This document shows, piece by piece, positions 1-64,000 of a stretch of DNA of 64,000 nucleotides. The position numbers and the translations under genes were made by a program. The notes beneath the pieces were generated by a model. That model worked only from the letters and a program-made list of their open reading frames with translations, was not told the origin of the DNA and did no database searches. Source of the stretch: a virus; the IMG/VR virus record IMGVR_UViG_3300031774_000001; one strand, 5' to 3'. Position 1 is the stretch's first letter, and the number at the start of each line of letters is the position of its first letter.

Positions 1-1
1 T

Positions 2-871
2 TGTGGCAATAGGTCAGACCCTATAGCGTCAAAAGATTTACACGAAATTGTAGAATATTCTTATAGTAGAAATAGTAAAACTAAAATTGTTATTGCAACA
101 AACGGTGGATTAAAAACAACTGAATGGTGGAGTAAATTTGGCAAATTGATGTCAGATAAACAACATCACGTAGTTTTTGGTTTAGATGGATTAGAAGATA
201 CACACCACATATACAGACAAAGAACAAATTTTAATAAAGTAATATCAAATGCAAAAACATTTATACAAAATGGTGGTAAAGCAGAATGGCAAATGTTAAT
301 ATATGAACATAATCAACATCAAATAGATGACGCAAAACAAATGGCAAAAGAAATAGGTTTTGCTAGTTTTAAAGAAGTTTATACTCCAAGATTTTGGTCT
401 AAAGAAGGTCAACGATTAGAATTTAAAGTTGGTGATAAAGATTATCTATTAGAACCAGCTACAATAGAAAAAAATAAAATAGATAATAAGAAACTAGGAG
501 AACATTTTGACCCAAAGAATCCTGATAGAGATAAAGAGGCAGGTTATATTGAGTGTAAAGCATTAAAAATTAATGAGTTTTTTTTAGATTTTGATGGTAA
601 TGTATTGCCTTGTTGTTGGTTGGGTAATAGTTTAAATAGAAAAAATGAAACTTGGTTAAAAGATACTTTGAGATATGCAGATAATATGATGAATTTTTAT
701 GAGCCAAAGGTTATGAATGCTATTGATAATGATTTAACAGAAATACTTTTAGAGTCTATATGGATGAAACAATTACAAAAATCTTGGGATATAGCACCTT
801 GTAAGACCTGTGCTAGGTTCTGTAGTAAAAGGATAAATATTAAGAAACAAGTTAATAGGGAAATGTTATGA
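2..871 (+). CDS. Radical SAM protein with C-terminal SPASM/twitch-like domain (5' truncated by window edge)
   Basis: Frame is open from base 2 (CGNRSDP...IATNGG...VVFGLDG...YRQRTNF), so the gene starts upstream of the window. C-terminal C...PCC...CxxC...C cysteines. The CxxxCxxC motif itself is not in the window. Confidence 0.75.
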   Translation, partial: CGNRSDPIASKDLHEIVEYSYSRNSKTKIVIATNGGLKTTEWWSKFGKLMSDKQHHVVFGLDGLEDTHHIYRQRTNFNKVISNAKTFIQNGGKAEWQMLIYEHNQHQIDDAKQMAKEIGFASFKEVYTPRFWSKEGQRLEFKVGDKDYLLEPATIEKNKIDNKKLGEHFDPKNPDRDKEAGYIECKALKINEFFLDFDGNVLPCCWLGNSLNRKNETWLKDTLRYADNMMNFYEPKVMNAIDNDLTEILLESIWMKQLQKSWDIAPCKTCARFCSKRINIKKQVNREML

Positions 872-1608
872 GTTTAATAGACGCAATGAAATTTAGAGAG
901 AATATTCGTTTTTTTAAACAAGACGAATATCCAACAGAAGTAGAAATTAAAGCTTTAATTAGGGATGCTCACGAATTAGTTCCTCAAAAGAATAATATTG
1001 TTGAGTGTAATATAGATGTATATGGACCTAAATGGGCAAAGGAAAAAGAAAAATTAGTTTTAAGCACAATGTGTGGAGTGTCTAAAGAACATTGGCGTAA
1101 AGGTGGTAAGCACGAAGGTGATTATGATTTATTAAAAAAAATTTACGATAGATGGAGAAAAAAACAAGAGCGTCCTAGAGTTCATAGATATGATCCAGAT
1201 AATAATTTACCATATCCTGATATGCAATTTAATGAACAAGTTAGAGCGCCTTACTTACTAGTTTATACTCAAAGATTAAGACGACCATCCGAAGAGCAAT
1301 TAAAAAGAGGATTTCCAGAATTCGTTTATAAGTTTACTAAATCGGATGATGAAAGTTTGAATTGGTATATATCGGCTGGTATGCACGGAATTAGTCTTAA
1401 TTATTTGGCTGCTGATAGGGGTATATATGGTTCTTTTTGTAAATGTTTTCATTGGGATAAAAATAATGATACAGAAATATTAAAACCCGCTGAAAGAAAA
1501 CCTAAAGATATTGCTTTTATGATTGGTTTAGGATATAGAGATGAAACTGGTTACTATCCTAAAGAAACAAATTATTCAACATCAAGTGAGTATGTGAAAT
1601 GGAAATAA
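868..1608 (+). CDS. Nitroreductase-like (FMN-binding) protein
   Basis: N-terminal RENIRFF (RxSxRxF-like), P-x-KNN, later APYLLV, YLAADRG and C-terminal IGLGY. Confidence 0.6.
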   Translation: MSLIDAMKFRENIRFFKQDEYPTEVEIKALIRDAHELVPQKNNIVECNIDVYGPKWAKEKEKLVLSTMCGVSKEHWRKGGKHEGDYDLLKKIYDRWRKKQERPRVHRYDPDNNLPYPDMQFNEQVRAPYLLVYTQRLRRPSEEQLKRGFPEFVYKFTKSDDESLNWYISAGMHGISLNYLAADRGIYGSFCKCFHWDKNNDTEILKPAERKPKDIAFMIGLGYRDETGYYPKETNYSTSSEYVKWK

Positions 1609-1611
1609 ATT

Positions 1612-2319
1612 ATGAAAATAGTTGCTATTAGAATTGGTGATAAGTACGGTCCCGAATACGAAACATATCTACAAAACAAATTACCACAACACGAATTTAT
1701 TTGGGTAAGAGAACCTTACGATAAAAGAGTTGCTTTACAATGGAATAAAATGTGGGCAATGCAAATGGATATTGATGAACCTATTTGTGTTATTGACATT
1801 GACATATTACTTGTAAATGATTATAATAAACTATTTGATTATCCTGTTAAGAAAGGACAATTTTTAGCAATACCAGGTTGGTGGAGAGATAGTACAAAAA
1901 ATAGTTATAAAATAAATGGTGGATTCTTTAAGTATTATCCAAAAGAGTGTAAGTACATTTATGATAAGTTTATGAAAGATATAGAATACTGGCAACAATA
2001 TTATATCAAAAATGGGACAACAGCAGGGCCTGTAAATGGTGAACAATATTTTGTAGAAGATAGTGCTAATGAAAGATTAGAAGTTATTACAACACCTAAT
2101 AGTTGGTGTACTCGTTGGACATCAAATGAAGATGTAATTTATGGAAAAGATATGACAGAATGGCAAGTAAAAATTTCTCATAAGTATAGAGACCTAACAG
2201 GCAACCCATATATTTACCTAGACAAATTTCATCCAGATATTAAGTTAGTACACTTTACACACTCAATTAATAAACCTACAGAATGGAAAGATTATAATGT
2301 GGTTGCTACTTCAAAATAG
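1612..2319 (+). CDS. Glycosyltransferase (GT-A, GT8-like)
   Basis: KYGPEY, WNKM, DID (DxD), INGGFF, GEQ, VHFT motifs. Confidence 0.7.
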   Translation: MKIVAIRIGDKYGPEYETYLQNKLPQHEFIWVREPYDKRVALQWNKMWAMQMDIDEPICVIDIDILLVNDYNKLFDYPVKKGQFLAIPGWWRDSTKNSYKINGGFFKYYPKECKYIYDKFMKDIEYWQQYYIKNGTTAGPVNGEQYFVEDSANERLEVITTPNSWCTRWTSNEDVIYGKDMTEWQVKISHKYRDLTGNPYIYLDKFHPDIKLVHFTHSINKPTEWKDYNVVATSK

Positions 2320-2767
2320 AAAATACAAAACAAATGAAAATGGAATTGGCACCGTATGTGAAGTATGGATAAATGAAGATAAAGGATTGATTAAAAGATA
2401 TTTTAAATCTGATGGTATTACCGTATCTGGAAAACCAGTAGGTTCTGAAAATCCACCAGAAAGAATTAAAGAGTTATTTGAAAATGAAAAGTATTGGTTA
2501 GAAAAATTAAAAAGTAAATGGATACCAGAAACAGTTGAAATAGGAGATAATTATATTATACAAAAATATTATGGACCAGTTATAGGTCATAATGTAGATA
2601 AATGGACAAAACAAGAGAAAGAATTATTAGAATTTTATAAGAATAATAATTGCAATAAAACAAATCATAATGGTTGGTCTATGACAAATAAAGGAGAACA
2701 ATTAATAGGTTTTGATTTTAAACACGCATTAAAGATTAAAGGAGAACAAAGGATAGCTGTAGTATGA
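2297..2767 (+). CDS. Short protein-kinase-like fold protein (possibly degenerate)
   Basis: G-x-G...V, IKRY, FENE (helix C Glu), IPE, LIGFDF. Canonical HxDxxxxN not seen. Confidence 0.4.
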   Translation: MWLLLQNRKYKTNENGIGTVCEVWINEDKGLIKRYFKSDGITVSGKPVGSENPPERIKELFENEKYWLEKLKSKWIPETVEIGDNYIIQKYYGPVIGHNVDKWTKQEKELLEFYKNNNCNKTNHNGWSMTNKGEQLIGFDFKHALKIKGEQRIAVV

Positions 2768-3351
2768 TTTACACTAAAGAATGGGCGTTTATTCATATAC
2801 CTAAAACTGCTGGACTAAATTTTATATTAAGAATGGAAAAGAAACCAGAAGTTATAAATGCTCAATGGAATTTACAAAAGAAAACTGGACTTAAAGACGT
2901 GAATCATTTACCATTACAATGGTGGTTAGATAGAGGAGAATTAAACAAAGAACAATACATATTTACTTTTGTACGAAATCCATATAGTAGAATTGTTAGT
3001 CTATATAATCATATGTTAATTGAAGGACGTAATATACCAGGATTTAAAGAGTTTATTATGGAGGATATTGTACATACTAAAAATCCTCCTGGTTTAGATT
3101 ATGATTTTGGTTGGCCACAATATAAATCTATTGAGAATAACCAAGGAATAAATGTTAAATGTTATAAAATGGAAACAGAATTGCCTTTAGTTGAAGAGTA
3201 TATAGGATATATATTTACAGACACTAGATATAATGATATGCCACACGCACCTTGGCAAACTTATTACGATAGTGAAACTAAAGAAAAAGTAAACGAAAAA
3301 TATAAAGAAGATTTTAAAAGGTTTAATTATAATGAACACTTATCAATGTAA
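2764..3351 (+). CDS. Sulfotransferase family protein
   Basis: 5'-PSB motif FIHIPKTAG, 3'-PB motif FVRNPYSRIVS, C-terminal YKEDFKRFNY. Confidence 0.85.
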   Translation: MIYTKEWAFIHIPKTAGLNFILRMEKKPEVINAQWNLQKKTGLKDVNHLPLQWWLDRGELNKEQYIFTFVRNPYSRIVSLYNHMLIEGRNIPGFKEFIMEDIVHTKNPPGLDYDFGWPQYKSIENNQGINVKCYKMETELPLVEEYIGYIFTDTRYNDMPHAPWQTYYDSETKEKVNEKYKEDFKRFNYNEHLSM

Positions 3352-3931
3352 AGATGATATAATAAATGCAGATGAAAAAGGGCAACTTTTGTCTGAAGTA
3401 AAGAATATTAGTTTATGGTCTAATAAACTTTCTTACTATGCACCTAAAGATGATACTGGTACAGGTATAAGAGTAATGAAAGTTAGAGAAGATGATGACT
3501 ACCATCAAACAAAAGTATATAAAGAATTTATAAAAAATCAAAAATCTCCTTTAGAAGGTTTGTTTGAAAAATTGGTTAATAAGATTAATCCTAAATTAAA
3601 ATTTTTTGTAGTAGATTATATAAGGTTTGCACCAATGGATGATATTACTATTCATAAAGATACGGATACTGTTCCTGGAAGAGCGTCTTGTATTACTTGG
3701 CCGTTATATCCAGAGTTAAAAGATTTTTCTCCAGTAAAATATTATAATGATGATAAAACTTTTAATGAAGATGTTTATTATCAAGAAAAACCTTTGATTG
3801 TTAGTACTGCTAAAAATCATTGTTGTTTTAACGGTAGTCAAGAAGCTAGATTTACTTTTCAAATTTGTTTTTATGATCCAATAGAAAGATTGGCTGAATT
3901 AGACCAAAAAGGAGAATTGTTTAATGTATGA
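3332..3931 (+). CDS. 2OG-Fe(II) oxygenase-like protein (paralog of 4358-4870)
   Basis: HKD...H...R-x-T-x-Q facial triad pattern. Confidence 0.6.
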   Translation: MNTYQCKDDIINADEKGQLLSEVKNISLWSNKLSYYAPKDDTGTGIRVMKVREDDDYHQTKVYKEFIKNQKSPLEGLFEKLVNKINPKLKFFVVDYIRFAPMDDITIHKDTDTVPGRASCITWPLYPELKDFSPVKYYNDDKTFNEDVYYQEKPLIVSTAKNHCCFNGSQEARFTFQICFYDPIERLAELDQKGELFNV

Positions 3932-4361
3932 TTTAACAAATATATTAGTTGAGATTGAAACTTTACCTAAATGGGACGAGCAAATATGCTTACAAGGTAC
4001 AGAAACTAATAAAGACCCCTTTGCTGGTATTAATTCATTGTTAACAACACCAGAAAAAGAAATAGAATTTAAATATAATTTATTTGATTTACCTTATATA
4101 AATTCTATTATAAAAGAACATAATTTATATAGAGTTAGATTAATGAATTTAAAAAGTAAGACTTGTTATTCTTATCATCAAGACCAATGTAAACGATTTC
4201 ATATACCTTTAATTACAAATGATAATTGTTTCTTTGTTGTTGATGATAAAGTTAAAAGATATCCAGCAGATGGTAATTATTATATAATTGATACAGATAA
4301 AAAACATACTGCTGTTAATGCTTCTTGGGAAGATAGAATTCATTTAGTAGGTAATTTATGA
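3924..4361 (+). CDS. Asp/Asn beta-hydroxylase-like 2OG-Fe(II) oxygenase
   Basis: RVRLM...YSYHQD...RFHIPLITN...HTAVN...RIHLV. Confidence 0.75.
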   Translation: MYDLTNILVEIETLPKWDEQICLQGTETNKDPFAGINSLLTTPEKEIEFKYNLFDLPYINSIIKEHNLYRVRLMNLKSKTCYSYHQDQCKRFHIPLITNDNCFFVVDDKVKRYPADGNYYIIDTDKKHTAVNASWEDRIHLVGNL

Positions 4362-4870
4362 ACACATACCAATGTAAAAATGATATAATAAATGAAGATG
4401 AAAGAAAGCAACTTTTATCTCAAGCAAGAGGTTGTGATTATTATAATTATACAACTGATAAAGGAACAAATACAGGATTACAAGTTGTTAAACTACCTAT
4501 AGATGGTTTAGTTAAAAAATTGGTTAATAAGACCAATTCTAAATTGAAATTTTTTATAGCAGATTTTATAAAGTTTGATCCTAAAGTTGGAATTCATCCT
4601 CATAAAGATGACCACCTTGGAAGAGCTTCTTGTATTACTTGGGCATTGTATCCATCATTAAAAGATTTTTGTCCTATAAAATATTATAATGAAGATAAAA
4701 CTTTTAATGAAGAAGTATATTATGAAAAGAAACCTTTAATTATTACGACTAGAAATAATCATAGTTGTAGTAATGAAAGTGAAGTAGAAAGATATACTTT
4801 TCAATTGTGTTTTTATGATCCAATAGAAAAATTAGCGGAGTTAGACCAAAAAGACGAGTTGTTTATATGA
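4358..4870 (+). CDS. 2OG-Fe(II) oxygenase-like protein (paralog of 3332-3931)
   Basis: PHKD...NHSC...RYTFQ. N- and C-termini nearly identical to 3332-3931. Confidence 0.6.
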   Translation: MNTYQCKNDIINEDERKQLLSQARGCDYYNYTTDKGTNTGLQVVKLPIDGLVKKLVNKTNSKLKFFIADFIKFDPKVGIHPHKDDHLGRASCITWALYPSLKDFCPIKYYNEDKTFNEEVYYEKKPLIITTRNNHSCSNESEVERYTFQLCFYDPIEKLAELDQKDELFI

Positions 4871-5298
4871 TAATAAAAGAGATAACACACGAACAAGCAT
4901 TAGAGTGGATATCTAAACAAGATTTAGAGGATACTTGGCATACAGATTTTAAAGAATGGAAAAAACATTTAATTTTAGCAGCTAAATATTGGCCTTGGGT
5001 TAAAAAGTTTTATAGAGGTAAGAATAATTGGTTAGGGGCCTTTGATGATGAGTTATGTGGTGTTTATTGGTATACAATTGTTGAAAATGAAATGTATGAT
5101 GGTTTTTTAATATCAAGAAAACAAGGTGCAGGATTAAAATTAGCAAGAGAGTTATATAATAGAACAAAAGGTCAATGGAGATATAATTGGACAATGTGTA
5201 GTAAAGAATATTTAAAGTTTAATAATAGATTAGGATTTCAAGGAACACAATATGCTAATATTACTCCTTGGTATGAGGTATATTTACTATGGCGATAA
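4867..5298 (+). CDS. Putative GNAT-fold acyltransferase
   Basis: WLGAFDDELCG strand, RKQGAGLKL (motif-A-like), FNNRLGF (motif-B-like). Confidence 0.5.
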   Translation: MIIKEITHEQALEWISKQDLEDTWHTDFKEWKKHLILAAKYWPWVKKFYRGKNNWLGAFDDELCGVYWYTIVENEMYDGFLISRKQGAGLKLARELYNRTKGQWRYNWTMCSKEYLKFNNRLGFQGTQYANITPWYEVYLLWR

Positions 5299-6386
5299 AA
5301 GAGATATTAAGTTTTAATAAGATACATAGTGGCGCTGAAGAAGTAATATCTGCTAAGTCTTATGAGTTAACGTTTAAAGATGGCAAGGTATTAAAAGATA
5401 CAATGTCTGGTCTTTGGAACGTACCTTTAGGTTATTCTAATACAAATATAAAACAAGTTATGAAAGAACAATTAGATAAGTTGCCATATGCAAGTAATTT
5501 TTCTGGTTATCATAGTCAAATAACTGAACAATATGCTGATGAAATTTGTAAGAGAACAAATATGAGTAGAGTATATTTTACAAATAGTGGAAGTGCTGCT
5601 GTTGAAACAGCAATTAAATTATCAGGTAAGAATATAGCAGTATGTGGAAAACATAGTTATCACGGTTCTACAATATTAAGTGCTAATGCAAGTGACCAAG
5701 ATATTAATAAATTTTGGAAGATACAAAATCCTATGAGTGTTCATAAGTTTGAAGATTCAGATGACCTAATACAAATATCAAATGGTTTATTTGATTTGTC
5801 TTTTGTAATTATAGAACCTGTTGTGGGAGCGGGTGGTGTTTATGAGTGGCAACCTGAAATATGGGATATATTAAAAGAGTATCAACAAAGAGGTGGTGTA
5901 GTTATACTAGATGAAACAGTTACAGGTTTTGGTAAACTAGGTACTATGTTTGCCTTTGAAAAATATAATATAGAACCAGATATGATTGTATTAGGAAAGG
6001 GTATAACTAATGGATATTTTCCTATGGGCGCTTGTTTAATAAATGAAAGAATAGAAAAGTCAGTTAAAATGTTTAATCACGGTTTTACTTATTCAGGACA
6101 TCCTGTTGGTTGTGCCGCTGCTTTAGAAACAATTAGAGAGATAGATAAATTAGATTTAGAACATAAACAAATAAATGGTATTACAAGACAGTATGGTTGT
6201 ATGGGTGCAATAGATTTTGAAACTCCAAGACAATCATTAACATTTATTAAAAAAATGAGAGAGAAAGGTTATATCTTGGAAGATGGATCAGAAAACGTAT
6301 CAACTGCTGTATTTTGTTTACCATATGTCTTTCAAGAACACAACGAATTTGAGGAGGCAATAAAATGTACCATAACGGATATGTAG
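5289..6386 (+). CDS. Class III PLP-dependent aminotransferase
   Basis: SGLWNVPLGY, FTNSGSAAVETAIK, SYHGST, EPVVGAGG, DETVTGFGKLG, PDMIVLGKG (PLP Lys), HGFTYSGHP. Confidence 0.92.
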   Translation: MAIKEILSFNKIHSGAEEVISAKSYELTFKDGKVLKDTMSGLWNVPLGYSNTNIKQVMKEQLDKLPYASNFSGYHSQITEQYADEICKRTNMSRVYFTNSGSAAVETAIKLSGKNIAVCGKHSYHGSTILSANASDQDINKFWKIQNPMSVHKFEDSDDLIQISNGLFDLSFVIIEPVVGAGGVYEWQPEIWDILKEYQQRGGVVILDETVTGFGKLGTMFAFEKYNIEPDMIVLGKGITNGYFPMGACLINERIEKSVKMFNHGFTYSGHPVGCAAALETIREIDKLDLEHKQINGITRQYGCMGAIDFETPRQSLTFIKKMREKGYILEDGSENVSTAVFCLPYVFQEHNEFEEAIKCTITDM

Positions 6387-7180
6387 AAACTTTACCTGTA
6401 CAATTGCCAGAAGTAACTCAATTGATTAAAGAATATTTTAAAGAACATTATAATCACAATTATATTTGTAGATATAAAAAAGAATTAATTGAAGAATTTA
6501 TAAAAGATTTTATACCTTGGTTAAATAAAGGTCATTTAAAATTTAAAGGTTTAGAAGATTTTAAAAATGTTTATATAACAAATGGTGTTACCGAGTTTAT
6601 TCAAATTGCAATGGTTGAACATAGTTTAAGACCTATATGTGTTGAGGACGATTATCAAGCATTTAGTGCTAATGCTTCAGCTTATATTCGTTCAGGTATT
6701 AAATTAAATAATAAAATAAATGTAATTACTTTGCCCTTTTGTAAAACGGCAGACATACATCCTAAAACCTGTGAGATATTAGACACCCCTTGTTGGGTTG
6801 ATTTAGCTTGGGCAGGTAATAGTGGCATTAAAGAAACTTTTGATTTAAGTAAAGCTGAGTATGCGTCATTTAGTTTTAGTAAATGTTTTGGTGTGCAATA
6901 TCATAGAATAGGAATTTGTTTTTCTAAAAAACCTATAAAAATTATGGAATTACAAAAAGGATTTGAGTATGTTAATATAGTAGGTGTGGAATTAATGAAG
7001 TATATGATGAACAAAATATCACCTTCATATTTGTACGATAAATATAAGGATATAGCGCATAAAATTTGTGCTGATAACAATTTACAACCTACCAAAAACT
7101 TATGGATAGGTTTAGAAGATGGTAAAAGAAAACCACTAATAGAATACTGGATGAAATATTTAAATGAGAACAGCAAATAA
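6365..7180 (+). CDS. PLP-dependent enzyme, fold type I (class I/II aminotransferase- or decarboxylase-like)
   Basis: ITNGVTE, VDLAW (DxA), SFSKCFG...RIG (PLP Lys). Confidence 0.7.
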   Translation: MYHNGYVETLPVQLPEVTQLIKEYFKEHYNHNYICRYKKELIEEFIKDFIPWLNKGHLKFKGLEDFKNVYITNGVTEFIQIAMVEHSLRPICVEDDYQAFSANASAYIRSGIKLNNKINVITLPFCKTADIHPKTCEILDTPCWVDLAWAGNSGIKETFDLSKAEYASFSFSKCFGVQYHRIGICFSKKPIKIMELQKGFEYVNIVGVELMKYMMNKISPSYLYDKYKDIAHKICADNNLQPTKNLWIGLEDGKRKPLIEYWMKYLNENSK

Positions 7181-7931
7181 AGAATTTTTTGACTATACAA
7201 AAAGCCTTCCCTTCAAAGATATAACTCATTTTTGGGATATACCTTATAAGCAAATATTAGAAGAAGTAAAACTAGTTGATGAAAAACATTGGAGTAGACC
7301 TTTTAATGTTGATAATAATAAGGTAAAGGAATTAGGACTAGACGATAAATCAAGTCTTAATCATTATCCTGGATGGGATGGAAAGTTAATAGAAGCACAC
7401 GGTTGGAAAACTTTATGTATGCTAAATGAAACAGGAGATAGTACGGATCAAATTTATAATTTTCCACCTGTATTTAATACAGCAAATGATTATAAAAAAG
7501 GTTTAAAAGATTTTAAAGTTGAAAGATACTGGACAAATGCTGCTGAATTTTGTCCTACACTAGTTAAATTTTTTAAAGAAGTAGTATCAAAGTATATGCA
7601 ATTTGTTCAAATATCTGTAACCAGATTAGATGGTGGTGGAGTTATTACTGAACACAATGATATACCAATTGATAGTAGAAATCTATTAGAAAGTAAACAT
7701 ATGCATATGTATGATATGCTGAATACTTTTAACCTATGTTTAAATCACGTTGATGGTTGTTATGGGGTATTTGATAATAAGGTTATACCTGCTTATGAGG
7801 GTTGTTTAAGATGGACAAATATAGGTAAGCAACATTGGGTATTAAATATGAATAGACAGCCACAATATCAAATTATATGGAATGGAATTTATAAAAAAAG
7901 TTTTAGACGACTTGTAGAGGAGAATAAATAG
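7164..7931 (+). CDS. Asp/Asn beta-hydroxylase-like 2OG-Fe(II) oxygenase
   Basis: CPTLVKF, RLDGGGVITEHND (HxD), HWVLN. Confidence 0.65.
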   Translation: MRTANKEFFDYTKSLPFKDITHFWDIPYKQILEEVKLVDEKHWSRPFNVDNNKVKELGLDDKSSLNHYPGWDGKLIEAHGWKTLCMLNETGDSTDQIYNFPPVFNTANDYKKGLKDFKVERYWTNAAEFCPTLVKFFKEVVSKYMQFVQISVTRLDGGGVITEHNDIPIDSRNLLESKHMHMYDMLNTFNLCLNHVDGCYGVFDNKVIPAYEGCLRWTNIGKQHWVLNMNRQPQYQIIWNGIYKKSFRRLVEENK

Positions 7932-7935
7932 TAGT

Positions 7936-8634
7936 ATGGCGATTATAGACAAACACAAAGGTGTAAAAATAGACAAAGCATTTTCAGATAGACACGTGGA
8001 GATGTTTGCTTTCTTTGATAAGCACGGTATAGATGTTGAAGTTAATGATAACTTCAAAGATTTTCAACATTTTTTAACTCATTTAACAGCAGACAATTAT
8101 CCTTATAGATATGATGAATTTTTTAATGCAAGTAATTTAGTTGGCAATGATACTGCTTATGCATTATATTTAAAGAAAGATGATAAAATTATAGCTACAT
8201 ATGCTGCTAAAGAATTAGAGTTTTCATCTTTTTTTGGTGATATTAGAGAATTTGCAGGTGGACGTTTTGATAAAGTTACAGAAGATTTAAATGAAAATAG
8301 TTTTAGCAAATTAGGGACTTGTATGTATAGTTCTTGTCAATGGGTAGATACAGAATATAGAGGCAAACGTTTTGGTATGATATTAGACCATTTAAAGAAA
8401 AATATATGTTTTGATATTTTTGAAGCTGATATGAATTATGCAATTCATAAAGAACAATTTGCTGATTATCATATAAAAGGATTGCATTATGATGAAAGTA
8501 AATGGTTAGCAACTGTAGAAAAAGGTGATGTAGGTGGTGCAGGTGAAAAGAAAGATAAAGTTTACCATTTAACTTGGGTTACAAAAGAATCTTGGGCGAA
8601 TAAATTAAATGATGTTAGAAAGTTATATATTTAA
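7936..8634 (+). CDS. GNAT-fold / N-acyltransferase-like protein
   Basis: WVDTEYRGKRFG acyl-CoA-binding motif A. Confidence 0.5.
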   Translation: MAIIDKHKGVKIDKAFSDRHVEMFAFFDKHGIDVEVNDNFKDFQHFLTHLTADNYPYRYDEFFNASNLVGNDTAYALYLKKDDKIIATYAAKELEFSSFFGDIREFAGGRFDKVTEDLNENSFSKLGTCMYSSCQWVDTEYRGKRFGMILDHLKKNICFDIFEADMNYAIHKEQFADYHIKGLHYDESKWLATVEKGDVGGAGEKKDKVYHLTWVTKESWANKLNDVRKLYI

Positions 8635-9166
8635 ACCATCAGAATTACCACAACAATATCGTATTCAAATTAACGACATTATAAAAGATGTTGTTGAAAG
8701 TAAAACAGACCAATACTGGAAAAATTATACAAAGTTTAATCTTGATGAGCAAACTGCTATATCTATAAATTGTGATGGAGATGATGTAAAGGTTATATCA
8801 TCAATATATCATAGAAATTTTTATGGAAAAGATGTCTATAGATTAATGAATAGGAGTTTGTATTCTAAAGATTATAGAGAAACTGGTGGTTCTAAAATGA
8901 GAAATGGTGAACATACTGCCCACCCAATGATAGCACAACAGATAAATTTTGTTGAAGACCTTAAACCTAAATTCTATTTCATAAGCAGACAAAGAACAAA
9001 TACTAGATGGTTAAAGTATTATTTTGATACTTTTAATAAGGAGTATAATAGGAATTTGGTTGTTAGCGACCAGCAGTATTGGGTTTGTGATGGTAGTAAA
9101 GAGGGTTGCTTACAGACAATTATCTACCCAAAAGATATGGAAGTACCTTTGAAATCTTATAAATAG
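8609..9166 (+). CDS. Hypothetical protein, possibly GNAT-like
   Basis: Coupled ORF. RLMNRSLYSKDYR resembles a degenerate GNAT motif A region. Confidence 0.35.
   Translation: MMLESYIFKPSELPQQYRIQINDIIKDVVESKTDQYWKNYTKFNLDEQTAISINCDGDDVKVISSIYHRNFYGKDVYRLMNRSLYSKDYRETGGSKMRNGEHTAHPMIAQQINFVEDLKPKFYFISRQRTNTRWLKYYFDTFNKEYNRNLVVSDQQYWVCDGSKEGCLQTIIYPKDMEVPLKSYK
9158..9165 (+). promoter_or_regulatory. T4-type late promoter TATAAATA
   Basis: Exact gp55 consensus at the start of the structural region. Confidence 0.75.
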
Positions 9167-9196
9167 TATTATGAATAAATTAAATGGAGATATTGT

Positions 9197-9400
9197 ATGA
9201 TAACAATTGACGGAAAAGAGTATGATGAACAAAAGTTTAGTCCTGAATTACAAAATTACATAGCAGTAAGACAAGAAATTCAAGTAAGCAAGACTAGACA
9301 TTTAATTGAGATTGAAAAAATAGATGTTTTAACCAAGCATTATAACGAAAAAATAGTCAAGTTGATTAAAAAAGAAGTACCAGAATCCGAGAAAAAATAA
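9197..9400 (+). CDS. Small coiled-coil hypothetical protein
   Basis: SD GGAG. MITIDGKEY start followed by an amphipathic helix. Confidence 0.6.
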   Translation: MITIDGKEYDEQKFSPELQNYIAVRQEIQVSKTRHLIEIEKIDVLTKHYNEKIVKLIKKEVPESEKK

Positions 9401-9736
9401 ATGGCAGCTATAGCTAACCTAACGATAGACCAAGGCGCAACCTTTACTTCCGACGTAACTGTAAAGGACGCTAATGCTCAACCGTTTGACCTAACTGGTT
9501 ATACGGCACAAGCTAAGATGGCAAAGGGCTTTGCTTCCACACGAACAAGGACGACAATCACCACTACATTACCAAGTAATCCTGCTACAGGCACGGTTAC
9601 CTTATCATTAACGTCTGCTCAAACAGCAGCTCTTGACGCTGAAAGATATGTTTACGACCTTGAAATAACAAAGGGTTCAGAAGTAACCCGAGTTATTGAA
9701 GGATTAATTACTGTAAGACCTCAAGTTACTACTTAA
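9401..9736 (+). CDS. Virion structural protein (baseplate/fibre-attachment-like Ig fold)
   Basis: IDQGATF...DLTGYT...YVYDLEI...RVIEG pattern common in phage tail adaptors; position in the structural region. Confidence 0.6.
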   Translation: MAAIANLTIDQGATFTSDVTVKDANAQPFDLTGYTAQAKMAKGFASTRTRTTITTTLPSNPATGTVTLSLTSAQTAALDAERYVYDLEITKGSEVTRVIEGLITVRPQVTT

Positions 9737-9752
9737 ATCAACTTCTCTTTGT

Positions 9753-9760
9753 TATAAATA
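9753..9760 (+). promoter_or_regulatory. T4-type late promoter TATAAATA
   Basis: Exact consensus, intergenic, upstream of SD GGGAG. Confidence 0.75.
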
Positions 9761-9780
9761 TAAGATAAAAGGGAGAGAGA

Positions 9781-10029
9781 ATGCCTGATATTACAGCAAA
9801 AATAAACGTAAATACACAATCTGGTCCACAAGCCGTTTCGGTAACTTTACCATCAGGTCAGGCCGCTCAAAACACCCAATTAAAATTAGCTTTATTAGGA
9901 GATGTTGATACTACAACTTTAGAAGATGGTTCAATGATTCAATATAGAGCAAGCGATGGCAAATTTGTAACACGAACAGAAATAGTTACAACAACAGGTA
10001 CACTATTATTTAACTGTGGGAGTTTTTAA
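9781..10029 (+). CDS. Small virion/tail-fibre-associated protein
   Basis: LGDVD...DGSMIQY fibre repeat; ends CGSF like the neighbouring fibre's DGGTF; late promoter and SD. Confidence 0.55.
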   Translation: MPDITAKINVNTQSGPQAVSVTLPSGQAAQNTQLKLALLGDVDTTTLEDGSMIQYRASDGKFVTRTEIVTTTGTLLFNCGSF

Positions 10030-10039
10030 AAAATAGCAT

Positions 10040-11755
10040 ATGGCAACAGTAATACAGATAAAAAGAAGTTCAGCAACATCAGCACCAGCAACATTAAAAT
10101 TAGGTGAATTAGCATATACTTATGGAACAGGTTCTCAAGCAAACCTAGGAGATAGAATCTTTATAGGGGAAGGTGGAGTTGACGGTAACGGTGACGCAAA
10201 TAATATTTCAGTAATTGGAGGTCAGTATTTTACAGATATGTTAGACCACGTTGCTGGTACATTAACAGCAAGTGGTGCTGTTTTAGTAGATTCAAATAAA
10301 GCAATAGACGAATTCATTGTAGGTAATAATGCGAGTGCAGGCGGACAAGTAAAATTTAATGAAGCAACAAATAACGGTTCATCATTTATAGGTCTTAAAG
10401 CACCTAACAACGTAACTACAACAACAACATTTACATTACCAGACGGAGATGGTTCTGCTGGTCAGTTTATGAAAACTGACGGTGGTGGAAATTTATCTTT
10501 CTCAACTGTTAATCAATTTATAGATTTAGCAGGTGATACTGGAACAGATACTTACAATACTGCTGAAACATTAACTTTTGCAGGTGGTTCAGGAATGAAT
10601 ACAGTTGTAACTGATAACAATGTAGAAATTCAAGCAACAGCATTAACAAATGCTAACTTATCTGGTACTGCCGCTATTTCAAATGCTAATTTAGAAAATC
10701 CAGCAACAACATTAGGATCATCTACATTAACTTTAGGTGCAACAGAAACAGATTTAGCAGGATTAACTTCTTTAGTAATTGATGACATTACAATTAACGG
10801 TCAAGCAATTACAACAACAGCTGCTAATAAAGATATTCATATGACGCCACACGGAACAGGTACAATTATAGTACCAAGTGGTTATGAAGATAGAGCAGGA
10901 TTTCAAAATCAATCACTTGCTAACAAAGCATACGTTGACCAAGTTGCTCAAGGGTTAGATACTAAACCATCTTGTAGAGTTGGTACAACTGCTGACTTAT
11001 CAGCAACTTATAACAACGGTACTGCTGGTGTTGGTGCAACTTTAACTGCTACATCAAACGGTGCATTATCACTTGATGGAATAACAACAAGTGTTGCAGA
11101 TAGAGTTTTAGTTAAAAATCAAACTACTGCTTCTGAAAACGGTATATACGTAGTTACAACTGTTGGTGATGGATCAACTGCTTTTGTATTAACAAGAGCA
11201 ACTCCAGAAGACCAACCAGCAGAATTATCTGGTGGTGCTTTCGTATTCGTTGAAGAAGGAAGTTTAAATGCAAATAACGGTTATACATTTACACACACAG
11301 GTGCTCCAACATTTGGAACAACTGATTTAGATGTAGCACAATTTTCTGGTGCAGGTCAAATTACTGCAGGTGCAGGATTAGTTAAAGACGGTAATACAAT
11401 AGATACAAATCCTGACAATAGTTCAATTGAAGTTGCAGGTGACCAATTAAGAGTTAAAGCATTAGGTATACAAGATTCTATGATTGCAAACAATACAATC
11501 ACAACTTCAAAAATATCTAATCCTGTAATATATTTTAAAGATGAAACTTCAACACAAGGTCAAGTATCTTTAGAAGGAACTTTAGAATTTATGGCAGGTG
11601 AGGGAATCAATACTATTGCAAATGGAAATAAATTACAAATTGTTGGTGAATTAGCAAGTACATCAAACATTGGTGTTGCTTCTTTTTCTTCTGACAACTT
11701 TACAGTTACATCAGGTGATGTGGAAGTTTCAATAGTTGACGGAGGAACTTTCTAA
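10040..11755 (+). CDS. Tail fibre protein
   Basis: IQIKRS...LGELAY N-terminus, NKAYVD motif, DRVLVKNQ...ENGIY domain, Gly/Thr rich, ends DGGTF. Confidence 0.75.
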   Translation: MATVIQIKRSSATSAPATLKLGELAYTYGTGSQANLGDRIFIGEGGVDGNGDANNISVIGGQYFTDMLDHVAGTLTASGAVLVDSNKAIDEFIVGNNASAGGQVKFNEATNNGSSFIGLKAPNNVTTTTTFTLPDGDGSAGQFMKTDGGGNLSFSTVNQFIDLAGDTGTDTYNTAETLTFAGGSGMNTVVTDNNVEIQATALTNANLSGTAAISNANLENPATTLGSSTLTLGATETDLAGLTSLVIDDITINGQAITTTAANKDIHMTPHGTGTIIVPSGYEDRAGFQNQSLANKAYVDQVAQGLDTKPSCRVGTTADLSATYNNGTAGVGATLTATSNGALSLDGITTSVADRVLVKNQTTASENGIYVVTTVGDGSTAFVLTRATPEDQPAELSGGAFVFVEEGSLNANNGYTFTHTGAPTFGTTDLDVAQFSGAGQITAGAGLVKDGNTIDTNPDNSSIEVAGDQLRVKALGIQDSMIANNTITTSKISNPVIYFKDETSTQGQVSLEGTLEFMAGEGINTIANGNKLQIVGELASTSNIGVASFSSDNFTVTSGDVEVSIVDGGTF

Positions 11756-11976
11756 TGTTTGGTTGGATCAAAAGATTAATTAATAAAACAGTTAGTTCTT
11801 ACGACCCAGTTAAAACAAAGACTACTGTAGTTACAGTTAAAGATTTAAAATCTAAAACTAAAAAAGAATTAGAGAAAATTGGTAGAAAAATAGGAATTGA
11901 ATTAGATAGACGATTAACAAAATCAAAACTAATTAACAAAATTAAATTTAGAGCTAGAATAAACAGGAAAAAATAA
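11755..11976 (+). CDS. Small basic protein (Rho-N/HeH-like helical motif)
   Basis: KTKKELEKIGRKIGIELDRRLTKSKLINKI; translationally coupled on both sides. Confidence 0.45.
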   Translation: MFGWIKRLINKTVSSYDPVKTKTTVVTVKDLKSKTKKELEKIGRKIGIELDRRLTKSKLINKIKFRARINRKK

Positions 11977-12356
11977 TGGCAACAAAAATTAAACCATATC
12001 GTTCAGAAGTAGCAACTCGTATTCCATCAGCAAGTAATATGGATATCGGTGAGTTGGCAATGAATATTCAAGATGGTAAGTTCTATACAAAAACATCTGT
12101 TGGACAAATTAAAGAGTTAGGTGGTGCAGGATCAATTACTTTGCAAGACGTAACTGCTAACGGTTCAATTACAGATAGAACAATCACTATGAACGGTGCA
12201 AATTTTATTTTTGAAGGTAATTTAGAAGACGCTTTTGAAACTACTTTAACAATAGATGAACCAACAGCAGACAATCAATTAAAATTACCTAACGCTTCAG
12301 GTACTCTTGGTACGCAAGATGACGCTTTAGCATATTCTGTAGTATTTGGTTCGTAG
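11976..12356 (+). CDS. Tail-fibre-related protein
   Basis: GELAMNIQDGKFY, TLQDVT, LPNASGT fibre motifs. Confidence 0.6.
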   Translation: MATKIKPYRSEVATRIPSASNMDIGELAMNIQDGKFYTKTSVGQIKELGGAGSITLQDVTANGSITDRTITMNGANFIFEGNLEDAFETTLTIDEPTADNQLKLPNASGTLGTQDDALAYSVVFGS

Positions 12357-12364
12357 GATAAATT

Positions 12365-12736
12365 ATGGCAAGTATATTTAAGAATTCAGGAATAACAGTT
12401 CCAGTAGTAGATGATTCAACAGGTGATATGTACCAAGCTTCTAATACTGAAAAAGCAGTAATTCACGCATTATTCATTTCAAATAGAAGTGAATATAGTA
12501 TAGCAAGAGTTAATGTAAAAGTTACAATAGATGGTGCAAAAAATACAAATACTAATCCAACAAATTTTGTATTTGTTGCTAAAAATTTAGAGGTTCCTGT
12601 GGGTAACACATTGACACTAGATAAACCGATAAATTTAGAAAACAATGATATATTAAGAGTAACTGCTGAACCTTCTCCTGATTCAACTTCTGTTGATGTG
12701 GAGGCGTTTGCTAGTATTTTGGCAATGACAGAATAG
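12365..12736 (+). CDS. Virion structural protein (hypothetical)
   Basis: Beta-rich; KPINLENNDILRV; lies in the tail cluster. Confidence 0.5.
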   Translation: MASIFKNSGITVPVVDDSTGDMYQASNTEKAVIHALFISNRSEYSIARVNVKVTIDGAKNTNTNPTNFVFVAKNLEVPVGNTLTLDKPINLENNDILRVTAEPSPDSTSVDVEAFASILAMTE

Positions 12737-12777
12737 AAAAAATGAGAAAAATAAATATTAAAAATTAGAGAGAATCA

Positions 12778-13404
12778 ATGGCTTATTTAGTACCAGGAAC
12801 AACAGGAATAAAATACTTAAAACAATTCAATGGAATAAGACGTACAAAGGAAGGTATGTTATACCTAACTTCTGTAAATCCTAACCAAAGCAATGACGCA
12901 ATTGAAGTATCAAAATATTTTGAAGATGGAAAATCAGATGCTGTTGGAAGAGACCAAACAGATTACGTTGAAGAAAGATTAGAAATGTTAAATGTTCAAT
13001 ATTTCACAGGTGATGGTTCAACTAAAGCATTTACTATCTCAAATCCAGTATTAAACGAAACAAGACTAGCATTATTTTTAGATGGTGTTAAACAACAACC
13101 TTATTCAGACTGGTCTTTATCAAATGGTAATCAGATAAATTTCGTACTAATTCCTAGTGCTAGTGCTAGTATTGTGGTTGGTGTAGTTAAGAGAAGATAC
13201 TACAATAATGACAGCGATAAGTTTCAACAAATTAATTATTCAGACGATACTACAACTAGTTTTCTTATAAATAGTACTAGTGGAGATTTAGTTAAAAGAA
13301 GTAAAAAGGGAGTTACAAGGTCAGCAGAAACAACAGACGACTTTGAAACTTTTGAAAGCACAACGGCAAGTGTAGCTACAACAACATACCAAAGTGCTGT
13401 TTAA
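12778..13404 (+). CDS. Virion structural protein
   Basis: FTGDGSTKAF...LDGVKQQP...YS beta-repeat found in marine T4-like tail/baseplate proteins. Confidence 0.55.
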   Translation: MAYLVPGTTGIKYLKQFNGIRRTKEGMLYLTSVNPNQSNDAIEVSKYFEDGKSDAVGRDQTDYVEERLEMLNVQYFTGDGSTKAFTISNPVLNETRLALFLDGVKQQPYSDWSLSNGNQINFVLIPSASASIVVGVVKRRYYNNDSDKFQQINYSDDTTTSFLINSTSGDLVKRSKKGVTRSAETTDDFETFESTTASVATTTYQSAV

Positions 13405-13408
13405 AATG

Positions 13409-13416
13409 TATAAATA
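13409..13416 (+). promoter_or_regulatory. T4-type late promoter TATAAATA
   Basis: Exact consensus, intergenic; a second copy lies at 13266-13273. Confidence 0.7.
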
Positions 13417-13435
13417 TTAGGGAAAAAGAGAGAAA

Positions 13436-16400
13436 ATGGCAGATTTCAAACTAGGACGAATAAAATTTAAATGGAGAGGTGATTGGCAAGCAAGCACCAC
13501 TTACTCACTTGATGATATAGCAAAATATGGTGGTAATACTTATGTGTGTATTCAAAACCACGTATCACCAGCAGCCGAAACAGATTTTTATACAAGTCCT
13601 GGAACATATACAGATTACTGGCAAGTACACGGCGAATCAGTTTATTTCAAAGGTGCTTATGCCAATGCAACTTGGTACAAATTAAACGACCTAGTTAGTT
13701 ATGGTGGTAAACAGTACCGTTGTACAACAGCTCACACATCAGCAAGTTTAGTTTTAGACTCTGCAAAATTTGAACAATTTGTAGATAGTATTAACTTTAC
13801 AGGTGATTATGCTTCTTCAACTCAATACAAATTAAATGATATAGTTAAATACGGTGGAAGACAATATAGATGTACAACTGAATACACATCAGCAGCTGGT
13901 GGTGATCCAAATATAGACTTAACAAAATTTACTTTATTTAGTGAAGGTTTAGCATTTAAAGGCGACTTTCAAGTTAACACATTTTACAAATTAGATGACG
14001 TTGTAAAATTTGGTTCATACCAATATAGATGTACAACTGCTCATACTTCAGGTGCCAATCAATCAGATTTCGCTCAAGCAAACTTTTCTGTTTATTCAGA
14101 AGGTTTACAATTTGAAGATTCTTATAATGCTTCAACTCTTTACTCAAAAGGAGATGTAGTAACTTATGGTGGATATTCTTATGCATATATTAATGCTGAA
14201 GAATCTACAGGACAAACTCCTGCCGACAATTCTTATTGGGATGTAATAACAACAGGTTTCAATGCAACTGGACTTTATGTCCACGGAACATTATACAAAA
14301 CTGGTGATACAGTTCAGTATGGTGGTAATTCTTATGTCTGTATATTAGACGCACAAAATCAAAGACCATCACAAGCAAGTGGTGCTGTTAATTCAACTTA
14401 TTGGAAAGGTGTTGTAGAAGGATTTAAATGGCAAGGTAACTATAGTGCTGTTACAACATACACTATTGGCGATACAGTAAGATTTGCTTCAAACTCATAT
14501 GTTAATTTAAAAGACCAAGTTCTAAATGTAGAACCAGGATCAGACGCAACTACTTGGCAAGCAATTGCTCAAGGAGATACTGCTGCTGTAATGACATCAA
14601 TCGGAGATATGATTGTTCAAGATGGTGGTGGTGTTGCAAGATTACCTCTCGGACTTCCAGGTGGTGTATTAACTAATGATGGAGATGATATTTTATGGAG
14701 TGGAATTTCAGGTAAAAACGTTTTATGGGTTGCTCCTTCAGGAACAGACGGTGGACCAGGAACAGAAGCATTGCCTTATAAAACATTGGCGTATGCTTGT
14801 ACACACGCAAAATCAAATTCAATTAGAGAATATGAAAATGTAACTGGTGGTACAGGTGGAACACAAAATTTATATGATGAAGTTCAAGGGTATGCTTCAA
14901 AAGAATTAACAATTACAGCAACTCCTAGTACAACAACACTAGAAATTCAATTAGGAACATCAGCATATGCACACACATATGTTAGTGGTGGTACAATTAG
15001 AAAAGCAAACGACACTACATTAGCAGTATCAAACGGTGTTTATAATCATAGTACAGGAATTATAACACTTACAACTACAACACACTCATTATCAACAGGT
15101 GATAAAATTAGAGTATGGGGATTAAATTATACTTGCGCTAAAGGTGCAAAAACTTATCCAGAAGTTGGAAGTCCTTCACTTTATAGAGTTAATACAAGTG
15201 GCGGAGTTTTAAAAATAGACATTGTTAACGGCGGTGCTAAACACAATGTAGGTGATAAAATTAGAATTGATGGTGCAGATATCGGTGGTGCAACTGCCTT
15301 AAATTTTGATGTTAAGAGTGTTGCAGGAGATATAATCAGAATTAAAAACGGTACTTTTAAAGAAAAATTACCAATGGTAGTACAAGAAAACGTTTCTGTA
15401 GTTGGTGAATCTTTAAGAAATACAATAATAATGCCAGCAAGTGGAACTGGTTCTCAAATTAAAACAATAGAATTAACTAATAACGTAAATAGTGCTACTA
15501 ACGGACAATACAAATATTTACACCCGAAGAAAGTAGAAAAACCTTATACAGTTCAAACTGTAGATAACGCAACTACATTTACAATTGATGTTGGTACAGA
15601 CGCTAGAGCTCACACATATGTTGATGGTGGAACAGTTACAAAATCCGACTATGCTTCTTTAGATATAACTAACGCTGTTTACAATAATGGCACAGGAATT
15701 ATTACAATAACAACTGCTTCAGCACATAGTTTATCAGCAAGTGATGTTGTTAAAATAGCAAATATAAAATATCATTGTAAAGATGGTGAAAAGATTTATC
15801 CAAAAGTTGGAACTGGTTCAGTATGGAGTGTAGTTGTAAAAGGTGGAATTGCAGAAGAAATTATAACATACCACGGTGGTGCAGGTTATCACGTTGGTGA
15901 AGTAATTACATTAGCAGCTGCTGATGTTGGTAACGGTGGCGACTTAACATTTACAGTTAAATCTTTAGAAGATAACAACGCTTCAAATATGTTCTTATTA
16001 AATGATAGGAACAATATGAGAAATATGACTTTCGTAGGTCTTTCTGGACAAAAACGTTCTGGAGGATTATACAAAGTAACACAGGTTGGTTCAACAACTC
16101 AATTTGTAGTTTCTTTAGGAACTTCACAATACGCTCACACTTATATTAGTGGCGGTGGAGTAATAAAAGTTGGCGCAGAAGGAACTAGATTCACTCTTGC
16201 TAACGCTAGTTATGCACACTCAAATGGTGATATGACAATAACTACAAACGAAGTAAACGGTTTAACAGTTGGTGATTATGTAACTCTTGGAAAAATGAAA
16301 TTTACTTGCGAATTAGGTGAGAAAATATATCCAAGTGGTCCAATACAACAAGCGATTATGTCTTTAGACCCAGCAGGAAATATTAAAAACAAATCACCAT

Positions 16401-18088
16401 ATATGCAAAACTGTACATCTGTTAACCCAGGTGCCTGCGGAATGCAAATTGACGGTAATCTTCACAAAAATACTCACACGGAATCATTTAAATCAATGTT
16501 GGGTAATGACTTTACTCAAATCAATGATGATGGTATCGGTATTCACATCCTAGGAAAAGGACGTTGTGAGGCAGTATCAGTATTCGTATACTATTGTGAA
16601 AAAGCTGTTTATGCTGAATCAGGTGGATTTATAAGAGCTCTAAACTGTTCTCACTCTTACGGTGAACAAGCAGTTGTTGCTTCTGGTACAGACGAAGATG
16701 AAACACCAGTCAATGTTCAAACTAGAGGTTTGATGTTGAGTTATGACCATACAACTTTCCAATCTGGTTTTGCTGCTAACGATATAGAAGATTCAATTGC
16801 AGTACAAGGACAAGGAACTGCTACAATAACAGGTGGTACTTCAGGTGCGACTGCTACACTTTTCAGATACAACGTATCATTAAATTACTTACACATAGAA
16901 AGTATTACAGGTAATTTCGTACAAGGTGAAACAATTACAATTACAAAAGAAGATACAACAACATTTACAGTTGGTTTATCTGCTACATTTGGAGATTCTT
17001 CAGCTGCTCAAGCAGGTCAAAGAGGACCTATACTAGCAGTTAAATCAGGTACAACAGCATTAACTTCTTCAAGTATAATTAAATTAGCTGCTAATATTAA
17101 ATTCTCTGGTCTTTCAAAATACTATAGAGTTGGATTAGTTTCAGAAGAAGATTTAACTAACGGAACTGCTGTAATCAGATTAACAGAAGATATTGGTTTA
17201 AGTAAAGCACAACTTGCTAACGTATCAACTAATATAACAGAAAAATTTTCAAACATAAGATTAACAGGTCACGACTTCTTAAATATTGGTACAGGAAATT
17301 CAACTAAAACAAATTATCCAGGAACGCCTGCACAAGCTAATGACCAATCAGACGAAGTTACAGAAGAAAACGGTGGAAGAGTTTATTGGGTATCAACTGA
17401 CCAAACTGGTGACTTTAGAGTTGGTGATTTATTCAAAATTGAACAAGCTACTGGTACTGCCACTCTTAATGCAGACGCCTTTAACCTTTCAGGATTAAGT
17501 GAATTAAAACTTGGTTCTATCGGTGCAGAATTAGGTGCCGCTGTAAACGAATTTAGTACAGACCAAACTTTAGGTGGAAATTCTAATACTGCCGTACCAA
17601 CAGAAAGTGCTATATTAGGATATATGACAAGAGATAAAGCTGGTGTCGGTGCTTGGGTTCCTCCAACAGGAACATCAGCACAAAGACCTGGTACTCCATA
17701 TGCAGGTGCAATAAGATATAATACATCTTTAGTTGCTTGGGAAGGTTATAACGGATCATCTTGGACAGGTCTTGGTGGCGGAACACCGTGGCAAACAATT
17801 ACAGGTGACGGTTCAACAACAACAACTGCTTCAAGTGGCGGAAGATATTTAGTAAATACAAGTGTATATGCAACTACAGTTAATTTACCTGCTTCTCCAT
17901 TAACTGGAGATACAGTTTCGTTTTTAGATGTTAATGGAACGTTTCAAACAAAACCATTAACAGTTGGTAGAAATGGAAATGAAATTATGAATTTAACAGA
18001 AGATATGACTGCCGAAGTTAATCACGCAGGATTCACTTTAGTGTGGACTGGTGGAACGAACGGTTGGAAATTAGTTGAGGTAGCGTAA
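13436..18088 (+). CDS. Large modular tail fibre/spike protein (1550 aa)
   Basis: About 8 N-terminal G-x-Y...Y-x-x-x-D-x-V-x-YGG-x-x-Y-x-C repeats (CBM5/12-like); beta-helix-like region (VSVVGESLRNTII); three AHTY-x-x-GG...C-x-x-G-x-K-x-YP inserts; C-terminal LPASP-x-x-GD module. Confidence 0.75.
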   Translation: MADFKLGRIKFKWRGDWQASTTYSLDDIAKYGGNTYVCIQNHVSPAAETDFYTSPGTYTDYWQVHGESVYFKGAYANATWYKLNDLVSYGGKQYRCTTAHTSASLVLDSAKFEQFVDSINFTGDYASSTQYKLNDIVKYGGRQYRCTTEYTSAAGGDPNIDLTKFTLFSEGLAFKGDFQVNTFYKLDDVVKFGSYQYRCTTAHTSGANQSDFAQANFSVYSEGLQFEDSYNASTLYSKGDVVTYGGYSYAYINAEESTGQTPADNSYWDVITTGFNATGLYVHGTLYKTGDTVQYGGNSYVCILDAQNQRPSQASGAVNSTYWKGVVEGFKWQGNYSAVTTYTIGDTVRFASNSYVNLKDQVLNVEPGSDATTWQAIAQGDTAAVMTSIGDMIVQDGGGVARLPLGLPGGVLTNDGDDILWSGISGKNVLWVAPSGTDGGPGTEALPYKTLAYACTHAKSNSIREYENVTGGTGGTQNLYDEVQGYASKELTITATPSTTTLEIQLGTSAYAHTYVSGGTIRKANDTTLAVSNGVYNHSTGIITLTTTTHSLSTGDKIRVWGLNYTCAKGAKTYPEVGSPSLYRVNTSGGVLKIDIVNGGAKHNVGDKIRIDGADIGGATALNFDVKSVAGDIIRIKNGTFKEKLPMVVQENVSVVGESLRNTIIMPASGTGSQIKTIELTNNVNSATNGQYKYLHPKKVEKPYTVQTVDNATTFTIDVGTDARAHTYVDGGTVTKSDYASLDITNAVYNNGTGIITITTASAHSLSASDVVKIANIKYHCKDGEKIYPKVGTGSVWSVVVKGGIAEEIITYHGGAGYHVGEVITLAAADVGNGGDLTFTVKSLEDNNASNMFLLNDRNNMRNMTFVGLSGQKRSGGLYKVTQVGSTTQFVVSLGTSQYAHTYISGGGVIKVGAEGTRFTLANASYAHSNGDMTITTNEVNGLTVGDYVTLGKMKFTCELGEKIYPSGPIQQAIMSLDPAGNIKNKSPYMQNCTSVNPGACGMQIDGNLHKNTHTESFKSMLGNDFTQINDDGIGIHILGKGRCEAVSVFVYYCEKAVYAESGGFIRALNCSHSYGEQAVVASGTDEDETPVNVQTRGLMLSYDHTTFQSGFAANDIEDSIAVQGQGTATITGGTSGATATLFRYNVSLNYLHIESITGNFVQGETITITKEDTTTFTVGLSATFGDSSAAQAGQRGPILAVKSGTTALTSSSIIKLAANIKFSGLSKYYRVGLVSEEDLTNGTAVIRLTEDIGLSKAQLANVSTNITEKFSNIRLTGHDFLNIGTGNSTKTNYPGTPAQANDQSDEVTEENGGRVYWVSTDQTGDFRVGDLFKIEQATGTATLNADAFNLSGLSELKLGSIGAELGAAVNEFSTDQTLGGNSNTAVPTESAILGYMTRDKAGVGAWVPPTGTSAQRPGTPYAGAIRYNTSLVAWEGYNGSSWTGLGGGTPWQTITGDGSTTTTASSGGRYLVNTSVYATTVNLPASPLTGDTVSFLDVNGTFQTKPLTVGRNGNEIMNLTEDMTAEVNHAGFTLVWTGGTNGWKLVEVA

Positions 18089-18108
18089 TAAATAAATATA
18101 GGTAACTT

Positions 18109-19542
18109 ATGTCAAAACTTTCACAATTTAGTATAACAACAAAACAAAAAGATGAATTCTATGGATTTCATAGAACTAATCCTGGGCAAACTATTAATAG
18201 AGATATTAAAATAGTTGCTGGTAATCAAGCTGTCTATGAATATAATTTAAGTACAGCATTTGATTCTAGTACAGCAACTTATTCAAAAAGTACTTCTATT
18301 CATACAGAAGATACAAATCCAAGAGAAGTAAGATTTGGTAATAGTGGTCTGAAAATGTATACTGTTGGACATACTGATAAACATATTGATGAGTACGATT
18401 TAACAACAGCATTTGATGTTTCTACAGCAACTTGGAGAACACACTTCAATGTTGGTACGCAAGAAACAAGTCCACAAGGATTAGCTTTCAACGATACTGG
18501 AACTAAAATGTATGTTGTAGGTACTGCTGGAAATTTAGACGCAAGTATCGCTGCTGACAATGTTTATGAATATGCATTATCAACTGCTTGGCAAGTTGAA
18601 ACAGCAACTTATACAGATTTATTTTCATTAGCTGCTACAGAAACAGACCCACGTACAATGAGATTTAATGCAGACGGATCATTAATGTTTATTTTAGGTG
18701 ATGACGGAAATGATGTTGGAGAATATTCATTATCTACAAACTATGATGTTTCTACAGCAACTTATGTTGATTCATTTTCTTTCGCTGCTGAAGATACTTC
18801 ACCAATAGGATTTGGTTTCAATACATTAGGAACTAAAATATATATTTGTGGTAGTGTCGGTTCAGATGTTATGGAATATACATTAGTAACAGGTTTTGAT
18901 ATTTCAACTACACAAGCACTCGACTCTACATATACTTTTACTGCTGCTACTACACCAAGCGCACCAATAAGAAATGTAAGAGGACTAGAATTTAATACTA
19001 CAGGATCAAAAATGTATCTTATTATGGATGCTGGTAAATATATTGTAGACGGTGGAGATGATGAATTACCTATCACTCACGAAACAAGATTTAGAAATAC
19101 TATGAAATTTTATGAAGGTAATACTTACAAATTTGATGTTTCTGACTCAAGTAATATTGGACATCAATTTAAATTTTCAACTACTTCAGATGGAACGTGG
19201 GGTGGTGGAACTGAATACTCTACAAATGTAACTACTTCTGGAACTGCTGGAAGTGGTGGCGCATATGTACAAATAGTTGTTCCAAGAAAAACACCTGATC
19301 CAGACCCTGGTAGTGCTGTTGATAAATTATACTACTACAATGGTAAACATAGTTTAGCAGGTGGGGATATTTACACTCCTGAATGGAAGGGTAATTTACA
19401 AATAACATACACTAATGGTCAAGACGACATAGATACTAGATATAAAACAAAGAATCAAGAAGATATCTTTGAGGATAGTGTTCTATGGAAAGCTGGATTA
19501 GAGTGGACTATAGTTAACGGTAATTTAACAGTAGGACTATAG
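18109..19542 (+). CDS. Beta-propeller repeat virion protein
   Basis: About 5 repeats of EY-x-L-x-T-x-F/W/Y-D/Q-x-S/E-TAT...P-x-G...F-N-x-x-G-x-K-M-Y; C-terminal YKFDVSDSSN...HQFKFS...LYYY domain. Confidence 0.65.
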   Translation: MSKLSQFSITTKQKDEFYGFHRTNPGQTINRDIKIVAGNQAVYEYNLSTAFDSSTATYSKSTSIHTEDTNPREVRFGNSGLKMYTVGHTDKHIDEYDLTTAFDVSTATWRTHFNVGTQETSPQGLAFNDTGTKMYVVGTAGNLDASIAADNVYEYALSTAWQVETATYTDLFSLAATETDPRTMRFNADGSLMFILGDDGNDVGEYSLSTNYDVSTATYVDSFSFAAEDTSPIGFGFNTLGTKIYICGSVGSDVMEYTLVTGFDISTTQALDSTYTFTAATTPSAPIRNVRGLEFNTTGSKMYLIMDAGKYIVDGGDDELPITHETRFRNTMKFYEGNTYKFDVSDSSNIGHQFKFSTTSDGTWGGGTEYSTNVTTSGTAGSGGAYVQIVVPRKTPDPDPGSAVDKLYYYNGKHSLAGGDIYTPEWKGNLQITYTNGQDDIDTRYKTKNQEDIFEDSVLWKAGLEWTIVNGNLTVGL

Positions 19543-19584
19543 AAATAAATATTACAAATTTTATAAAAGTGAGAAATAAACTAT

Positions 19585-19598
19585 TATAAATATAAATA
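19585..19598 (+). promoter_or_regulatory. Two overlapping T4-type late promoters (TATAAATATAAATA)
   Basis: Exact consensus twice, intergenic. Confidence 0.75.
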
Positions 19599-19613
19599 AG
19601 GAACAAGAGAATT

Positions 19614-20240
19614 ATGGCAACAATAAATTTAGGCAGAATTAAACCAGTATTCCAAGGTGCTTACAACGCCGCTACAGCTTACGTTGTAGATGACATTGTA
19701 ACTTTTGGTGGCGAGTCATTTATATGCATTTTAGCTTCAACTGGTAATGCTACTTCAAATGCAACTTACTGGTCAAAAATCGCTAAAAAAGGTGATGATG
19801 TAACCCAATTAACAACACACGGAGATATCCTTTTTAGGGATGCTTCTGGTGTTCAAAGATTACCTGCTGGTACAAGCGGAAACGTTTTACAAACAAAAGG
19901 TAATGCAGCTGACCCAACTTGGGCAAATGCAACTGGAATTAACTGGGAAACTAAAACTGCTAACTTTACTGCTGTATCTGGTGGTGCATATATTTGCAAT
20001 ACAGACGGCGGTGCTTTTACAATGACATTACCTGCAAGTCCAGCAGATAACGATTACGTTATGGTTGCTGACGCAATGGGTAAATTTGGATCTAAAAACC
20101 TTACAGTTGATAGAGCTGGTAATAACATAGCGGGAAGTGCTACTAATTTAACAGTAGATTCTAACTACGCAAATTTCAGACTAACATTTAAAACAACACC
20201 AGACGTGACTTCTTCATTTATTGGATGGTTGTTAACATAA
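19614..20240 (+). CDS. Short tail-fibre-like protein sharing terminal modules with 13436-18088
   Basis: LGRIK start, one CBM-like repeat, GDILFRD...RLPAG, LPASPAD C-terminal module. Confidence 0.65.
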   Translation: MATINLGRIKPVFQGAYNAATAYVVDDIVTFGGESFICILASTGNATSNATYWSKIAKKGDDVTQLTTHGDILFRDASGVQRLPAGTSGNVLQTKGNAADPTWANATGINWETKTANFTAVSGGAYICNTDGGAFTMTLPASPADNDYVMVADAMGKFGSKNLTVDRAGNNIAGSATNLTVDSNYANFRLTFKTTPDVTSSFIGWLLT

Positions 20241-20263
20241 TTTAAAATGAAAGTAATAAACAA

Positions 20264-20271
20264 TATAAATA
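20264..20271 (+). promoter_or_regulatory. T4-type late promoter TATAAATA
   Basis: Exact consensus upstream of SD GGGAG. Confidence 0.75.
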
Positions 20272-20302
20272 GTTTAATAAAAGATTTAAGGGAGAACATT
20301 TA

Positions 20303-21796
20303 ATGAGTAACTATTCAACACTTTTAGGTGGCGGATCAGCTGGGGCAATTGACCACAGAAAAGAATCATTGCCTCTATTTGGTTTTTGGGGAGATAACTC
20401 CGACCAGAACCATCATATGACTTATAGAGTTTTCGATTCTGGTTTCAAAGAAACTGGTTCACCTTGGGGTGCAATATCTAACTCTACTACTAACTACAGA
20501 TTTGGTATCACTGGTGACGCTTCGTTTTCATATTCACACAATGACCACGGAACTCACGTTTCTCACCACGATTTAACAACACAAGGTTATTCATCTTGGA
20601 CATATTGGAACAAAAGTATGTACCAATGTGACCAATACCCACACGCACAATGGTACACATCTTCAAGAGATGGAATGGTATCTTGGCATTCATTACACGA
20701 ATATACTTCAAGTTTTGAATATCAAAACGGATGGACAAAACTTAATATGGTTCTACCTGAAGGTATTAGACCTAGACGTATGTTCTTAAACAGAAGATAC
20801 ACAATGAGAGAAATGTATCCTGGTAATCACGCTTGTCCTAATATAGATTACTACGATTATTCTTCACACTTATTAAATACAGACCAATCATATGCGACTG
20901 GTACTGGATACAATGAGAAAACAAAAACTTTAGTTATGATTCACTCTGGTGACGAAGGTGGAAATACTTCAAAAACTATTCACATTTTCAAAGGTACGAA
21001 ATGTTTAAATAAAATAGACAGAATTAAAGAATTCTTTGACAATTTATCTTCAACTGAATACTTTACTGACACTTGGACTAACCAAAATAATAAAGATTGG
21101 TGCGTAGTTGTCGGTAATAACGATTTCGTTGGATTTGGATTAAAACAAGGTAACAGTAAGAGATACGGTGTATTTGATTGTTCAGTAAAAGGAACAGGTG
21201 TTGCTATAACAGGTGCAAGTAGACAATGGGATGCTTGGCAAACGTTCCAAGGATCAACAACAACGTCTTACGGCGCTTGGGAAGGTCACCAATACTACAC
21301 TAAATTTATGACTACTTGGGATGGTACTTGGGGAATGATTTATTCACCATATTACTACTACGGAGTTGGTATCAATGCATTCTGTATGAGTTTAGAGAAT
21401 CCTAAAAAATTCATAAGTATTAACCAAACTAAATCAAGTAGAGGAAATCCTTGGTTTGCTTGGGGTCGTACAGGTTTCCACGGAGGTTGGTCAGACAACA
21501 CCGACGGTACTTCTCATAGAACGTATGCGTGGTCTTTTGATCCAACGGATTCAGATGAAACTACGACAACTAGAGTTTACGACGGTAGCTCATCAGGAGA
21601 TGGAGTTATTCCAAACAACAATAACCTTGTTGGTGCAGACATAACTAATAAAACTGGAAATCACGGTTTAACAGCTGCAAGAACGTGGCTACACGGAGGT
21701 TTCTATTCAACTGCTTATCCATTGTTAATGCAAATTGACTGGTGGGGAAGTTATGGAAACAACGATTCTACTTACGGTGGTAAGTACGGTTCATAA
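20303..21796 (+). CDS. Trp/Tyr/His-rich hypothetical protein, probably virion-associated
   Basis: 497-aa ORF with late promoter and strong SD; no family recognised. Confidence 0.55.
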   Translation: MSNYSTLLGGGSAGAIDHRKESLPLFGFWGDNSDQNHHMTYRVFDSGFKETGSPWGAISNSTTNYRFGITGDASFSYSHNDHGTHVSHHDLTTQGYSSWTYWNKSMYQCDQYPHAQWYTSSRDGMVSWHSLHEYTSSFEYQNGWTKLNMVLPEGIRPRRMFLNRRYTMREMYPGNHACPNIDYYDYSSHLLNTDQSYATGTGYNEKTKTLVMIHSGDEGGNTSKTIHIFKGTKCLNKIDRIKEFFDNLSSTEYFTDTWTNQNNKDWCVVVGNNDFVGFGLKQGNSKRYGVFDCSVKGTGVAITGASRQWDAWQTFQGSTTTSYGAWEGHQYYTKFMTTWDGTWGMIYSPYYYYGVGINAFCMSLENPKKFISINQTKSSRGNPWFAWGRTGFHGGWSDNTDGTSHRTYAWSFDPTDSDETTTTRVYDGSSSGDGVIPNNNNLVGADITNKTGNHGLTAARTWLHGGFYSTAYPLLMQIDWWGSYGNNDSTYGGKYGS

Positions 21797-21827
21797 TAAA
21801 ATATATAATTAAGGAGAATTAAAAAAA

Positions 21828-22142
21828 ATGGCAACATATTACTTTAATGTACACGACGGATCAGCTTTTACAGATAAAGCAACCGCTGGCGATGAAGCAG
21901 TATCAGCAGGAAGAGCAGTCAAAAGAGATGATGTTCCTGATGGTGTTGAACCTTGGAGATTATCTTGGAACGGTTCAGCAGTAGTTTGCTTTGCAGAAGG
22001 CAAAACAGAAGCTGAAGCAATAGCACAGAAACAACAAGACTCAGATGACGAAGCTACTGCTAATAAAGCAAAACAAGATGAATTGGTTAAAGCTGAAGTT
22101 GTTAAAACTAAAGCTCTTAAAGACGAAGGTCTTGAAGTTTAA
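21828..22142 (+). CDS. Hypothetical protein (possible fibre chaperone)
   Basis: SD AAGGAG; follows 20303-21796. Confidence 0.5.
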   Translation: MATYYFNVHDGSAFTDKATAGDEAVSAGRAVKRDDVPDGVEPWRLSWNGSAVVCFAEGKTEAEAIAQKQQDSDDEATANKAKQDELVKAEVVKTKALKDEGLEV

Positions 22143-22191
22143 TTAATTCTCCAGAAGATAGTAATATCTTCTTACATCACCTGGTTATATT

Positions 22192-22854
22192 ATGTACGAT
22201 ATCAAAGAATTAACAGCAGAAATTCATCAAAACGCAGAAAGACAAGAGTTTGTCAAGACTCTTATGTCTGGTTCTATTGAACCTAATCTTTACGCCACAT
22301 ATCTTTACAACCAATTACAATGCTATTCTGTATTAGAAAAATATGGAATGGAGAATTCTCTATTTCGTACAACTCCTAATCTACCTAGAGGAGAACATAT
22401 ACATTATGATTACAAAGCATTATGGACAGGTGAAGGTGAGCCAACTATAACTCAAAGTACAAAAGATTATGTTGCTCATATTGAAACAATCAAAGAAGAC
22501 GCAGAAAAATTATACGCTCATATCTATACTAGACATTTAGGAGATGTATCTGGTGGTCAAATGATAATGAAAAGAACGCCAGGACCTAATCGTTATTACA
22601 AATTTAAGCATAAAGAAATAAAAGAATATAAACGAATAGTAAAAGAAACAATAAACAGTTATTTAAATGTTTATAAACTTAATATTTTAAATGAGTGTAA
22701 ATTTTGTTTTGCAAGTGCTACAGCATTGTTTAAAGAAATGAACGAAATGGATACTTCTAAACCTTTAATATTAACCAATGAAGTATTTGACGAAAATAAT
22801 AAAGATACAGAAAATGATCCTTTCAAAGGAACAAGTATTGAAGGAAGAGATTAA
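22192..22854 (+). CDS. hemO: Heme oxygenase
   Basis: KELTAEIHQNAE (proximal His), AHIYTRHLGDVSGGQ distal helix signature. Confidence 0.92.
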   Translation: MYDIKELTAEIHQNAERQEFVKTLMSGSIEPNLYATYLYNQLQCYSVLEKYGMENSLFRTTPNLPRGEHIHYDYKALWTGEGEPTITQSTKDYVAHIETIKEDAEKLYAHIYTRHLGDVSGGQMIMKRTPGPNRYYKFKHKEIKEYKRIVKETINSYLNVYKLNILNECKFCFASATALFKEMNEMDTSKPLILTNEVFDENNKDTENDPFKGTSIEGRD

Positions 22855-23531
22855 TGATTTGGGAAAGATTAATCAAACTTGAAAAAGACATAATTGCTAT
22901 ACTTGATAAACGTTGTAAAGAATATAACGAAGAAGGTATGGATAGATTTAATAATGATAATTGGACCAACCGAACTTGGTCTAATATGAGTGTAAGACGT
23001 GCTCACGTAGACGTAGTGGATGCTAGAGAAACAAAAGGTCTTTGGATGGCACACATATGTTTATTTCCAAATTTAACAAATGGTGGTCCAATTTATGGAT
23101 TTGATGTTATTGCAGGAAAGAAAAAGGTGACAGGTTGTTTTCACGATTTTAGTCCACTATTATTAAAAGAACACCCATTAACAAAGTATTTTATAGAAGA
23201 AACCAAATGGTATAAACCATCTAAAAAAAGAGAATTGCCAGATTGGGCATTAGAAATTTTTAGTCCAGGTATGATTGCCGCTGGTAATATATCAGATGAA
23301 AGAGAATTAAATCAAATTTGTACTCTTGCTACGTCTAATTTAGAAAATTATCTTGACAAAATTGGTCATTATAATAGCGATTCAAAAAAAGAAGATGTTA
23401 TAAGAGCTCAAAACTTCTATTGCGAGCACCAACAACAAAATCCACACACCCCTAGAGTAATGCGATCCCTTGGATTGCCTGAAGATGATATAAGAGTATT
23501 CTGTACTGATAATTTGTTTCCGAAGATATAA
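22854..23531 (+). CDS. pcyX: Ferredoxin-dependent bilin reductase, PcyX/PcyA-like
   Basis: RRAHVD, MAHICLFP (His67), PIYGFDVI (Asp84), HDFSP, RELPDW, IFS, QQQNPHT. Asp53 at the PcyA Glu76 position. Coupled to hemO. Confidence 0.85.
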   Translation: MIWERLIKLEKDIIAILDKRCKEYNEEGMDRFNNDNWTNRTWSNMSVRRAHVDVVDARETKGLWMAHICLFPNLTNGGPIYGFDVIAGKKKVTGCFHDFSPLLLKEHPLTKYFIEETKWYKPSKKRELPDWALEIFSPGMIAAGNISDERELNQICTLATSNLENYLDKIGHYNSDSKKEDVIRAQNFYCEHQQQNPHTPRVMRSLGLPEDDIRVFCTDNLFPKI

Positions 23532-23538
23532 TTGTTAT

Positions 23539-23546
23539 TATAAATA
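23539..23546 (+). promoter_or_regulatory. T4-type late promoter TATAAATA
   Basis: Exact consensus before gp13. Confidence 0.75.
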
Positions 23547-23564
23547 TACAATAAAGGGATTTAT

Positions 23565-24389
23565 ATGGCAAAACCAGCAACCAGAGAACAGTTAAAACAG
23601 TACGCTTTAAGAGCTTTAGGAAAACCAGTAATAGAAATTAACGTAGATGACGACCAGTTAGAAGATAGACTGGACGAAGCATTACAATATTTTGCTCAAT
23701 ATCACTATGAAGGTGTTAAAAGAACCTACCTAAAATACAAGTATACTCAAGCAGATAAAGATAGAATTACAGGTACAGGTACAACTGAAGTTGCTACTAA
23801 AACTTATGGTGATTCAACTACTGTATCAAGTGAGTGGGTAGAAGGTAATCAGTATATCATTGTTCCTGAATCAGTTATATCAGTAGTTAATATTTTTCCA
23901 TTTTCAAACAAAGGTAATTTAAATTTATTTGATGTTAGATATCAATTAAGATTAAATGACTTATATGATTTTTCTTCAACGTCTGTTATTAATTATGATG
24001 TTGTATTAAGACATTTAGATTTTTTAGACCACGTATTAGTTGGTGAAAAACCAATGAGATTTAATCAACACGATAATAGATTGTATATAGATATGGATTG
24101 GAAAAATGATTTACAAGTTGATGAATTTCTTGTAATAGAGTGTTTTAGACAATTAGATCCAGAACAATTTACAGATGTCTATGATGATTTATTTTTAAAG
24201 AAATATGTTGTTGCTTTATTTAAAAAACAATGGGGCGCTAATTTAGCAAAATTTGGTGGTGTTCAAATGATAGGTGGGGTTACTTTAAACGGACAAGAAA
24301 TTTATTCACAAGCATTAGCAGATATAGAAACTTTAGAACAAAAAATCAGGTCACAATACGAATTAAATCCAACCTTTATGATAGGATAA
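23565..24389 (+). CDS. gp13: Neck protein gp13
   Basis: LRALGKPVIEINVDDDQ, KKQWGANL, GGVTLNG; synteny. Confidence 0.92.
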   Translation: MAKPATREQLKQYALRALGKPVIEINVDDDQLEDRLDEALQYFAQYHYEGVKRTYLKYKYTQADKDRITGTGTTEVATKTYGDSTTVSSEWVEGNQYIIVPESVISVVNIFPFSNKGNLNLFDVRYQLRLNDLYDFSSTSVINYDVVLRHLDFLDHVLVGEKPMRFNQHDNRLYIDMDWKNDLQVDEFLVIECFRQLDPEQFTDVYDDLFLKKYVVALFKKQWGANLAKFGGVQMIGGVTLNGQEIYSQALADIETLEQKIRSQYELNPTFMIG

Positions 24390-24393
24390 TGCT

Positions 24394-25212
24394 ATGCCAG
24401 TTAATCATTACTTTCAAGGTGGACGAGGCATAGGCAATGCTGCCGAAAAAAGACTACACGAAGATATAATTGTTGAAGGTCTTAAAATTTACGGTCAGGA
24501 TGTCTTTTACTTACCACGAACATTAGTCAATAAAGATTTAATACTAGGAGAAGATGTAACTAGTAAGTTTGACGATTCATTTTCAATAGAAATGTATTTT
24601 GAAAACAATACAGGTTTTGCAGGTGAGCAAGAAATCATAAGTAAATTTGGATTAGAAATTAGGGACGACACAACACTTGTTGTTGCAAAAAGAAGTTTCA
24701 ATAATTTAGTTGCAAATAAAGCAAACTTAATTGCTTCAGGAAGACCAAATGAAGGTGATGTAATTTATGTTCCTTTAATGGGTTCTTTCTTTGAAATTTT
24801 ATTTGTAGAAGACCAGGAACCTTTCTATCAATTAGGAAACTTACCAGTTTATAAATTAAAAGTAACTCGTTGGGAATATTCAAGTGAAAAACTTGATACA
24901 GGTTTAGAAGTTATTGACCAACACGAAGACGCAGCTACTTTAGACCAATTACAGTATAGAGTAAAATTAGAATACGGTCAAGAGGCTATGACAGGTGCAG
25001 GATCATTAACGTTAGAAGACTACTTTGACCATTCAACAGGTCAACCATCTTTCTTAATGAAAGAAGATTATACTGCTTCTAATATACAAACACAATCTCC
25101 ATATGCAGATAACCTAGACTTGAATAAAGAGGCAGGATATGATACAGTAGGAACAGCAGATGATATATTAGACTTTACTGAAAGAAATCCGTTTGGGGAG
25201 ATTGATGAGTAA
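24394..25212 (+). CDS. gp14: Neck protein gp14
   Basis: YGQDVFYLPR, SKFGLEIRD, RPNEGDVIY, PFYQLG. Confidence 0.92.
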   Translation: MPVNHYFQGGRGIGNAAEKRLHEDIIVEGLKIYGQDVFYLPRTLVNKDLILGEDVTSKFDDSFSIEMYFENNTGFAGEQEIISKFGLEIRDDTTLVVAKRSFNNLVANKANLIASGRPNEGDVIYVPLMGSFFEILFVEDQEPFYQLGNLPVYKLKVTRWEYSSEKLDTGLEVIDQHEDAATLDQLQYRVKLEYGQEAMTGAGSLTLEDYFDHSTGQPSFLMKEDYTASNIQTQSPYADNLDLNKEAGYDTVGTADDILDFTERNPFGEIDE

Positions 25213-25385
25213 TGGAAAACACTAGAGATAGACATAAACAATTAACTGAACATACTAATAAAGTTAATAGAGAAAAAAAAACTTTAGAATTAACTAAAGT
25301 TTTAAGAACAGAAGTTGAAATAGGTGCAACAGGCACACAAAGATATAGAATTAAAAAAGGACCTAATAAAGGTAAAATATTATAA
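25212..25385 (+). CDS. 57-aa basic hypothetical protein (not in ORF track)
   Basis: MENTRDRHKQ...KGPNKGKIL; TAATG overlap with gp14 and with gp15. Confidence 0.6.
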   Translation: MENTRDRHKQLTEHTNKVNREKKTLELTKVLRTEVEIGATGTQRYRIKKGPNKGKIL

Positions 25386-26188
25386 TGTTCGGAACACATT
25401 TTTATAATCAAAGTTTAAGAAGACTAACTATTGCTTTTGGTCAAATTTTCAATAACGTTATAGTACAGACGAAATCAAGCACAGGCGCTGTTACTAAAAG
25501 AATGCGTGTACCTTTGGCATATGCACCTAAAGAAAAGTTTATACAAAGATTAGAACAACAAGCAAATTTAGACAAAGGTAGAACTTTTGCAATTGTTTTA
25601 CCTAGAATGGGATTTGAATTAAAAGGATTAAAATATGATCCTAATAGAAAGTTAAATAAATTACAAAAAACTGTTAGAGTTAAATCTTCTGATTCTACTA
25701 TACATAATTTTAATTATTCACCAGTACCATATGATATACAATTTTCTTTATATTCTTTTACTGCTACAGCAGAAAATGGACTACAAATAATTGAACAAAT
25801 ATTACCTTATTTTCAACCAGACTATACAGTTACTATTAATGCAATACCAGAATTAAATATTAAACGTGATGTTCCTATTGTTTTAGATGAAGTAATATAT
25901 GAAGATACATATGATGGTGATTTTAATAAGCGAAGAGCTGTTATATATACTTTAAACTTTACTGCTAAAACTTACTTATATGGACCTATGGCACAAGGTA
26001 AAGTTATTAGAAAATCACAAGCAGATTTAGGAACATCTACGGATGCTCCTTTATCAAGAGAAGAAAGAATTATAACGATACCAAATCCTGAAAGTGCTAA
26101 TGCAGATGATGATTTTGGATTTACAACAAAGATTAGTTTCTATGATGATACAAAGAAATATAATCCAGTAACAGGAGAAGATGAATAA
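25385..26188 (+). CDS. gp15: Tail sheath stabiliser/terminator gp15
   Basis: VPLAYAPKEK, LPRMGFE, QIIEQILPYFQP. Confidence 0.92.
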   Translation: MFGTHFYNQSLRRLTIAFGQIFNNVIVQTKSSTGAVTKRMRVPLAYAPKEKFIQRLEQQANLDKGRTFAIVLPRMGFELKGLKYDPNRKLNKLQKTVRVKSSDSTIHNFNYSPVPYDIQFSLYSFTATAENGLQIIEQILPYFQPDYTVTINAIPELNIKRDVPIVLDEVIYEDTYDGDFNKRRAVIYTLNFTAKTYLYGPMAQGKVIRKSQADLGTSTDAPLSREERIITIPNPESANADDDFGFTTKISFYDDTKKYNPVTGEDE

Positions 26189-26694
26189 TGAGTAAATTGG
26201 AAGAAAGTGTTAATGAAATATTAGGTTTGGAAGGTAAAAATAAAGTTACTGATACTCCTTTAGAACCACCTAAAGAATTTAAAGCTCCAGTACAAAGAAA
26301 AAATGGTGAAGTTGCAATAAAAATAGATAAAGATATTAATACAGATTATGATTATAGTAGAGAGAATTATTATAATCTTATAGAAAAAGGTCAAGAGGCA
26401 ATACAAGGTATTTTAGATATTGCAAAAGAAGGTCAACACCCTAGAGCATATGAAGTTGTTGGTCAACTAATAGGACAAGTTGCTACGTCTGTTGATAAAT
26501 TACAAGACCTACAAAAGAAATTAAAAGATTTAAAAGAACTACCTGGTAAAACAAATGCTAATATTAAAAATGCTTTATTTGTAGGTTCAACAGCAGAATT
26601 ACAAAAGATGTTGAATAAACAAAGTATGGAAACTAAAAAAGAAAAGAGAATTGAAAATGAAATTATTGACGGCAAATCAGAAAGTAAAGAATAA
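26188..26694 (+). CDS. gp16: Terminase small subunit gp16
   Basis: DYDYSR, HPRAYEV, NALFVGSTAEL. Confidence 0.9.
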   Translation: MSKLEESVNEILGLEGKNKVTDTPLEPPKEFKAPVQRKNGEVAIKIDKDINTDYDYSRENYYNLIEKGQEAIQGILDIAKEGQHPRAYEVVGQLIGQVATSVDKLQDLQKKLKDLKELPGKTNANIKNALFVGSTAELQKMLNKQSMETKKEKRIENEIIDGKSESKE

Positions 26695-26950
26695 AAAACC
26701 TATCGCAATAAAAGACTTAAAATATATTAAGTCAATGGCACCATTAAAAGAATTATTAGATGGTGAATCATTAAATTATCCAATAGAAGTAAAAGAGCAC
26801 ATTGTATCAGAAGTACCTAGATACGGTGTAATGGGCATACCCTATATAGAAAAAGAATATAGTGTGTGGAGAGGCAGTCAGCGAGTGCAGGCAGCTATTA
26901 AATTAGGTTATACACATATTGAAGGAGTGATAATAAATGAAAGAACATAA
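26651..26950 (+). CDS. Small ParB/Srx-like domain protein
   Basis: VWRGSQRVQAAIKLGYTHIEG resembles the ParB-N GxxR...A...LG motif. Confidence 0.45.
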   Translation: MKMKLLTANQKVKNKKPIAIKDLKYIKSMAPLKELLDGESLNYPIEVKEHIVSEVPRYGVMGIPYIEKEYSVWRGSQRVQAAIKLGYTHIEGVIINERT

Positions 26951-27509
26951 ATTTCCATTAGAAAGTTTTATCGGTGGTTGGTATATGGATGAAAAAATTT
27001 GTGATGGTATCGTAGATTTATTCAAAGAAAATCCACAAGAACAAAGACCAGGTGTTATAGGTGGACCTTTTAGTGTTAATAAGAAACATAAAGATTCAAT
27101 AGATATTGGAGTTGATCCACATTGGAAAGAACCAAGATATTGGGCATATAAACAAGCATTAAAAGAGTGTTGTTCTTTATATGAAGAGAAATATCCTGAA
27201 CTTGCTCATTTTAAACCTTGGGGTTTAGTTGAAGGAGTTAATATACAATATTATCCACCAGCAGGAGGTTATTTTGCTCCTCATTTTGAAAGAGGAAGTA
27301 TCCACGAAAATCGTAATTTAGTTTTTATGACTTATTTAAATGATGTGCCTGAAGGTGGTACACATTTTAAATATCAAAAATTAACAACACCAGCTAAAAA
27401 AGGACTAACTTTAATTTGGCCTACTGACTTTACGCATACACATAGCGGTCAAATAACGAAAGAACACGAAAAATATATCATAACTGGTTGGTTCGGTTTT
27501 TTAAAGTAA
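26937..27509 (+). CDS. 2OG-Fe(II) oxygenase (prolyl-4-hydroxylase-like)
   Basis: IQYYPP-x-GGY-x-x-HFE, MTYLNDV-x-EGGT, THTHSG, KYIITGW. Confidence 0.88.
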   Translation: MKEHKFPLESFIGGWYMDEKICDGIVDLFKENPQEQRPGVIGGPFSVNKKHKDSIDIGVDPHWKEPRYWAYKQALKECCSLYEEKYPELAHFKPWGLVEGVNIQYYPPAGGYFAPHFERGSIHENRNLVFMTYLNDVPEGGTHFKYQKLTTPAKKGLTLIWPTDFTHTHSGQITKEHEKYIITGWFGFLK

Positions 27510-27527
27510 AATAAGATAAATAGTATT

Positions 27528-29162
27528 ATGAGTGTAACAGACGCATATTTAGGAAATCCTAATCTTAAAAAAGTAAATACACCAGTTGAATTTACTAAAG
27601 AACAGATTGTAGAATTTCAAAAATGTAAAGCAGACCCAATATATTTTATGGAGCAACATATGAAAATTGTTTCCCTAGATGAAGGTCTTATACCTTTTAG
27701 TATGTATGGTTTTCAAAAAAAGATTGTTCATACAATTGACAAAAACAGATTTACTATTTGCAAACTACCTAGACAGTCAGGTAAATCAACAACAACAATT
27801 GCATACTTATTACACTATGCAATATTTAATCCAAATTCAAACATAGCAATACTTGCCAATAAATCTTCTACTGCTAGAGATATATTAGGTAGATTACAAC
27901 TTGCTTATGAAAACTTACCAAAGTATATACAACAAGGTGTTATCAATTGGAACAAAGGTAATATAGAATTAGAAAATAAATCTACTATTATTGCAGCCGC
28001 TACATCTTCAAGTGCAATACGAGGAGGTTCTTATAATATAATATTTCTTGACGAGTTTGCTTTCGTACCTGCTAATATAGCAGAAATGTTTTTTAGCTCA
28101 GTTTATCCTACGATTACATCAGGTAAAACTACAAAAGTTATTATAGTTTCTACTCCCCACGGAATGAATCAATTTTATAAATTATGGACAGACGCTGAAA
28201 ACAAAAGAAATGATTATGTACCTATTGAAGTACATTGGTCAGAAGTACCAGGTAGAGATGAAAAGTGGAAAGAAACAACTATACGTAATACATCACAGGA
28301 ACAATTCCAACAAGAGTTTGAGTGTGAATTTTTAGGTTCAGTAGATACTTTAATTTCACCAGTAAAAATTAAAAATACACCTTATATGACAGCATTAACT
28401 TCAAGTGGTGGTTTAGATGTATTTGAAAAAGTTGTAAATGGTAGAAATTATGTTTGTTGTGTTGATGTAGCAAGAGGTGTAGATAAAGATTATTCAGCAT
28501 TTTTAATATTTGATGTATCTAAAATGCCTTATAGAGTTGTTGCCAAATATAGAAGTAATGAAGTTAAACCGATTTTATTTCCACACTTAATAGCTAAAGC
28601 TTGCAAGGCATATAACAAGGCAGATATTCTTTGTGAAACAAATGATATAGGTCAACAAATAGGTGAATCATTAAACTATGAATTAGAATATCCTAATATA
28701 TTAATGACTACTCAAAGAGGAAGAGCAGGTCAGATATTAGGCGCTGGTTATAGTGGAAGAGGTTCTGGTTTCGGTGTTCGTATGACAAAACAGATTAAAA
28801 AAATTGGTTGTTCTAACATCAAAACATTAATTGAAGGCGATAAAGTTATTATTAATGACTTCAATATCATAGAAGAAATGTCAACTTATGCTCGTAGAGG
28901 AAATTCTTGGCAAGCGGAAGAAGGTTGTAATGATGATTTAATGACTTGCCTTGTATTATTTGGCTGGTTATCTAATCAACCTTATTTCAAAGAAATGACT
29001 AATACTAACGCCAGACAACAACTATATGAAGAACAAGAGAAATTAATAGAGCAAGATATGGCACCTTTTGGTTTTGTAGATGATGGTATACCTGATTGGG
29101 AAAAACCAGAAGTAGACGAATATGGAACAGTCTGGCATCCAGTTGTTAGAAAAGGGCTCTAA
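27528..29162 (+). CDS. gp17: Terminase large subunit gp17
   Basis: PRQSGKST Walker A, IFLDEFAF Walker B, VSTPHG, VDVARG, DDLM nuclease motifs. Confidence 0.97.
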   Translation: MSVTDAYLGNPNLKKVNTPVEFTKEQIVEFQKCKADPIYFMEQHMKIVSLDEGLIPFSMYGFQKKIVHTIDKNRFTICKLPRQSGKSTTTIAYLLHYAIFNPNSNIAILANKSSTARDILGRLQLAYENLPKYIQQGVINWNKGNIELENKSTIIAAATSSSAIRGGSYNIIFLDEFAFVPANIAEMFFSSVYPTITSGKTTKVIIVSTPHGMNQFYKLWTDAENKRNDYVPIEVHWSEVPGRDEKWKETTIRNTSQEQFQQEFECEFLGSVDTLISPVKIKNTPYMTALTSSGGLDVFEKVVNGRNYVCCVDVARGVDKDYSAFLIFDVSKMPYRVVAKYRSNEVKPILFPHLIAKACKAYNKADILCETNDIGQQIGESLNYELEYPNILMTTQRGRAGQILGAGYSGRGSGFGVRMTKQIKKIGCSNIKTLIEGDKVIINDFNIIEEMSTYARRGNSWQAEEGCNDDLMTCLVLFGWLSNQPYFKEMTNTNARQQLYEEQEKLIEQDMAPFGFVDDGIPDWEKPEVDEYGTVWHPVVRKGL

Positions 29163-29173
29163 ATCAAGCTTTA

Positions 29174-29267
29174 TATAAATATCCATAGTTATGAATTTTG
29201 ATTATGGTCGTATGAAAACATACGGAATATGCGAAAATAGAGAAGTTAATTAGCTAATTATAAGGAG
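29174..29267 (+). promoter_or_regulatory. Late promoter (29174-29181) and structured gp18 leader
   Basis: TATAAATA; hairpins CCATAGTT/GATTATGG and CGTATG-AAAA-CATACG; palindrome 29247-29260; SD AAGGAG. Confidence 0.65.
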
Positions 29268-29275
29268 AAAACCTA

Positions 29276-31195
29276 ATGGCATTTCAAGTATCACCAGGTG
29301 TTCTCGTACAGGAAAAAGACTTAACAAGAATTATTCCTGCCGTTTCATCTTCTTCTGGAGCTTTTGCTGGACAATTCAGTAAAGGACCTCTTGATGAAGT
29401 TATAAGTATCGGTAGTGAATCTGAACTTGTATCAACGTTTGGAAAACCAGATAGCTCTAATTTTGAGAGTTATTTTAGTGCTTCAAACTTTTTACAATAT
29501 TCAAATAACTTGAAAGTAGTTCGTGTACAGAATTCATCTGTATCAAACGCAACTGAAAGTGGTAGTTCGTTTGTAATAAAAAATACTACTGATTACCAAA
29601 ACAACTATGCTGACGGTTCTGCTTCTGTAGGAATGTGGGCTAGTAGAACAGCTGGAGTATGGGGAAACAATTTAAGTGTTTCTTCTTGTCCATCTGCTAC
29701 TGCTTACGAAGAAGTTAACAAGACAACTGTTTCAGACGCTTCAACAAGTGTCGGAGATACTGTTGTAACTGTTGCTTCATCTACAGGAATAAGTGCTGGA
29801 GATATAGTTAACTTTGGTGATGAATATGAATATAGAGTTATTAGTATTGCTACTAATGACTTGAACATTGTACGAAAAGAAGAACCTTCTTACTATGGCA
29901 CAACTGACTCATCTGGATTACAAGCGACAATTACAAATGGCGCTCAAGTAAGACGAAGATGGAGATATTATGATTTATTTAACAAAGCACCAGGAACATC
30001 TGCTTACTCTCAACAAAGAGGTGGTAGTAATGACGAAATGCATATTGCAATCGTTGACGAAGATGGTGGAATTAATGGCGTTAAAGGCGAAGTACTAGAA
30101 AAATTTGAAGCAGTTTCAAAAGCTTCAGACGGTAAATCACCTCAAGGCGACACTAATTACTATTCAGACGTACTTTACAATTCAAGTAATTACGTTTATT
30201 GGATGGACCACAATGCTTCGGGTTCAAATTGGGGCACAGCAGCAGCTGGAACTACATTTACAGACGTAGCGTCTGTTAGTGATGTATCATTAATAAATGG
30301 TGCAGACGGTACTTCTGCTACAACTGCTCAAATTAAATCTGCTTATGAAAAATACCAAGACGCTGAAACAACAGAAGTTGGTCTTTTAATAGCAGGGGCT
30401 GGTGACGCAACACATATAGATAACTTAATTACAATCGCTGAGAAAAGAAAAGACGTAGTAGTTTTTGCTTCTCCAGAGAGAAGTGATGTAGTTAATGTGT
30501 CAAATTCAAATACACAAAAAGATAATGTTGTAAATTTCTTTAACGGAGTTGCTTCATCTTCTTATGTGTTCTTTGATAGTGGATACAAATATATGTACGA
30601 TAGATATAATGATGTCTATAGATATGTTCCTTTAAACGGAGATATGGCAGGACTAGCGGCAAGAACTGATATGGTTGCTGACGCTTGGTATTCACCTGCA
30701 GGTTTAAATAGAGGTATCGTTAGAGGTGCAGTTAAACTAGCATTTAATCCAACTCAATCTCAAAGAGATGAATTATACAGAGCAAGAGTAAATCCTGTGA
30801 CTACGTTCCCAGGACAAGGAACTGTATTGTTCGGAGATAAAACTGGATTGAAAACACCTAGTGCATTTGATAGAGTCAATGTCAGAAGATTGTTCATTAT
30901 TTTAGAAAAGGCAATTTCAACTGCTTCTAAAGTCCAACTATTTGAATTCAATGATGAATTCACTAGAGCTGGTTTTAGAAATATGGTAGAACCTTTTTTA
31001 AGAGAAGTACAAGGAAGACGAGGTATTACAGACTACCTAGTAGTTTGTGATGAAACTAACAACACAAGCGAAGTAGTGGATAGAAATGAATTTGTTGCTG
31101 AAATATTTGTAAAACCAGCAAGAAGTATCAACTTTATCTCATTGCAATTCGTTGCAACAAGAACAGGCGTTTCTTTTGAAGAAGTCGCAGGATAA
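29276..31195 (+). CDS. gp18: Tail sheath protein gp18
   Basis: SPGVLVQEKD, WYSPAGLNRG, FDRVNVRRLF, FEFNDEFTR, KPARSINFI. Confidence 0.97.
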   Translation: MAFQVSPGVLVQEKDLTRIIPAVSSSSGAFAGQFSKGPLDEVISIGSESELVSTFGKPDSSNFESYFSASNFLQYSNNLKVVRVQNSSVSNATESGSSFVIKNTTDYQNNYADGSASVGMWASRTAGVWGNNLSVSSCPSATAYEEVNKTTVSDASTSVGDTVVTVASSTGISAGDIVNFGDEYEYRVISIATNDLNIVRKEEPSYYGTTDSSGLQATITNGAQVRRRWRYYDLFNKAPGTSAYSQQRGGSNDEMHIAIVDEDGGINGVKGEVLEKFEAVSKASDGKSPQGDTNYYSDVLYNSSNYVYWMDHNASGSNWGTAAAGTTFTDVASVSDVSLINGADGTSATTAQIKSAYEKYQDAETTEVGLLIAGAGDATHIDNLITIAEKRKDVVVFASPERSDVVNVSNSNTQKDNVVNFFNGVASSSYVFFDSGYKYMYDRYNDVYRYVPLNGDMAGLAARTDMVADAWYSPAGLNRGIVRGAVKLAFNPTQSQRDELYRARVNPVTTFPGQGTVLFGDKTGLKTPSAFDRVNVRRLFIILEKAISTASKVQLFEFNDEFTRAGFRNMVEPFLREVQGRRGITDYLVVCDETNNTSEVVDRNEFVAEIFVKPARSINFISLQFVATRTGVSFEEVAG

Positions 31196-31215
31196 TTTAG
31201 GGGAGAAATAAAACA

Positions 31216-31743
31216 ATGGCAAACATAAATGATTTCAAAGCTAAACTGTCGGGCGGTGGAGCAAGAAGTAACCAATATAAAGTGGTTATGCCTTTTCCTG
31301 GCTACGCACAAGTTGGCGGAGAAATAGAAGACCTAGCATTTTTATGTCAAGCTGCTGAACTACCTGGTATGGCAATCACAACGATTGAAGTACCTTTTAG
31401 AGGCAGAGCAATAAAAATCGCTGGAGATAGAACAATAGCGGATTGGAATATCAAAGTAATAAATGATACTAATTTCAAATTGCGTAATGCATTTGAAAGA
31501 TGGATGAATGGTATTAATAATATGACTGATAACGAAGGATTAACAAATCCTGTAGATTACCAAGTAGACGCATTTGTAGACCAATTGGATAGAAACGGAA
31601 ATACTATCAAGTCATACACTTTAAGAGGTGTATTTCCTGCAAGTATTAACGCAATTCCTTTGGATTACGCTGCTAAGGGTGATTTATCAGAAACAAGTAT
31701 TACATTATCGTTCCAATACTTTGAAAGTAACACAACTACTTAA
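31216..31743 (+). CDS. gp19: Tail tube protein gp19
   Basis: GGGARSN, VPFRGR-x-IKIAGDRT, synteny. Confidence 0.95.
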   Translation: MANINDFKAKLSGGGARSNQYKVVMPFPGYAQVGGEIEDLAFLCQAAELPGMAITTIEVPFRGRAIKIAGDRTIADWNIKVINDTNFKLRNAFERWMNGINNMTDNEGLTNPVDYQVDAFVDQLDRNGNTIKSYTLRGVFPASINAIPLDYAAKGDLSETSITLSFQYFESNTTT

Positions 31744-31751
31744 TCTTTCAT

Positions 31752-31759
31752 TATAAATA
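31752..31759 (+). promoter_or_regulatory. T4-type late promoter TATAAATA
   Basis: Exact consensus before gp20. Confidence 0.75.
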
Positions 31760-31786
31760 GTATTGAAAGTTTTAAGGAGATAAATT

Positions 31787-33316
31787 ATGGCTGAATTATT
31801 TGGATTTTCTATAACTCGGGTTAAAAAACCTACGGATCCAAAACAAGCATTTACACAACCACAAGCGGATGATGGAACACAAACCATCGCCGCTGGTGGG
31901 TATTATGGTCAATACTTGGATATGGAAGGTCAGTCAAAGACTGAACACGACCTTATCAGACGTTATAGAGAAATAGCATTGCATCCTGAATGCGATATGG
32001 CAATAGAGGATATTATCAACGAGTCAATTGTTGCTAATGAACTCAAAGACGCAATAAGAATAAACCTAGATAACTTACCATTCGGTAAGGAAGTTAGAAG
32101 AAAAATAGAAGACGAGTTTAAAGAAGTATTAAGGTTGATGAACTTTAATACAAAAGGTCACGATATCTTTAGAAGATGGTACGTAGACGGTAGAGTATAT
32201 TATCATAAAGTAATTGATAGAGAATCTACAAGAAAAGGTATTACAGAATTAAGATACATAGACCCTAGAAAAATCAAAAAAATTAGAGAAGTAAGAAAAA
32301 GAAGACCAGACGGTCCTACTCCATATGGATTAAACGTCATTGATGATGTTAAAGAATACTTTTTATACAATGAAAAAGGAGTTACAAATACTACATCAGG
32401 TGGAATTAAAATTGCTGTTGACGCAATAGCATTTTGTCCTAGTGGATTAATAGACCAAAATAAAAATATGGTCTTATCATATTTACATAAGGCAATTAAA
32501 CCTGTTAATCAATTACGTATGATTGAGGACGCAAGTGTTATTTACAGAATAGCAAGAGCGCCTGAAAGACGTATATTTAAAATTGATGTTGGTAATTTAC
32601 CGAAGATAAAAGCAGAACAATACTTACGTGATGTTATGGCAAGATATAGAAACAAACTTGTTTATGACGCAAACACAGGTGAGATACGTGATGACAGAAA
32701 CTATATGTCAATGCTTGAAGACTTTTGGTTACCAAGTAGAGATGGAGGAAGAGGAACAGATATTACTACTTTACCAGGTGGACAACAACTTGGTGAAATG
32801 GGAGATATAGAATACTTTAGAAGTAAATTATATCGTTCTTTAAATGTTCCTGCTAGTAGATTAGAAGCGTCAACTGGATTTAATCTAGGACGTTCAACTG
32901 AAATTACTAGAGATGAACTTAAATTTACAAAATTTGTTCAAAGATTAAGAAAGAAATTTACTGAAGTATTTAACGATATATTAAGAACTCAATTAGTTTT
33001 AAAAGCCGTAATTACGGATGAAGATTGGCATATTGTAAGAGACCATTTACAATACGACTTTTTACAAGATGGACATTTTGCTGAACTAAAAGATTCTGAA
33101 TTATTGTTAGAAAGAATAAGACTTGCTGATTCAGTAAGAGAGTATGTTGGTAAGTACTTTTCAGTAGAGTACGTAAGAAAAAAAATCTTACGTCAAAATG
33201 ATAGGGAGATTGAAGATATAAACAATCAGATTAGAAAAGAAGTTAAAGATGGTGTTATTGCTGACCCTATGCAACAATATACAGCACATAAAGATGAAAT
33301 AGAAGGAGATATGTAA
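31787..33316 (+). CDS. gp20: Portal protein gp20
   Basis: RRWYVDGR, YRIARAPERRIF, EDFWLP, EITRDELKF. Confidence 0.97.
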   Translation: MAELFGFSITRVKKPTDPKQAFTQPQADDGTQTIAAGGYYGQYLDMEGQSKTEHDLIRRYREIALHPECDMAIEDIINESIVANELKDAIRINLDNLPFGKEVRRKIEDEFKEVLRLMNFNTKGHDIFRRWYVDGRVYYHKVIDRESTRKGITELRYIDPRKIKKIREVRKRRPDGPTPYGLNVIDDVKEYFLYNEKGVTNTTSGGIKIAVDAIAFCPSGLIDQNKNMVLSYLHKAIKPVNQLRMIEDASVIYRIARAPERRIFKIDVGNLPKIKAEQYLRDVMARYRNKLVYDANTGEIRDDRNYMSMLEDFWLPSRDGGRGTDITTLPGGQQLGEMGDIEYFRSKLYRSLNVPASRLEASTGFNLGRSTEITRDELKFTKFVQRLRKKFTEVFNDILRTQLVLKAVITDEDWHIVRDHLQYDFLQDGHFAELKDSELLLERIRLADSVREYVGKYFSVEYVRKKILRQNDREIEDINNQIRKEVKDGVIADPMQQYTAHKDEIEGDM

Positions 33317-33669
33317 TGGCAGACGCAAGTATTCCAAGTAAGACAGCAGAATTTATTGATAAATTGCAACAAGGGAAAAATGCAGACGCAGGAGAGGCAT
33401 TTAAGGATGCTTTAAGAGATAAAGTAGCAAGTGCTCTTGACAAACAAAGAGTAGATGTAGCAGCTAAAGTTTTTAAAGGTGTAGAACCTGAAAAATTTAG
33501 TGCTCCTAAACCTGCAGTAACAGACCCGAGTGCAAGAACTGATAAAATTATGGATACAGATGGAAAAGAAATCGCTTTTGAACCGAAAGAACCGGCTCCA
33601 GAAGCACCAGAACCTGTAGCACCAGAAATGGCGCCAGGACACGAAACACCACCAGACGCAGGTGTATAG
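33316..33669 (+). CDS. Putative prohead core protein (gp67-like position)
   Basis: Directly after portal; helical N-terminus, acidic/Pro-rich tail. Confidence 0.45.
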   Translation: MADASIPSKTAEFIDKLQQGKNADAGEAFKDALRDKVASALDKQRVDVAAKVFKGVEPEKFSAPKPAVTDPSARTDKIMDTDGKEIAFEPKEPAPEAPEPVAPEMAPGHETPPDAGV

Positions 33670-33671
33670 AA

Positions 33672-33926
33672 ATGGATAACGAATATTTTTTTACAAGTAA
33701 AATATTTGAAGATACAAAGTATCTTGACTCTAAAAGTTATGGAGATTTATCTCCTAGATTAAAGTTAGCAGTACAAGATACTTTCAGTCTAATTGAAAGA
33801 ACGTCTGGAGATATTATAACTAAATTTGAGTCTTCAGTAGATAAAGTTGCTGAAGCAAGAAAAATAAATAAAGAAGAACTATACAAATATTTTGATAACG
33901 AAGTAAACGAACAATTAGGAGAGTAG
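33672..33926 (+). CDS. Hypothetical head-module protein
   Basis: Between gp20 and gp21. Confidence 0.45.
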   Translation: MDNEYFFTSKIFEDTKYLDSKSYGDLSPRLKLAVQDTFSLIERTSGDIITKFESSVDKVAEARKINKEELYKYFDNEVNEQLGE

Positions 33927-33927
33927 T

Positions 33928-34164
33928 ATGGCGTGGGTAGATGTACCAGGATCAAATAGTGTTTGGGAGTATGAAAATACTGCCACGGCATCCAATACAT
34001 ATGCAGACGCACCTGGAACTTATTCAGGTGGTATAAGAACTTATACAACTCCTGGAACTGGCGTAGTAAATAAGGTCTATGCTAGATGTAGAAAAAAAGG
34101 AACAACAGTAGAGCGTGGTGAATTATCTAAAGATTTTTATGACGCAACACATTTAGGATTCTAA
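33928..34164 (+). CDS. Hypothetical protein
   Basis: SD GGAG; coupled to the next gene. Confidence 0.5.
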   Translation: MAWVDVPGSNSVWEYENTATASNTYADAPGTYSGGIRTYTTPGTGVVNKVYARCRKKGTTVERGELSKDFYDATHLGF

Positions 34165-34556
34165 TGGCAGATACAGTTACAACACAAACAATAGCAGATA
34201 CATCTGGAGTTAAATATGTTATAAAAATGACTAACTTTTCAGATGGTTCTGGAGAAACTAACGTACAAAAAATAGACGCTTCAGCGACTACTTTTATGAG
34301 TGAAGATGGTGAAAGACGTATAGCAAGAGTATATTATTCAGTTAACGTATCAGACGCAAAATCTGGTGTGGAATTGATATGGGACGGTGCTACAAATTCT
34401 ACTGCTTTATTTCTTTCAGGACAAGGAACAATAGATTTAAGAACTGATGGAAACTCATTTAAAAATGACGCAACTACACCAACAGGTGATGTATTGTTAA
34501 GTACAAAGAATTTTGCTAAAGGCGATAACTACTCATTAATCGTTGAATTTAGATAA
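34164..34556 (+). CDS. Hypothetical virion protein
   Basis: Beta-rich, TGDVLLST; in the head module. Confidence 0.5.
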   Translation: MADTVTTQTIADTSGVKYVIKMTNFSDGSGETNVQKIDASATTFMSEDGERRIARVYYSVNVSDAKSGVELIWDGATNSTALFLSGQGTIDLRTDGNSFKNDATTPTGDVLLSTKNFAKGDNYSLIVEFR

Positions 34557-34563
34557 GAAATCT

Positions 34564-34571
34564 TATAAATA
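34564..34571 (+). promoter_or_regulatory. T4-type late promoter TATAAATA
   Basis: Exact consensus before gp21. Confidence 0.75.
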
Positions 34572-34590
34572 ATAGAGAAGAGAGAGAACA

Positions 34591-35238
34591 ATGAAACTAA
34601 TTACCGAAGAAGCTGCTCAATCACAATTTATAGTTGAAGAGGTTGGTGGCAAGAAAAATTACAAAATCAAAGGTGTCTTTTTACAAGCAGATATCAAAAA
34701 TAGGAATGGAAGAGTCTATCCTAAAGAGATATTAGAAAAAGAAGTTTCAAGATATAATAGAGAATTTATCAACAAAAGACGTGCATTTGGTGAGTTAGGA
34801 CATCCTGACGGACCAGTTGTAAATCTTGAAAGAGTAAGTCATATGATAACAGACTTACATCCTGACGGTTCAAATTTTGTTGGTGAAGCAAAAGTGATGG
34901 ATACACCATATGGTAAGATTGTTAAAAATCTTATTAACGAAGGTGCTCAATTAGGAGTGTCTTCAAGAGGTATGGGATCACTAGTGCGAGGACGTGGCGG
35001 AGTTAATGAAGTAGGAAGAGATTTTTACTTAGCAACTGCCGCTGACATTGTAGCAGACCCAAGCGCTCCTGACGCTTTCGTAGAAGGCATTATGGAAAAT
35101 AAAGAGTGGGTATGGGATAATGGTGTTATCAAAGAGAGAGATATTGAAGAGTGGAAACAGTACATAAATGAAGCTAAAAGACTACGTTTAGCAGAAGCAA
35201 AAGCTAAAGTCTTTAAAGAATTCATTGAAAAACTGTAA
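34591..35238 (+). CDS. gp21: Prohead protease gp21
   Basis: NRNGRVYP, GELGHP, GVSSRGMGS, DIVADPSAPDAFV. Confidence 0.96.
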   Translation: MKLITEEAAQSQFIVEEVGGKKNYKIKGVFLQADIKNRNGRVYPKEILEKEVSRYNREFINKRRAFGELGHPDGPVVNLERVSHMITDLHPDGSNFVGEAKVMDTPYGKIVKNLINEGAQLGVSSRGMGSLVRGRGGVNEVGRDFYLATAADIVADPSAPDAFVEGIMENKEWVWDNGVIKERDIEEWKQYINEAKRLRLAEAKAKVFKEFIEKL

Positions 35239-35241
35239 TCT

Positions 35242-35249
35242 TATAAATA
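35242..35249 (+). promoter_or_regulatory. T4-type late promoter TATAAATA
   Basis: Exact consensus before gp22. Confidence 0.75.
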
Positions 35250-35306
35250 TCTATTAATAAAGAGAAATAATTTAAACGTTTAAATTAATTAAGGAGATTT
35301 ATTCTT

Positions 35307-36542
35307 ATGGCCGATACAGAACAAAAATTAGAGGCGTTAGAAGCAAAAGCAGTGGAAGAGGCGAATTCACCTAATCCAATGGCGGATGCTCCTAAAAAGA
35401 ATGCTGTTGCGGCTGAACCTTCTCATATTGCTAAAATGAGTGAATATGAAGATTTAGGTAAGGCAGTAGTAAAACCAACAGATTCAAATCCTGACGCAAC
35501 TAAAAAAGTTACAAAAGTTTCTGGACAAGCTCCTCAAAAATCACAAGGTGCTGCTGACCCAATGCCAAAATTATCGGGACACAACACTAAATTGGAGAAT
35601 AAAGAAACTAAAAAAGACGAAGACGGTAAAGAAATTAAAGAAGGCGATTTACCACCAGCACTTCAAAAAGCTATTGACGCTAAGAAAGACAAAGAAGACA
35701 AAAAAGATGTCAAAGAGTCTGACGAGAAAAAAGATGCTAAAAAAGATGACGCTGAGGTAAGAACTGAAGACGAAGATAAAGAAAAGAAAAAAGACATTGA
35801 CGTAAAAGAACACGTTGACGCCTTAATCGCTGGAGAGAAAGACTTAACCGAAGAGTTTAAGACAAAAGCTGCAACCATTTTTGAAGCGGCAATCAAATCT
35901 AAAGTAAAAGAAATTGCTGAAGAAATGGAAACAGATTATAATACTAAATTAGAGCAAGAAAGTGCTAAAGCAAAATCTGAATTAACTGAAAAAGTTGATT
36001 CTTACCTTGCATACGTTGTTGAAGAGTGGATGAAAGAAAACGAAATCGCTCTTGAAAGAGGTATCAAAGGAGAAATTGCTGAAGACTTTATCAATGGTCT
36101 GAAAAAATTATTTGAAGACCACTACATTGATGTTCCAGATGAAAAATATAACGTGCTTGAAGACCAAGCAGGTAAAATTGAAAAACTGGAAAAAGACCTC
36201 AATGAGCAGATTGAAAAAAATGTTGAGTTAAATAAGGAAGTTGGAACTAAAGTTAGAGATGAAATCAAAGCTAAAGTTTCTGAAGACCTTGCTGACACAG
36301 CAAAAGAAAAATTTGCTAAACTTGCTGAAGAGATTGAGTACTCTAACGCTGAAGACTATCAAAAGAAATTAGAAACTGTTAAAGAATCTTATTTTGGAAA
36401 GAAAACTCCGACTGCTGAAGAGAAACTAGATGATGGAGCGGCAGATGGATCAACACCAATTGGTGAAGATTTATCAAAATCTATGGCTGCTTACAGCGCC
36501 GCTATAAGCAAAACTAAAGACATTAAGTTGTCTATTAAGTAA
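35307..36542 (+). CDS. gp22: Prohead scaffolding protein gp22
   Basis: KAATIFEAA, YVVEEWM-x-EN, acidic coiled coil; between gp21 and gp23. Confidence 0.92.
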   Translation: MADTEQKLEALEAKAVEEANSPNPMADAPKKNAVAAEPSHIAKMSEYEDLGKAVVKPTDSNPDATKKVTKVSGQAPQKSQGAADPMPKLSGHNTKLENKETKKDEDGKEIKEGDLPPALQKAIDAKKDKEDKKDVKESDEKKDAKKDDAEVRTEDEDKEKKKDIDVKEHVDALIAGEKDLTEEFKTKAATIFEAAIKSKVKEIAEEMETDYNTKLEQESAKAKSELTEKVDSYLAYVVEEWMKENEIALERGIKGEIAEDFINGLKKLFEDHYIDVPDEKYNVLEDQAGKIEKLEKDLNEQIEKNVELNKEVGTKVRDEIKAKVSEDLADTAKEKFAKLAEEIEYSNAEDYQKKLETVKESYFGKKTPTAEEKLDDGAADGSTPIGEDLSKSMAAYSAAISKTKDIKLSIK

Positions 36543-36564
36543 ATATAAAGGGAGATAAACACAT

Positions 36565-37905
36565 ATGTACTTATCTGAAACACACGAAAAAAAATGGCAG
36601 CCAGTACTAGAGCATCCTGATTTACCAAAAATTACTGATGCTTATAGACGTGCCGTTACATCTGTGATATTAGAAAACCAAGAACGTGCTTCTAAAGAAG
36701 ATAACGCTTACTTGGCTGAAGCTGCTCCGACTAACGCAACAGGTAGTGCTGTTGCAAATTGGGATCCAATCCTAATTTCACTAGTTAGACGAGCTATGCC
36801 TAATCTAATCGCATACGACATTGCAGGTGTTCAACCAATGACAGGTCCTACAGGACTTATATTCGCAATGAGAAGTAGATATACTTCACAAACAGGCGGA
36901 GAGTCGTTCTTTGATGAAGCTGATACAGATTTTTCAGGCAGAAATGCTGCTGGATCTTCTGTTGACGGTTATTCAGCAACAGACCACGCAGGAACTAATC
37001 CTGGTGTATTAAACGACGGTTCACCTGGAACTTATACTAAAGGCGAAGCAATGACTACAGCGAAAGCTGAAGCATTAGGCGACGCTAGCGGTAATGCATT
37101 TGCTGAAATGGCTTTCTCAATAGAGAAATCTACGGTAACTGCTAAATCAAGAGCTCTTAAAGCTGAATACACTATGGAACTTGCTCAAGACTTAAAAGCA
37201 ATCCACGGTTTAGACGCAGAAACAGAACTTGCAAACATCTTATCAGCTGAAATTTTAGCTGAAATCAATAGAGAAGTTGTAAGAACTATCTACATCAATT
37301 CAGAAAAAGGTGCTCAAACTGGTAACGTAACTACAGCGGGAATTTTTGACCTAGATACAGACTCAAATGGCAGATGGTCAGTTGAGAGATTCAAAGGTCT
37401 TATGTTCCAACTTGAAAGAGATGCTAATAGAATTGCACAAAGAACCAGAAGAGGAAAAGGTAATATAATTATCTGTTCTTCTGATGTTGCTTCTGCTCTT
37501 CAAATGGCAGGCGTATTAGACTACACACCAGCTCTTAACAACAACCTAAACGTTGATGACACAGGTAATACTTTTGCAGGTGTTCTTAACGGTAGATTTA
37601 AAGTATACATTGATCCTTACTCAGCTAATAGTGCTGCTAAACAGTACTACGTTGTTGGATACAAAGGTACTTCACCATATGACGCAGGAATATTCTATTG
37701 CCCATATGTACCTCTACAAATGGTTAGAGCTGTTGGACAAGACACTTTCCAACCAAAAATCGGATTCAAGACTAGATATGGCTTAATCGCTAATCCATTC
37801 GCTGAAACTGGTGCTCAGTCAGGTGCTGCTACAGCAGTAAATGACGCTGGAAGTGCTAACTCTAATAGATACTACCAAAAAGTTCAAGTTGCTAACTTGA
37901 TGTAA
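36565..37905 (+). CDS. gp23: Major capsid protein gp23
   Basis: VQPMTGPTGLIFAMR, KSRALKAEYT-x-ELAQDLKAIHGLDAE, FQPKIGFKTRYG. Confidence 0.98.
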   Translation: MYLSETHEKKWQPVLEHPDLPKITDAYRRAVTSVILENQERASKEDNAYLAEAAPTNATGSAVANWDPILISLVRRAMPNLIAYDIAGVQPMTGPTGLIFAMRSRYTSQTGGESFFDEADTDFSGRNAAGSSVDGYSATDHAGTNPGVLNDGSPGTYTKGEAMTTAKAEALGDASGNAFAEMAFSIEKSTVTAKSRALKAEYTMELAQDLKAIHGLDAETELANILSAEILAEINREVVRTIYINSEKGAQTGNVTTAGIFDLDTDSNGRWSVERFKGLMFQLERDANRIAQRTRRGKGNIIICSSDVASALQMAGVLDYTPALNNNLNVDDTGNTFAGVLNGRFKVYIDPYSANSAAKQYYVVGYKGTSPYDAGIFYCPYVPLQMVRAVGQDTFQPKIGFKTRYGLIANPFAETGAQSGAATAVNDAGSANSNRYYQKVQVANLM

Positions 37906-37938
37906 TATCATTGGTTAGAAACATTTTCTAACAGAATT

Positions 37939-37968
37939 AAAAGGGGAGTTTTTACTCCCCTTTTTTTT
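37939..37968 (+). terminator. Rho-independent terminator after gp23
   Basis: AAAAGGGGAGT-TTTT-ACTCCCC followed by T8. Confidence 0.9.
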
Positions 37969-37983
37969 GGCCTAATTTTCGCA

Positions 37984-37991
37984 TATAAATA
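37984..37991 (+). promoter_or_regulatory. T4-type late promoter, 5 nt from the gp3 ATG
   Basis: TATAAATA-GTACT-ATG. Confidence 0.75.
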
Positions 37992-37996
37992 GTACT

Positions 37997-38623
37997 ATGA
38001 CAATAGAACAATCATACAAAAGACAACCAACGAAGTTTGATTATGCAGCTCCAACGCAGTTTAAATTTACTATTACAAAACTTCCTAAAGTAGAATTTTT
38101 TTGTACGGCAGTAAATTTACCAGGCATAACACTAGAAGGTATGATGGAACAACAAACACCATTAAAAAATATACCTGTACCTGGAGATAAACTAGCGTAT
38201 GCTCCTCTTACTATGGACTTTATGGTTGATGAAAATTTAGAAAACTATAGAGAGATACACGGTTGGTTAACTGGTCTAGGTTTTCCTAAAGATAGAAAAG
38301 AATTTAGAGATTTACTTGGTGGTGGTGCAGATAGATTTCCAACATCTACTGGTAGAAAACAAGAAACAGACGCAGGTATAATAAGAAACCAAGCAGGTGC
38401 TACTGGTGCTGTTTATTCAGACGCAACATTAAGTATATTAACAAGTAAAAATACAACAAATATTCAAGTCAGATTCGCAGACGTATTCCCTACATCTTTA
38501 TCTGGATTGAATTATAATCAACAACAAACGGATGTAAACTATTTAATAGCAACAGTTAACTTTCAATACAAAATATATGAATTTGCAGAAGGAAGTGGAC
38601 AAACTTCGGTAACAGTTACGTAA
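37997..38623 (+). CDS. gp3: Tail completion protein gp3
   Basis: P-x-VEFFC...NLPG, VDENLENY-x-EIH-x-W, FPTSLS; synteny. Confidence 0.85.
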   Translation: MTIEQSYKRQPTKFDYAAPTQFKFTITKLPKVEFFCTAVNLPGITLEGMMEQQTPLKNIPVPGDKLAYAPLTMDFMVDENLENYREIHGWLTGLGFPKDRKEFRDLLGGGADRFPTSTGRKQETDAGIIRNQAGATGAVYSDATLSILTSKNTTNIQVRFADVFPTSLSGLNYNQQQTDVNYLIATVNFQYKIYEFAEGSGQTSVTVT

Positions 38624-38628
38624 GAAAC

Positions 38629-38657
38629 TTTACTTTTCTATTATAATATGTTATAGT
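38629..38657 (+). promoter_or_regulatory. Sigma70-like promoter for uvsY
   Basis: TTTACT-N17-TATAGT with TG extended -10. Confidence 0.5.
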
Positions 38658-38664
38658 GATAATT

Positions 38665-39093
38665 ATGGATTTAGAACAATTACAAGAACAAGCAGACAAA
38701 GACTTAAAAATTAACGATAGTGAACTTGATTTAGAATCAATCAAAACACCTCAATTACATAACCAATATCTCAAACACTTAACAAAGTTTAAGTTAATGT
38801 TAAGTAGAGCAGAAAGTGAATTACATATAGTTAAAAGAGGTAAGTGGGAATACTATACAGGTAAAGCAGACCCTAGCGTCTATATTGAAAAACCTTTTAA
38901 CTTAAAAATATTAAGGCAAGACGTAGATAAGTATATTGATTCAGACGAAGAAGTTATTAGAGCAAAACAAAAGGTTGATTATCTCAATACAGTTGTTGAT
39001 TTTTTAGATAGAAGTATTAGACAAATTACAAATAGAACATTTACTATTAAGAACGCAATTGATTGGAAGAAGTTTACATCAGGAGCCATTTAA
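38665..39093 (+). CDS. uvsY: Recombination mediator UvsY (ATG start at 38665 preferred)
   Basis: KWEYYTGKA, RTFTIKNAIDWKKF; synteny. Confidence 0.88.
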   Translation: MDLEQLQEQADKDLKINDSELDLESIKTPQLHNQYLKHLTKFKLMLSRAESELHIVKRGKWEYYTGKADPSVYIEKPFNLKILRQDVDKYIDSDEEVIRAKQKVDYLNTVVDFLDRSIRQITNRTFTIKNAIDWKKFTSGAI

Positions 39094-39803
39094 TGGATCA
39101 GAAAAAATCTAAAGTTGATATACACGTATTTAAAAGTGATCCTAAAAAATCTTTTTTTGCACCCGAGTATGATTACAGAATATTTGAAACTGAAGTACAA
39201 CAAGTTAATTGTCAAGAGTTAGCAAAACTTCTTTTAAGTAAAGAAGAAGAAATATTAAAATTATCTAAATCAACTGTAGCAGCTGGAGCTGTAAATGCTT
39301 ACACAGGACTAAAAGGTGAGAGTACAACACAAAGATTTGATAAGTATAATGTTTTAAAATGGGAAGATGAAAATATAAAGCATTTAAAAGGAAATATAAT
39401 ACACTTTCATAATGGAATTATGCAATACTTTAAACAACCAATTCCAAAAGAATTGTATATACAATGTTGGTATAATGTTATGCGTAAAGGAGAACAAATA
39501 AAAGCTCATTTACACGATATAGGAGCACATTGTTATTTAGGAGGTCATATTTGCGTACAGACAACAGATACTACATCTACTCATTATATCAATCCAATAA
39601 ATCAAATTAATGACCCTATGATATATAGTAGTAAAAATACAGTAGGTAAAATGACTGTATTTCCAAATAATGTACCACACTATACGGATGTATATGAAGA
39701 AGATTCAGAAAGAATAACAATTGCATTTGATTTATTTCCATTTAATCCAGAAACAATAAAAGACGGAAACTTACATTCAGGAAATTATTTAAAGATAGTA
39801 TGA
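39093..39803 (+). CDS. Putative 2OG-Fe(II) oxygenase (coupled ATG at 39093 preferred)
   Basis: WYNVMRKGEQIKAHLH, FP-x-x-VPHYT, RITIAFD. Confidence 0.7.
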   Translation: MDQKKSKVDIHVFKSDPKKSFFAPEYDYRIFETEVQQVNCQELAKLLLSKEEEILKLSKSTVAAGAVNAYTGLKGESTTQRFDKYNVLKWEDENIKHLKGNIIHFHNGIMQYFKQPIPKELYIQCWYNVMRKGEQIKAHLHDIGAHCYLGGHICVQTTDTTSTHYINPINQINDPMIYSSKNTVGKMTVFPNNVPHYTDVYEEDSERITIAFDLFPFNPETIKDGNLHSGNYLKIV

Positions 39804-41287
39804 AAAATGTAAGGTATCTTGTTATAGACAAAAAGGATGATGTCTATTTAAAGATAGAAGCAGAAGATTCCATTAGAAGAGAATTAGGACAACACTTTAC
39901 TTTTGAAGTACCTGGTTTTCGTTTTATGCCACAATTTCGTAATAGGGTATGGGACGGAAAGATAAGACTATTTTCATATGCAACTGGTCAAATATACGTA
40001 GGGTTATATCCTTATATACTTAATTGGTGTAAAGAGAATGAAATAGAAGTTGTTGATGGAACAAAGTTAGAAGATACTAAAGTAGATGATGATAAGGTAG
40101 AAAAATTTATTAATGCTCTTAAAATTCCTATGGAAGTAAGAGATTATCAGAAAGAAGCATTTACATATTCAGTTAAAAAAAATAGATGTTTATTACTATC
40201 GCCAACAGCTAGTGGTAAATCACTTATTTTATATCTATTAGTACGTTTCAATCTATTAAGACTACCTAAAAATAAGAAGATATTAATTATAGTACCTACC
40301 ACATCATTAGTAGAACAATTATATAAAGATTTTAAAGACTATGGCTATGATAGTAATAAAAATGTACATAGAATCTATGAAGGACATAGTAAGATAACAT
40401 CTAAAAGAGTAGTTATATCTACTTGGCAATCAATTTATAATCTATCAAAGAACTATTTTAGCGATTATGGTATGTTAATTGGTGACGAAGCACATCTATT
40501 TAAGGCAGTATCATTAACAAAGATAATGACGAAGTTAGTTAAGTGTAAATATAAAATAGGTTGTACTGGTACCCTAGATGATAGTAAAACACATAAATTA
40601 GTATTAGAAGGACTGTTTGGTGCAGTCAATAAAGTTACTACCACAACCGAATTACAAGATAGAGAACACTTAGCTAAACTTAAAATTTTCTGTTTAGTAT
40701 TACAATATGGTAAAGCACAAATAGATTTCTTGAAAAATAAAACTTATCAAGAAGAAATGGATTTTTTAGTTAGAAATGAGAAAAGAAATAAATACATTAA
40801 AAATCTGGTCACTAATTTGCAAGGCAATACTTTATGTCTGTTTCAGTACGTAGAAAAGCACGGTAAGTTATTATATGAATTAATTAAAGAAAAGGCAGGT
40901 GACCGACCTATTTTCTATATCCACGGAGGAGTGGAAGCAGATGAAAGAGAACAAGTTAGAGCAATTACCGAAAAGTCGGATGACGCAATTATTGTCGCTT
41001 CTTATGGGACGTTCAGTACTGGTATCAATATCCGTAATTTACACAATATTGTTTTTAGTAGCCCTAGTAAATCTCGTATAAGAAATTTACAATCAATAGG
41101 ACGAGGATTAAGACTAAAAGATAACAATTCACACGCAACGTTATATGACATTGCTGATGACCTTTCCTATGGCGAAAAAGAAAATTATACTCTACAACAC
41201 TTTAGAGAACGTATAAATATTTACAATAGTGAAGATTTTGACTATGAAATTCACAATATAGAATTGGAGAGAAATGGAAAAAGTTAA
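39800..41287 (+). CDS. uvsW: DNA helicase UvsW
   Basis: SPTASGKS, DEAH, TGT, QSIGRGLR. Confidence 0.95.
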   Translation: MKNVRYLVIDKKDDVYLKIEAEDSIRRELGQHFTFEVPGFRFMPQFRNRVWDGKIRLFSYATGQIYVGLYPYILNWCKENEIEVVDGTKLEDTKVDDDKVEKFINALKIPMEVRDYQKEAFTYSVKKNRCLLLSPTASGKSLILYLLVRFNLLRLPKNKKILIIVPTTSLVEQLYKDFKDYGYDSNKNVHRIYEGHSKITSKRVVISTWQSIYNLSKNYFSDYGMLIGDEAHLFKAVSLTKIMTKLVKCKYKIGCTGTLDDSKTHKLVLEGLFGAVNKVTTTTELQDREHLAKLKIFCLVLQYGKAQIDFLKNKTYQEEMDFLVRNEKRNKYIKNLVTNLQGNTLCLFQYVEKHGKLLYELIKEKAGDRPIFYIHGGVEADEREQVRAITEKSDDAIIVASYGTFSTGINIRNLHNIVFSSPSKSRIRNLQSIGRGLRLKDNNSHATLYDIADDLSYGEKENYTLQHFRERINIYNSEDFDYEIHNIELERNGKS

Positions 41288-41705
41288 AGCAAACATACGT
41301 ATAATCAAACTAGTCAATGGTGATGATGTTGTTGCCCATATGCCAATCGGTCCAAAACAACTACCAGAAAAATCTCCATTGCTTAGAATAGCAAAACCAC
41401 TACAAATTAAGTATATTCCTCAAATGACAGCTACTGGAATAAGAGATTATATTGCTCTTATTAAATGGGTAAATTATTCTCCAGATAAAGTTATTACTAT
41501 TCCGAAAGATAAGATAATGACTATAACTATGGCGTCGGAAGATATGACTCAAAACTATACAACTTTAGCAAATGATTATGATAAATTAGACCAACCGAAA
41601 AAGGCCAAAAAGGGTGACTTTATACAAGAACAAATTTCGGTGGAAGATAATGAATTATTGAACGAAATATTTAAAGATAAAATAACGAAGAGAACGCTCC
41701 ACTAG
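41274..41705 (+). CDS. Conserved T4-like hypothetical protein (Sm-like fold; related to 62428-62757)
   Basis: IIKLVNGDDVV start motif; TATAAATA at 41212-41219 upstream. Confidence 0.55.
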   Translation: MEKVKANIRIIKLVNGDDVVAHMPIGPKQLPEKSPLLRIAKPLQIKYIPQMTATGIRDYIALIKWVNYSPDKVITIPKDKIMTITMASEDMTQNYTTLANDYDKLDQPKKAKKGDFIQEQISVEDNELLNEIFKDKITKRTLH

Positions 41706-41880
41706 TTACTTAAAGCGGTCTCCAACGGTCTACATAGACCATTATATACAAAAAACGTGAAAAGTCAAGTGCCATTCAAATCTAAAAAACTCGCCCATAT
41801 TGCTAAACAATGGCAGATAGGAGAGATTATTCCTGTCAAAAAACTATCTAAAGCAATTAAAAGATTATTACGTCATAGCA

Positions 41881-41909
41881 TTGACAAAGACAAAAAATTG
41901 TAGTAATAT
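41881..41909 (+). promoter_or_regulatory. Sigma70-like promoter for gp55
   Basis: TTGACA-N17-TAATAT. Confidence 0.6.
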
Positions 41910-41918
41910 GTAATCATT

Positions 41919-42455
41919 ATGCCAGGAATCAGAATTAAAAAAAAACCAGAACATTATGTAAATAATAAGGAATTCTTACACGCAATGATAGACTATAGAA
42001 AGTCTGTTAATAAAGCGAAAAGATTAAAACAAAATAAACCACCAGTACCAAATTATGTTGGTGAGTGTTTTTTAAAAATAGCCAATCACTTATCCTTTAG
42101 ACCAAACTTTATAAATTATACTTATAGGGATGATATGATAAGCGATGGTATTGAGAACTGTTTACAGTATCTTGATAATTTTAATCCTAAAACATCTAAC
42201 AACCCCTTTGCTTATTTCACACAAATTATCTATTATGCCTTTGTACGGAGAATACAGAAAGAAAAAAAACAAACAACTATTAAACACCGTATGATTCAAA
42301 ACGCAAACTATGATGATATGACATTGCAACCAGGAGAAGATAGAGAGTTTAAAAATCAATTTACAGAATTTCTACAAAAAAATCTTCCGCAGGAAGAACC
42401 AGTTAAAAAAACAACAACTAAAAAAAAGAAAAAAGTAATTAAGAAGAAAAAATAA
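41919..42455 (+). CDS. gp55: Late sigma factor gp55
   Basis: HYVNNKEF, RPNFINYTY, DGIENC, NPFAYFTQI. Confidence 0.95.
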   Translation: MPGIRIKKKPEHYVNNKEFLHAMIDYRKSVNKAKRLKQNKPPVPNYVGECFLKIANHLSFRPNFINYTYRDDMISDGIENCLQYLDNFNPKTSNNPFAYFTQIIYYAFVRRIQKEKKQTTIKHRMIQNANYDDMTLQPGEDREFKNQFTEFLQKNLPQEEPVKKTTTKKKKKVIKKKK

Positions 42456-42457
42456 TT

Positions 42458-44026
42458 ATGAAAAGTGATAAGATTTTAATAGTCGGTGGAGGTTCTGCTG
42501 GCTGGATGACGGCGGCGACTTTAATTAAAGCATTTCCAAACAAAGATATTACAGTAATAGAATCACCAAATATACCAACTGTTGGTGTTGGTGAAAGTAC
42601 AATATCAAAAGTTAAACAATGGACTAAATTTTTAGGCATTGATGATAAAGAATTTTTAAAACATACAGATGGCACTATTAAGTTTAGTATTAAGTTTACA
42701 GACTTTAATGGAAAAGACGAGCCAGCATTTCATTATCCTTTTGGTCCTATTAAAATAGAAGGAACTCAATTAAATTATAATGACTGGTGGATGAAAAAAG
42801 AATTTTATCCAGAAACACCTGTTTCAGATTATGCTGATAGTTTTGCTCCTAATATGGCATTAGTTAATCAAGGTAAAGGTGCTTTTAACTTTCACGGTTT
42901 TGAACTTGACCGAGATTCTGCTTATCAGTTTGACGCAACTAAATTTGGTCTATGGTTAAGAGACCATTATTGTTTACCAAGAGGTGTTAAACATATACAA
43001 GAAGATATTATTGATGTGCCTACAAATGAGAATGGTATTAAATGTGTAGTTACAAAAACATATAGTTACTACGCAGATTTATTTGTTGATTGTACAGGTT
43101 TTAAATCAATGCTTTTAGGTGGTGCATTAAAAGAACCTTTTGAAACTATAAAAAATCTACCAAACAATAAAGCGTGGGCGACTAGAATTCCTTATGTTGA
43201 TAAAGAAAAAGAAGTAGAATGCTTTACCAATTGCACAGCAATAGAGAACGGTTGGGTGTGGAACATACCATTGTGGAGTAGAATTGGTACAGGTTATGTT
43301 TATTCAGATAAATTTGTAGATGATGAAACTGCTTTAAAAGAATTTAAAAATCATTTAGCAAAAGTAAGACCTGGATTTAATAAAGAAGAACACGAATTTA
43401 GAAACATTACAATGAGAACTGGTATACACGAAAGATTATTTGTGAAAAATTGTGTTGCAATAGGACTATCTGCTGGATTTATTGAACCATTAGAGAGTAA
43501 TGGTTTGTTTTCAGTACACGAATTTTTAATGATGTTAGTAAGAAATTTAAGAAGAGGTGAAATTACACGTTGGGATAAAGATAACTTTACGTTTGCTTGT
43601 AAATCTATCTTTAAAGGATTTGAGGAATTTGTTGGGTTGCATTATGCATTGTCAACAAGAAATGATACACCATATTGGAAAGCAAATAATGAAAAAGTAT
43701 GGGAAGAAAGTTTATATACTTTTAAACCTAAAATTATGTTAGGATATTTACAAGCTGCTTTACAAAGAAATATGGCGTCGGAGTTTCCTGTTGATCCTAT
43801 GGATAGACCAGGTAAATATGGATTGCATTATATAGCAGCTGGTTTAAATTGGTGCCCAATGGATTTACCTAACTTAATAAATCTAACACATAAGAGTGAA
43901 CAAGAAATAAAAGAACGTATGGAACCATTTATAAAGAAATTAGATGAACGTAAACAACAATGGAATAAAGAAGTTGAAAAGTTTCCAAGTTATCACGATT
44001 TTATACAGGAGAATTATTACAAGTGA
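42458..44026 (+). CDS. Flavin-dependent (tryptophan-halogenase-family) halogenase
   Basis: GGGSAGW, GVGES, TIKFSIKF (catalytic Lys), WVWNIP (WxWxIP), FIEPLES. Confidence 0.9.
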   Translation: MKSDKILIVGGGSAGWMTAATLIKAFPNKDITVIESPNIPTVGVGESTISKVKQWTKFLGIDDKEFLKHTDGTIKFSIKFTDFNGKDEPAFHYPFGPIKIEGTQLNYNDWWMKKEFYPETPVSDYADSFAPNMALVNQGKGAFNFHGFELDRDSAYQFDATKFGLWLRDHYCLPRGVKHIQEDIIDVPTNENGIKCVVTKTYSYYADLFVDCTGFKSMLLGGALKEPFETIKNLPNNKAWATRIPYVDKEKEVECFTNCTAIENGWVWNIPLWSRIGTGYVYSDKFVDDETALKEFKNHLAKVRPGFNKEEHEFRNITMRTGIHERLFVKNCVAIGLSAGFIEPLESNGLFSVHEFLMMLVRNLRRGEITRWDKDNFTFACKSIFKGFEEFVGLHYALSTRNDTPYWKANNEKVWEESLYTFKPKIMLGYLQAALQRNMASEFPVDPMDRPGKYGLHYIAAGLNWCPMDLPNLINLTHKSEQEIKERMEPFIKKLDERKQQWNKEVEKFPSYHDFIQENYYK

Positions 44027-45081
44027 AAATAGCACTATTAAATGATACACACTTTGGTTGTCGGAATGATAGTCCGCATTTTGTACAGTATCAAGAACGA
44101 TTTTATGATGAAGTATTTTTTCCATATTTAAAAGAACATAACATCAAGACATTAATACATTTAGGTGATGTAGTTGATAGACGTAAATTTATAAACTTTA
44201 AAACGGCGAATTTCTTCCGTCAAAAGATTATGAAAAAGTTATGGGAAGAAAAGATTGATACACATATTATATTAGGTAACCACGATACTTATTATAAGAA
44301 TACAAATAAAGTAAATGCAATTACTGAATTATGTACAACGTATGATGGTCAAAATGAACCTTGGATATATGCAAGTCCAAAAGAAGTTACCTTTGATGGA
44401 TTGCCTATATTGTTTATGCCTTGGATATGTGATGATACGTATGAAGAGTCTTTATATGCTATTGAAAATTCAAATTCTGAAATATGTATGGGTCATTTAG
44501 AAATTAAAGGGTTTGAAATGCATAGAGGACATATGAACGAACAAGGATTAGATAAATCAATGTTTCATAGATTTGAAAAAGTTTTATCAGGACACTTTCA
44601 TAAGAAATCAGATGATGGTCGGATATATTATTTAGGAACACAATATGAAATTACTTGGAATGATTATAAAGATCCAAAAGGTTTCCATATTTTTGATACA
44701 GATACTAGAGAGTTAACTAGAGTACCTAACCCTATAAGAATATTTAAAAAGATAGTATATGATGATACACAAAACGATTATAATACGTTAGACATATCAA
44801 GATTTGATAATAGTTATATTAAACTGTTTATATCTCAAAAAACAGATGAAGATATGTATGATAAGTTTATCAATAGGTTGTATAGTACATTAAATATACA
44901 CGAACTAAATATATTTGAGGACACTAGTGATGTAACTGCTAGTGTAAAAGAAGACTTAATAGAACAAGGTGAAGATACACTTACATTTTTGGGCAAGTAT
45001 ATAGACCAACTTGATACAGACCTTGACAAAAACAAATTAAAAGAATATACTAAAGAACTATATGGAGAAGTAAATCAATGA
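44023..45081 (+). CDS. gp47: Recombination endonuclease subunit gp47 (Mre11/SbcD-like)
   Basis: DTHFG, HLGDVVDRR, GNHD, GHFH. Confidence 0.95.
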   Translation: MKIALLNDTHFGCRNDSPHFVQYQERFYDEVFFPYLKEHNIKTLIHLGDVVDRRKFINFKTANFFRQKIMKKLWEEKIDTHIILGNHDTYYKNTNKVNAITELCTTYDGQNEPWIYASPKEVTFDGLPILFMPWICDDTYEESLYAIENSNSEICMGHLEIKGFEMHRGHMNEQGLDKSMFHRFEKVLSGHFHKKSDDGRIYYLGTQYEITWNDYKDPKGFHIFDTDTRELTRVPNPIRIFKKIVYDDTQNDYNTLDISRFDNSYIKLFISQKTDEDMYDKFINRLYSTLNIHELNIFEDTSDVTASVKEDLIEQGEDTLTFLGKYIDQLDTDLDKNKLKEYTKELYGEVNQ

Positions 45082-45935
45082 GCTTAGATGATAAAGAAAT
45101 GAAACAAATGGTTGATAGTATTAACCAGGGACAGTTTCAAAATAATGACCAATACTCTTATAACTTTGATAGAGATAAAACTAATATTGATCCAAATGAT
45201 CCAGTACCTACTAAAGTTGAAACAAAAGGACATTTAGCTTTTGGTCCTTATGTTGCTTATTTTAAAGTACATCAAACATTTTTAGATGGACTTTTAGCAA
45301 GAGGTAATGCTAGACCAAAAGGTTCAGGAAATAGTAGACTAGCAGGATTATTAGGTGACCAAAGACGTTATGGTGATGAAGATAAAGAGTGGTACATAAG
45401 ACACTTTCAACCATACATAAATCAATATGTTGAAGGACATTGTGACTTTGTTGGACAACAATATAATGAACAACAATTTTCAAAAAATTTTACATTAATG
45501 GATGTGTGGATTAATTTTATGAAAGAACGTGAATATAATCCTCAACACTCTCACGGTGGACAATTTTCTTGGGTTATATATTTAAAAACACCAGACATAA
45601 CAGAAGAAAGAAAAGCATTTAAAGGAACTGGTTTAGGTCCTGGAGTTATAGGTTTTCATTACGGTGAAAATCAGGCACCAAAATGGGCGGAACACTCATA
45701 CAAATATGAACCAGTAGCAGGATATATGTGGATATTTCCAGCACAGTTAAGACACGAAGTATTACCTTATCAAACACCAGGAGAAAGAATAAGTGTGTCA
45801 GGTAATTGTTATATGAATCCTCCTAATCAAAGAACAACATACATAAAAGAAAAAGATACACCACAACCTTATATGGGATTAGGCAATCCTAAAAGTGAAA
45901 GAAAAGAAAAATACGAAATATCTGGTAACGGTTAA
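45078..45935 (+). CDS. Putative 2OG-Fe(II) oxygenase
   Basis: WINFM...YNPQHSH, SWVIYL, IFP-x-x-LRHEV, RISVSGN. Confidence 0.78.
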   Translation: MSLDDKEMKQMVDSINQGQFQNNDQYSYNFDRDKTNIDPNDPVPTKVETKGHLAFGPYVAYFKVHQTFLDGLLARGNARPKGSGNSRLAGLLGDQRRYGDEDKEWYIRHFQPYINQYVEGHCDFVGQQYNEQQFSKNFTLMDVWINFMKEREYNPQHSHGGQFSWVIYLKTPDITEERKAFKGTGLGPGVIGFHYGENQAPKWAEHSYKYEPVAGYMWIFPAQLRHEVLPYQTPGERISVSGNCYMNPPNQRTTYIKEKDTPQPYMGLGNPKSERKEKYEISGNG

Positions 45936-45954
45936 TAAGTTTTAGTTTTATATT

Positions 45955-47670
45955 ATGATACAGTTTAAGAGAATATCTTATAAGAATTTTTTATCTACAG
46001 GCAATGTTCCAATAGAAGTAGATTTAAGAAAATCACAATTAACATTAGTTATAGGAGCAAACGGAAGTGGTAAGTCTACTTTGTTAGACGCATTATGTTT
46101 TGCTTTATTCAATAGACCATTTCGTATTATTAAAAAAGACCAAATGGTTAATACTATTAACAATGGTGGTTGTGAGGTTGAGTTAGAATTTAACGTAGGA
46201 CCAAAAGAATATAAAGTTATAAGAGGTGTTAAACCAAACATCTTTGAAATACATTGTGATGGACAATTAATGAGTCAAGACGCAAGCGCAATTGATTATC
46301 AAAAGTATCTTGAAAACAATATTATGAGGTGCAACTATAGGTCGTTTTGTCAAGTAGTATTATTAGGGTCTTCTTCTTATATGCCATTTATGAAAATGAG
46401 AGCAAGTTTCAGAAGAGAGGTTGTTGAAGAGATTTTAGACATAAGAGCCTTTAGTAGAATGGATACTATATTGAGTGGTCAACAAAGAGAATTACAGAAT
46501 AAAATAACAGAAACCAGACATCAATGTGAGCTTATAGAAACCAAGTACCAGACTGAAGCTAAGTACTTGGATACTCTTCTCCATAAGGATATAGACGTCC
46601 AAACGCATAAAAATAGGGTGCTTGAGAAGAATACCAAGGATAGACTAGAATATGAGAACAAGGTAGCACAGCTCAATAAAGATATAGATTCGGCAAAAAA
46701 TTGCATACAAGATAGACATATAGTTGATGATAAATCAAAGCAATTATCCAAGATAGAAGCGAAGATTGAAACTAATTTAGAAAGACATAAGAAGTCTTTA
46801 AAATTTTTTGAAGAAAATGATGTGTGTCCAACTTGTACACAACCACTATCTACAGAATTTAAACATCAAAAATGTAATGAAGAGAAAAATAAGATTAATA
46901 CTTTACAAGATGGTATGGAAAAGTTATTAAAAGAACTTGTAAATATGGGTGAAAAAATAAATGAATATGATAAAGTAGCAGATAAGATTTATAATTTAAG
47001 TGTTGATTTATCAAAAGTAAATACATCATTAGAAGGTCTTAAAAATCAAAGTGATAATATAGAAGAAGATTTAAAAGTATTTACAAATAAAGAAGAAGAT
47101 ATAGCAAATATTAGAAAACAATTAGATGAAATGAAAGACCAATTAAGACATTGTAAAATAGAATTAGATAAAATTGTTGAAGAGAAAATGTATCAAGATG
47201 TATTAAGACAAGTATTAAATGACAAAGGCGCTAAGGCACAAATAATTAAGAAGTATATACCTATAATGAATCAATTGATTAATAAGTATCTACAAGCAAT
47301 GGAGTTTTATGTATCATTTCATTTAGATGAAGAGTTTAATGAAACAGTTAAGAGTAGATATAGAGATACATTTAATTATAATAACTTTAGTGAAGGTGAA
47401 AAGATGAGAATAGATTTAGCATTGTTATTTACTTGGAGAGATATAGCTAAACTTAAAAACTCTACTAATACAAATTTATTAATACTAGATGAGATATTTG
47501 ATTCAAGTTTAGACCTTGCAGGAACAGATGATTTCTTTAAAATAGTACAGAAATTATCAAACGAAAATGTCTTTATTATTTCACATAAAGGCGATATATT
47601 ATTTGATAAATTTACAAACATAATTAAGTACAAAAAAGACCAAAACTTTACAGTACTAGATAGGATATAA
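45955..47670 (+). CDS. gp46: Recombination ATPase gp46 (Rad50/SbcC-like)
   Basis: GANGSGKS, CPTC hook, FSEGEK signature, LILDE, ISH. Confidence 0.96.
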   Translation: MIQFKRISYKNFLSTGNVPIEVDLRKSQLTLVIGANGSGKSTLLDALCFALFNRPFRIIKKDQMVNTINNGGCEVELEFNVGPKEYKVIRGVKPNIFEIHCDGQLMSQDASAIDYQKYLENNIMRCNYRSFCQVVLLGSSSYMPFMKMRASFRREVVEEILDIRAFSRMDTILSGQQRELQNKITETRHQCELIETKYQTEAKYLDTLLHKDIDVQTHKNRVLEKNTKDRLEYENKVAQLNKDIDSAKNCIQDRHIVDDKSKQLSKIEAKIETNLERHKKSLKFFEENDVCPTCTQPLSTEFKHQKCNEEKNKINTLQDGMEKLLKELVNMGEKINEYDKVADKIYNLSVDLSKVNTSLEGLKNQSDNIEEDLKVFTNKEEDIANIRKQLDEMKDQLRHCKIELDKIVEEKMYQDVLRQVLNDKGAKAQIIKKYIPIMNQLINKYLQAMEFYVSFHLDEEFNETVKSRYRDTFNYNNFSEGEKMRIDLALLFTWRDIAKLKNSTNTNLLILDEIFDSSLDLAGTDDFFKIVQKLSNENVFIISHKGDILFDKFTNIIKYKKDQNFTVLDRI

Positions 47671-48260
47671 TGACAGAAGAAAAAAAGATAGATAAAATTT
47701 TAAAACTTGTACCTCCTAGTGATCCTAGAGTTAGGTCAGCAGTAGCACCTTTTACAGATGATATGTTAAAGGAACACGATTTTAAAGATAGAAAAGAACT
47801 GTCAGAAGAAATGTTTAAATCAATGGCAAGATATGGTGGTATAGGTTTATCTGCTAATCAAGTAGGTTTACCATTTAATATGTTTGTATTAGGTAATCAT
47901 ATATCATTAGAAAACGGTTTAAAAATGACTTGTTTTAATCCTATGATAGTTAGTACAAGTGAGGAAACTGTAATGATGAAAGAAGGTTGTTTGACATATC
48001 CTTTCTTATTTTTAGCTATCAAAAGACCTAGAAAATGTGTAGTAAAATATACAGATGAAAATGGTGATTTAAAAGAAGGTAATTTAGATGGTATGATAAG
48101 TAGAATATTCCAACACGAATATGAACATATGTTAGGTAGAAATTTTACTGAACACGCAAGTAAAATGAAACTAGATATGGCAGAAAAAAAGGCAAAGAAA
48201 CAGTTTAAAATCTGGCAAAAAACTATGGCAGCTAGACACGGAGAAATGAAAAATGATTAA
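47670..48260 (+). CDS. def: Peptide deformylase
   Basis: GGIGLSANQVG, EGCLT, QHEYEH. Confidence 0.93.
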   Translation: MTEEKKIDKILKLVPPSDPRVRSAVAPFTDDMLKEHDFKDRKELSEEMFKSMARYGGIGLSANQVGLPFNMFVLGNHISLENGLKMTCFNPMIVSTSEETVMMKEGCLTYPFLFLAIKRPRKCVVKYTDENGDLKEGNLDGMISRIFQHEYEHMLGRNFTEHASKMKLDMAEKKAKKQFKIWQKTMAARHGEMKND

Positions 48261-48867
48261 AGTAGTAAAAGATTTTTTACCACAAACTCTTTTTAAATTT
48301 ATGAAAGATTATGTTGAAGACGAAAAAGTATCTTGGAAATGGCAAGATAATTCAACATATCATAAAGATACAGCAACGGTTAAAGCGGATGGAAAGTTTA
48401 AGTTTGGTAAAACAATATATACACACCCTGCTTTAAATCCAGATAATAAAGAATTTATAAATGAAAAATATATGTCTATATTTGGAGTGTTTGTAGACTT
48501 TCAAAACGAACATCAAAGTCATAAAACAGAACATTTAATTAAAATGAAATTAAATTTATATCCAAATGAAGGTAAACAAGTACAACACGGAACACATAAG
48601 GATATATATTCTGCTCATATTCCTTTGAGTCCAAAACATATGACTCGTATGGGTGAAGATGTTTTAGATAAAACTACCTTAACTTCTGTATTTAATTTTC
48701 ATACTTGTAATGGTTATACTTGTATTGGAAAAGAAAAGATACCATCTGTTGCTAATCAGATAGTAATATTTAATCAAACTGAACATTATGGAGTTACTCA
48801 ATCAGATATTTCAAGAAGAATAGTATTTAATATGAACGTAAGTGTAAATGAAAAAACTAACAAATAA
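48253..48867 (+). CDS. Putative 2OG-Fe(II) oxygenase
   Basis: KLNLYP...HKD...CNGYT...HYG...RIVFNMN. Confidence 0.7.
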   Translation: MIKVVKDFLPQTLFKFMKDYVEDEKVSWKWQDNSTYHKDTATVKADGKFKFGKTIYTHPALNPDNKEFINEKYMSIFGVFVDFQNEHQSHKTEHLIKMKLNLYPNEGKQVQHGTHKDIYSAHIPLSPKHMTRMGEDVLDKTTLTSVFNFHTCNGYTCIGKEKIPSVANQIVIFNQTEHYGVTQSDISRRIVFNMNVSVNEKTNK

Positions 48868-49999
48868 AACTGATACAAGAAATGCATTAGAAGCGTTTGG
48901 TGTAGAAACAACAGGTGATGAACTTATTACAAGTAAGGGCAATCTAAAAGGTGTTGTTCAAAACGAAGAAGAATTACAAACTAATATTGATTCAGTTTAT
49001 GAGTATTGGAAGAAAAGAGGTTTTCCTTATTATGCTACAGATAAACAATATAGAGAAGCACAATTTAAAACTTTACAATCAACAGATTTCAAAGGATTAT
49101 TAACGCAAGATAAAGTTATAAAACCGAATCAAACAGGTTTATCTTTAGCTTGGTCGTATATGCCACATAGTTTTGGTATTAGATGTGGTAAAATGAGAAC
49201 TCCTATGGAGATATATGAAAATGAAGAACACTTTAAAAAAGGTATACGTAAGTTATTAACAGGTAGTTTTTTTGGTAAACAATCAGTAGATACTTTAATG
49301 CCTATCGCAAGTAATTTAGAAGGTGAAATAACTGAAATATCTCCTGAATCAAAACATAAATCAGAAAGTGTAATGAGGTCTTTATTAAGAAGATATACAG
49401 GAACTCAATGTGTATCTAATTTTAGACCCACAGCAGCGGCGTGTTTATATTCACACTTTGCCCATCCAGGTGCTATGGTATGGGATATGTCAATGGGATA
49501 TGGTGGACGTATATTAGGTGCAATTATATCAGATATTAATTATGTTGGTACTGATCCAGCAGAATTAACATTTAAAGGACTACAACAAATTAAAGAAGAT
49601 TTTGGTAGAGATAATAGACACTATTTCTTAAACAAGTGTGGTAGTGAAGTATTTGAACCAAAAGAAGATAGTTTAGATTTTGCATTTACAAGTCCACCTT
49701 ATTTCAATTGGGAACAATATGGTGAAGAAGAAGGACAATCATTTAATCAATATAGTGGTAATGAAGAGTGGAACAATGGCTTTTTAAGAAAGACTATACA
49801 AAATGCATATAAAGGATTAAAGAAAGATAAGTATATGGGGTTAAATGTAGCAAACATTAAATCACATAAAACCTTTGAAGATGATACAGTACGAATCGCT
49901 GTAGAAGAAGGATTTACACACACGGATACCTATAAATTACAGTTATCCTCGCAAGAATCTGGTGCAAAATATGAGCCAGTTTTCATATTCAAGAAATAA
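48848..49999 (+). CDS. DNA amino-methyltransferase (m4C or m6A)
   Basis: Motif I WDMSMGYGGR; motif IV FTSPPYF. Confidence 0.82.
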   Translation: MKKLTNKTDTRNALEAFGVETTGDELITSKGNLKGVVQNEEELQTNIDSVYEYWKKRGFPYYATDKQYREAQFKTLQSTDFKGLLTQDKVIKPNQTGLSLAWSYMPHSFGIRCGKMRTPMEIYENEEHFKKGIRKLLTGSFFGKQSVDTLMPIASNLEGEITEISPESKHKSESVMRSLLRRYTGTQCVSNFRPTAAACLYSHFAHPGAMVWDMSMGYGGRILGAIISDINYVGTDPAELTFKGLQQIKEDFGRDNRHYFLNKCGSEVFEPKEDSLDFAFTSPPYFNWEQYGEEEGQSFNQYSGNEEWNNGFLRKTIQNAYKGLKKDKYMGLNVANIKSHKTFEDDTVRIAVEEGFTHTDTYKLQLSSQESGAKYEPVFIFKK

Positions 50000-50019
50000 A
50001 ATCGTCTAAAAGTCGCATA

Positions 50020-50068
50020 AAATAAGGGGAAATTAACACTTGACTTTCAGGTCAATCGGTGTTATTAT
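50020..50068 (+). promoter_or_regulatory. Early sigma70-like promoter with upstream AAATAAGGG element
   Basis: TTGACT(50040-45)-N17-TATTAT(50063-68), TG extended -10. Confidence 0.7.
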
Positions 50069-50079
50069 TATCTTACATT

Positions 50080-52419
50080 ATGAGAAAAAGCACTACAATT
50101 AATTTAGACACAAAAAGTCAATTAGCTAAATTACTTGCAACAGAAAATATAATCATACAACATAACGCTGTATCAACAGCAAGTTTTAACACAAAGACTC
50201 GTGTATTAACTCTTCCTATATTTAAAGAATCACACGGTGATGTTTATGATATGTTAATTGCTCACGAATGTGCTCACGCATTATTTACTCCAGAAGACGG
50301 ATGGAAAAAAATATGTGATGATGATGAGTTAAGAACTTACGTTAATGTATTAGAAGATACTAGAATAGACAAAAAAATTCAAAAGAAATACCCAGGAGTT
50401 GTTAAAAACTATATCAACGGTTTTGATATATTAGAAAAACAAAACTTCTTTGGTATGAATAACAAAGATTTAAATAAAGACCTTATGTTAATTGATAAGA
50501 TTAATTTAAGAAGTAAATCAAGTCAAAGAATTCCATTCATATTTACTCCCGATAACAACAATTGGTTAGCAAAAGTTGACGCCATCAAAACTTTTGCTGA
50601 CGTTGTTAAAGTTGCTAAAGAAATGTTGAATTGGCAGAAAAAACAAGTTGAAGATATAAAGAAATTACCAGATTTTGATGACCACCCATTAATTAAAAAT
50701 TATGATTTATCAGATGAAGACGGAGAAGATCCAGAAGATAGTAAAAAACAAGATGATAAATCAGATGAGAATTCAGATGATAAATCAGATGAGAATTCAG
50801 ATGAACAAGATGAAAAAAATGATAAAAGAGATTCAGAAGAAAAAGGAACAGATAACGATTTAAAAGATAAAGAAAAAGAAGAAAATAAAAAATCACTATC
50901 ACCAACACAACACGCCAAAGGTGCAGGAGGAGACCCTGCTGTTAAAAAACTTAAAGCAATTACAAACGATTTCTTTGAAGAGAAAAAAGAACAGTTGTTA
51001 GATAAAAAAACTTCTTATGTATACGGTACATTACCAACACCAAATTATAATCAAGTTTTAGTATCATATAAAGAATTTTTAAATGATTTCAGAAAACATA
51101 TTAATGACGCAATGAAACAGTATCCATCAGGTACAACTGAATATAGAAGATGGTTATTAGATAAGTTTAAAAAATTTAGAACTGAAAACAAGAAGACAGT
51201 TATGTATCTTGTTAAAGAATTTGAAATGAAAAAAGCTGCTAGTGCTTACAAAAGAGCAAGTACTGATAAAACAGGAATTATTGATCCTTTAAAATTAAAA
51301 AATTACAAATTTAGTGAAGATATATTTAAGAGAATAACTATTGTACCTGACGGTAAAAACCACGGTATGATAATGTTATTAGATTGGTCAGGTAGTATGA
51401 GTGATTGTATTTCTGATACTATTGCTCAATTAATTAACCTAGTTGAATTTGTTAGAAAAGTTAATATACCATTTGAAGTATATTTTTTCACTAGTGAAAG
51501 AGATAAAACAGAAAAAGAAAAACCTTATTGGAAGTATAAACACGGTGACTTTGTTTTTGATGAATTTAAATTAGTAAATTGTGTTAGTCATAGAATGAAA
51601 AAAAATGAATTTGAAGAATCATTATTATACTTATTTCATATGGCAACATCATATGATTATAGATGGAATAGATTCGGTGATGTAGATGAGTATCCAAAAG
51701 GAAATAATTATCAAATGCCAGACAAATATTGGTTAGGAAATACTCCTTTAAATGAAGCATTATTAGTATGTAATTCACTAGTACCAGAATTTTTAAAGAA
51801 ATATAAAGTTGAAAAACTTACTTTTATTACTTTAACTGACGGAGGTGCCAACGGTTTCAGACATAATCAGATAGTACCTATACCAGATAAACCTACTAGA
51901 AGAGTTGATGAATATGATATAGCAGACGCTAAGAAAAAAGGACATAACTATATTAAACAAAGTTGTAGTTATGATTCTAAAATAGTTATTACACATAAGA
52001 ATAGAAAAATAGTTTTAACAGACGGTTGGTACGGTAGTGCTATGACCGAAACATTATTAAATTTAATAAAACAAGATTACGATCCTACAATAATCGGTTT
52101 CTATGTTATGAAGAGAATTAGACGTTGGGATTTAGATAGATTTATCGGTGATTATAAAGATTATGAACACAAAGAAAAATTAAGACTTAAAATACAAAAA
52201 GATTTTAGAGTTGATAACGCTGCTACAGTAAAATCAAACGGATATGATAAGTATTTTTTACTGAACGGTAAGAAAATGAAAGTACAGAATTTTAATCTAC
52301 AAGACGCAACAGTTAAAAAAGGAACTGGTGCTGAGTTAAAGAGAATCTTCGGTAGAAGTATGAAGAATCGACTAGTTTCAAGAGTAGTTTTAAACAAATT
52401 TATAGCGGAGGTCGCTTAA
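50080..52419 (+). CDS. CobT-like VWA-domain protein with N-terminal HExxH motif (ATG 50080 preferred)
   Basis: HECAH, NVLED-x-RI, acidic linker, MIDAS DWSGS, TDG. Confidence 0.85.
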   Translation: MRKSTTINLDTKSQLAKLLATENIIIQHNAVSTASFNTKTRVLTLPIFKESHGDVYDMLIAHECAHALFTPEDGWKKICDDDELRTYVNVLEDTRIDKKIQKKYPGVVKNYINGFDILEKQNFFGMNNKDLNKDLMLIDKINLRSKSSQRIPFIFTPDNNNWLAKVDAIKTFADVVKVAKEMLNWQKKQVEDIKKLPDFDDHPLIKNYDLSDEDGEDPEDSKKQDDKSDENSDDKSDENSDEQDEKNDKRDSEEKGTDNDLKDKEKEENKKSLSPTQHAKGAGGDPAVKKLKAITNDFFEEKKEQLLDKKTSYVYGTLPTPNYNQVLVSYKEFLNDFRKHINDAMKQYPSGTTEYRRWLLDKFKKFRTENKKTVMYLVKEFEMKKAASAYKRASTDKTGIIDPLKLKNYKFSEDIFKRITIVPDGKNHGMIMLLDWSGSMSDCISDTIAQLINLVEFVRKVNIPFEVYFFTSERDKTEKEKPYWKYKHGDFVFDEFKLVNCVSHRMKKNEFEESLLYLFHMATSYDYRWNRFGDVDEYPKGNNYQMPDKYWLGNTPLNEALLVCNSLVPEFLKKYKVEKLTFITLTDGGANGFRHNQIVPIPDKPTRRVDEYDIADAKKKGHNYIKQSCSYDSKIVITHKNRKIVLTDGWYGSAMTETLLNLIKQDYDPTIIGFYVMKRIRRWDLDRFIGDYKDYEHKEKLRLKIQKDFRVDNAATVKSNGYDKYFLLNGKKMKVQNFNLQDATVKKGTGAELKRIFGRSMKNRLVSRVVLNKFIAEVA
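50751..50804 (+). repeat. 24-bp perfect tandem repeat (2.25 copies) encoding DDKSDENS
   Basis: AGATGATAAATCAGATGAGAATTC x2 plus AGATGA. Confidence 0.9.
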
Positions 52420-52438
52420 ATGATGAAAAAAACATTGA

Positions 52439-52487
52439 AAAATAAGGGTATATTTTACTTGACTTTCCTAAAAAAATACCGTATAAT
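52439..52487 (+). promoter_or_regulatory. Early sigma70-like promoter with upstream AAATAAGGG element
   Basis: TTGACT(52459-64)-N17-TATAAT(52482-87). Confidence 0.8.
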
Positions 52488-52499
52488 ATACTAATATAA

Positions 52500-53762
52500 A
52501 TGATGAAAGGACGTGAAAACACTATGTTAAATCAGAAACAAATAGACTTTGTTAAACACGCTAAAAAGCTGTATCCTAACAAAGCTGAGTTAACACTTGC
52601 TGAATTAGTACGTGCCAATAAAGAATTTGGTCATAAGTACGAACCGCAATGGTTAACAAAAGATAAGAACCTAAAAATTGATAGGGGATTATTTAAATTA
52701 CCAAACATAGATGATGACGTTTCAGAAGATACTAAAGAAACTAAAGTATCAAAAACTGAAACCGTTAAAGATAATAAAGTTAATGAAGCAGCTTATATTG
52801 TTTCATCTTTAACAGGCGATATTGTTCCTAAAAAAGATTCAGTATTCGTATCATTTGGTAATTATCCAGACGTAAAATCAATCGTCAAATCCAGAATGTT
52901 TTATCCTGTTTTTATTACAGGACTTTCAGGAAACGGTAAGACTATGGGAGTTACTCAAGCCTGTGCCGAAAACAGACGTGAATTGATTAGAGTCAATATA
53001 ACAATTGAAACAGACGAAGATGACTTGCTCGGCGGTTATAGATTAAGAGAAGGACAAACTGTTTGGCAAAACGGACCTGTTATAGAAGCAATGGAAAGAG
53101 GCGCAATTCTTTTACTTGATGAGATAGACCTTGCAAGTAATAAGATAATGTGTTTACAACCAATTCTTGAAGGTTCAGGAATCTTTGTTAAAAAGATTAA
53201 TAAATTCGTGAAACCTGCCGAAGGATTTAACGTGATTGCTACTGCTAATACTAAAGGACAAGGTAGTGAAGACGGAAAATTTATCGGAACTAACGTGCTT
53301 AACGAAGCATTTTTAGAAAGATTTCCGATTACATTTGAACAGAAATATCCAAGTGTTAAGATAGAAGAAAAAATCTTGATTAAGACTCTTGAAAAAAACG
53401 GTAAAAAAGACCAATCGTTTTGTAAAAAGTTAGTCACTTGGGCAGACGTTATAAGAAAAACTTTCTTTGACGGAGGCGTAGATGAGATTATCTCAACAAG
53501 AAGATTAGTCCACATTGTTCAAGCATTTACTATCTTTAAAGATAAGTTAAAAGCTATTGAAGTATGTACTAATAGATTTGATGAAGATACAAAGAATTCA
53601 TTTGTAGAGTTATACCAAAAAGTTGACGGAGGTGCTACAGCAGATTCAATTGCTGAAGACCAAAGAAAAGCTGAAGTTGCTCAACAATTGAAAGACGAAG
53701 AGAGTGATAAAGAAGAAGATGAGAAAGATGAAACAGATAATGATTCATCTGCTCATATCTAA
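52500..53762 (+). CDS. CobS/MoxR-like AAA+ ATPase (start may be 52524)
   Basis: GLSGNGKT, LLLDEID, TANTKG, NEAFLERF, ISTRRL. Confidence 0.9.
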   Translation: MMKGRENTMLNQKQIDFVKHAKKLYPNKAELTLAELVRANKEFGHKYEPQWLTKDKNLKIDRGLFKLPNIDDDVSEDTKETKVSKTETVKDNKVNEAAYIVSSLTGDIVPKKDSVFVSFGNYPDVKSIVKSRMFYPVFITGLSGNGKTMGVTQACAENRRELIRVNITIETDEDDLLGGYRLREGQTVWQNGPVIEAMERGAILLLDEIDLASNKIMCLQPILEGSGIFVKKINKFVKPAEGFNVIATANTKGQGSEDGKFIGTNVLNEAFLERFPITFEQKYPSVKIEEKILIKTLEKNGKKDQSFCKKLVTWADVIRKTFFDGGVDEIISTRRLVHIVQAFTIFKDKLKAIEVCTNRFDEDTKNSFVELYQKVDGGATADSIAEDQRKAEVAQQLKDEESDKEEDEKDETDNDSSAHI

Positions 53763-53790
53763 TTAGACTCTCAATCATAGTGTAAGTCCT

Positions 53791-53814
53791 GAAGCGGAGG
53801 TAGTGCTCCGCTTC
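53791..53814 (+). terminator. GC-rich hairpin after the AAA+ gene (no U-tract; terminator or stabilising hairpin)
   Basis: GAAGCGGAG-GTAGTG-CTCCGCTTC. Confidence 0.5.
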
Positions 53815-53836
53815 ACTAAAACACTTGAAAGGAACT

Positions 53837-53995
53837 ATGAAAGATTTTTATACAGAATATATGAAAAGTACAACTAAAAGAAATAAATTGGAAAGAAAAT
53901 TAGATGAGTATAATCATACAATGGAATTGATTAGAACGATTGTTCCAATTGTTGTTGTTATATTACAAACAATTATTTTAATTAAGATATGGTAA
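53837..53995 (+). CDS. 52-aa protein with C-terminal hydrophobic segment (not in ORF track)
   Basis: SD AAAGGA; MKDFYTEY...TIVPIVVVILQTIILIKIW. Confidence 0.6.
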   Translation: MKDFYTEYMKSTTKRNKLERKLDEYNHTMELIRTIVPIVVVILQTIILIKIW

Positions 53996-54102
53996 AAAGA
54001 GTAATAAAAAGTACAATTGATTTTACAATCTTTGGTTCTGCTGTATTAGGTGGAACATTAGGTTTTTTAACATTAATTGGATTCATACATTGGACGATAT
54101 GA
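53989..54102 (+). CDS. 37-aa putative membrane peptide (not in ORF track)
   Basis: MVKRVIKSTIDFTIFGSAVLGGTLGFLTLIGFIHWTI; overlaps both neighbours. Confidence 0.5.
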   Translation: MVKRVIKSTIDFTIFGSAVLGGTLGFLTLIGFIHWTI

Positions 54103-54392
54103 TAAAACAAAAAACAAAAGACGTTATAAAAATCTTGGAAGATAATAAACTTACTAATATATATTCACCTGAAGACCAAATAAAAATGCAATTAAATAAA
54201 AAGGTTGAAACATTAGAATCTCAAAAAGAAGAATTAGCACTTGGTATGAAAGAGTCTAGACACCAGGAATATGTTAGAAAAGAAATGAACAAAATTAGAG
54301 CTGAAGGTTGGCAAGAGAATAGTGTATCTGATACACATAAAATTATTAAAGAAGCGGAAAGGAGGGTAAAAGAACGTGGCAATAACAGTTGA
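54099..54392 (+). CDS. Hypothetical coiled-coil protein (ATGA-coupled start 54099)
   Basis: ORF track 54090-54392. Confidence 0.55.
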   Translation: MIKQKTKDVIKILEDNKLTNIYSPEDQIKMQLNKKVETLESQKEELALGMKESRHQEYVRKEMNKIRAEGWQENSVSDTHKIIKEAERRVKERGNNS

Positions 54393-54579
54393 AGTAAGAC
54401 ACGGTAATGTAGAGAAAGCTATGAGAGTACTTAAAAAGAAAGTACTTAAAGCTGGTATATTAAGAGAATATAGAGAAAAGCAATACTACAGAAAACCATC
54501 TGAAATTAAAAGAGAAAAGAAGAAACAAGGTATAAAGAATTATAAAAAGCAACAGAAGCTAAGAGAATTAAGAATGTAG
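54376..54579 (+). CDS. rpsU: Ribosomal protein bS21
   Basis: V-x-V...NVEKAMRVLKKK...G...E...YY-x-KPS-x-x-KR; SD GGAGG, GTG start. Confidence 0.93.
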   Translation: MAITVEVRHGNVEKAMRVLKKKVLKAGILREYREKQYYRKPSEIKREKKKQGIKNYKKQQKLRELRM

Positions 54580-54584
54580 AATTA

Positions 54585-54836
54585 CACGCCTGTGCTTGAA
54601 TAAATATATTATACCAGGCAATTCATAAGTCCTGGGGCGTGGAAGGGTGCCAGTCCTACATATTTTAGATATGAAAACTGGTAGTAGTTTGAGGTCTACT
54701 ATAACAAAACCTCAATGAATTGTAAGTTTTGTAGCAGTTTGGGGAGACTCTAAAAGCTATAGAAGGTCACACTAACGTGGACACTACGATAGATATTTTG
54801 ATGGATTCATACTATTAAAAATAAATCCATCGGCGC
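54585..54836 (+). ncRNA. Candidate structured ncRNA with two pseudoknots (family not identified)
   Basis: At least seven complementary segments in a non-coding, locally GC-richer region (see finding). Confidence 0.55.
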
Positions 54837-54838
54837 TA

Positions 54839-54866
54839 CTTGTATATTGTAGGAAACTACATATAT
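54839..54866 (+). promoter_or_regulatory. Possible RpoH (sigma32)-type promoter for hsp20
   Basis: CTTG-N17-CATATAT versus the alphaproteobacterial consensus CTTG-N17/18-CYTATNT. Confidence 0.45.
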
Positions 54867-54874
54867 AAGTAGTA

Positions 54875-54938
54875 GTGAGTTGCCATTAAGGGACTCATAT
54901 AATTAAAATAACTTTGCTTAATAAAGGAGGTTTATATG
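54875..54938 (+). promoter_or_regulatory. ROSE-like RNA thermometer in the hsp20 leader
   Basis: AACTTT[G]CTT pairs with SD AAGGAGGTT, with a bulged G in UUGCU; upstream hairpin GTGAGT/ACTCAT. Confidence 0.55.
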
Positions 54939-55385
54939 ACCAATAAAGCATTATCTATTTTTAACAGATTAAGACCAGTATCAGTAGGATTTGATTCTAT
55001 CTTTGACCATTTCGGTTCAATGTGGGATGACGATTTTATTAATGATATACAACCGTCTTATCCACCATACAATATAGTTAAGTCTGGTAAGAACACTTAC
55101 GATATTGAAGTTGCATTAGCAGGATTCAATAAAAAAGACATTAACGTTGAGGTTGAGAACGGTATGCTTACCATTGAAACTAAGCAGTCAGAAGACGACA
55201 AAAAAGCTGACGTAGATGGTAAAGTATTACATAAAGGTATATCTAAAAGATACTTCAAAAGGTCTTTCACAATCGCTAATGATGTAAAAGTCAAAGGTGC
55301 AGAATTGAAAGATGGTCTTTTAAAGGTTTCTATGGAGAAGATTGTTCCAGAAGAAATGAAGTTAAAAACAATAGACGTTAAGTAA
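54936..55385 (+). CDS. hsp20: Small heat-shock protein Hsp20 (IbpA-like)
   Basis: YPPYNIVK, IEVALAGF, LHKGIS-x-R-x-F-x-R-x-F, A-x-LKDGLL. Confidence 0.95.
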   Translation: MTNKALSIFNRLRPVSVGFDSIFDHFGSMWDDDFINDIQPSYPPYNIVKSGKNTYDIEVALAGFNKKDINVEVENGMLTIETKQSEDDKKADVDGKVLHKGISKRYFKRSFTIANDVKVKGAELKDGLLKVSMEKIVPEEMKLKTIDVK

Positions 55386-55395
55386 TAACGTATAG

Positions 55396-55427
55396 ATAGT
55401 GGCGGGGAAACTCGCCGCTATTTTTTT
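55396..55427 (+). terminator. Rho-independent terminator after hsp20
   Basis: ATAGTGGCGGG-GAAA-CTCGCCGCTAT followed by T run. Confidence 0.9.
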
Positions 55428-55436
55428 GGCCTAGCA

Positions 55437-55465
55437 TTGACTTATAAATAGATATAGTATATAAT
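55437..55465 (+). promoter_or_regulatory. Sigma70 promoter with a late promoter embedded in its spacer
   Basis: TTGACT-N17-TATAAT; spacer begins TATAAATA (55443-55450). Confidence 0.7.
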
Positions 55466-55477
55466 ATAAAGGAAATT

Positions 55478-55669
55478 ATGAATAAAATATTAATAGTGTT
55501 AATAAGTTTGATTCTTGTCAGTTGTGTACAAAATCCTAAACTATCATTTGGTAAGAAATGCGTGGAAAAAGGTGACCAGGTTCACTTTTCCTATGTGTGG
55601 GTATATGATAAAGAAGCAGGATTACAAGCAGACGAAATAACTTGCGAGCTGATAGACAACCAGGATTGA
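55478..55669 (+). CDS. Small predicted lipoprotein
   Basis: MNK, hydrophobic stretch, lipobox-like LVSC; two further Cys. Confidence 0.65.
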   Translation: MNKILIVLISLILVSCVQNPKLSFGKKCVEKGDQVHFSYVWVYDKEAGLQADEITCELIDNQD

Positions 55670-55694
55670 CATTTTAAACAAAATATTATATTAT
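55666..55694 (+). promoter_or_regulatory. Sigma70-like promoter for peroxiredoxin
   Basis: TTGACA-N17-TATTAT. Confidence 0.7.
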
Positions 55695-55702
55695 GAGTCA
55701 TT

Positions 55703-56242
55703 ATGAGTAAATTAGATTATTGGCACGTGCCAAATGTTACATTTAAAACAAGAGAAGGTGACGAGTTAGTTGACGGCGGATGTTCTTTTGAAGATGGTAA
55801 ATGGGTAGATAGAACTACTGATTATTATTTCAAAGGAAAGAAAGTTGTTATATTCTCTTTACCTGGTGCATTTACACCAACTTGTTCAGCAAAACAATTA
55901 CCAGAATACGAAAAAAGATTCCAAGAGTTTAAAGATAAAGGCATAGATGAGATTTATTGTATATCAGTAAATGATACTTATGTTATGAATGCTTGGTTTG
56001 CTGACTGGAAAATTAAGAACGTTAAACCTATTGCAGACGGAAACGGACACTTTACTAGACGTTTAGGTATGTTGATTAACAAAACTGATAAAGGTTTTGG
56101 TATGAGGTCTTGGAGATATGCCGCTGTAGTTAACGATTTAAAAGTTGAACAATGGTTTGAAGAACCTGGAATCAATGATAATGGAAGTGATGATGATCCA
56201 TATGGACAATCTTCTCCTTCTAACGTTTTAAATAATTTATAA
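55703..56242 (+). CDS. Peroxiredoxin (Prx5-like)
   Basis: PGAFTPTCS, SVND-x-YVM-x-AW, RSWRYA. Confidence 0.92.
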   Translation: MSKLDYWHVPNVTFKTREGDELVDGGCSFEDGKWVDRTTDYYFKGKKVVIFSLPGAFTPTCSAKQLPEYEKRFQEFKDKGIDEIYCISVNDTYVMNAWFADWKIKNVKPIADGNGHFTRRLGMLINKTDKGFGMRSWRYAAVVNDLKVEQWFEEPGINDNGSDDDPYGQSSPSNVLNNL

Positions 56243-56265
56243 TGATTAAATAATGAGGAAATGAA

Positions 56266-56931
56266 ATGAACCTATCAAACAATACAGTTGCTATTCTAAA
56301 AAATTTTGCTGATATTAATAAGAACATATTAGTAAAACCAGGAAAGCAATTACAAACGATATCTACTTTAAAGAATATTCTTGCCGAAGCAGATATAGAC
56401 ACAAAATTTGAGCAAGAATTTGCGATATACGATTTACCAGAATTTCTACGAGCAGTTGAGTTATTTAATAAATCAGATATACAATTTAATGGTACTAACA
56501 AGTTGGTTATTAAAGACGCCAATTCAAGACAATCAGTTAAATATTTCTTTGCAGATAAATCAGTAATAGTTGCACCAACTAAAACGATTAATATGCCTGA
56601 TAAGTATGTAACCTTTACATTAAAGAAAACACAATTTGCAGATTTACAAAAAGGTATAGTTACATTAAACTTACCAGACATTGCAGTAAAAGGTGATGGT
56701 AAAAACATTACAATGATTGCAACTGATAAGAAAAATAAATCTTCAAATGATTATTCTGCTGTAGTAGGTGAAACTGATAAAGAGTTTGTAGCATATTTCA
56801 AAGCAGAAAACTTGAAAATAATACCAGATGATTATGATATTGCTATTTCTAAACAAAGAATAAGTCATTTTGTAAATAGAAATAAACCAGTACAATATTG
56901 GATAGCATTAGAACCTGATTCTGAATTTTAA
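56266..56931 (+). CDS. gp45: Sliding clamp gp45
   Basis: LKNFADIN, FAIYDL-x-EFL, YWIALE; synteny. Confidence 0.92.
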   Translation: MNLSNNTVAILKNFADINKNILVKPGKQLQTISTLKNILAEADIDTKFEQEFAIYDLPEFLRAVELFNKSDIQFNGTNKLVIKDANSRQSVKYFFADKSVIVAPTKTINMPDKYVTFTLKKTQFADLQKGIVTLNLPDIAVKGDGKNITMIATDKKNKSSNDYSAVVGETDKEFVAYFKAENLKIIPDDYDIAISKQRISHFVNRNKPVQYWIALEPDSEF

Positions 56932-56954
56932 ATGATGAGTATATTGAGTATATT

Positions 56955-57896
56955 ATGGCAGAAAACTTATGGGTTGAGAAATACCGACCTAAAAAAATTG
57001 ACGATTGTATTTTAGCAAATGAATTAAAAGAAACTTTTAAGCAATTTGTAAAACAAAAAGAAATCCCAAACCTATTACTATCAGGTACGGCAGGCACAGG
57101 TAAGACTACCGTAGCACGTGCTTTATGTGAAGAGTTGGGCGCTGATTACCTTGTTATCAACGGATCAGATGAAGGTCGTCAAATAGATACTCTCCGAAAT
57201 AAAATTAAAAATTTTGCGTCAACTGTATCCTTTGAAGGAACAGGTCATAAAGTTGTTATAATTGATGAAGCAGATTATATGAACGCTGAGAGTGTTCAAC
57301 CTGCATTAAGAAATTTCATAGAAACATTTTATAAGAATTGTAGATTTATCTTTACTTGTAATTATAAGAATAAGATATTACCAGCATTACATAGTCGTTG
57401 TACTGTTATTGATTTTGCAATAACTAATGGTCAAAAAGTTAAGACAGCAACACAACTTATGATTAGGTTATGTAATATCTTAACAGAAGAAAAGATAGAG
57501 TTTGATAAAAAAGTACTTGCAGAATTAATACAAAAACATTTTCCAGATTTCAGAAGAACTATTAATGAACTTCAAAGATATTCAGTAAGAGGTAAAATTG
57601 ATAGTGGTATATTATTCAGTATAACTGAAGCAGATATTAAAGAACTTGTAGCAATTTTAAAAGAAAAAAGATTTAATGATATGAGAAAATGGGTTATACA
57701 AAACCTAGATAAAGAACCATCATCATTGTTTTCAAGTGTATATGAAATACTATATAAGAACTTACAACCACAATCAATACCACAAGCAGTTTTAGTTATT
57801 GCAGGATATCAATATAAATCCGCTTTTGTAGCAGACCAAGAGATTAATATGGTCGCTTGTTTAACAGAAGTAATGGCAAATTGTAAATTTAAATAA
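56955..57896 (+). CDS. gp44: Clamp loader large subunit gp44
   Basis: WVEKYRP, GTAGTGKT, DEAD, SRC, PDFRR. Confidence 0.96.
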   Translation: MAENLWVEKYRPKKIDDCILANELKETFKQFVKQKEIPNLLLSGTAGTGKTTVARALCEELGADYLVINGSDEGRQIDTLRNKIKNFASTVSFEGTGHKVVIIDEADYMNAESVQPALRNFIETFYKNCRFIFTCNYKNKILPALHSRCTVIDFAITNGQKVKTATQLMIRLCNILTEEKIEFDKKVLAELIQKHFPDFRRTINELQRYSVRGKIDSGILFSITEADIKELVAILKEKRFNDMRKWVIQNLDKEPSSLFSSVYEILYKNLQPQSIPQAVLVIAGYQYKSAFVADQEINMVACLTEVMANCKFK

Positions 57897-58532
57897 ATGA
57901 AAAGTTTAGTTGAAGAATGGGATAAATTTTTTAAACAACACCCTTATGGGGGACCTTGGGATTTTAATAAACATACGAAAAAATTACAAGATGACCACGT
58001 TGTTGATTTTATAAAGTATTATAATTTTGAAAAAAATTTAAAGGTTTTGGATTGTGGATGTGCAGATGGCAGAAATTCTGAATATCTTATAAATGAGGGG
58101 TATGAGGTAACAGGTGTAGATTTTTCACAAACGGTTATAGAAAGAACTCAAAAGCGTTTACCAAAAGGAAAATTTCTTACTGGAGATATAAGAAAATTAG
58201 ATAAGATTGAATCAAATAGTTTTGATTTTCTTATTGACGCTGGTGCTTTACACGTAAATTATCCACAAGATACTATATCAATTATAAAAGAGTATCATAG
58301 AATATTAAAACCTTCAGGTAAAATGTTTATTAGAGTTTTCAATAAGGATGACGATACACCTAATCCTATTTTTGCTGTAAATAAAGATTTAACTATGCCT
58401 GTATTTGGATATAGTGAGTCTGTATTTAATAATCGCATTAAAGATTATTTTAATGTTAAACATAAAATATATGATTCTCTTTACGGTGCTCACGGTGAAG
58501 GATGTAATTATTATTATTTGGAAAGAAAATGA
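57897..58532 (+). CDS. Class I SAM-dependent methyltransferase
   Basis: VLDCGCADGRN, GVDFS, RILKPSG. Confidence 0.88.
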   Translation: MKSLVEEWDKFFKQHPYGGPWDFNKHTKKLQDDHVVDFIKYYNFEKNLKVLDCGCADGRNSEYLINEGYEVTGVDFSQTVIERTQKRLPKGKFLTGDIRKLDKIESNSFDFLIDAGALHVNYPQDTISIIKEYHRILKPSGKMFIRVFNKDDDTPNPIFAVNKDLTMPVFGYSESVFNNRIKDYFNVKHKIYDSLYGAHGEGCNYYYLERK

Positions 58533-59038
58533 AAAGAAACGATACAAAAAGTCCATCACAATTAAAGAAACCAGAATCAATAGGTTGGAAAAAAGAAATA
58601 AGAAAAACTCCAATTGACCCTTTAGAAATTATAGCAAAAGAAAATGAAGAGTGGCAAAAAGAACAACAAAAAACTTTAAGACGCTATAAAAGTTTAGGAG
58701 TATTTGAAGAGTTAATTAAATCACAGGAAAGAAAAGCCAATATGACAAAAATTGAGTGGCAAAATCATTGTAAAAAACAAGATAAATTGGCAAAAGAAGA
58801 TAGACAAGAATATTTGAGAAATAATAAAATGAATAAAAAAATTGTGAATAGTATATTAGATTTATTTAAAGATAAAGAATATGTAAAAGGAAAAATGCCT
58901 GTTCCTGATTGTCCTTGTAATACTTGTTTTGCTATAGCATTTGATCCTGTTAATAAATTTAAAATGAGTTGGGACGATTGGGACTATGGACTATATGATG
59001 ATTTGATAGACGGACAATTAAATCAGGTATATAAATGA
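58529..59038 (+). CDS. Hypothetical protein with CPCxxC motif
   Basis: Coupled ORF; PDCPCNTC. Confidence 0.5.
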   Translation: MKRNDTKSPSQLKKPESIGWKKEIRKTPIDPLEIIAKENEEWQKEQQKTLRRYKSLGVFEELIKSQERKANMTKIEWQNHCKKQDKLAKEDRQEYLRNNKMNKKIVNSILDLFKDKEYVKGKMPVPDCPCNTCFAIAFDPVNKFKMSWDDWDYGLYDDLIDGQLNQVYK

Positions 59039-59415
59039 ATTTAAAAAGTATGACACATCTTATTCAAGAAGTACAAAGAAAATATTTACCAGCTATTAAA
59101 AAAGGTTGGGACGATAATATTCTACCACAGACTTCTAATTTATATTATAAAAGAGGTTGGGATAAGAATCCAAAGTTTCCTAAAGGTCAACAAGAAATAC
59201 CATTGTCTAAATTATGGATGGATAAATCTAAACAATCAGCATTATCAATAGATAATATAGACAAGATTATAAAAAATTTTGATCCTACTAAATTTAAACC
59301 AATAACTTGTATTAAAAATAAAGATAAGTATTTCGTAGTTGATGGACGACATAGAGTTGTAGTTTTAGGAATATTAGGTAGAACTAACATAGAGGTAGAT
59401 ATAAATGATGGATAG
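59035..59415 (+). CDS. ParB-N/Srx-like domain protein
   Basis: KPI...YFVVDGRHR...LG. Confidence 0.7.
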   Translation: MNLKSMTHLIQEVQRKYLPAIKKGWDDNILPQTSNLYYKRGWDKNPKFPKGQQEIPLSKLWMDKSKQSALSIDNIDKIIKNFDPTKFKPITCIKNKDKYFVVDGRHRVVVLGILGRTNIEVDINDG

Positions 59416-59851
59416 AAAAGCAGTACTTGGTCAAATAGGTGAAAAAATAGTAAGTAATTACTATTCTAGGGCAGGTAATATAGTAGAACACTCTATTGAT
59501 CCTTTTGATAGACATAAAGATTTACTAGTAGATGGTGAAAAGGTTGAAGTTAAAACTCAAACTCGTTTTGTAATGAAAGATTGTTTTACTCTTAAATTAA
59601 ATCAAATTAAAAAATGTATGAACGGATATCATATTGTAGAGTGTCCAACAACAGCAAGTAATGAATCCGCATTATATAAAGTAGATAAAGGATTTAGATA
59701 TAGCACAGGACATATGAATAACGGAGATGTTAGATATGAAATACCTAGAAAACAACCAGCAGTCAAAAAATTAACAGACATTGAAGGCAAAGAGAAAATG
59801 TTATTGAAAAAATACAGCACAAATTATGTACGAACTAAAAGATTACCTTAA
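59405..59851 (+). CDS. PD-(D/E)XK nuclease-like protein
   Basis: GQIGEKIV...KDLLVDGEKVEVK. Confidence 0.6.
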   Translation: MMDRKAVLGQIGEKIVSNYYSRAGNIVEHSIDPFDRHKDLLVDGEKVEVKTQTRFVMKDCFTLKLNQIKKCMNGYHIVECPTTASNESALYKVDKGFRYSTGHMNNGDVRYEIPRKQPAVKKLTDIEGKEKMLLKKYSTNYVRTKRLP

Positions 59852-60221
59852 AGCAATTAATGAATCAAAAGAGAATTTATTAGACACACCAGATCCGACT
59901 TGGGAAAAGAAGTACCCACCATTTGTAATTAACCGTTGTCTATCTATGTTCTATGATACCATAATGCATAGCAATGAAATGAACGGATTGCATTTCCTAC
60001 CAAAGCGTATGCAATTTCATTATTTCATAAATAGTATACGAAAGAAAAGGCGATTTGGAGGTAAGTGGTTATCACAAACCAAGTTGAAGAACCTAGACAT
60101 TGTAAAACGTTATTATGGTTATAGCAATACAAAGGCGAAGGAAGCTCTCAACGTACTTACAGACGACCAAATTGAAATTATTAAAACTAAACTTATACAA
60201 GGTGGGAGAAAGTTTAAATGA
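59826..60221 (+). CDS. gp62: Clamp loader small subunit gp62
   Basis: YPPFVINRCLS, NEMN, YYGYS-x-x-KA. Confidence 0.9.
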   Translation: MYELKDYLKAINESKENLLDTPDPTWEKKYPPFVINRCLSMFYDTIMHSNEMNGLHFLPKRMQFHYFINSIRKKRRFGGKWLSQTKLKNLDIVKRYYGYSNTKAKEALNVLTDDQIEIIKTKLIQGGRKFK

Positions 60222-60685
60222 GCGAAGATATTATTAGTTGGTCGGCTAGCGATATGCTAGAAGTGACCATCAAACAACCTGATGATTTTCTAAAAGTCAG
60301 GGAAACATTAACAAGAATCGGTGTAGCAAGTAGAAAAGATAAGACACTTTATCAATCGTGTCATATACTACACAAACAAGGTAAATATTACATAGTCCAT
60401 TTCAAGGAACTATTTGCATTAGACGGTAAAAAATCTACATTAACATCAAACGATATTCAAAGAAGGAATACCATATCTTTATTATTACAAGATTGGAACT
60501 TAATTGATGTCGTTAAAAAAGAAGCAACGGAAGATAAAGCACCGTTAAGTCAGATAAAAGTATTACCATTTAAAGAGAAAAAAGAATGGACATTATCTGC
60601 TAAATATAACATAGGGAAGAAAGTGGATGACAAGAAGGAAAAGAAACCTGAAACAGCTACAACTAGTCCAATGAGCGATGAATAA
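60218..60685 (+). CDS. regA: Translational repressor RegA
   Basis: DDFLKVRETLTRIG, LYQSCHILHKQG-x-YYIVHFKELF. Confidence 0.96.
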   Translation: MSEDIISWSASDMLEVTIKQPDDFLKVRETLTRIGVASRKDKTLYQSCHILHKQGKYYIVHFKELFALDGKKSTLTSNDIQRRNTISLLLQDWNLIDVVKKEATEDKAPLSQIKVLPFKEKKEWTLSAKYNIGKKVDDKKEKKPETATTSPMSDE

Positions 60686-62092
60686 ATGCAGATACCAAAT
60701 TTCAAAGATTACATAACAGAAGCAAAAACTTCTGGATCATATAGATTAATCATTATATCAGATGAACCTGAAAATGATTTAAACTTTCATACAGCTAAAA
60801 ACTTAATGAAACAAGCAGATAAGCTTGGTCATAAGTCATATATCTATAGAAACACAGGTGGTTATGTAACCGTTGAAGATGATGGAGAACTGTATTTCCA
60901 TAACAAAGATGATAAAAAAGGATTTAGAGTATCTGCTAAAGATACAATTGCTATTATAAGAGGTTCAGTAGTACGTAGAGATAGTTGGATGGACTTGGTA
61001 ACACGATTAGAAAAACACCAAGTTTTCGTTATTAACAGTAGAGAATGTGTTAGTATGTGTGCCGACAAATATAGAACTTCATTAAGATTAGCAGACTATG
61101 GTATTAGACAACCTAAATCTGTATTGGTAACTGATCCAGAAAATTCAATAGAATCTTTTGATAGTTTAGAAGAAAAGTTTCCTGTTATCTTAAAGACATT
61201 AAGAGGATCAAAAGGAGTTGGTGTCTTGTTTATTGAATCAGAAAAATCTTTAGATTCAATTGTACAATTACTTAATAAACAAGATGAAGATTCTGATATA
61301 CTATTACAGCAATATATAAAAACTAAATGGGATGCTAGAGTTTTAGTATTACAAGGTAAAGTATTTGCTGCTATGAAAAGAAAAGTTGTACCAGGAGATT
61401 TTAGGAGTAATGTATCAAGAGGTGCAGAAGTAGAAGAATTAACATTAACAAAAGTAGAAATAGAAGAAAGTTTAAAAGCTGCTAAGGCAGTAGATGGTCA
61501 ATGGGTTGCAGTAGACTTTATACCGTCAGCAGATAGAACAAAAGAACCACCATTTGTTATTGAAGTTAACTCTTCACCAGGTACAGAAGGTATAGAAGAA
61601 GCAACAAAAAGAAATTTAAGTAAAGAAATAGTACAATATTTTGAAGATAGAGATAACTGGAAAAAAGTTCCTAGTATGTGTGGTTATAAAGAAGTTGTAC
61701 ATATACATCCATTTGGACGTATAGTAGGTAAGTTTGATACAGGTAATTCAGGTACGTCTGTTATACACGCTGATAAAATTTCAAAATCAGGTGGTAAAGT
61801 TACTTGGTCGTTAGAAGGTAAGACACTTACAAACGATATCATACGTAAACAAACAATCAATGTTGGTGGATTAAGAGATTATAAAGAAGAAAGAATAGTA
61901 ATAAAACTTGACGTAGAATTTGCAGGTGGATATTATAAAGAAGTAGAATTTACATTAGACGATAGGGATGAAAAATCAAAAATATTATTTGATAGAGAAA
62001 CAATGAATAGGTTTAATGTAATGGTTAACCCTAATAGAAAATATATAATAACAACAAAGTATAGTTTAGATGATAGCAGAAGCAAGAAGTAA
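60686..62092 (+). CDS. RimK-family ATP-grasp ligase fused to a C-terminal RimB-like retropepsin domain
   Basis: DKY, PVILK-x-x-x-GSKG-x-GV, QQYI, FRSNVSRG, VD, EVNSSPG; then GKFDTG and LFDRE aspartic-protease-like motifs. Confidence 0.82.
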   Translation: MQIPNFKDYITEAKTSGSYRLIIISDEPENDLNFHTAKNLMKQADKLGHKSYIYRNTGGYVTVEDDGELYFHNKDDKKGFRVSAKDTIAIIRGSVVRRDSWMDLVTRLEKHQVFVINSRECVSMCADKYRTSLRLADYGIRQPKSVLVTDPENSIESFDSLEEKFPVILKTLRGSKGVGVLFIESEKSLDSIVQLLNKQDEDSDILLQQYIKTKWDARVLVLQGKVFAAMKRKVVPGDFRSNVSRGAEVEELTLTKVEIEESLKAAKAVDGQWVAVDFIPSADRTKEPPFVIEVNSSPGTEGIEEATKRNLSKEIVQYFEDRDNWKKVPSMCGYKEVVHIHPFGRIVGKFDTGNSGTSVIHADKISKSGGKVTWSLEGKTLTNDIIRKQTINVGGLRDYKEERIVIKLDVEFAGGYYKEVEFTLDDRDEKSKILFDRETMNRFNVMVNPNRKYIITTKYSLDDSRSKK

Positions 62093-62387
62093 AGAACAGA
62101 TAGCAGAAGATATTAAACATATCTTAAAAGATAAAGTAGCTCCAGCCGTTGCTCAACACGGTGGGTTTATAAATTATCTTGACTTTGATATGGATTTAGG
62201 TGTAGCAAAATTAGAACTAGCAGGTAGTTGTTCTGGTTGTGCAATGTCTAAACAAACATTACATCAAGGTGTGGAAGATATGTTAAAGCATTATGTTCCA
62301 GAAGTAAAAGCTATTGTAGGAGAAGATGATGAAAAAGCAGAAGAGAGAGGTTATTCACCATTCATACCTAGAACTAGCATTGACTAA
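62070..62387 (+). CDS. Nfu/NifU C-terminal domain Fe-S carrier
   Basis: V-x-P-x-VAQHGG, L-x-GSCSGC, TL-x-x-GVE. Confidence 0.9.
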   Translation: MIAEARSKEQIAEDIKHILKDKVAPAVAQHGGFINYLDFDMDLGVAKLELAGSCSGCAMSKQTLHQGVEDMLKHYVPEVKAIVGEDDEKAEERGYSPFIPRTSID

Positions 62388-62408
62388 TTTTTAATATTAT
62401 GTTATATT
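62380..62408 (+). promoter_or_regulatory. Sigma70-like promoter
   Basis: TTGACT-N17-TATATT with TG extension. Confidence 0.55.
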
Positions 62409-62427
62409 ATAATCAAGGAGAAATATA

Positions 62428-62757
62428 ATGGCTAGTGAAATACAACTATTACGCCTAACAACAGGCGAAGATGTGATTGGCAAAATCACAAAGAACGAAA
62501 ACACAATTACAATAGAAAAAGGATGTGTACTTATACCTAGACAACAAGCGCCAGGTCAACCAGTAACTTTAATGCTAACACCTTATGCACCTTATAGCGA
62601 AACTAATAAGATAGATATTAATAAGGATGTCGTTGTGTCGTTTTCAAAACCAAAAAAAGATATACAAGATACTTATATTAAAAGTACTTCAACGATAGTA
62701 GCACCTAACAAACAGTTAATAACTGAAACAGGACTACCAACGTTGGGTAAAAAGTGA
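62428..62757 (+). CDS. Conserved T4-like hypothetical protein (Sm-like)
   Basis: LRLTTGEDVI start motif; SD AAGGAG. Confidence 0.55.
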   Translation: MASEIQLLRLTTGEDVIGKITKNENTITIEKGCVLIPRQQAPGQPVTLMLTPYAPYSETNKIDINKDVVVSFSKPKKDIQDTYIKSTSTIVAPNKQLITETGLPTLGKK

Positions 62758-63092
62758 TAGACGTTTATTTTGTAAGGGACGGATCAAAAATTCGTGTTCA
62801 ATCAAGAGAAGGATTGAGTGCAATGGAGGCAGCGAAATTTGAATCACACGTACCTATACCAGAAATTCCAGCAGATTGTGGTGGCAACTGTATGTGTTGT
62901 ACGTGCCACGTATATGTTGATGAGAAATGGTTAGATAAAGTGCCAAAACCATTTGACAATTCAATAGAAGAGGCACAATTAGAATATGAAAAAGGATATA
63001 AACCAAATCAAAGTAGATTAAGTTGTCAGATAAAACTTACTAAAGACCTTGATGGTTTAATACTCCATTTGAGACCAGATGAACTTTTATAA
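62754..63092 (+). CDS. fdx: 2Fe-2S ferredoxin (adrenodoxin/ISC type)
   Basis: CGGNCMCCTCHVYV...SRLSCQ. Confidence 0.9.
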   Translation: MIDVYFVRDGSKIRVQSREGLSAMEAAKFESHVPIPEIPADCGGNCMCCTCHVYVDEKWLDKVPKPFDNSIEEAQLEYEKGYKPNQSRLSCQIKLTKDLDGLILHLRPDELL

Positions 63093-64000
63093 AAATGTAA
63101 TAGAATATAAAGGCAAACTCCTTGTTAGAGGTGTAAAAGAAGGTAAAGAGTTTAAAGAGAAGATTAATTTTGCACCTACATTATATTCAGTATCGCAACA
63201 ACAAGAACAATTTAAATCATTACAAGGACATAATTTAAGACCAATTACTTTTTCATCTATTGATTCTGCTCGTAGATTTAAACGTGATGTTGCTACTCAA
63301 AATGCACCTGTCTATGGTCTTGATAGATTTCATTATCAATACATCAATCAACAATATCCAAAACAAGTTAAGTGGTCAAAAGATTTAATTAAAATATTTA
63401 CATTAGATATAGAATGTACCTGTGAAAATGGATTTCCAGAAGTAAATAATCCTATTGAAGAACTGTTATGTATTACAGTTAAGAATCAAACAAACAAACA
63501 AATTATAACGTGGGGTATCGGTGAGTTTAAAACCTTACGTACAGATGTAACTTATATTCAATGTACAGATGAAAGTCATTTAATAATGGAGTTTATGAAA
63601 TTCTGGTTAAAGAATTATCCAGATGTTATTACAGGTTGGAATACTAAATTCTTTGACTTACCTTATTTAATGAATAGAATTCAAATGGTTGCAGGCGCCA
63701 AAGTTGCAAATAGAATGTCGCCTTGGAACTTAATTAATAAAGAAGAAATAATTGTAAGAGGTAGACCTAATACATATTATTCATTGTATGGTATTGCAAT
63801 GTTAGATTATCTTGATTTATATAAATGGTTTATACCAGTAAGACAAGAGAGTTATAGACTAGACCATATAGGTGAAGTAGAACTAGGTGAAGGTAAAAAA
63901 GAAAATCCATATGATACTTTTAAAGAGTTTTATCAAAAAGATTATCAAAAATTTGTAGAGTATAATATTCAAGACGTTGAAATAGTTGATGGCTTAGAAG
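63079..64000 (+). CDS. gp43: DNA polymerase gp43, N-terminal and exonuclease part (runs off the window; not in ORF track)
   Basis: MNFYKNV...; ExoI LDIE, ExoII GWNTKFFDLPY, YRLD, ExoIII YNIQDV. Confidence 0.95.
   Translation, partial: MNFYKNVIEYKGKLLVRGVKEGKEFKEKINFAPTLYSVSQQQEQFKSLQGHNLRPITFSSIDSARRFKRDVATQNAPVYGLDRFHYQYINQQYPKQVKWSKDLIKIFTLDIECTCENGFPEVNNPIEELLCITVKNQTNKQIITWGIGEFKTLRTDVTYIQCTDESHLIMEFMKFWLKNYPDVITGWNTKFFDLPYLMNRIQMVAGAKVANRMSPWNLINKEEIIVRGRPNTYYSLYGIAMLDYLDLYKWFIPVRQESYRLDHIGEVELGEGKKENPYDTFKEFYQKDYQKFVEYNIQDVEIVDGLE

Follow-up and report, generated by a model that had tools for sequence, protein, structure and literature searches.

A hypervariable island of pelagimyophages, the host recognition cluster (HRC), has been described between VrlC and gp14 and contains glycosyltransferases and radical SAM (rSAM) cassettes (Zaragoza-Solas et al. 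2020, PMC7029224). The description is a broad one, of glycosyltransferases and LPS-related genes, and for the closest pair of phages gradual divergence was reported, not whole replacement. Alternative non-homologous gene sets between conserved flanks, with several versions per population and enzymes for sugar and amine tailoring, also characterize the replacement flexible genomic islands for bacterial O-antigens and surface glycans and the metaviromic islands of marine phages (PMC3909814). The cluster considered here shares these features, but its carrier is a lytic phage, and the window, the whole stretch of 64,000 nucleotides that was analysed, contains no flippase or polymerase (Wzx/Wzy), no nucleotidyltransferase and no verified glycosyltransferase. 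The virion glycosylation operons of mycobacteriophages reportedly carry recognisable glycosyltransferases, with the glycan said to have been shown on capsid and tail proteins; the present cluster likewise has phage transferases beside structural genes that could decorate virion proteins. It differs from the operons in the lack of a verified glycosyltransferase.

Position of the cluster

The window is T4-like pelagimyophage genome, of the group infecting SAR11; its major capsid protein and that of Pelagibacter phage Mosig share 91% identity, the neck genes lie at 23565-25209 and tail-fibre synteny with Mosig starts at 9197. As a preliminary description had it, 14 consecutive ORFs occupy 2-9166, all on the + strand, with 11 of the 13 junctions overlapping and gaps of 3-4 nt at the other two; the 5' end of orf1 lies beyond the left edge of the window, where the gene is truncated. 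The tail-fibre block does adjoin the cluster, with orf15-23 being 34-78% identical to Mosig_00071-00063. The stretch 2-9166 makes up the right-hand, enzyme-rich portion of the HRC island, with which it shares the phage group, the position (among structural genes, upstream of the neck gene gp14 and beside the tail fibres), the lack of synteny between relatives and the tailoring enzymes, rSAM cassettes included. Since the island has been published, novelty is lower than first assumed; the published account is without the six-gene GNAT/aminotransferase/PLP/AspH module, the late-promoter boundary and the exchange among phages of more than 99% identity that are described below (PMC7029224).

The positional equivalent in Mosig EXVC030M, between the same flanks, is Mosig_00072-00097 (MT647606). 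Enzyme classes common to both include rSAM (three in Mosig), nitroreductase (two), AspH (two) and N-acetyltransferase, and Mosig also has a PLP protein like that of orf11 (27% identical) and a protein like that of orf3 (30%). It differs in being partly on the opposite strand and in lacking orthologues of orf10, orf13 and orf14, in place of which it has a TauD-type dioxygenase, methyltransferases, a DegT aminotransferase and a carbamoyltransferase.

A left-hand mosaic and a six-gene module

Seven of the enzyme assignments hold (orf1, orf5, orf7, orf10, orf11 and orf13, with orf12 below threshold), among them the rSAM/SPASM enzyme, the sulfotransferase, the class III aminotransferase and the second PLP enzyme of the preliminary description; weak leads lie behind five more (orf2, orf6, orf8, orf9 and orf14). 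What remains of orf1 (2-871) encodes the C-terminal 289 amino acids of a radical SAM/SPASM-type enzyme, matching PHROG 21308 (E 3.2e-18) and Pfam SPASM (E 0.006). Its NCBIfam matches are twitch and SPASM rSAM models, every one below cut-off, the best two being twitch rSAM and heme b synthase, with several RiPP maturases also present; a PDB sequence search gave no match. The assignment of orf2 (868-1608) as a nitroreductase-like flavoprotein is weak: the window protein itself has no Pfam or NCBIfam match, while homologues in relatives L004 and L068 match Nitroreductase/TM1586_NiRdase (E 0.004-0.06) and one in G004 does so at E 3.8e-4 in a single-record search.

The glycosyltransferase and the kinase of the earlier proposal were not confirmed. 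A very abundant marine-phage orphan family includes orf3 (1612-2319), with an invariant D62-x-D64; no Pfam family is assigned to any of its clusters, which number at least 1010 at 90% identity, and its profile found no Pfam or PDB match. For a GT-A reading it has only the DxD motif, and hhalign against neighbouring GT8-like genes gave a probability of 0.9%. Among the 70 IMG/VR loci of the family, just 4 have orf2 alongside and 8 have orf7, and orf9-14 accompany none of them. A conserved orphan of 156 amino acids, orf4 (2297-2767), has homologues in L004 and L005 (42-44% identity); the kinase-like label is unsupported, family searches of orf4 and these homologues having given no match of any kind.

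The sulfotransferase encoded by orf5 (2764-3351; Sulfotransfer_2) has a PKTAG 5'-PSB-type loop, matches PF03567 at E 1.2e-10 (42 bits against a cut-off of 22) and, among PHROGs, a Gal-3-O-sulfotransferase; PF03567 is found in most of the 76 clusters of its homologues, and IMG/VR holds no close relative. Of the four Fe/2OG-type oxygenases proposed, the one that stands clearly is orf7 (3924-4361), a short AspH-type enzyme of the Asp/Asn beta-hydroxylase family (PF05118, Asp_Arg_Hydrox, E 1.8e-9, 38 bits), 40% identical to Mosig_00118 and 76% to its L004 homologue. It is flanked on both sides by a duplication, orf6 (3332-3931) and orf8 (4358-4870), putative Fe/2OG oxygenases 53% identical to each other and sharing an HxD..H..R type of motif (HKD...NH...RFTFQ in orf6, which has no Pfam match); the repeats, 3332-3942 and 4358-4884, are 78-86% identical in nucleotides. 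A homologue of orf8 at 69% identity occurs in L129, L130 and L132, and L004, the closest relative bearing the module described next, lacks orf5, orf6 and orf8. By comparison of the relatives, orf1-8 are a mosaic of independently moving cassettes with changing neighbours.

To the right, orf9-14 (4867-9166) constitute a conserved module of six genes: the order 9-10-11-12-13-14-15 is retained in about 25 uncultured viral contigs at 34-93% identity, five of them having 13 and 14 reversed, and its right end is always the late promoter of the tail-fibre block. Gene combinations in relatives, on which the preliminary description had made its pathway depend, are thus non-conserved in one half of the cluster and kept, together and in order, in the other. 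The first gene, orf9 (4867-5298), is GNAT-like as a weak lead, with many GNAT clusters at 0.95 in the ESM Atlas and a QGAGLKLA motif; it stays upstream of orf10 in L004, L005, L007-L009 and L027. A compact class III aminotransferase of omega-amine type, 365 amino acids long, is encoded by orf10 (5289-6386; PF00202, Aminotran_3, E 3.5e-51); the solved structures closest to it are those of omega-, polyamine:pyruvate- and putrescine transaminases (E 1e-40 to 1e-34), and its best NCBIfam model is the daptide aminotransferase, the top matches all lying below cut-off. The product of orf11 (6365-7180) is a miniature fold-type-I PLP enzyme of 271 amino acids, with an invariant S170-F-S-K173 (the SFSK lysine); its AF2 model (pLDDT 88.7) led Foldseek to HisC, C-S lyases and aminotransferases (E 3e-8), and VIA gave Z 16.8 with many subfamilies tied.

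An AspH-like cupin or Fe/2OG oxygenase is a weak lead for orf12 (7164-7931), where PF05118 falls below cut-off (E 0.005) and all of 10 orthologues share H164-x-D166 and H224. Up to three GNAT-like proteins had been proposed, and the firm one is orf13 (7936-8634), a GNAT-fold acyltransferase (AF2 pLDDT 90.2, Foldseek E 3e-7, VIA Z 13.2) with PA3270, SpeG, agmatine NAT and FdhC as structural neighbours; like those of orf11, its matches are tied across subfamilies, with Z values differing by no more than 1. It is the most divergent gene of the module, and its family comprises 75 clusters, metagenomic throughout and without relevant Pfam annotation, three short partial matches having unrelated domains. 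An orphan family of 236 representative clusters, possibly a degenerate GNAT, includes orf14 (8609-9166): none of 39 members has a Pfam family, the sole PDB profile match is a GNAT at E 0.1, and there is a weak GNAT-like ESM lead. In L018, orf11 and orf12 are 93% identical to those of the window and orf13 48%, which indicates recombination inside the block.

Exchange at the late promoter

The right boundary of the variable island is the T4-type late promoter of orf15, TATAAATA, at 9158-9165 on the + strand, overlapped by the stop codon of orf14; 12 relatives have kept it, at 25-37 nt ahead of orf15. The window has 15 perfect copies of this element, all on the + strand and none within 1-9157; where a mapped gene start is close by, it follows the element by 20-32 nt. 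The late-promoter-like element noted earlier at 7936 is an imperfect one, AATAAATA, only 5-6 nt ahead of the ATG, though in three relatives the corresponding position has a perfect TATAAATA, so that it may still be a promoter.

The boundary of recombination coincides precisely with the late promoter that heads the tail-fibre block. Phage G001 is 99.35% identical to the window over 28,042 nt downstream and unrelated, with other enzymes, upstream of 9157; individual strains can do without the whole of 2-9166. L110, 99% identical downstream, has upstream a Mosig-type cassette (M76-TauD-MTase-NAT-AspH), and in G001, L110, L111, L113, L120 and L135 similarity to the window begins at 9154-9158. Both the window-type and the G001-type island coexist in one metagenome, DNA run X9, where coverage depth rises from about 18 within the island to about 31 downstream of it, and where a contig starting at 9157 has, as its unaligned upstream part, a loose end matching G001. 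The window is not a chimera, as 14 DNA runs, contributed by at least 8 studies, contain 98-100% of the words sampled from its genotype; contigs from RNA libraries also span the island, for which DNA carry-over may account.

At least 19 non-homologous right ends were found among 81 unique loci, and the enzyme set of the window is one version of the island among 19 or more that can replace each other, the whole block being swapped between near-identical phages. Genes for rSAM/SPASM, nitroreductase and AspH proteins reappear in most versions, and GT8-like genes occur in versions other than that of the window.

What the island may do

That the island is composite and exchangeable and contains a conserved module of six genes is very probable; joined to the proposed function, glycoconjugate tailoring, the statement becomes tentative, at slightly under an even chance. 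The likeliest role is to tailor, differently from strain to strain, an amine-bearing sugar or surface glycoconjugate. Several observations touch on such sugar logic: the carbohydrate-type sulfotransferase of the window, the GT8-like genes of other versions and the DegT-type aminotransferase and carbamoyltransferase added in Mosig fit it, while orf10, being class III and not DegT type, and the polyamine enzymes among the nearest solved relatives of orf10 and of orf13 do not. The lack of a nucleotidyltransferase, flippase, polymerase and verified glycosyltransferase in the window likewise speaks against it. DegT-type aminotransferases are the usual type for sugars; the rSAM/SPASM, nitroreductase and AspH families are equally typical of peptide or protein modification and of sugar chemistry.

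The same polyamine relatives (for orf13, SpeG and the agmatine and polyamine N-acetyltransferases) would suit an auxiliary metabolic cassette, unlikely but deserving of attention, in which the module produces or alters a free small amine derived from a polyamine or an amino acid. The omega-transaminase would interconvert amine and aldehyde, the second PLP enzyme decarboxylate or transaminate, the oxygenase hydroxylate and the GNATs N-acylate, for nitrogen economy, DNA condensation or host signalling. The module has no glycosyltransferase and travels as a self-contained unit, but the structural matches of the GNAT and PLP proteins are tied over many subfamilies, the best NCBIfam matches include no EctB, Dat or other pathway-specific model, the place is always the tail-fibre island, and sibling phages have unrelated enzyme sets instead, unusual for a core metabolic aid. 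Comparably improbable, and as deserving of attention, is that the rSAM/SPASM, nitroreductase-like and AspH-type enzymes, the GNATs and the daptide-like aminotransferase mature virion proteins, the neighbouring fibres for instance, or a peptide product made by the ribosome. AspH-family enzymes are classic protein Asp/Asn hydroxylases, and the sub-threshold maturase and daptide models, the recurrence of three of these classes in most versions and the adjoining fibre genes point the same way. Gaps of at most 4 nt throughout 868-9166 leave no room for a precursor gene, however, Pfam searches of the ORFs detected no PqqD/RRE domain, and the island interior, in contrast to virion genes, has no perfect late promoter; moreover, the fibre block is 99-100% identical among phages with quite different enzyme sets, so that no co-variation of enzyme and substrate is seen.

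The preliminary description was right about tailoring enzymes, but its proposal that all 14 genes and those to their left form one obligate pathway to a single product is more improbable still: tight overlaps on a single strand and the recurrence of the exact arrangement in the 14 runs speak for it, and against it relatives retaining orf9-14 combine orf2, orf3, orf5, orf7 and orf6/8 otherwise or lack them, and L018 records recombination within the block. Least probable is hypermodification of phage DNA bases, of the thymidine or 7-deazaguanine kind, whose clusters are said to include the same broad classes of PLP enzyme, rSAM, acetyltransferase and flavoenzyme. A weak QueC-like match in L004 is also in its favour, but it meets with an unverified kinase (orf4) and with no hydroxymethylase, DpdA or aGPT-Pplase seen in the stretch, and swaps between phages 99% identical elsewhere would give genomes that are otherwise the same a different DNA chemistry. 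SAR11 hosts, besides, reportedly have next to no restriction systems (PMC7029224).

On the glycoconjugate reading, the island would operate as surface-glycan loci of bacteria do. A conserved SDR epimerase/dehydratase, homologues of which stand at the island flank in L004, L113, L128, L130 and Mosig, may provide from the left an activated keto-sugar or similar scaffold, which strain-specific cassettes would then aminate, N-acylate, hydroxylate, sulfate or transfer. In the version of the window, orf10 and orf11 would add amino groups, the GNATs acylate these and orf12 hydroxylate. This would yield a variable glycoconjugate, placed on the surface of the infected cell or on the virion, its variation perhaps kept up by frequency-dependent selection.

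The island and its right-hand boundary

At the major capsid protein (36565-37905) the window shares 91% identity with Pelagibacter phage Mosig EXVC030M (Mosig) and 73-77% with phages HTVC008M and Melnitz, and on sequence grounds the genome is that of a T4-like pelagimyophage, within the pelagimyophage/cyanomyophage group. Phages of SAR11 rank with the most numerous marine viruses, and the hypervariable island that they carry is believed to determine which phage infects which host. From 9197 onward the fibre genes are syntenic with Mosig_00071 to Mosig_00063 (34-78% identity), bearing out the preliminary description's placing of the enzyme genes of 2-9166 against the tail-fibre region, and the neck genes lie at 23565-25209; this order, fibres from 9197 and then neck genes, matches the published position of the right side of the host recognition cluster (HRC), the hypervariable island of pelagimyophages. 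VrlC falls outside the window; L004, an IMG/VR relative that bears the six-gene module orf9-14, has a left flank like Mosig_00099-00096, genes that in Mosig adjoin VrlC. As a kind, the island is already known: the region has been published as lying between VrlC and gp14, with glycosyltransferases (GTs) and radical SAM (rSAM) cassettes, and host-surface modification was proposed for it (PMC7029224). In the preprint of Buchholz et al. we found no text on the island region. What is new is a discrete, self-contained module of six genes, whose families are unannotated and which was not seen in any cultured phage; an island boundary exact to the promoter; and the replacement of whole cassettes between phages that share over 99% identity and occur together in a single sample.

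Fourteen ORFs (orf1-14) lie on the + strand between 2 and 9166, with overlaps at 11 of the 13 junctions and gaps of 3-4 nt at the remaining two, the consecutive and mostly overlapping arrangement originally described. Orf1 extends beyond the left window edge, so that the cluster does continue to the left as had been stated, and among the 14 ORFs we detected neither a transporter nor a regulator nor a scaffold synthase, again in agreement. The G+C content of the island (28-30%) was rejected as a distinctive mark, other non-structural parts of the window having equal values.

The nearest viral record in the collection searched, G001, is 99.35% identical to the window over 28,042 nt (9157-37198). 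Upstream the two are unrelated: G001 has four rSAM genes there, of which one encodes a SPASM domain, together with a GT8-like, a methyltransferase and an orf7-like gene. The switch point coincides exactly with a late promoter (TATAAATA, 9158-9165) that shares bases with the stop codon of orf14. Other relatives' loci (L110, L111, L113, L120 and L135) are 82-99% identical downstream, with homology beginning at 9154-9158 in each. Upstream, L110 has a Mosig-type cassette (M76, TauD-like, methyltransferase, N-acetyltransferase and AspH genes, 74-86% identity), and island gene content is not syntenic among relatives, with G001, L110, L111 and Mosig all differing upstream of 9157. The place of 2-9166 is taken in Mosig by another enzyme island, of 19 kb (Mosig_00072-00097), linked to that of the window by weak, paralogue-level matches only (26-40%). 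When the 1.5 kb upstream of the 9158-9165 promoter was clustered over 81 unique loci, the right ends fell into at least 19 unrelated types; in an anchor search that had no bias toward the module, only a small minority of loci carried it. In other versions of the island the last gene is of an AspH-like, nitroreductase or rSAM/SPASM type.

The window has 15 perfect TATAAATA sites, every one of them on the coding strand and none within 1-9157; those next to mapped gene starts are 20-32 nt upstream. The late-promoter-like element noted earlier ahead of orf13 (start at 7936) proves in the window to be AATAAATA, 5-6 nt from the ATG; three relatives (L004, L005 and L012) have a perfect TATAAATA at the matching spot, and an internal late start at orf13 is therefore possible, with atypical spacing. 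Sigma-70 promoter and terminator scans gave results at or below chance level. Transcription of the island probably enters for the most part from its left side.

In 14 DNA runs, drawn from eight or more studies, 98-100% of the sampled words of the exact island are present, and it is therefore not a chimera. In the DNA metagenome run X9, depth is ~18 across the island and ~31 downstream of 9157, and a contig starting at 9157 has an unaligned upstream part of G001-type sequence; both versions therefore coexist in one sample. Depth over orf10 in X9 (5138-6538) is 31-39, roughly twice the value elsewhere in the island, and other island versions there seem to share a near-identical aminotransferase gene. 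In three RNA libraries, contigs at least 99% identical to the island span much of it, which is compatible with transcription and not proof of it; such contigs give neither expression ranking nor strand, and may include DNA carry-over, and because of these limits the uncovered parts in the RNA-library runs X16 and X17 carry no meaning.

Within 13409-13436, an X17 RNA contig stops at 13427 in a loose run of 19 A's, just past orf22 and between a late promoter (13409-13416) and the start of a 1550-aa fibre gene; the tail may mark a polyadenylated RNA 3' end or be a priming artefact. That fibre gene contains an internal repeat (14969-15178 and 15608-15820, ~70% nucleotide identity), also found in G001, L120 and L135. 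Between the fibre and neck genes, at 22192-23531, is a pair encoding a heme oxygenase and a PcyX-like bilin reductase, which share 67% and 72% identity with Mosig_00054 and Mosig_00053. Beside its bilin pair Mosig has a run of 2OG oxygenases, a ferrochelatase and an endonuclease V; Mosig_00059 and Mosig_00060, the two of these genes that were compared, have no match in the window.

A conserved module and a mosaic left part

The 14 genes had been taken as one coherent pathway, a view that comparison of gene neighbourhoods does not sustain: orf9-14 (4867-9166) are a conserved right part and orf1-8 a mosaic left part whose genes occur in changing combinations, and the 14 genes are not one unit. 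Orf10 and an orf13 profile, used as queries against IMG/VR, retrieved ~25 independent contigs. The order orf9-10-11-12-13-14-15-16-17-18 is kept in every long-enough contig, at 34-93% identity, with the order of orf13 and orf14 reversed in five contigs and an extra 2OG-type gene between them in some. In L018 the orf11/12 homologues are 93% identical, yet orf13 is at 48%, and recombination therefore occurs inside the module too.

The orf3 family is very large and marine (at least 1010 clusters); among its 70 loci in IMG/VR, an orf2 homologue stands beside it in 4, orf7 in 8 and orf9-14 in none, while an orf3-like gene with an adjoining orf1-like rSAM gene is a recurrent pair in several other island versions. 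L004, the closest module-bearing relative, is without orf5, orf6 and orf8. Between its orf2- and orf3-like genes it has a weak QueC-like match (5215-5949, E 0.003), a gene absent from the window. No close relative of the orf5 sulfotransferase was found in an IMG/VR scan; its exact sequence (protein record P0196) is recorded on 122 contigs, the longest of which, at 173,605 bp, may match the complete genome of the phage in size. Megablast of 1-9200 against GenBank phages gave no match; tblastn against phages gave none for orf13 and, for orf11, Mosig alone (27% identity), and orthologues of orf10, orf13 and orf14 were not found in any GenBank phage record.

Enzyme assignments

The rSAM/SPASM protein (orf1), sulfotransferase (orf5), class III aminotransferase (orf10) and second PLP enzyme (orf11) of the preliminary description are all firm assignments, as are orf7 (AspH family) and orf13 (GNAT fold). 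The model of the 271-aa orf11 protein (pLDDT 88.7) matches fold-type I PLP enzymes with a VIA Z of 16.8 across 244-254 residues, and K173 of its SFSK motif is invariant in 10 orthologues; orf11 is thus predicted to be a fold-type I PLP enzyme with a Schiff-base lysine, its top structural matches being tied across subfamilies. The orf13 protein, which is without a Pfam match by sequence, is modelled (pLDDT 90.2) with a GNAT fold (VIA Z 13.2, rmsd 3.2 over 169 residues), and in its CoA-binding beta4-alpha3 loop, R142-G-K-R-F-G147, G147 is invariant and G143 nearly so; fold and loop together place it, by prediction, in the GNAT superfamily. Of the up to three GNAT-like proteins proposed it is the firm one. 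Orf9 and orf14 are leads, the latter from a family of 236 representative clusters without Pfam annotation (no match in a Pfam search across 39 members) whose sole PDB profile match is a GNAT at E 0.1.

Four Fe/2OG-type oxygenases had likewise been listed; orf7 holds, and motifs make candidates of orf12 (AspH-like, invariant HxD..H) and of orf6 and orf8, 53% identical paralogues with an HxD..H..R motif that bracket orf7. Orf6 and orf8 form a diverged duplication around orf7 (3332-4884; 78-86% nucleotide identity in three segments), and relatives retain orf7 without them. The nitroreductase-like flavoprotein, orf2, stays a lead. Orf3 has the DxD motif of its proposed GT-A class and no support from Pfam, PDB or hhalign, the last giving no significant match to GT8-like neighbours, and Pfam GT8 matches in relatives' records fell on neighbouring genes, not on orf3; that assignment is unsupported, and a kinase for orf4, for which no kinase match was found, was dropped for want of support. 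Profile-to-PDB searches with orf3, orf9, orf11, orf12, orf13 and orf14 gave nothing significant by sequence.

What the island may modify

The reading we favour, and hold tentatively, is that the island tailors an amine-bearing sugar or glycoconjugate in a manner that varies between strains; to this orf9-14 would supply amination, N-acylation and hydroxylation. Three observations point to sugar chemistry: an SDR at the left flank, the DegT aminotransferase and carbamoyltransferase of the Mosig island, and the carbohydrate-type sulfotransferase in that of the window. The SDR epimerase/dehydratase lies at the left flank in L004 (E 7e-27), with homologues in L113, L128, L130 and Mosig; within 2-9166 there is no NDP-sugar dehydratase or epimerase, and the 14 ORFs gave no Pfam or NCBIfam match to Wzx/Wzy, ABC export or polymerase genes. 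The main rivals are a free-amine or polyamine module and protein or peptide modification. The first is unlikely; in its favour, the solved proteins closest to orf10 are omega-, polyamine- and putrescine transaminases. An ectoine-like reading (GNAT, aminotransferase, cupin, 2OG) was rejected, no Ect model being among the best matches. Protein or peptide modification also seems improbable, and its RiPP form is opposed by the absence of any gap above 4 nt between 868 and 9166 and of any visible small ORF, which leaves no precursor peptide gene there, and by orf1, which is below the curated cut-off for every named rSAM maturase family (best 18-27 bits against 170-650, its truncation lowering the scores); orf10 scores 187.6 bits against the daptide-type aminotransferase NF041821, below the curated cut-off of 450. 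A single pathway of all 14 genes is less likely, indeed very doubtful, and DNA hypermodification would be less likely too, to the point of being highly improbable; as to its thymidine form, orf4, the proposed kinase, gave no kinase match.

Phages that differ in their enzyme sets have fibre proteins 99-100% identical to one another, which argues against an obligate partnership of enzymes and fibres and is still compatible with optional decoration. It is conceivable, if quite unlikely, that the virion itself is what the island diversifies enzymatically: swappable cassettes would decorate sequence-identical receptor-binding proteins, placing strain-specific acylated amines, hydroxyls, sulfate and sugars on them. 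If that were true, a phage would alter its host range, or its resistance to host countermeasures, by enzyme swap, not by fibre mutation. With whole-cassette exchange, coexisting versions and the module, what was a vague 'variable region' becomes a set of discrete, testable units, and the identity of the product would show whether it is a surface glycan, a small amine or the virion itself that is diversified by marine phages.

Follow-up and report, generated by a model that had tools for sequence, protein, structure and literature searches.

What occupies the longest non-coding stretch of an otherwise densely coding phage genome? The window (the whole stretch of viral DNA analyzed here, 64,000 nucleotides of IMG/VR record IMGVR_UViG_3300031774_000001) is that of a T4-like pelagimyophage, and its nearest GenBank records are the Pelagibacter phages Mosig EXVC030M and HTVC008M. 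The hosts of pelagimyophages belong to SAR11, the most abundant bacterial group of the sea. To our knowledge, almost nothing has been established about their gene regulation. The + strand of the window carries 78 of 79 crude gene calls, and about 95% of the window is coding. The gene order around the locus is cobS, small ORFs, rpsU, a 356-nt spacer, hsp20, a 63-aa ORF, peroxiredoxin, gp45 and gp44. The spacer (54580-54935) is the longest non-coding stretch of the window and lies between two genes:

54376-54579, + strand: rpsU, the upstream neighbor, an ORF for the phage ribosomal protein bS21, with S21 homologues in 80 viral loci
54936-55385, + strand: hsp20, the downstream neighbor, an ORF for a small heat-shock protein whose homologue is annotated Hsp20 in Mosig and HTVC008M

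A preliminary description of this DNA had read the spacer as a non-coding gap in a tightly packed genome, full of complementary segments. Every segment that it quoted is present where it was placed, and the gap contains no ORF of 30 aa or more. A 12-codon frame from the ATG at 54715 was considered as a small ORF and rejected, as it is deleted or altered in relatives. The + strand of the spacer folds far better than its shuffles (z = -4.78; none of 100 shuffles equaled it). The folding score of the - strand is similar, so folding energy by itself cannot choose the strand. The second-longest non-coding stretch of the window measures 242 nt (26695-26936).

Searches with Hsp20 and S21 yielded 160 viral loci with 90 distinct S21-hsp20 spacers, whose lengths range from 211 to 1785 nt. 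In BLAST comparisons the spacer is a mosaic: approximately the first 67 nt and the last 75 nt are widely common to relatives, and the middle is present only in close relatives and is otherwise replaced. The helices in the middle of the spacer (H3, H4, H5 and H7) were judged on 14 close relatives. Covariation in rpsU-hsp20 homologues had been suggested as a check of the proposed structure; compensatory changes were found in the homologues for P1, P2, H3, H4, H5 and H7.

The first part of the spacer forms a clamp helix (P1) and a hairpin (P2):

54582-54590, + strand: 5' strand of P1, pairing with 54636-54644 (9 bp, with one A.G mismatch in the window)
54636-54644, + strand: 3' strand of P1 (GGCGUGGAA), with compensatory changes
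54614-54635, + strand: P2 hairpin, 54614-18/54631-35 plus C54619-G54629, with the loop AAUUCAUAA at 54620-28 and a bulged U54630

In this layout (54580-54648), P1 encloses a one-sided internal loop that holds an ATAAATA box, and P2 follows the box directly. The layout was given independently by most of 71 single-sequence folds. In a seed of 30 sequences, 93.6% of the cells were paired, compared with 35-48% when the partner was slid. The covariance model built from this seed found exactly one match per locus, on the gene strand every time. Among 73 distinct sequences, 13 of the 15 pairs of P1 and P2 were changed on both sides and 93.9% were paired (42-49% when slid); this larger alignment was fitted to the model and favors the structure, and the independent folds and the seed count are concordant with it. 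Both-side changes affect eight of the nine P1 pairs in this set. P2 is 100% paired with compensatory changes, including replacement of the loop-closing C-G pair by U-A. The CCAGG/CCTGG hairpin (P2) and the CACGCC/GGCGTG stem (P1) of the preliminary description are therefore retained, the latter extended to 54582-90/54636-44.

P2 is the best-conserved part of the entire element. Across relatives, its loop reads AAUUCRUAA with a bulged A or U and is nearly invariant as YCRUAA. P1 is rich in U.G and G.U pairs, which on the opposite strand would be A.C mismatches, and the matches occur on the + strand only; the + strand is therefore taken to be the folded strand. The fold, the covariation in relatives and the single-strand matches together bear out the idea of a real, conserved, structured RNA on this strand. 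Two complete IMG/VR virus genomes and Mosig carry the P1/P2 element a single time each, and HTVC008M carries it once in partial form, as the box and P2. A resemblance of P2 to the 3' region of 16S rRNA was also considered; it is not conserved across lineages, and mimicry of this region was rejected. In HTVC008M-type phages (L002:2872-2900 and L075:2853-2885), P2 is followed by a second hairpin with the loop CCUCUCGUAAAG or CCUCUCGUAAAU. The word UCGUAA from the loop of P2 recurs in it, which may point to a protein-binding site present more than once.

The middle of the spacer contains a pseudoknot:

54682-54715, + strand: H-type pseudoknot; stem 1 (H4) 54682-87/54696-701, loop 1 U54688, stem 2 54689-95/54709-15, loop 3 UAACAAA at 54702-08

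TGAGGT/ACCTCA had been called a classic H-type pseudoknot, and this call is upheld by covariation across clades. The two words are invariant among the 14 close relatives, in which the TAGTAG/CTACTA stem (H4, 54682-87/54696-701) keeps its pairing through compensatory changes. Other clades swap UGAGGU/ACCUCA for GGUGGU/ACCACC, GGUCGU/ACGACC, GGUGAU/AUCACC or UGAUGGU/ACCAUCA. A set of 20 distinct sequences drawn from several clades shows full (100%) pairing of stem 2; five of its seven pairs, and four of the five in stem 1, are changed on both sides. The slid controls were 35-47% paired, except for 70% at a slide of +3. The hairpin-plus-downstream pairing recurs in different letters in the Mosig clade, about 105 nt past the S21 stop. 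The topology is crossing, as in an H-type pseudoknot, with both stems kept by compensatory changes, and the loop lengths are also of this type: loop 1 has 1-2 nt, and loop 3 has 5-12 nt, mostly A (AACAAA, UAAAA, GAACAAA). Strong pseudoknot candidates were found within 150 nt after P2 in 79 of 156 distinct stretches and in 2 of 156 shuffles. An anti-Shine-Dalgarno switch, in which ACCUC (54710-14) pairs with either UGAGGU or the hsp20 Shine-Dalgarno sequence, was excluded because stem 2 varies (ACCACC, ACGACC, AUCACC) while the Shine-Dalgarno sequence stays GGAGG.

The preliminary description had gone further and proposed a double pseudoknot, in which the P2 loop CAATTCAT pairs with a segment at the end of stem 2:

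54715-54722, + strand: ATGAATTG, the proposed partner of the P2 loop; not supported

This part of the proposal did not survive. The P2 loop is universal, whereas its partner is confined to the sub-lineage of the window; among close relatives, ATGAATTG is deleted in L097 and mismatched in L083-L085. Over 164 loci, the mean best complement was 6.82 for the real P2 loop and 6.93 for shuffled loops, and complements of at least 8 nt to the P2 loop were present at 47 loci against about 45 expected. Pairing of CAATTCAT with 54715-22 as a second pseudoknot was thus at chance level and was rejected.

In the lineage of the window, further hairpins surround the pseudoknot, and a promoter region and a short leader separate them from hsp20:

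54650-54681, + strand: H3, lineage-specific hairpin, 54650-54/54677-81 and 54659-63/54669-73, with four both-side pair changes in 14 close relatives
54727-54764, + strand: H5, lineage-specific hairpin, outer stem 54727-35/54756-64 and inner stem 54738-44/54748-54, with five both-side pair changes
54798-54833, + strand: H7, terminal hairpin, core 54800-07/54824-31, 100% paired, with both-side changes in five of eight pairs
54836-54872, + strand: hsp20-proximal promoter region in a 37-nt inverted repeat (CTTGTA ... TATATAAG) with -35- and -10-like words, outside the RNA module
54876-54935, + strand: short hsp20 leader with a hairpin (54876-80/54893-97), UUUGCUU and the Shine-Dalgarno sequence GGAGG (54927-31)

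The three hairpins had all been noticed before from their complementarity (H3 as CCAGT/ACTGG enclosing CATAT/ATATG, H5 as 54727-35/54756-64 with an inner hairpin, and H7 as 54800-07/54824-31), and each gains compensatory changes. The L083-L087 group has a different sequence at the position of H5. Conservation of the RNA module stops at H7. The region at 54836-54872 is mostly invariant, and its departures disrupt pairing, which suggests that it is under sequence constraint and not structural constraint. At the equivalent position, L171 has TTGACA-18-TATAAT. All relatives keep the short hsp20 leader, in which one pair covaries; its words UUUGCUU and AAGGAGG (54916-54932) never differ and offer no variation by which to judge their pairing. 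Since a separate promoter follows the module in the lineage of the window, hsp20 does not need the long leader there. Two leaders are thus probable for hsp20 in this lineage: the proximal promoter would yield the short one, and the module would be part of the long one.

Immediately before P2 lies a candidate promoter:

54599-54606, + strand: AATAAATA box, a T4-type late-promoter word with 7 of 8 matches to TATAAATA

The + strand of the window has 27 copies of ATAAATA and the - strand has none; 17 of the copies fall within the 5% of the window that is non-coding. TATAAATA also has a strong strand bias in four related genomes. Because of this bias in the window and the four relatives, ATAAATA/TATAAATA was taken as the late-promoter word of these phages, and the counts in the window make AATAAATA at 54599-606 a credible example of it. 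As in T4-type late promoters, the box is a TATAAATA word on the coding strand, of a kind enriched before genes. Transcription is predicted to start at about 54612-54613, 6-7 nt past the box, which would place P2 at the 5' end of the transcript. The P2 motif was compared in 144 distinct contexts; in 139 an A/T box stands before it at a fixed distance, as ATAAATA in 62 and as TATATA in 77. In 19 of the TATATA contexts there is a TTGAxx -35 word at sigma-70 spacing, within the hairpin that ends the upstream gene. Both the 27:0 strand bias and the fixed box in these contexts speak for the earlier suggestion of a late-promoter-like box just before the first hairpin. However, the TATATATA lineage has no -35 word, and its box differs from the canonical late word seen elsewhere in the same genome; this lineage is a point against a promoter-leader model. 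TGTGCTT was considered as a MotA box and rejected, its distance to any -10 element being too short in the window; we know of no MotA from pelagimyophages. Late promoters could not be predicted in pelagimyophages in one genomic survey (PMC7029224). The strand bias of ATAAATA provides a usable late-promoter map for these phages.

The exact P2-loop word is present in at least 119 IMG/VR contigs. Among the matches listed, hsp20 lies within 2.3 kb downstream of P2 in 55 of 59 loci, and S21 lies within 800 nt upstream of it in 50 of 65 loci. Two other arrangements are instructive. In 15 compact loci among the matches listed, the order is cobS, a promoter (TTGACx-17-TATATA), P2, the pseudoknot, a short hairpin, UUGCUU/Shine-Dalgarno and hsp20. 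In these loci no S21 lies upstream, only 122-157 nt separate P2 from the hsp20 start codon, and the short hsp20 leader comes directly after the pseudoknot. By their sequence, the core of the element is the hsp20 5' UTR in the compact loci. In four loci among the matches listed, the order is S21, an ORF, TATAAATA, P2, further hairpins, a 94-aa ORF and gp45, without hsp20. Moreover, about 1.1 kb of ORFs separate the module from hsp20 in the Mosig clade. From this gap and the four loci without hsp20 it follows that the element is not simply a regulator of hsp20.

The conserved core is thus an A/T promoter box followed by P2 and the pseudoknot, and it is neither S21-specific nor strictly hsp20-specific. 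The preliminary description had placed the RNA between rpsU and hsp20; it is not peculiar to this pair, as the core also occurs without an adjacent S21 and before other genes without hsp20. It lies directly after the promoter and heads a unit that runs toward gp45 and gp44. To this core the lineage of the window adds P1, H3, H5, H7 and the second, hsp20-proximal promoter. A repeated regulatory cassette was rejected, as the element is single copy per genome. The promoter-early stem-loop cassettes (PeSL) of T4-type phages are found as many dispersed copies; the element had a single copy in the genomes checked.

No match was found in the whole window with Rfam 15 at the gathering threshold. At E <=10, the region 54400-55000 gave a single chance match of 21 nt (E = 1). 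Rfam families were likewise absent from the homologous spacers of 20 relatives, from the Mosig region and from one compact leader, in agreement with the preliminary description, which could assign no family and had proposed an Rfam search. ARAGORN detected no tRNA or tmRNA in the window, and the tmRNA models of Rfam also gave none. The pseudoknot riboswitches (preQ1, SAM-II, SAM-V and others in Rfam), whose models include conserved ligand-contact nucleotides, had no match at E <=10. Stem 2 and the pseudoknot loops vary freely except for an A-rich composition. The preliminary description had listed a ribozyme, a riboswitch-like element and a ribosome- or bS21-binding RNA as candidate functions; none of the results favors a ribozyme, a riboswitch or bS21 binding in particular. 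We found no description of this RNA in the literature. It represents a new family within a familiar type of RNA, the structured phage leader, and combines a hairpin with an H-type pseudoknot.

The structure, conservation, single copy, strand and promoter linkage of the element can all be read from the sequences. We tentatively propose, as a reading about which we are almost evenly divided, that it is a conserved, promoter-proximal leader RNA of T4-like pelagimyophages that acts in cis and is bound by a protein or by RNA polymerase. According to this proposal, the RNA would be made both from the ATAAATA box, with P2 at its 5' end, and by read-through from rpsU. In the read-through transcripts, P1 would clamp the box and P2 and still allow P2 to fold. 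In line with such a clamp, P1 was found only where S21 is directly upstream, and not in the compact loci, the HTVC008M type or the L114 type, in which an ORF lies between S21 and P2. As a cis-acting recognition site, P2 and the pseudoknot would be bound by the protein or the polymerase, and binding would decide what becomes of the transcript that runs into hsp20 and the gp45-gp44 replication genes: how stable it is, whether it is read through, or whether the long-leader mRNA is used. The leader of T4 gene 32 mRNA is a precedent. It too comes from a T4-type phage and has, close to its 5' end, an H-type pseudoknot with a short first loop; there a protein recognizes the pseudoknot and so controls the message that follows. 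However, the two share no sequence similarity, and the element described here lies in an hsp20/gp45 cluster, has a conserved hairpin with an invariant loop before the pseudoknot, and has a binding partner that is a proposal.

It is possible, but rather unlikely, that the element is instead a stand-alone ncRNA that acts in trans, extending from the box to H7 (about 220 nt in the window, about 390 nt in the Mosig clade), with a target in the host or the phage, possibly the ribosome in conjunction with bS21. Its own promoter box, the new promoter after H7, and its size and modular build, which resemble those of large phage RNAs, are in line with this reading. So is the position at which conservation ends, right after H7 whichever gene follows; in the Mosig clade, conservation extends over about 390 nt past S21 regardless of whether hsp20 or other ORFs come next, and a homologous GGUAGUUU..AAACUACC hairpin ends the conserved block. 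On the other hand, H7 has no U tail, and no terminator-like site was found after H7. In addition, the same core runs into hsp20 as a 5' UTR in compact relatives, and P1 uses sequence upstream of the box and cannot form in a transcript started there. An association with S21 might also be taken in its favor, since the element was present in all 83 S21-bearing loci examined. However, S21 is reported as core to pelagimyophages (PMC7029224), so that this association is confounded with phylogeny, and 15 loci among the matches listed have no adjacent S21.

RNA thermometers classically control small heat-shock genes, and in E. coli IbpA binds its own leader. The module could be the upstream domain of a ROSE-like heat-shock leader, which would tune hsp20 translation to temperature or bind Hsp20; we regard this as unlikely. 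The usual downstream gene is hsp20, and in the compact loci P2, the pseudoknot, the hairpin and UUGCUU/Shine-Dalgarno form a single 122-157-nt hsp20 5' UTR. As in ROSE thermometers, this is a multi-hairpin 5' leader before an hsp20/ibpA-type gene. ROSE has U(U/C)GCU opposite the Shine-Dalgarno sequence with a bulged G in the last hairpin; the UUGCUU of the hsp20-proximal segment may face the Shine-Dalgarno sequence in a similar way. However, ROSE elements contain neither a pseudoknot nor a P2-type loop, and neither ROSE nor any other thermometer model matched at E <=10 (54400-55000 and one compact leader for ROSE). The free variation of stem 2 means that ACCUC is not a conserved anti-Shine-Dalgarno sequence. 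The module is also separable from hsp20 by a promoter or by genes: in the window a promoter lies between it and the hsp20 ribosome-binding site, and elsewhere it is kept where hsp20 is 1.1 kb away or absent.

A role as the structured 3' UTR of rpsU mRNA, serving as exonuclease protection, as an RNase III-type processing site or as a feedback binding site for bS21, is decidedly improbable. In its favor, the rpsU stop codon lies 2 nt before the start of P1, and P1 can form only in rpsU read-through transcripts because its 5' strand is upstream of the promoter box. No terminator was found that would part rpsU from the element, and P1 stacked on P2 would make a long irregular helix. However, the core (box, P2 and pseudoknot) exists without an upstream S21 and is preceded by an intervening ORF in other loci, and simple end protection leaves the invariant P2 loop and the pseudoknot unexplained. 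Pseudoknotted mRNA elements are also found beside ribosomal protein genes in the leaders of S15 (rpsO) and of the S4 alpha operon (a double pseudoknot). Those leaders, however, lie upstream of the gene that they regulate and overlap its ribosome-binding site, whereas the present element lies downstream of rpsU and is also found without an adjacent rpsU.

Although the element includes promoter words, its spacer is a mosaic between lineages and T4-type phages are known to shuffle promoter/stem-loop cassettes, it is very improbable that only DNA-level signals (promoters, terminator-promoter cassettes or recombination hot spots) without a functional RNA fold are present, as P1, P2, the pseudoknot, H3, H5 and H7 show compensatory double changes, the G.U pairs work on one strand only, and the element is single copy, unlike repeated cassettes.

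A more far-reaching reading can also be considered, in which P2 and the pseudoknot would reprogram a core machine, either by put/EAR-like read-through into the replication genes or as a partner of bS21 on host ribosomes. This would be a long shot. HK022 put and Bacillus EAR are likewise compact structured RNAs (two hairpins or pseudoknotted) just past the promoter at the head of a long operon, with one or two copies per genome and conserved loop nucleotides. The likeness is one of layout; there is no similarity of sequence or model, and no downstream terminators were identified. If polymerase or ribosome reprogramming were true, the element would be without precedent in T4-like marine phages, and its significance would extend well beyond the group. 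For the leader in general, the motif is backed by covariation and can become a model in RNA family libraries, and the two cultured phages Mosig and HTVC008M offer a defined experimental target.

The element also bears on annotation. Two small ORFs of Mosig that are annotated as hypothetical proteins, Mosig_00015 (L001:1557-1676) and Mosig_00014 (L001:1689-1805), overlie the conserved structured RNA. Their frames contain stops and frameshifts in relatives, and judging from this they are probably not genes; the gene annotation can be corrected accordingly.

Inheritance of the element together with a bacterial rpsU was also considered and rejected. When the model was run on 80 rpsU loci taken from genomes (a set that did not include SAR11 genomes), only two contigs matched. 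These are L171 (NZEU01000035.1, labeled as a Porticoccaceae MAG) and L170 (NYSS01000132.1, labeled as a Planctomycetota MAG), which match both the S21 query and P1/P2. With its order of S21, element, hsp20 and gp45, L171 looks like a contig of a T4-like phage that was binned into a bacterial MAG.

Other RNA genes and elements were encountered in the neighborhood of the S21-hsp20 region. In several related phages, tRNA genes lie near it, at L002:2212-2282, L125:1286-1356, L146:2910-2980, L107:5607-5677 and L110:4206-4276. A contig of a related pelagimyophage carries a glutamine riboswitch downstream of hsp20 (L124:1168-1218, + strand; Rfam RF01739, 67 bits, E = 1.5e-12).
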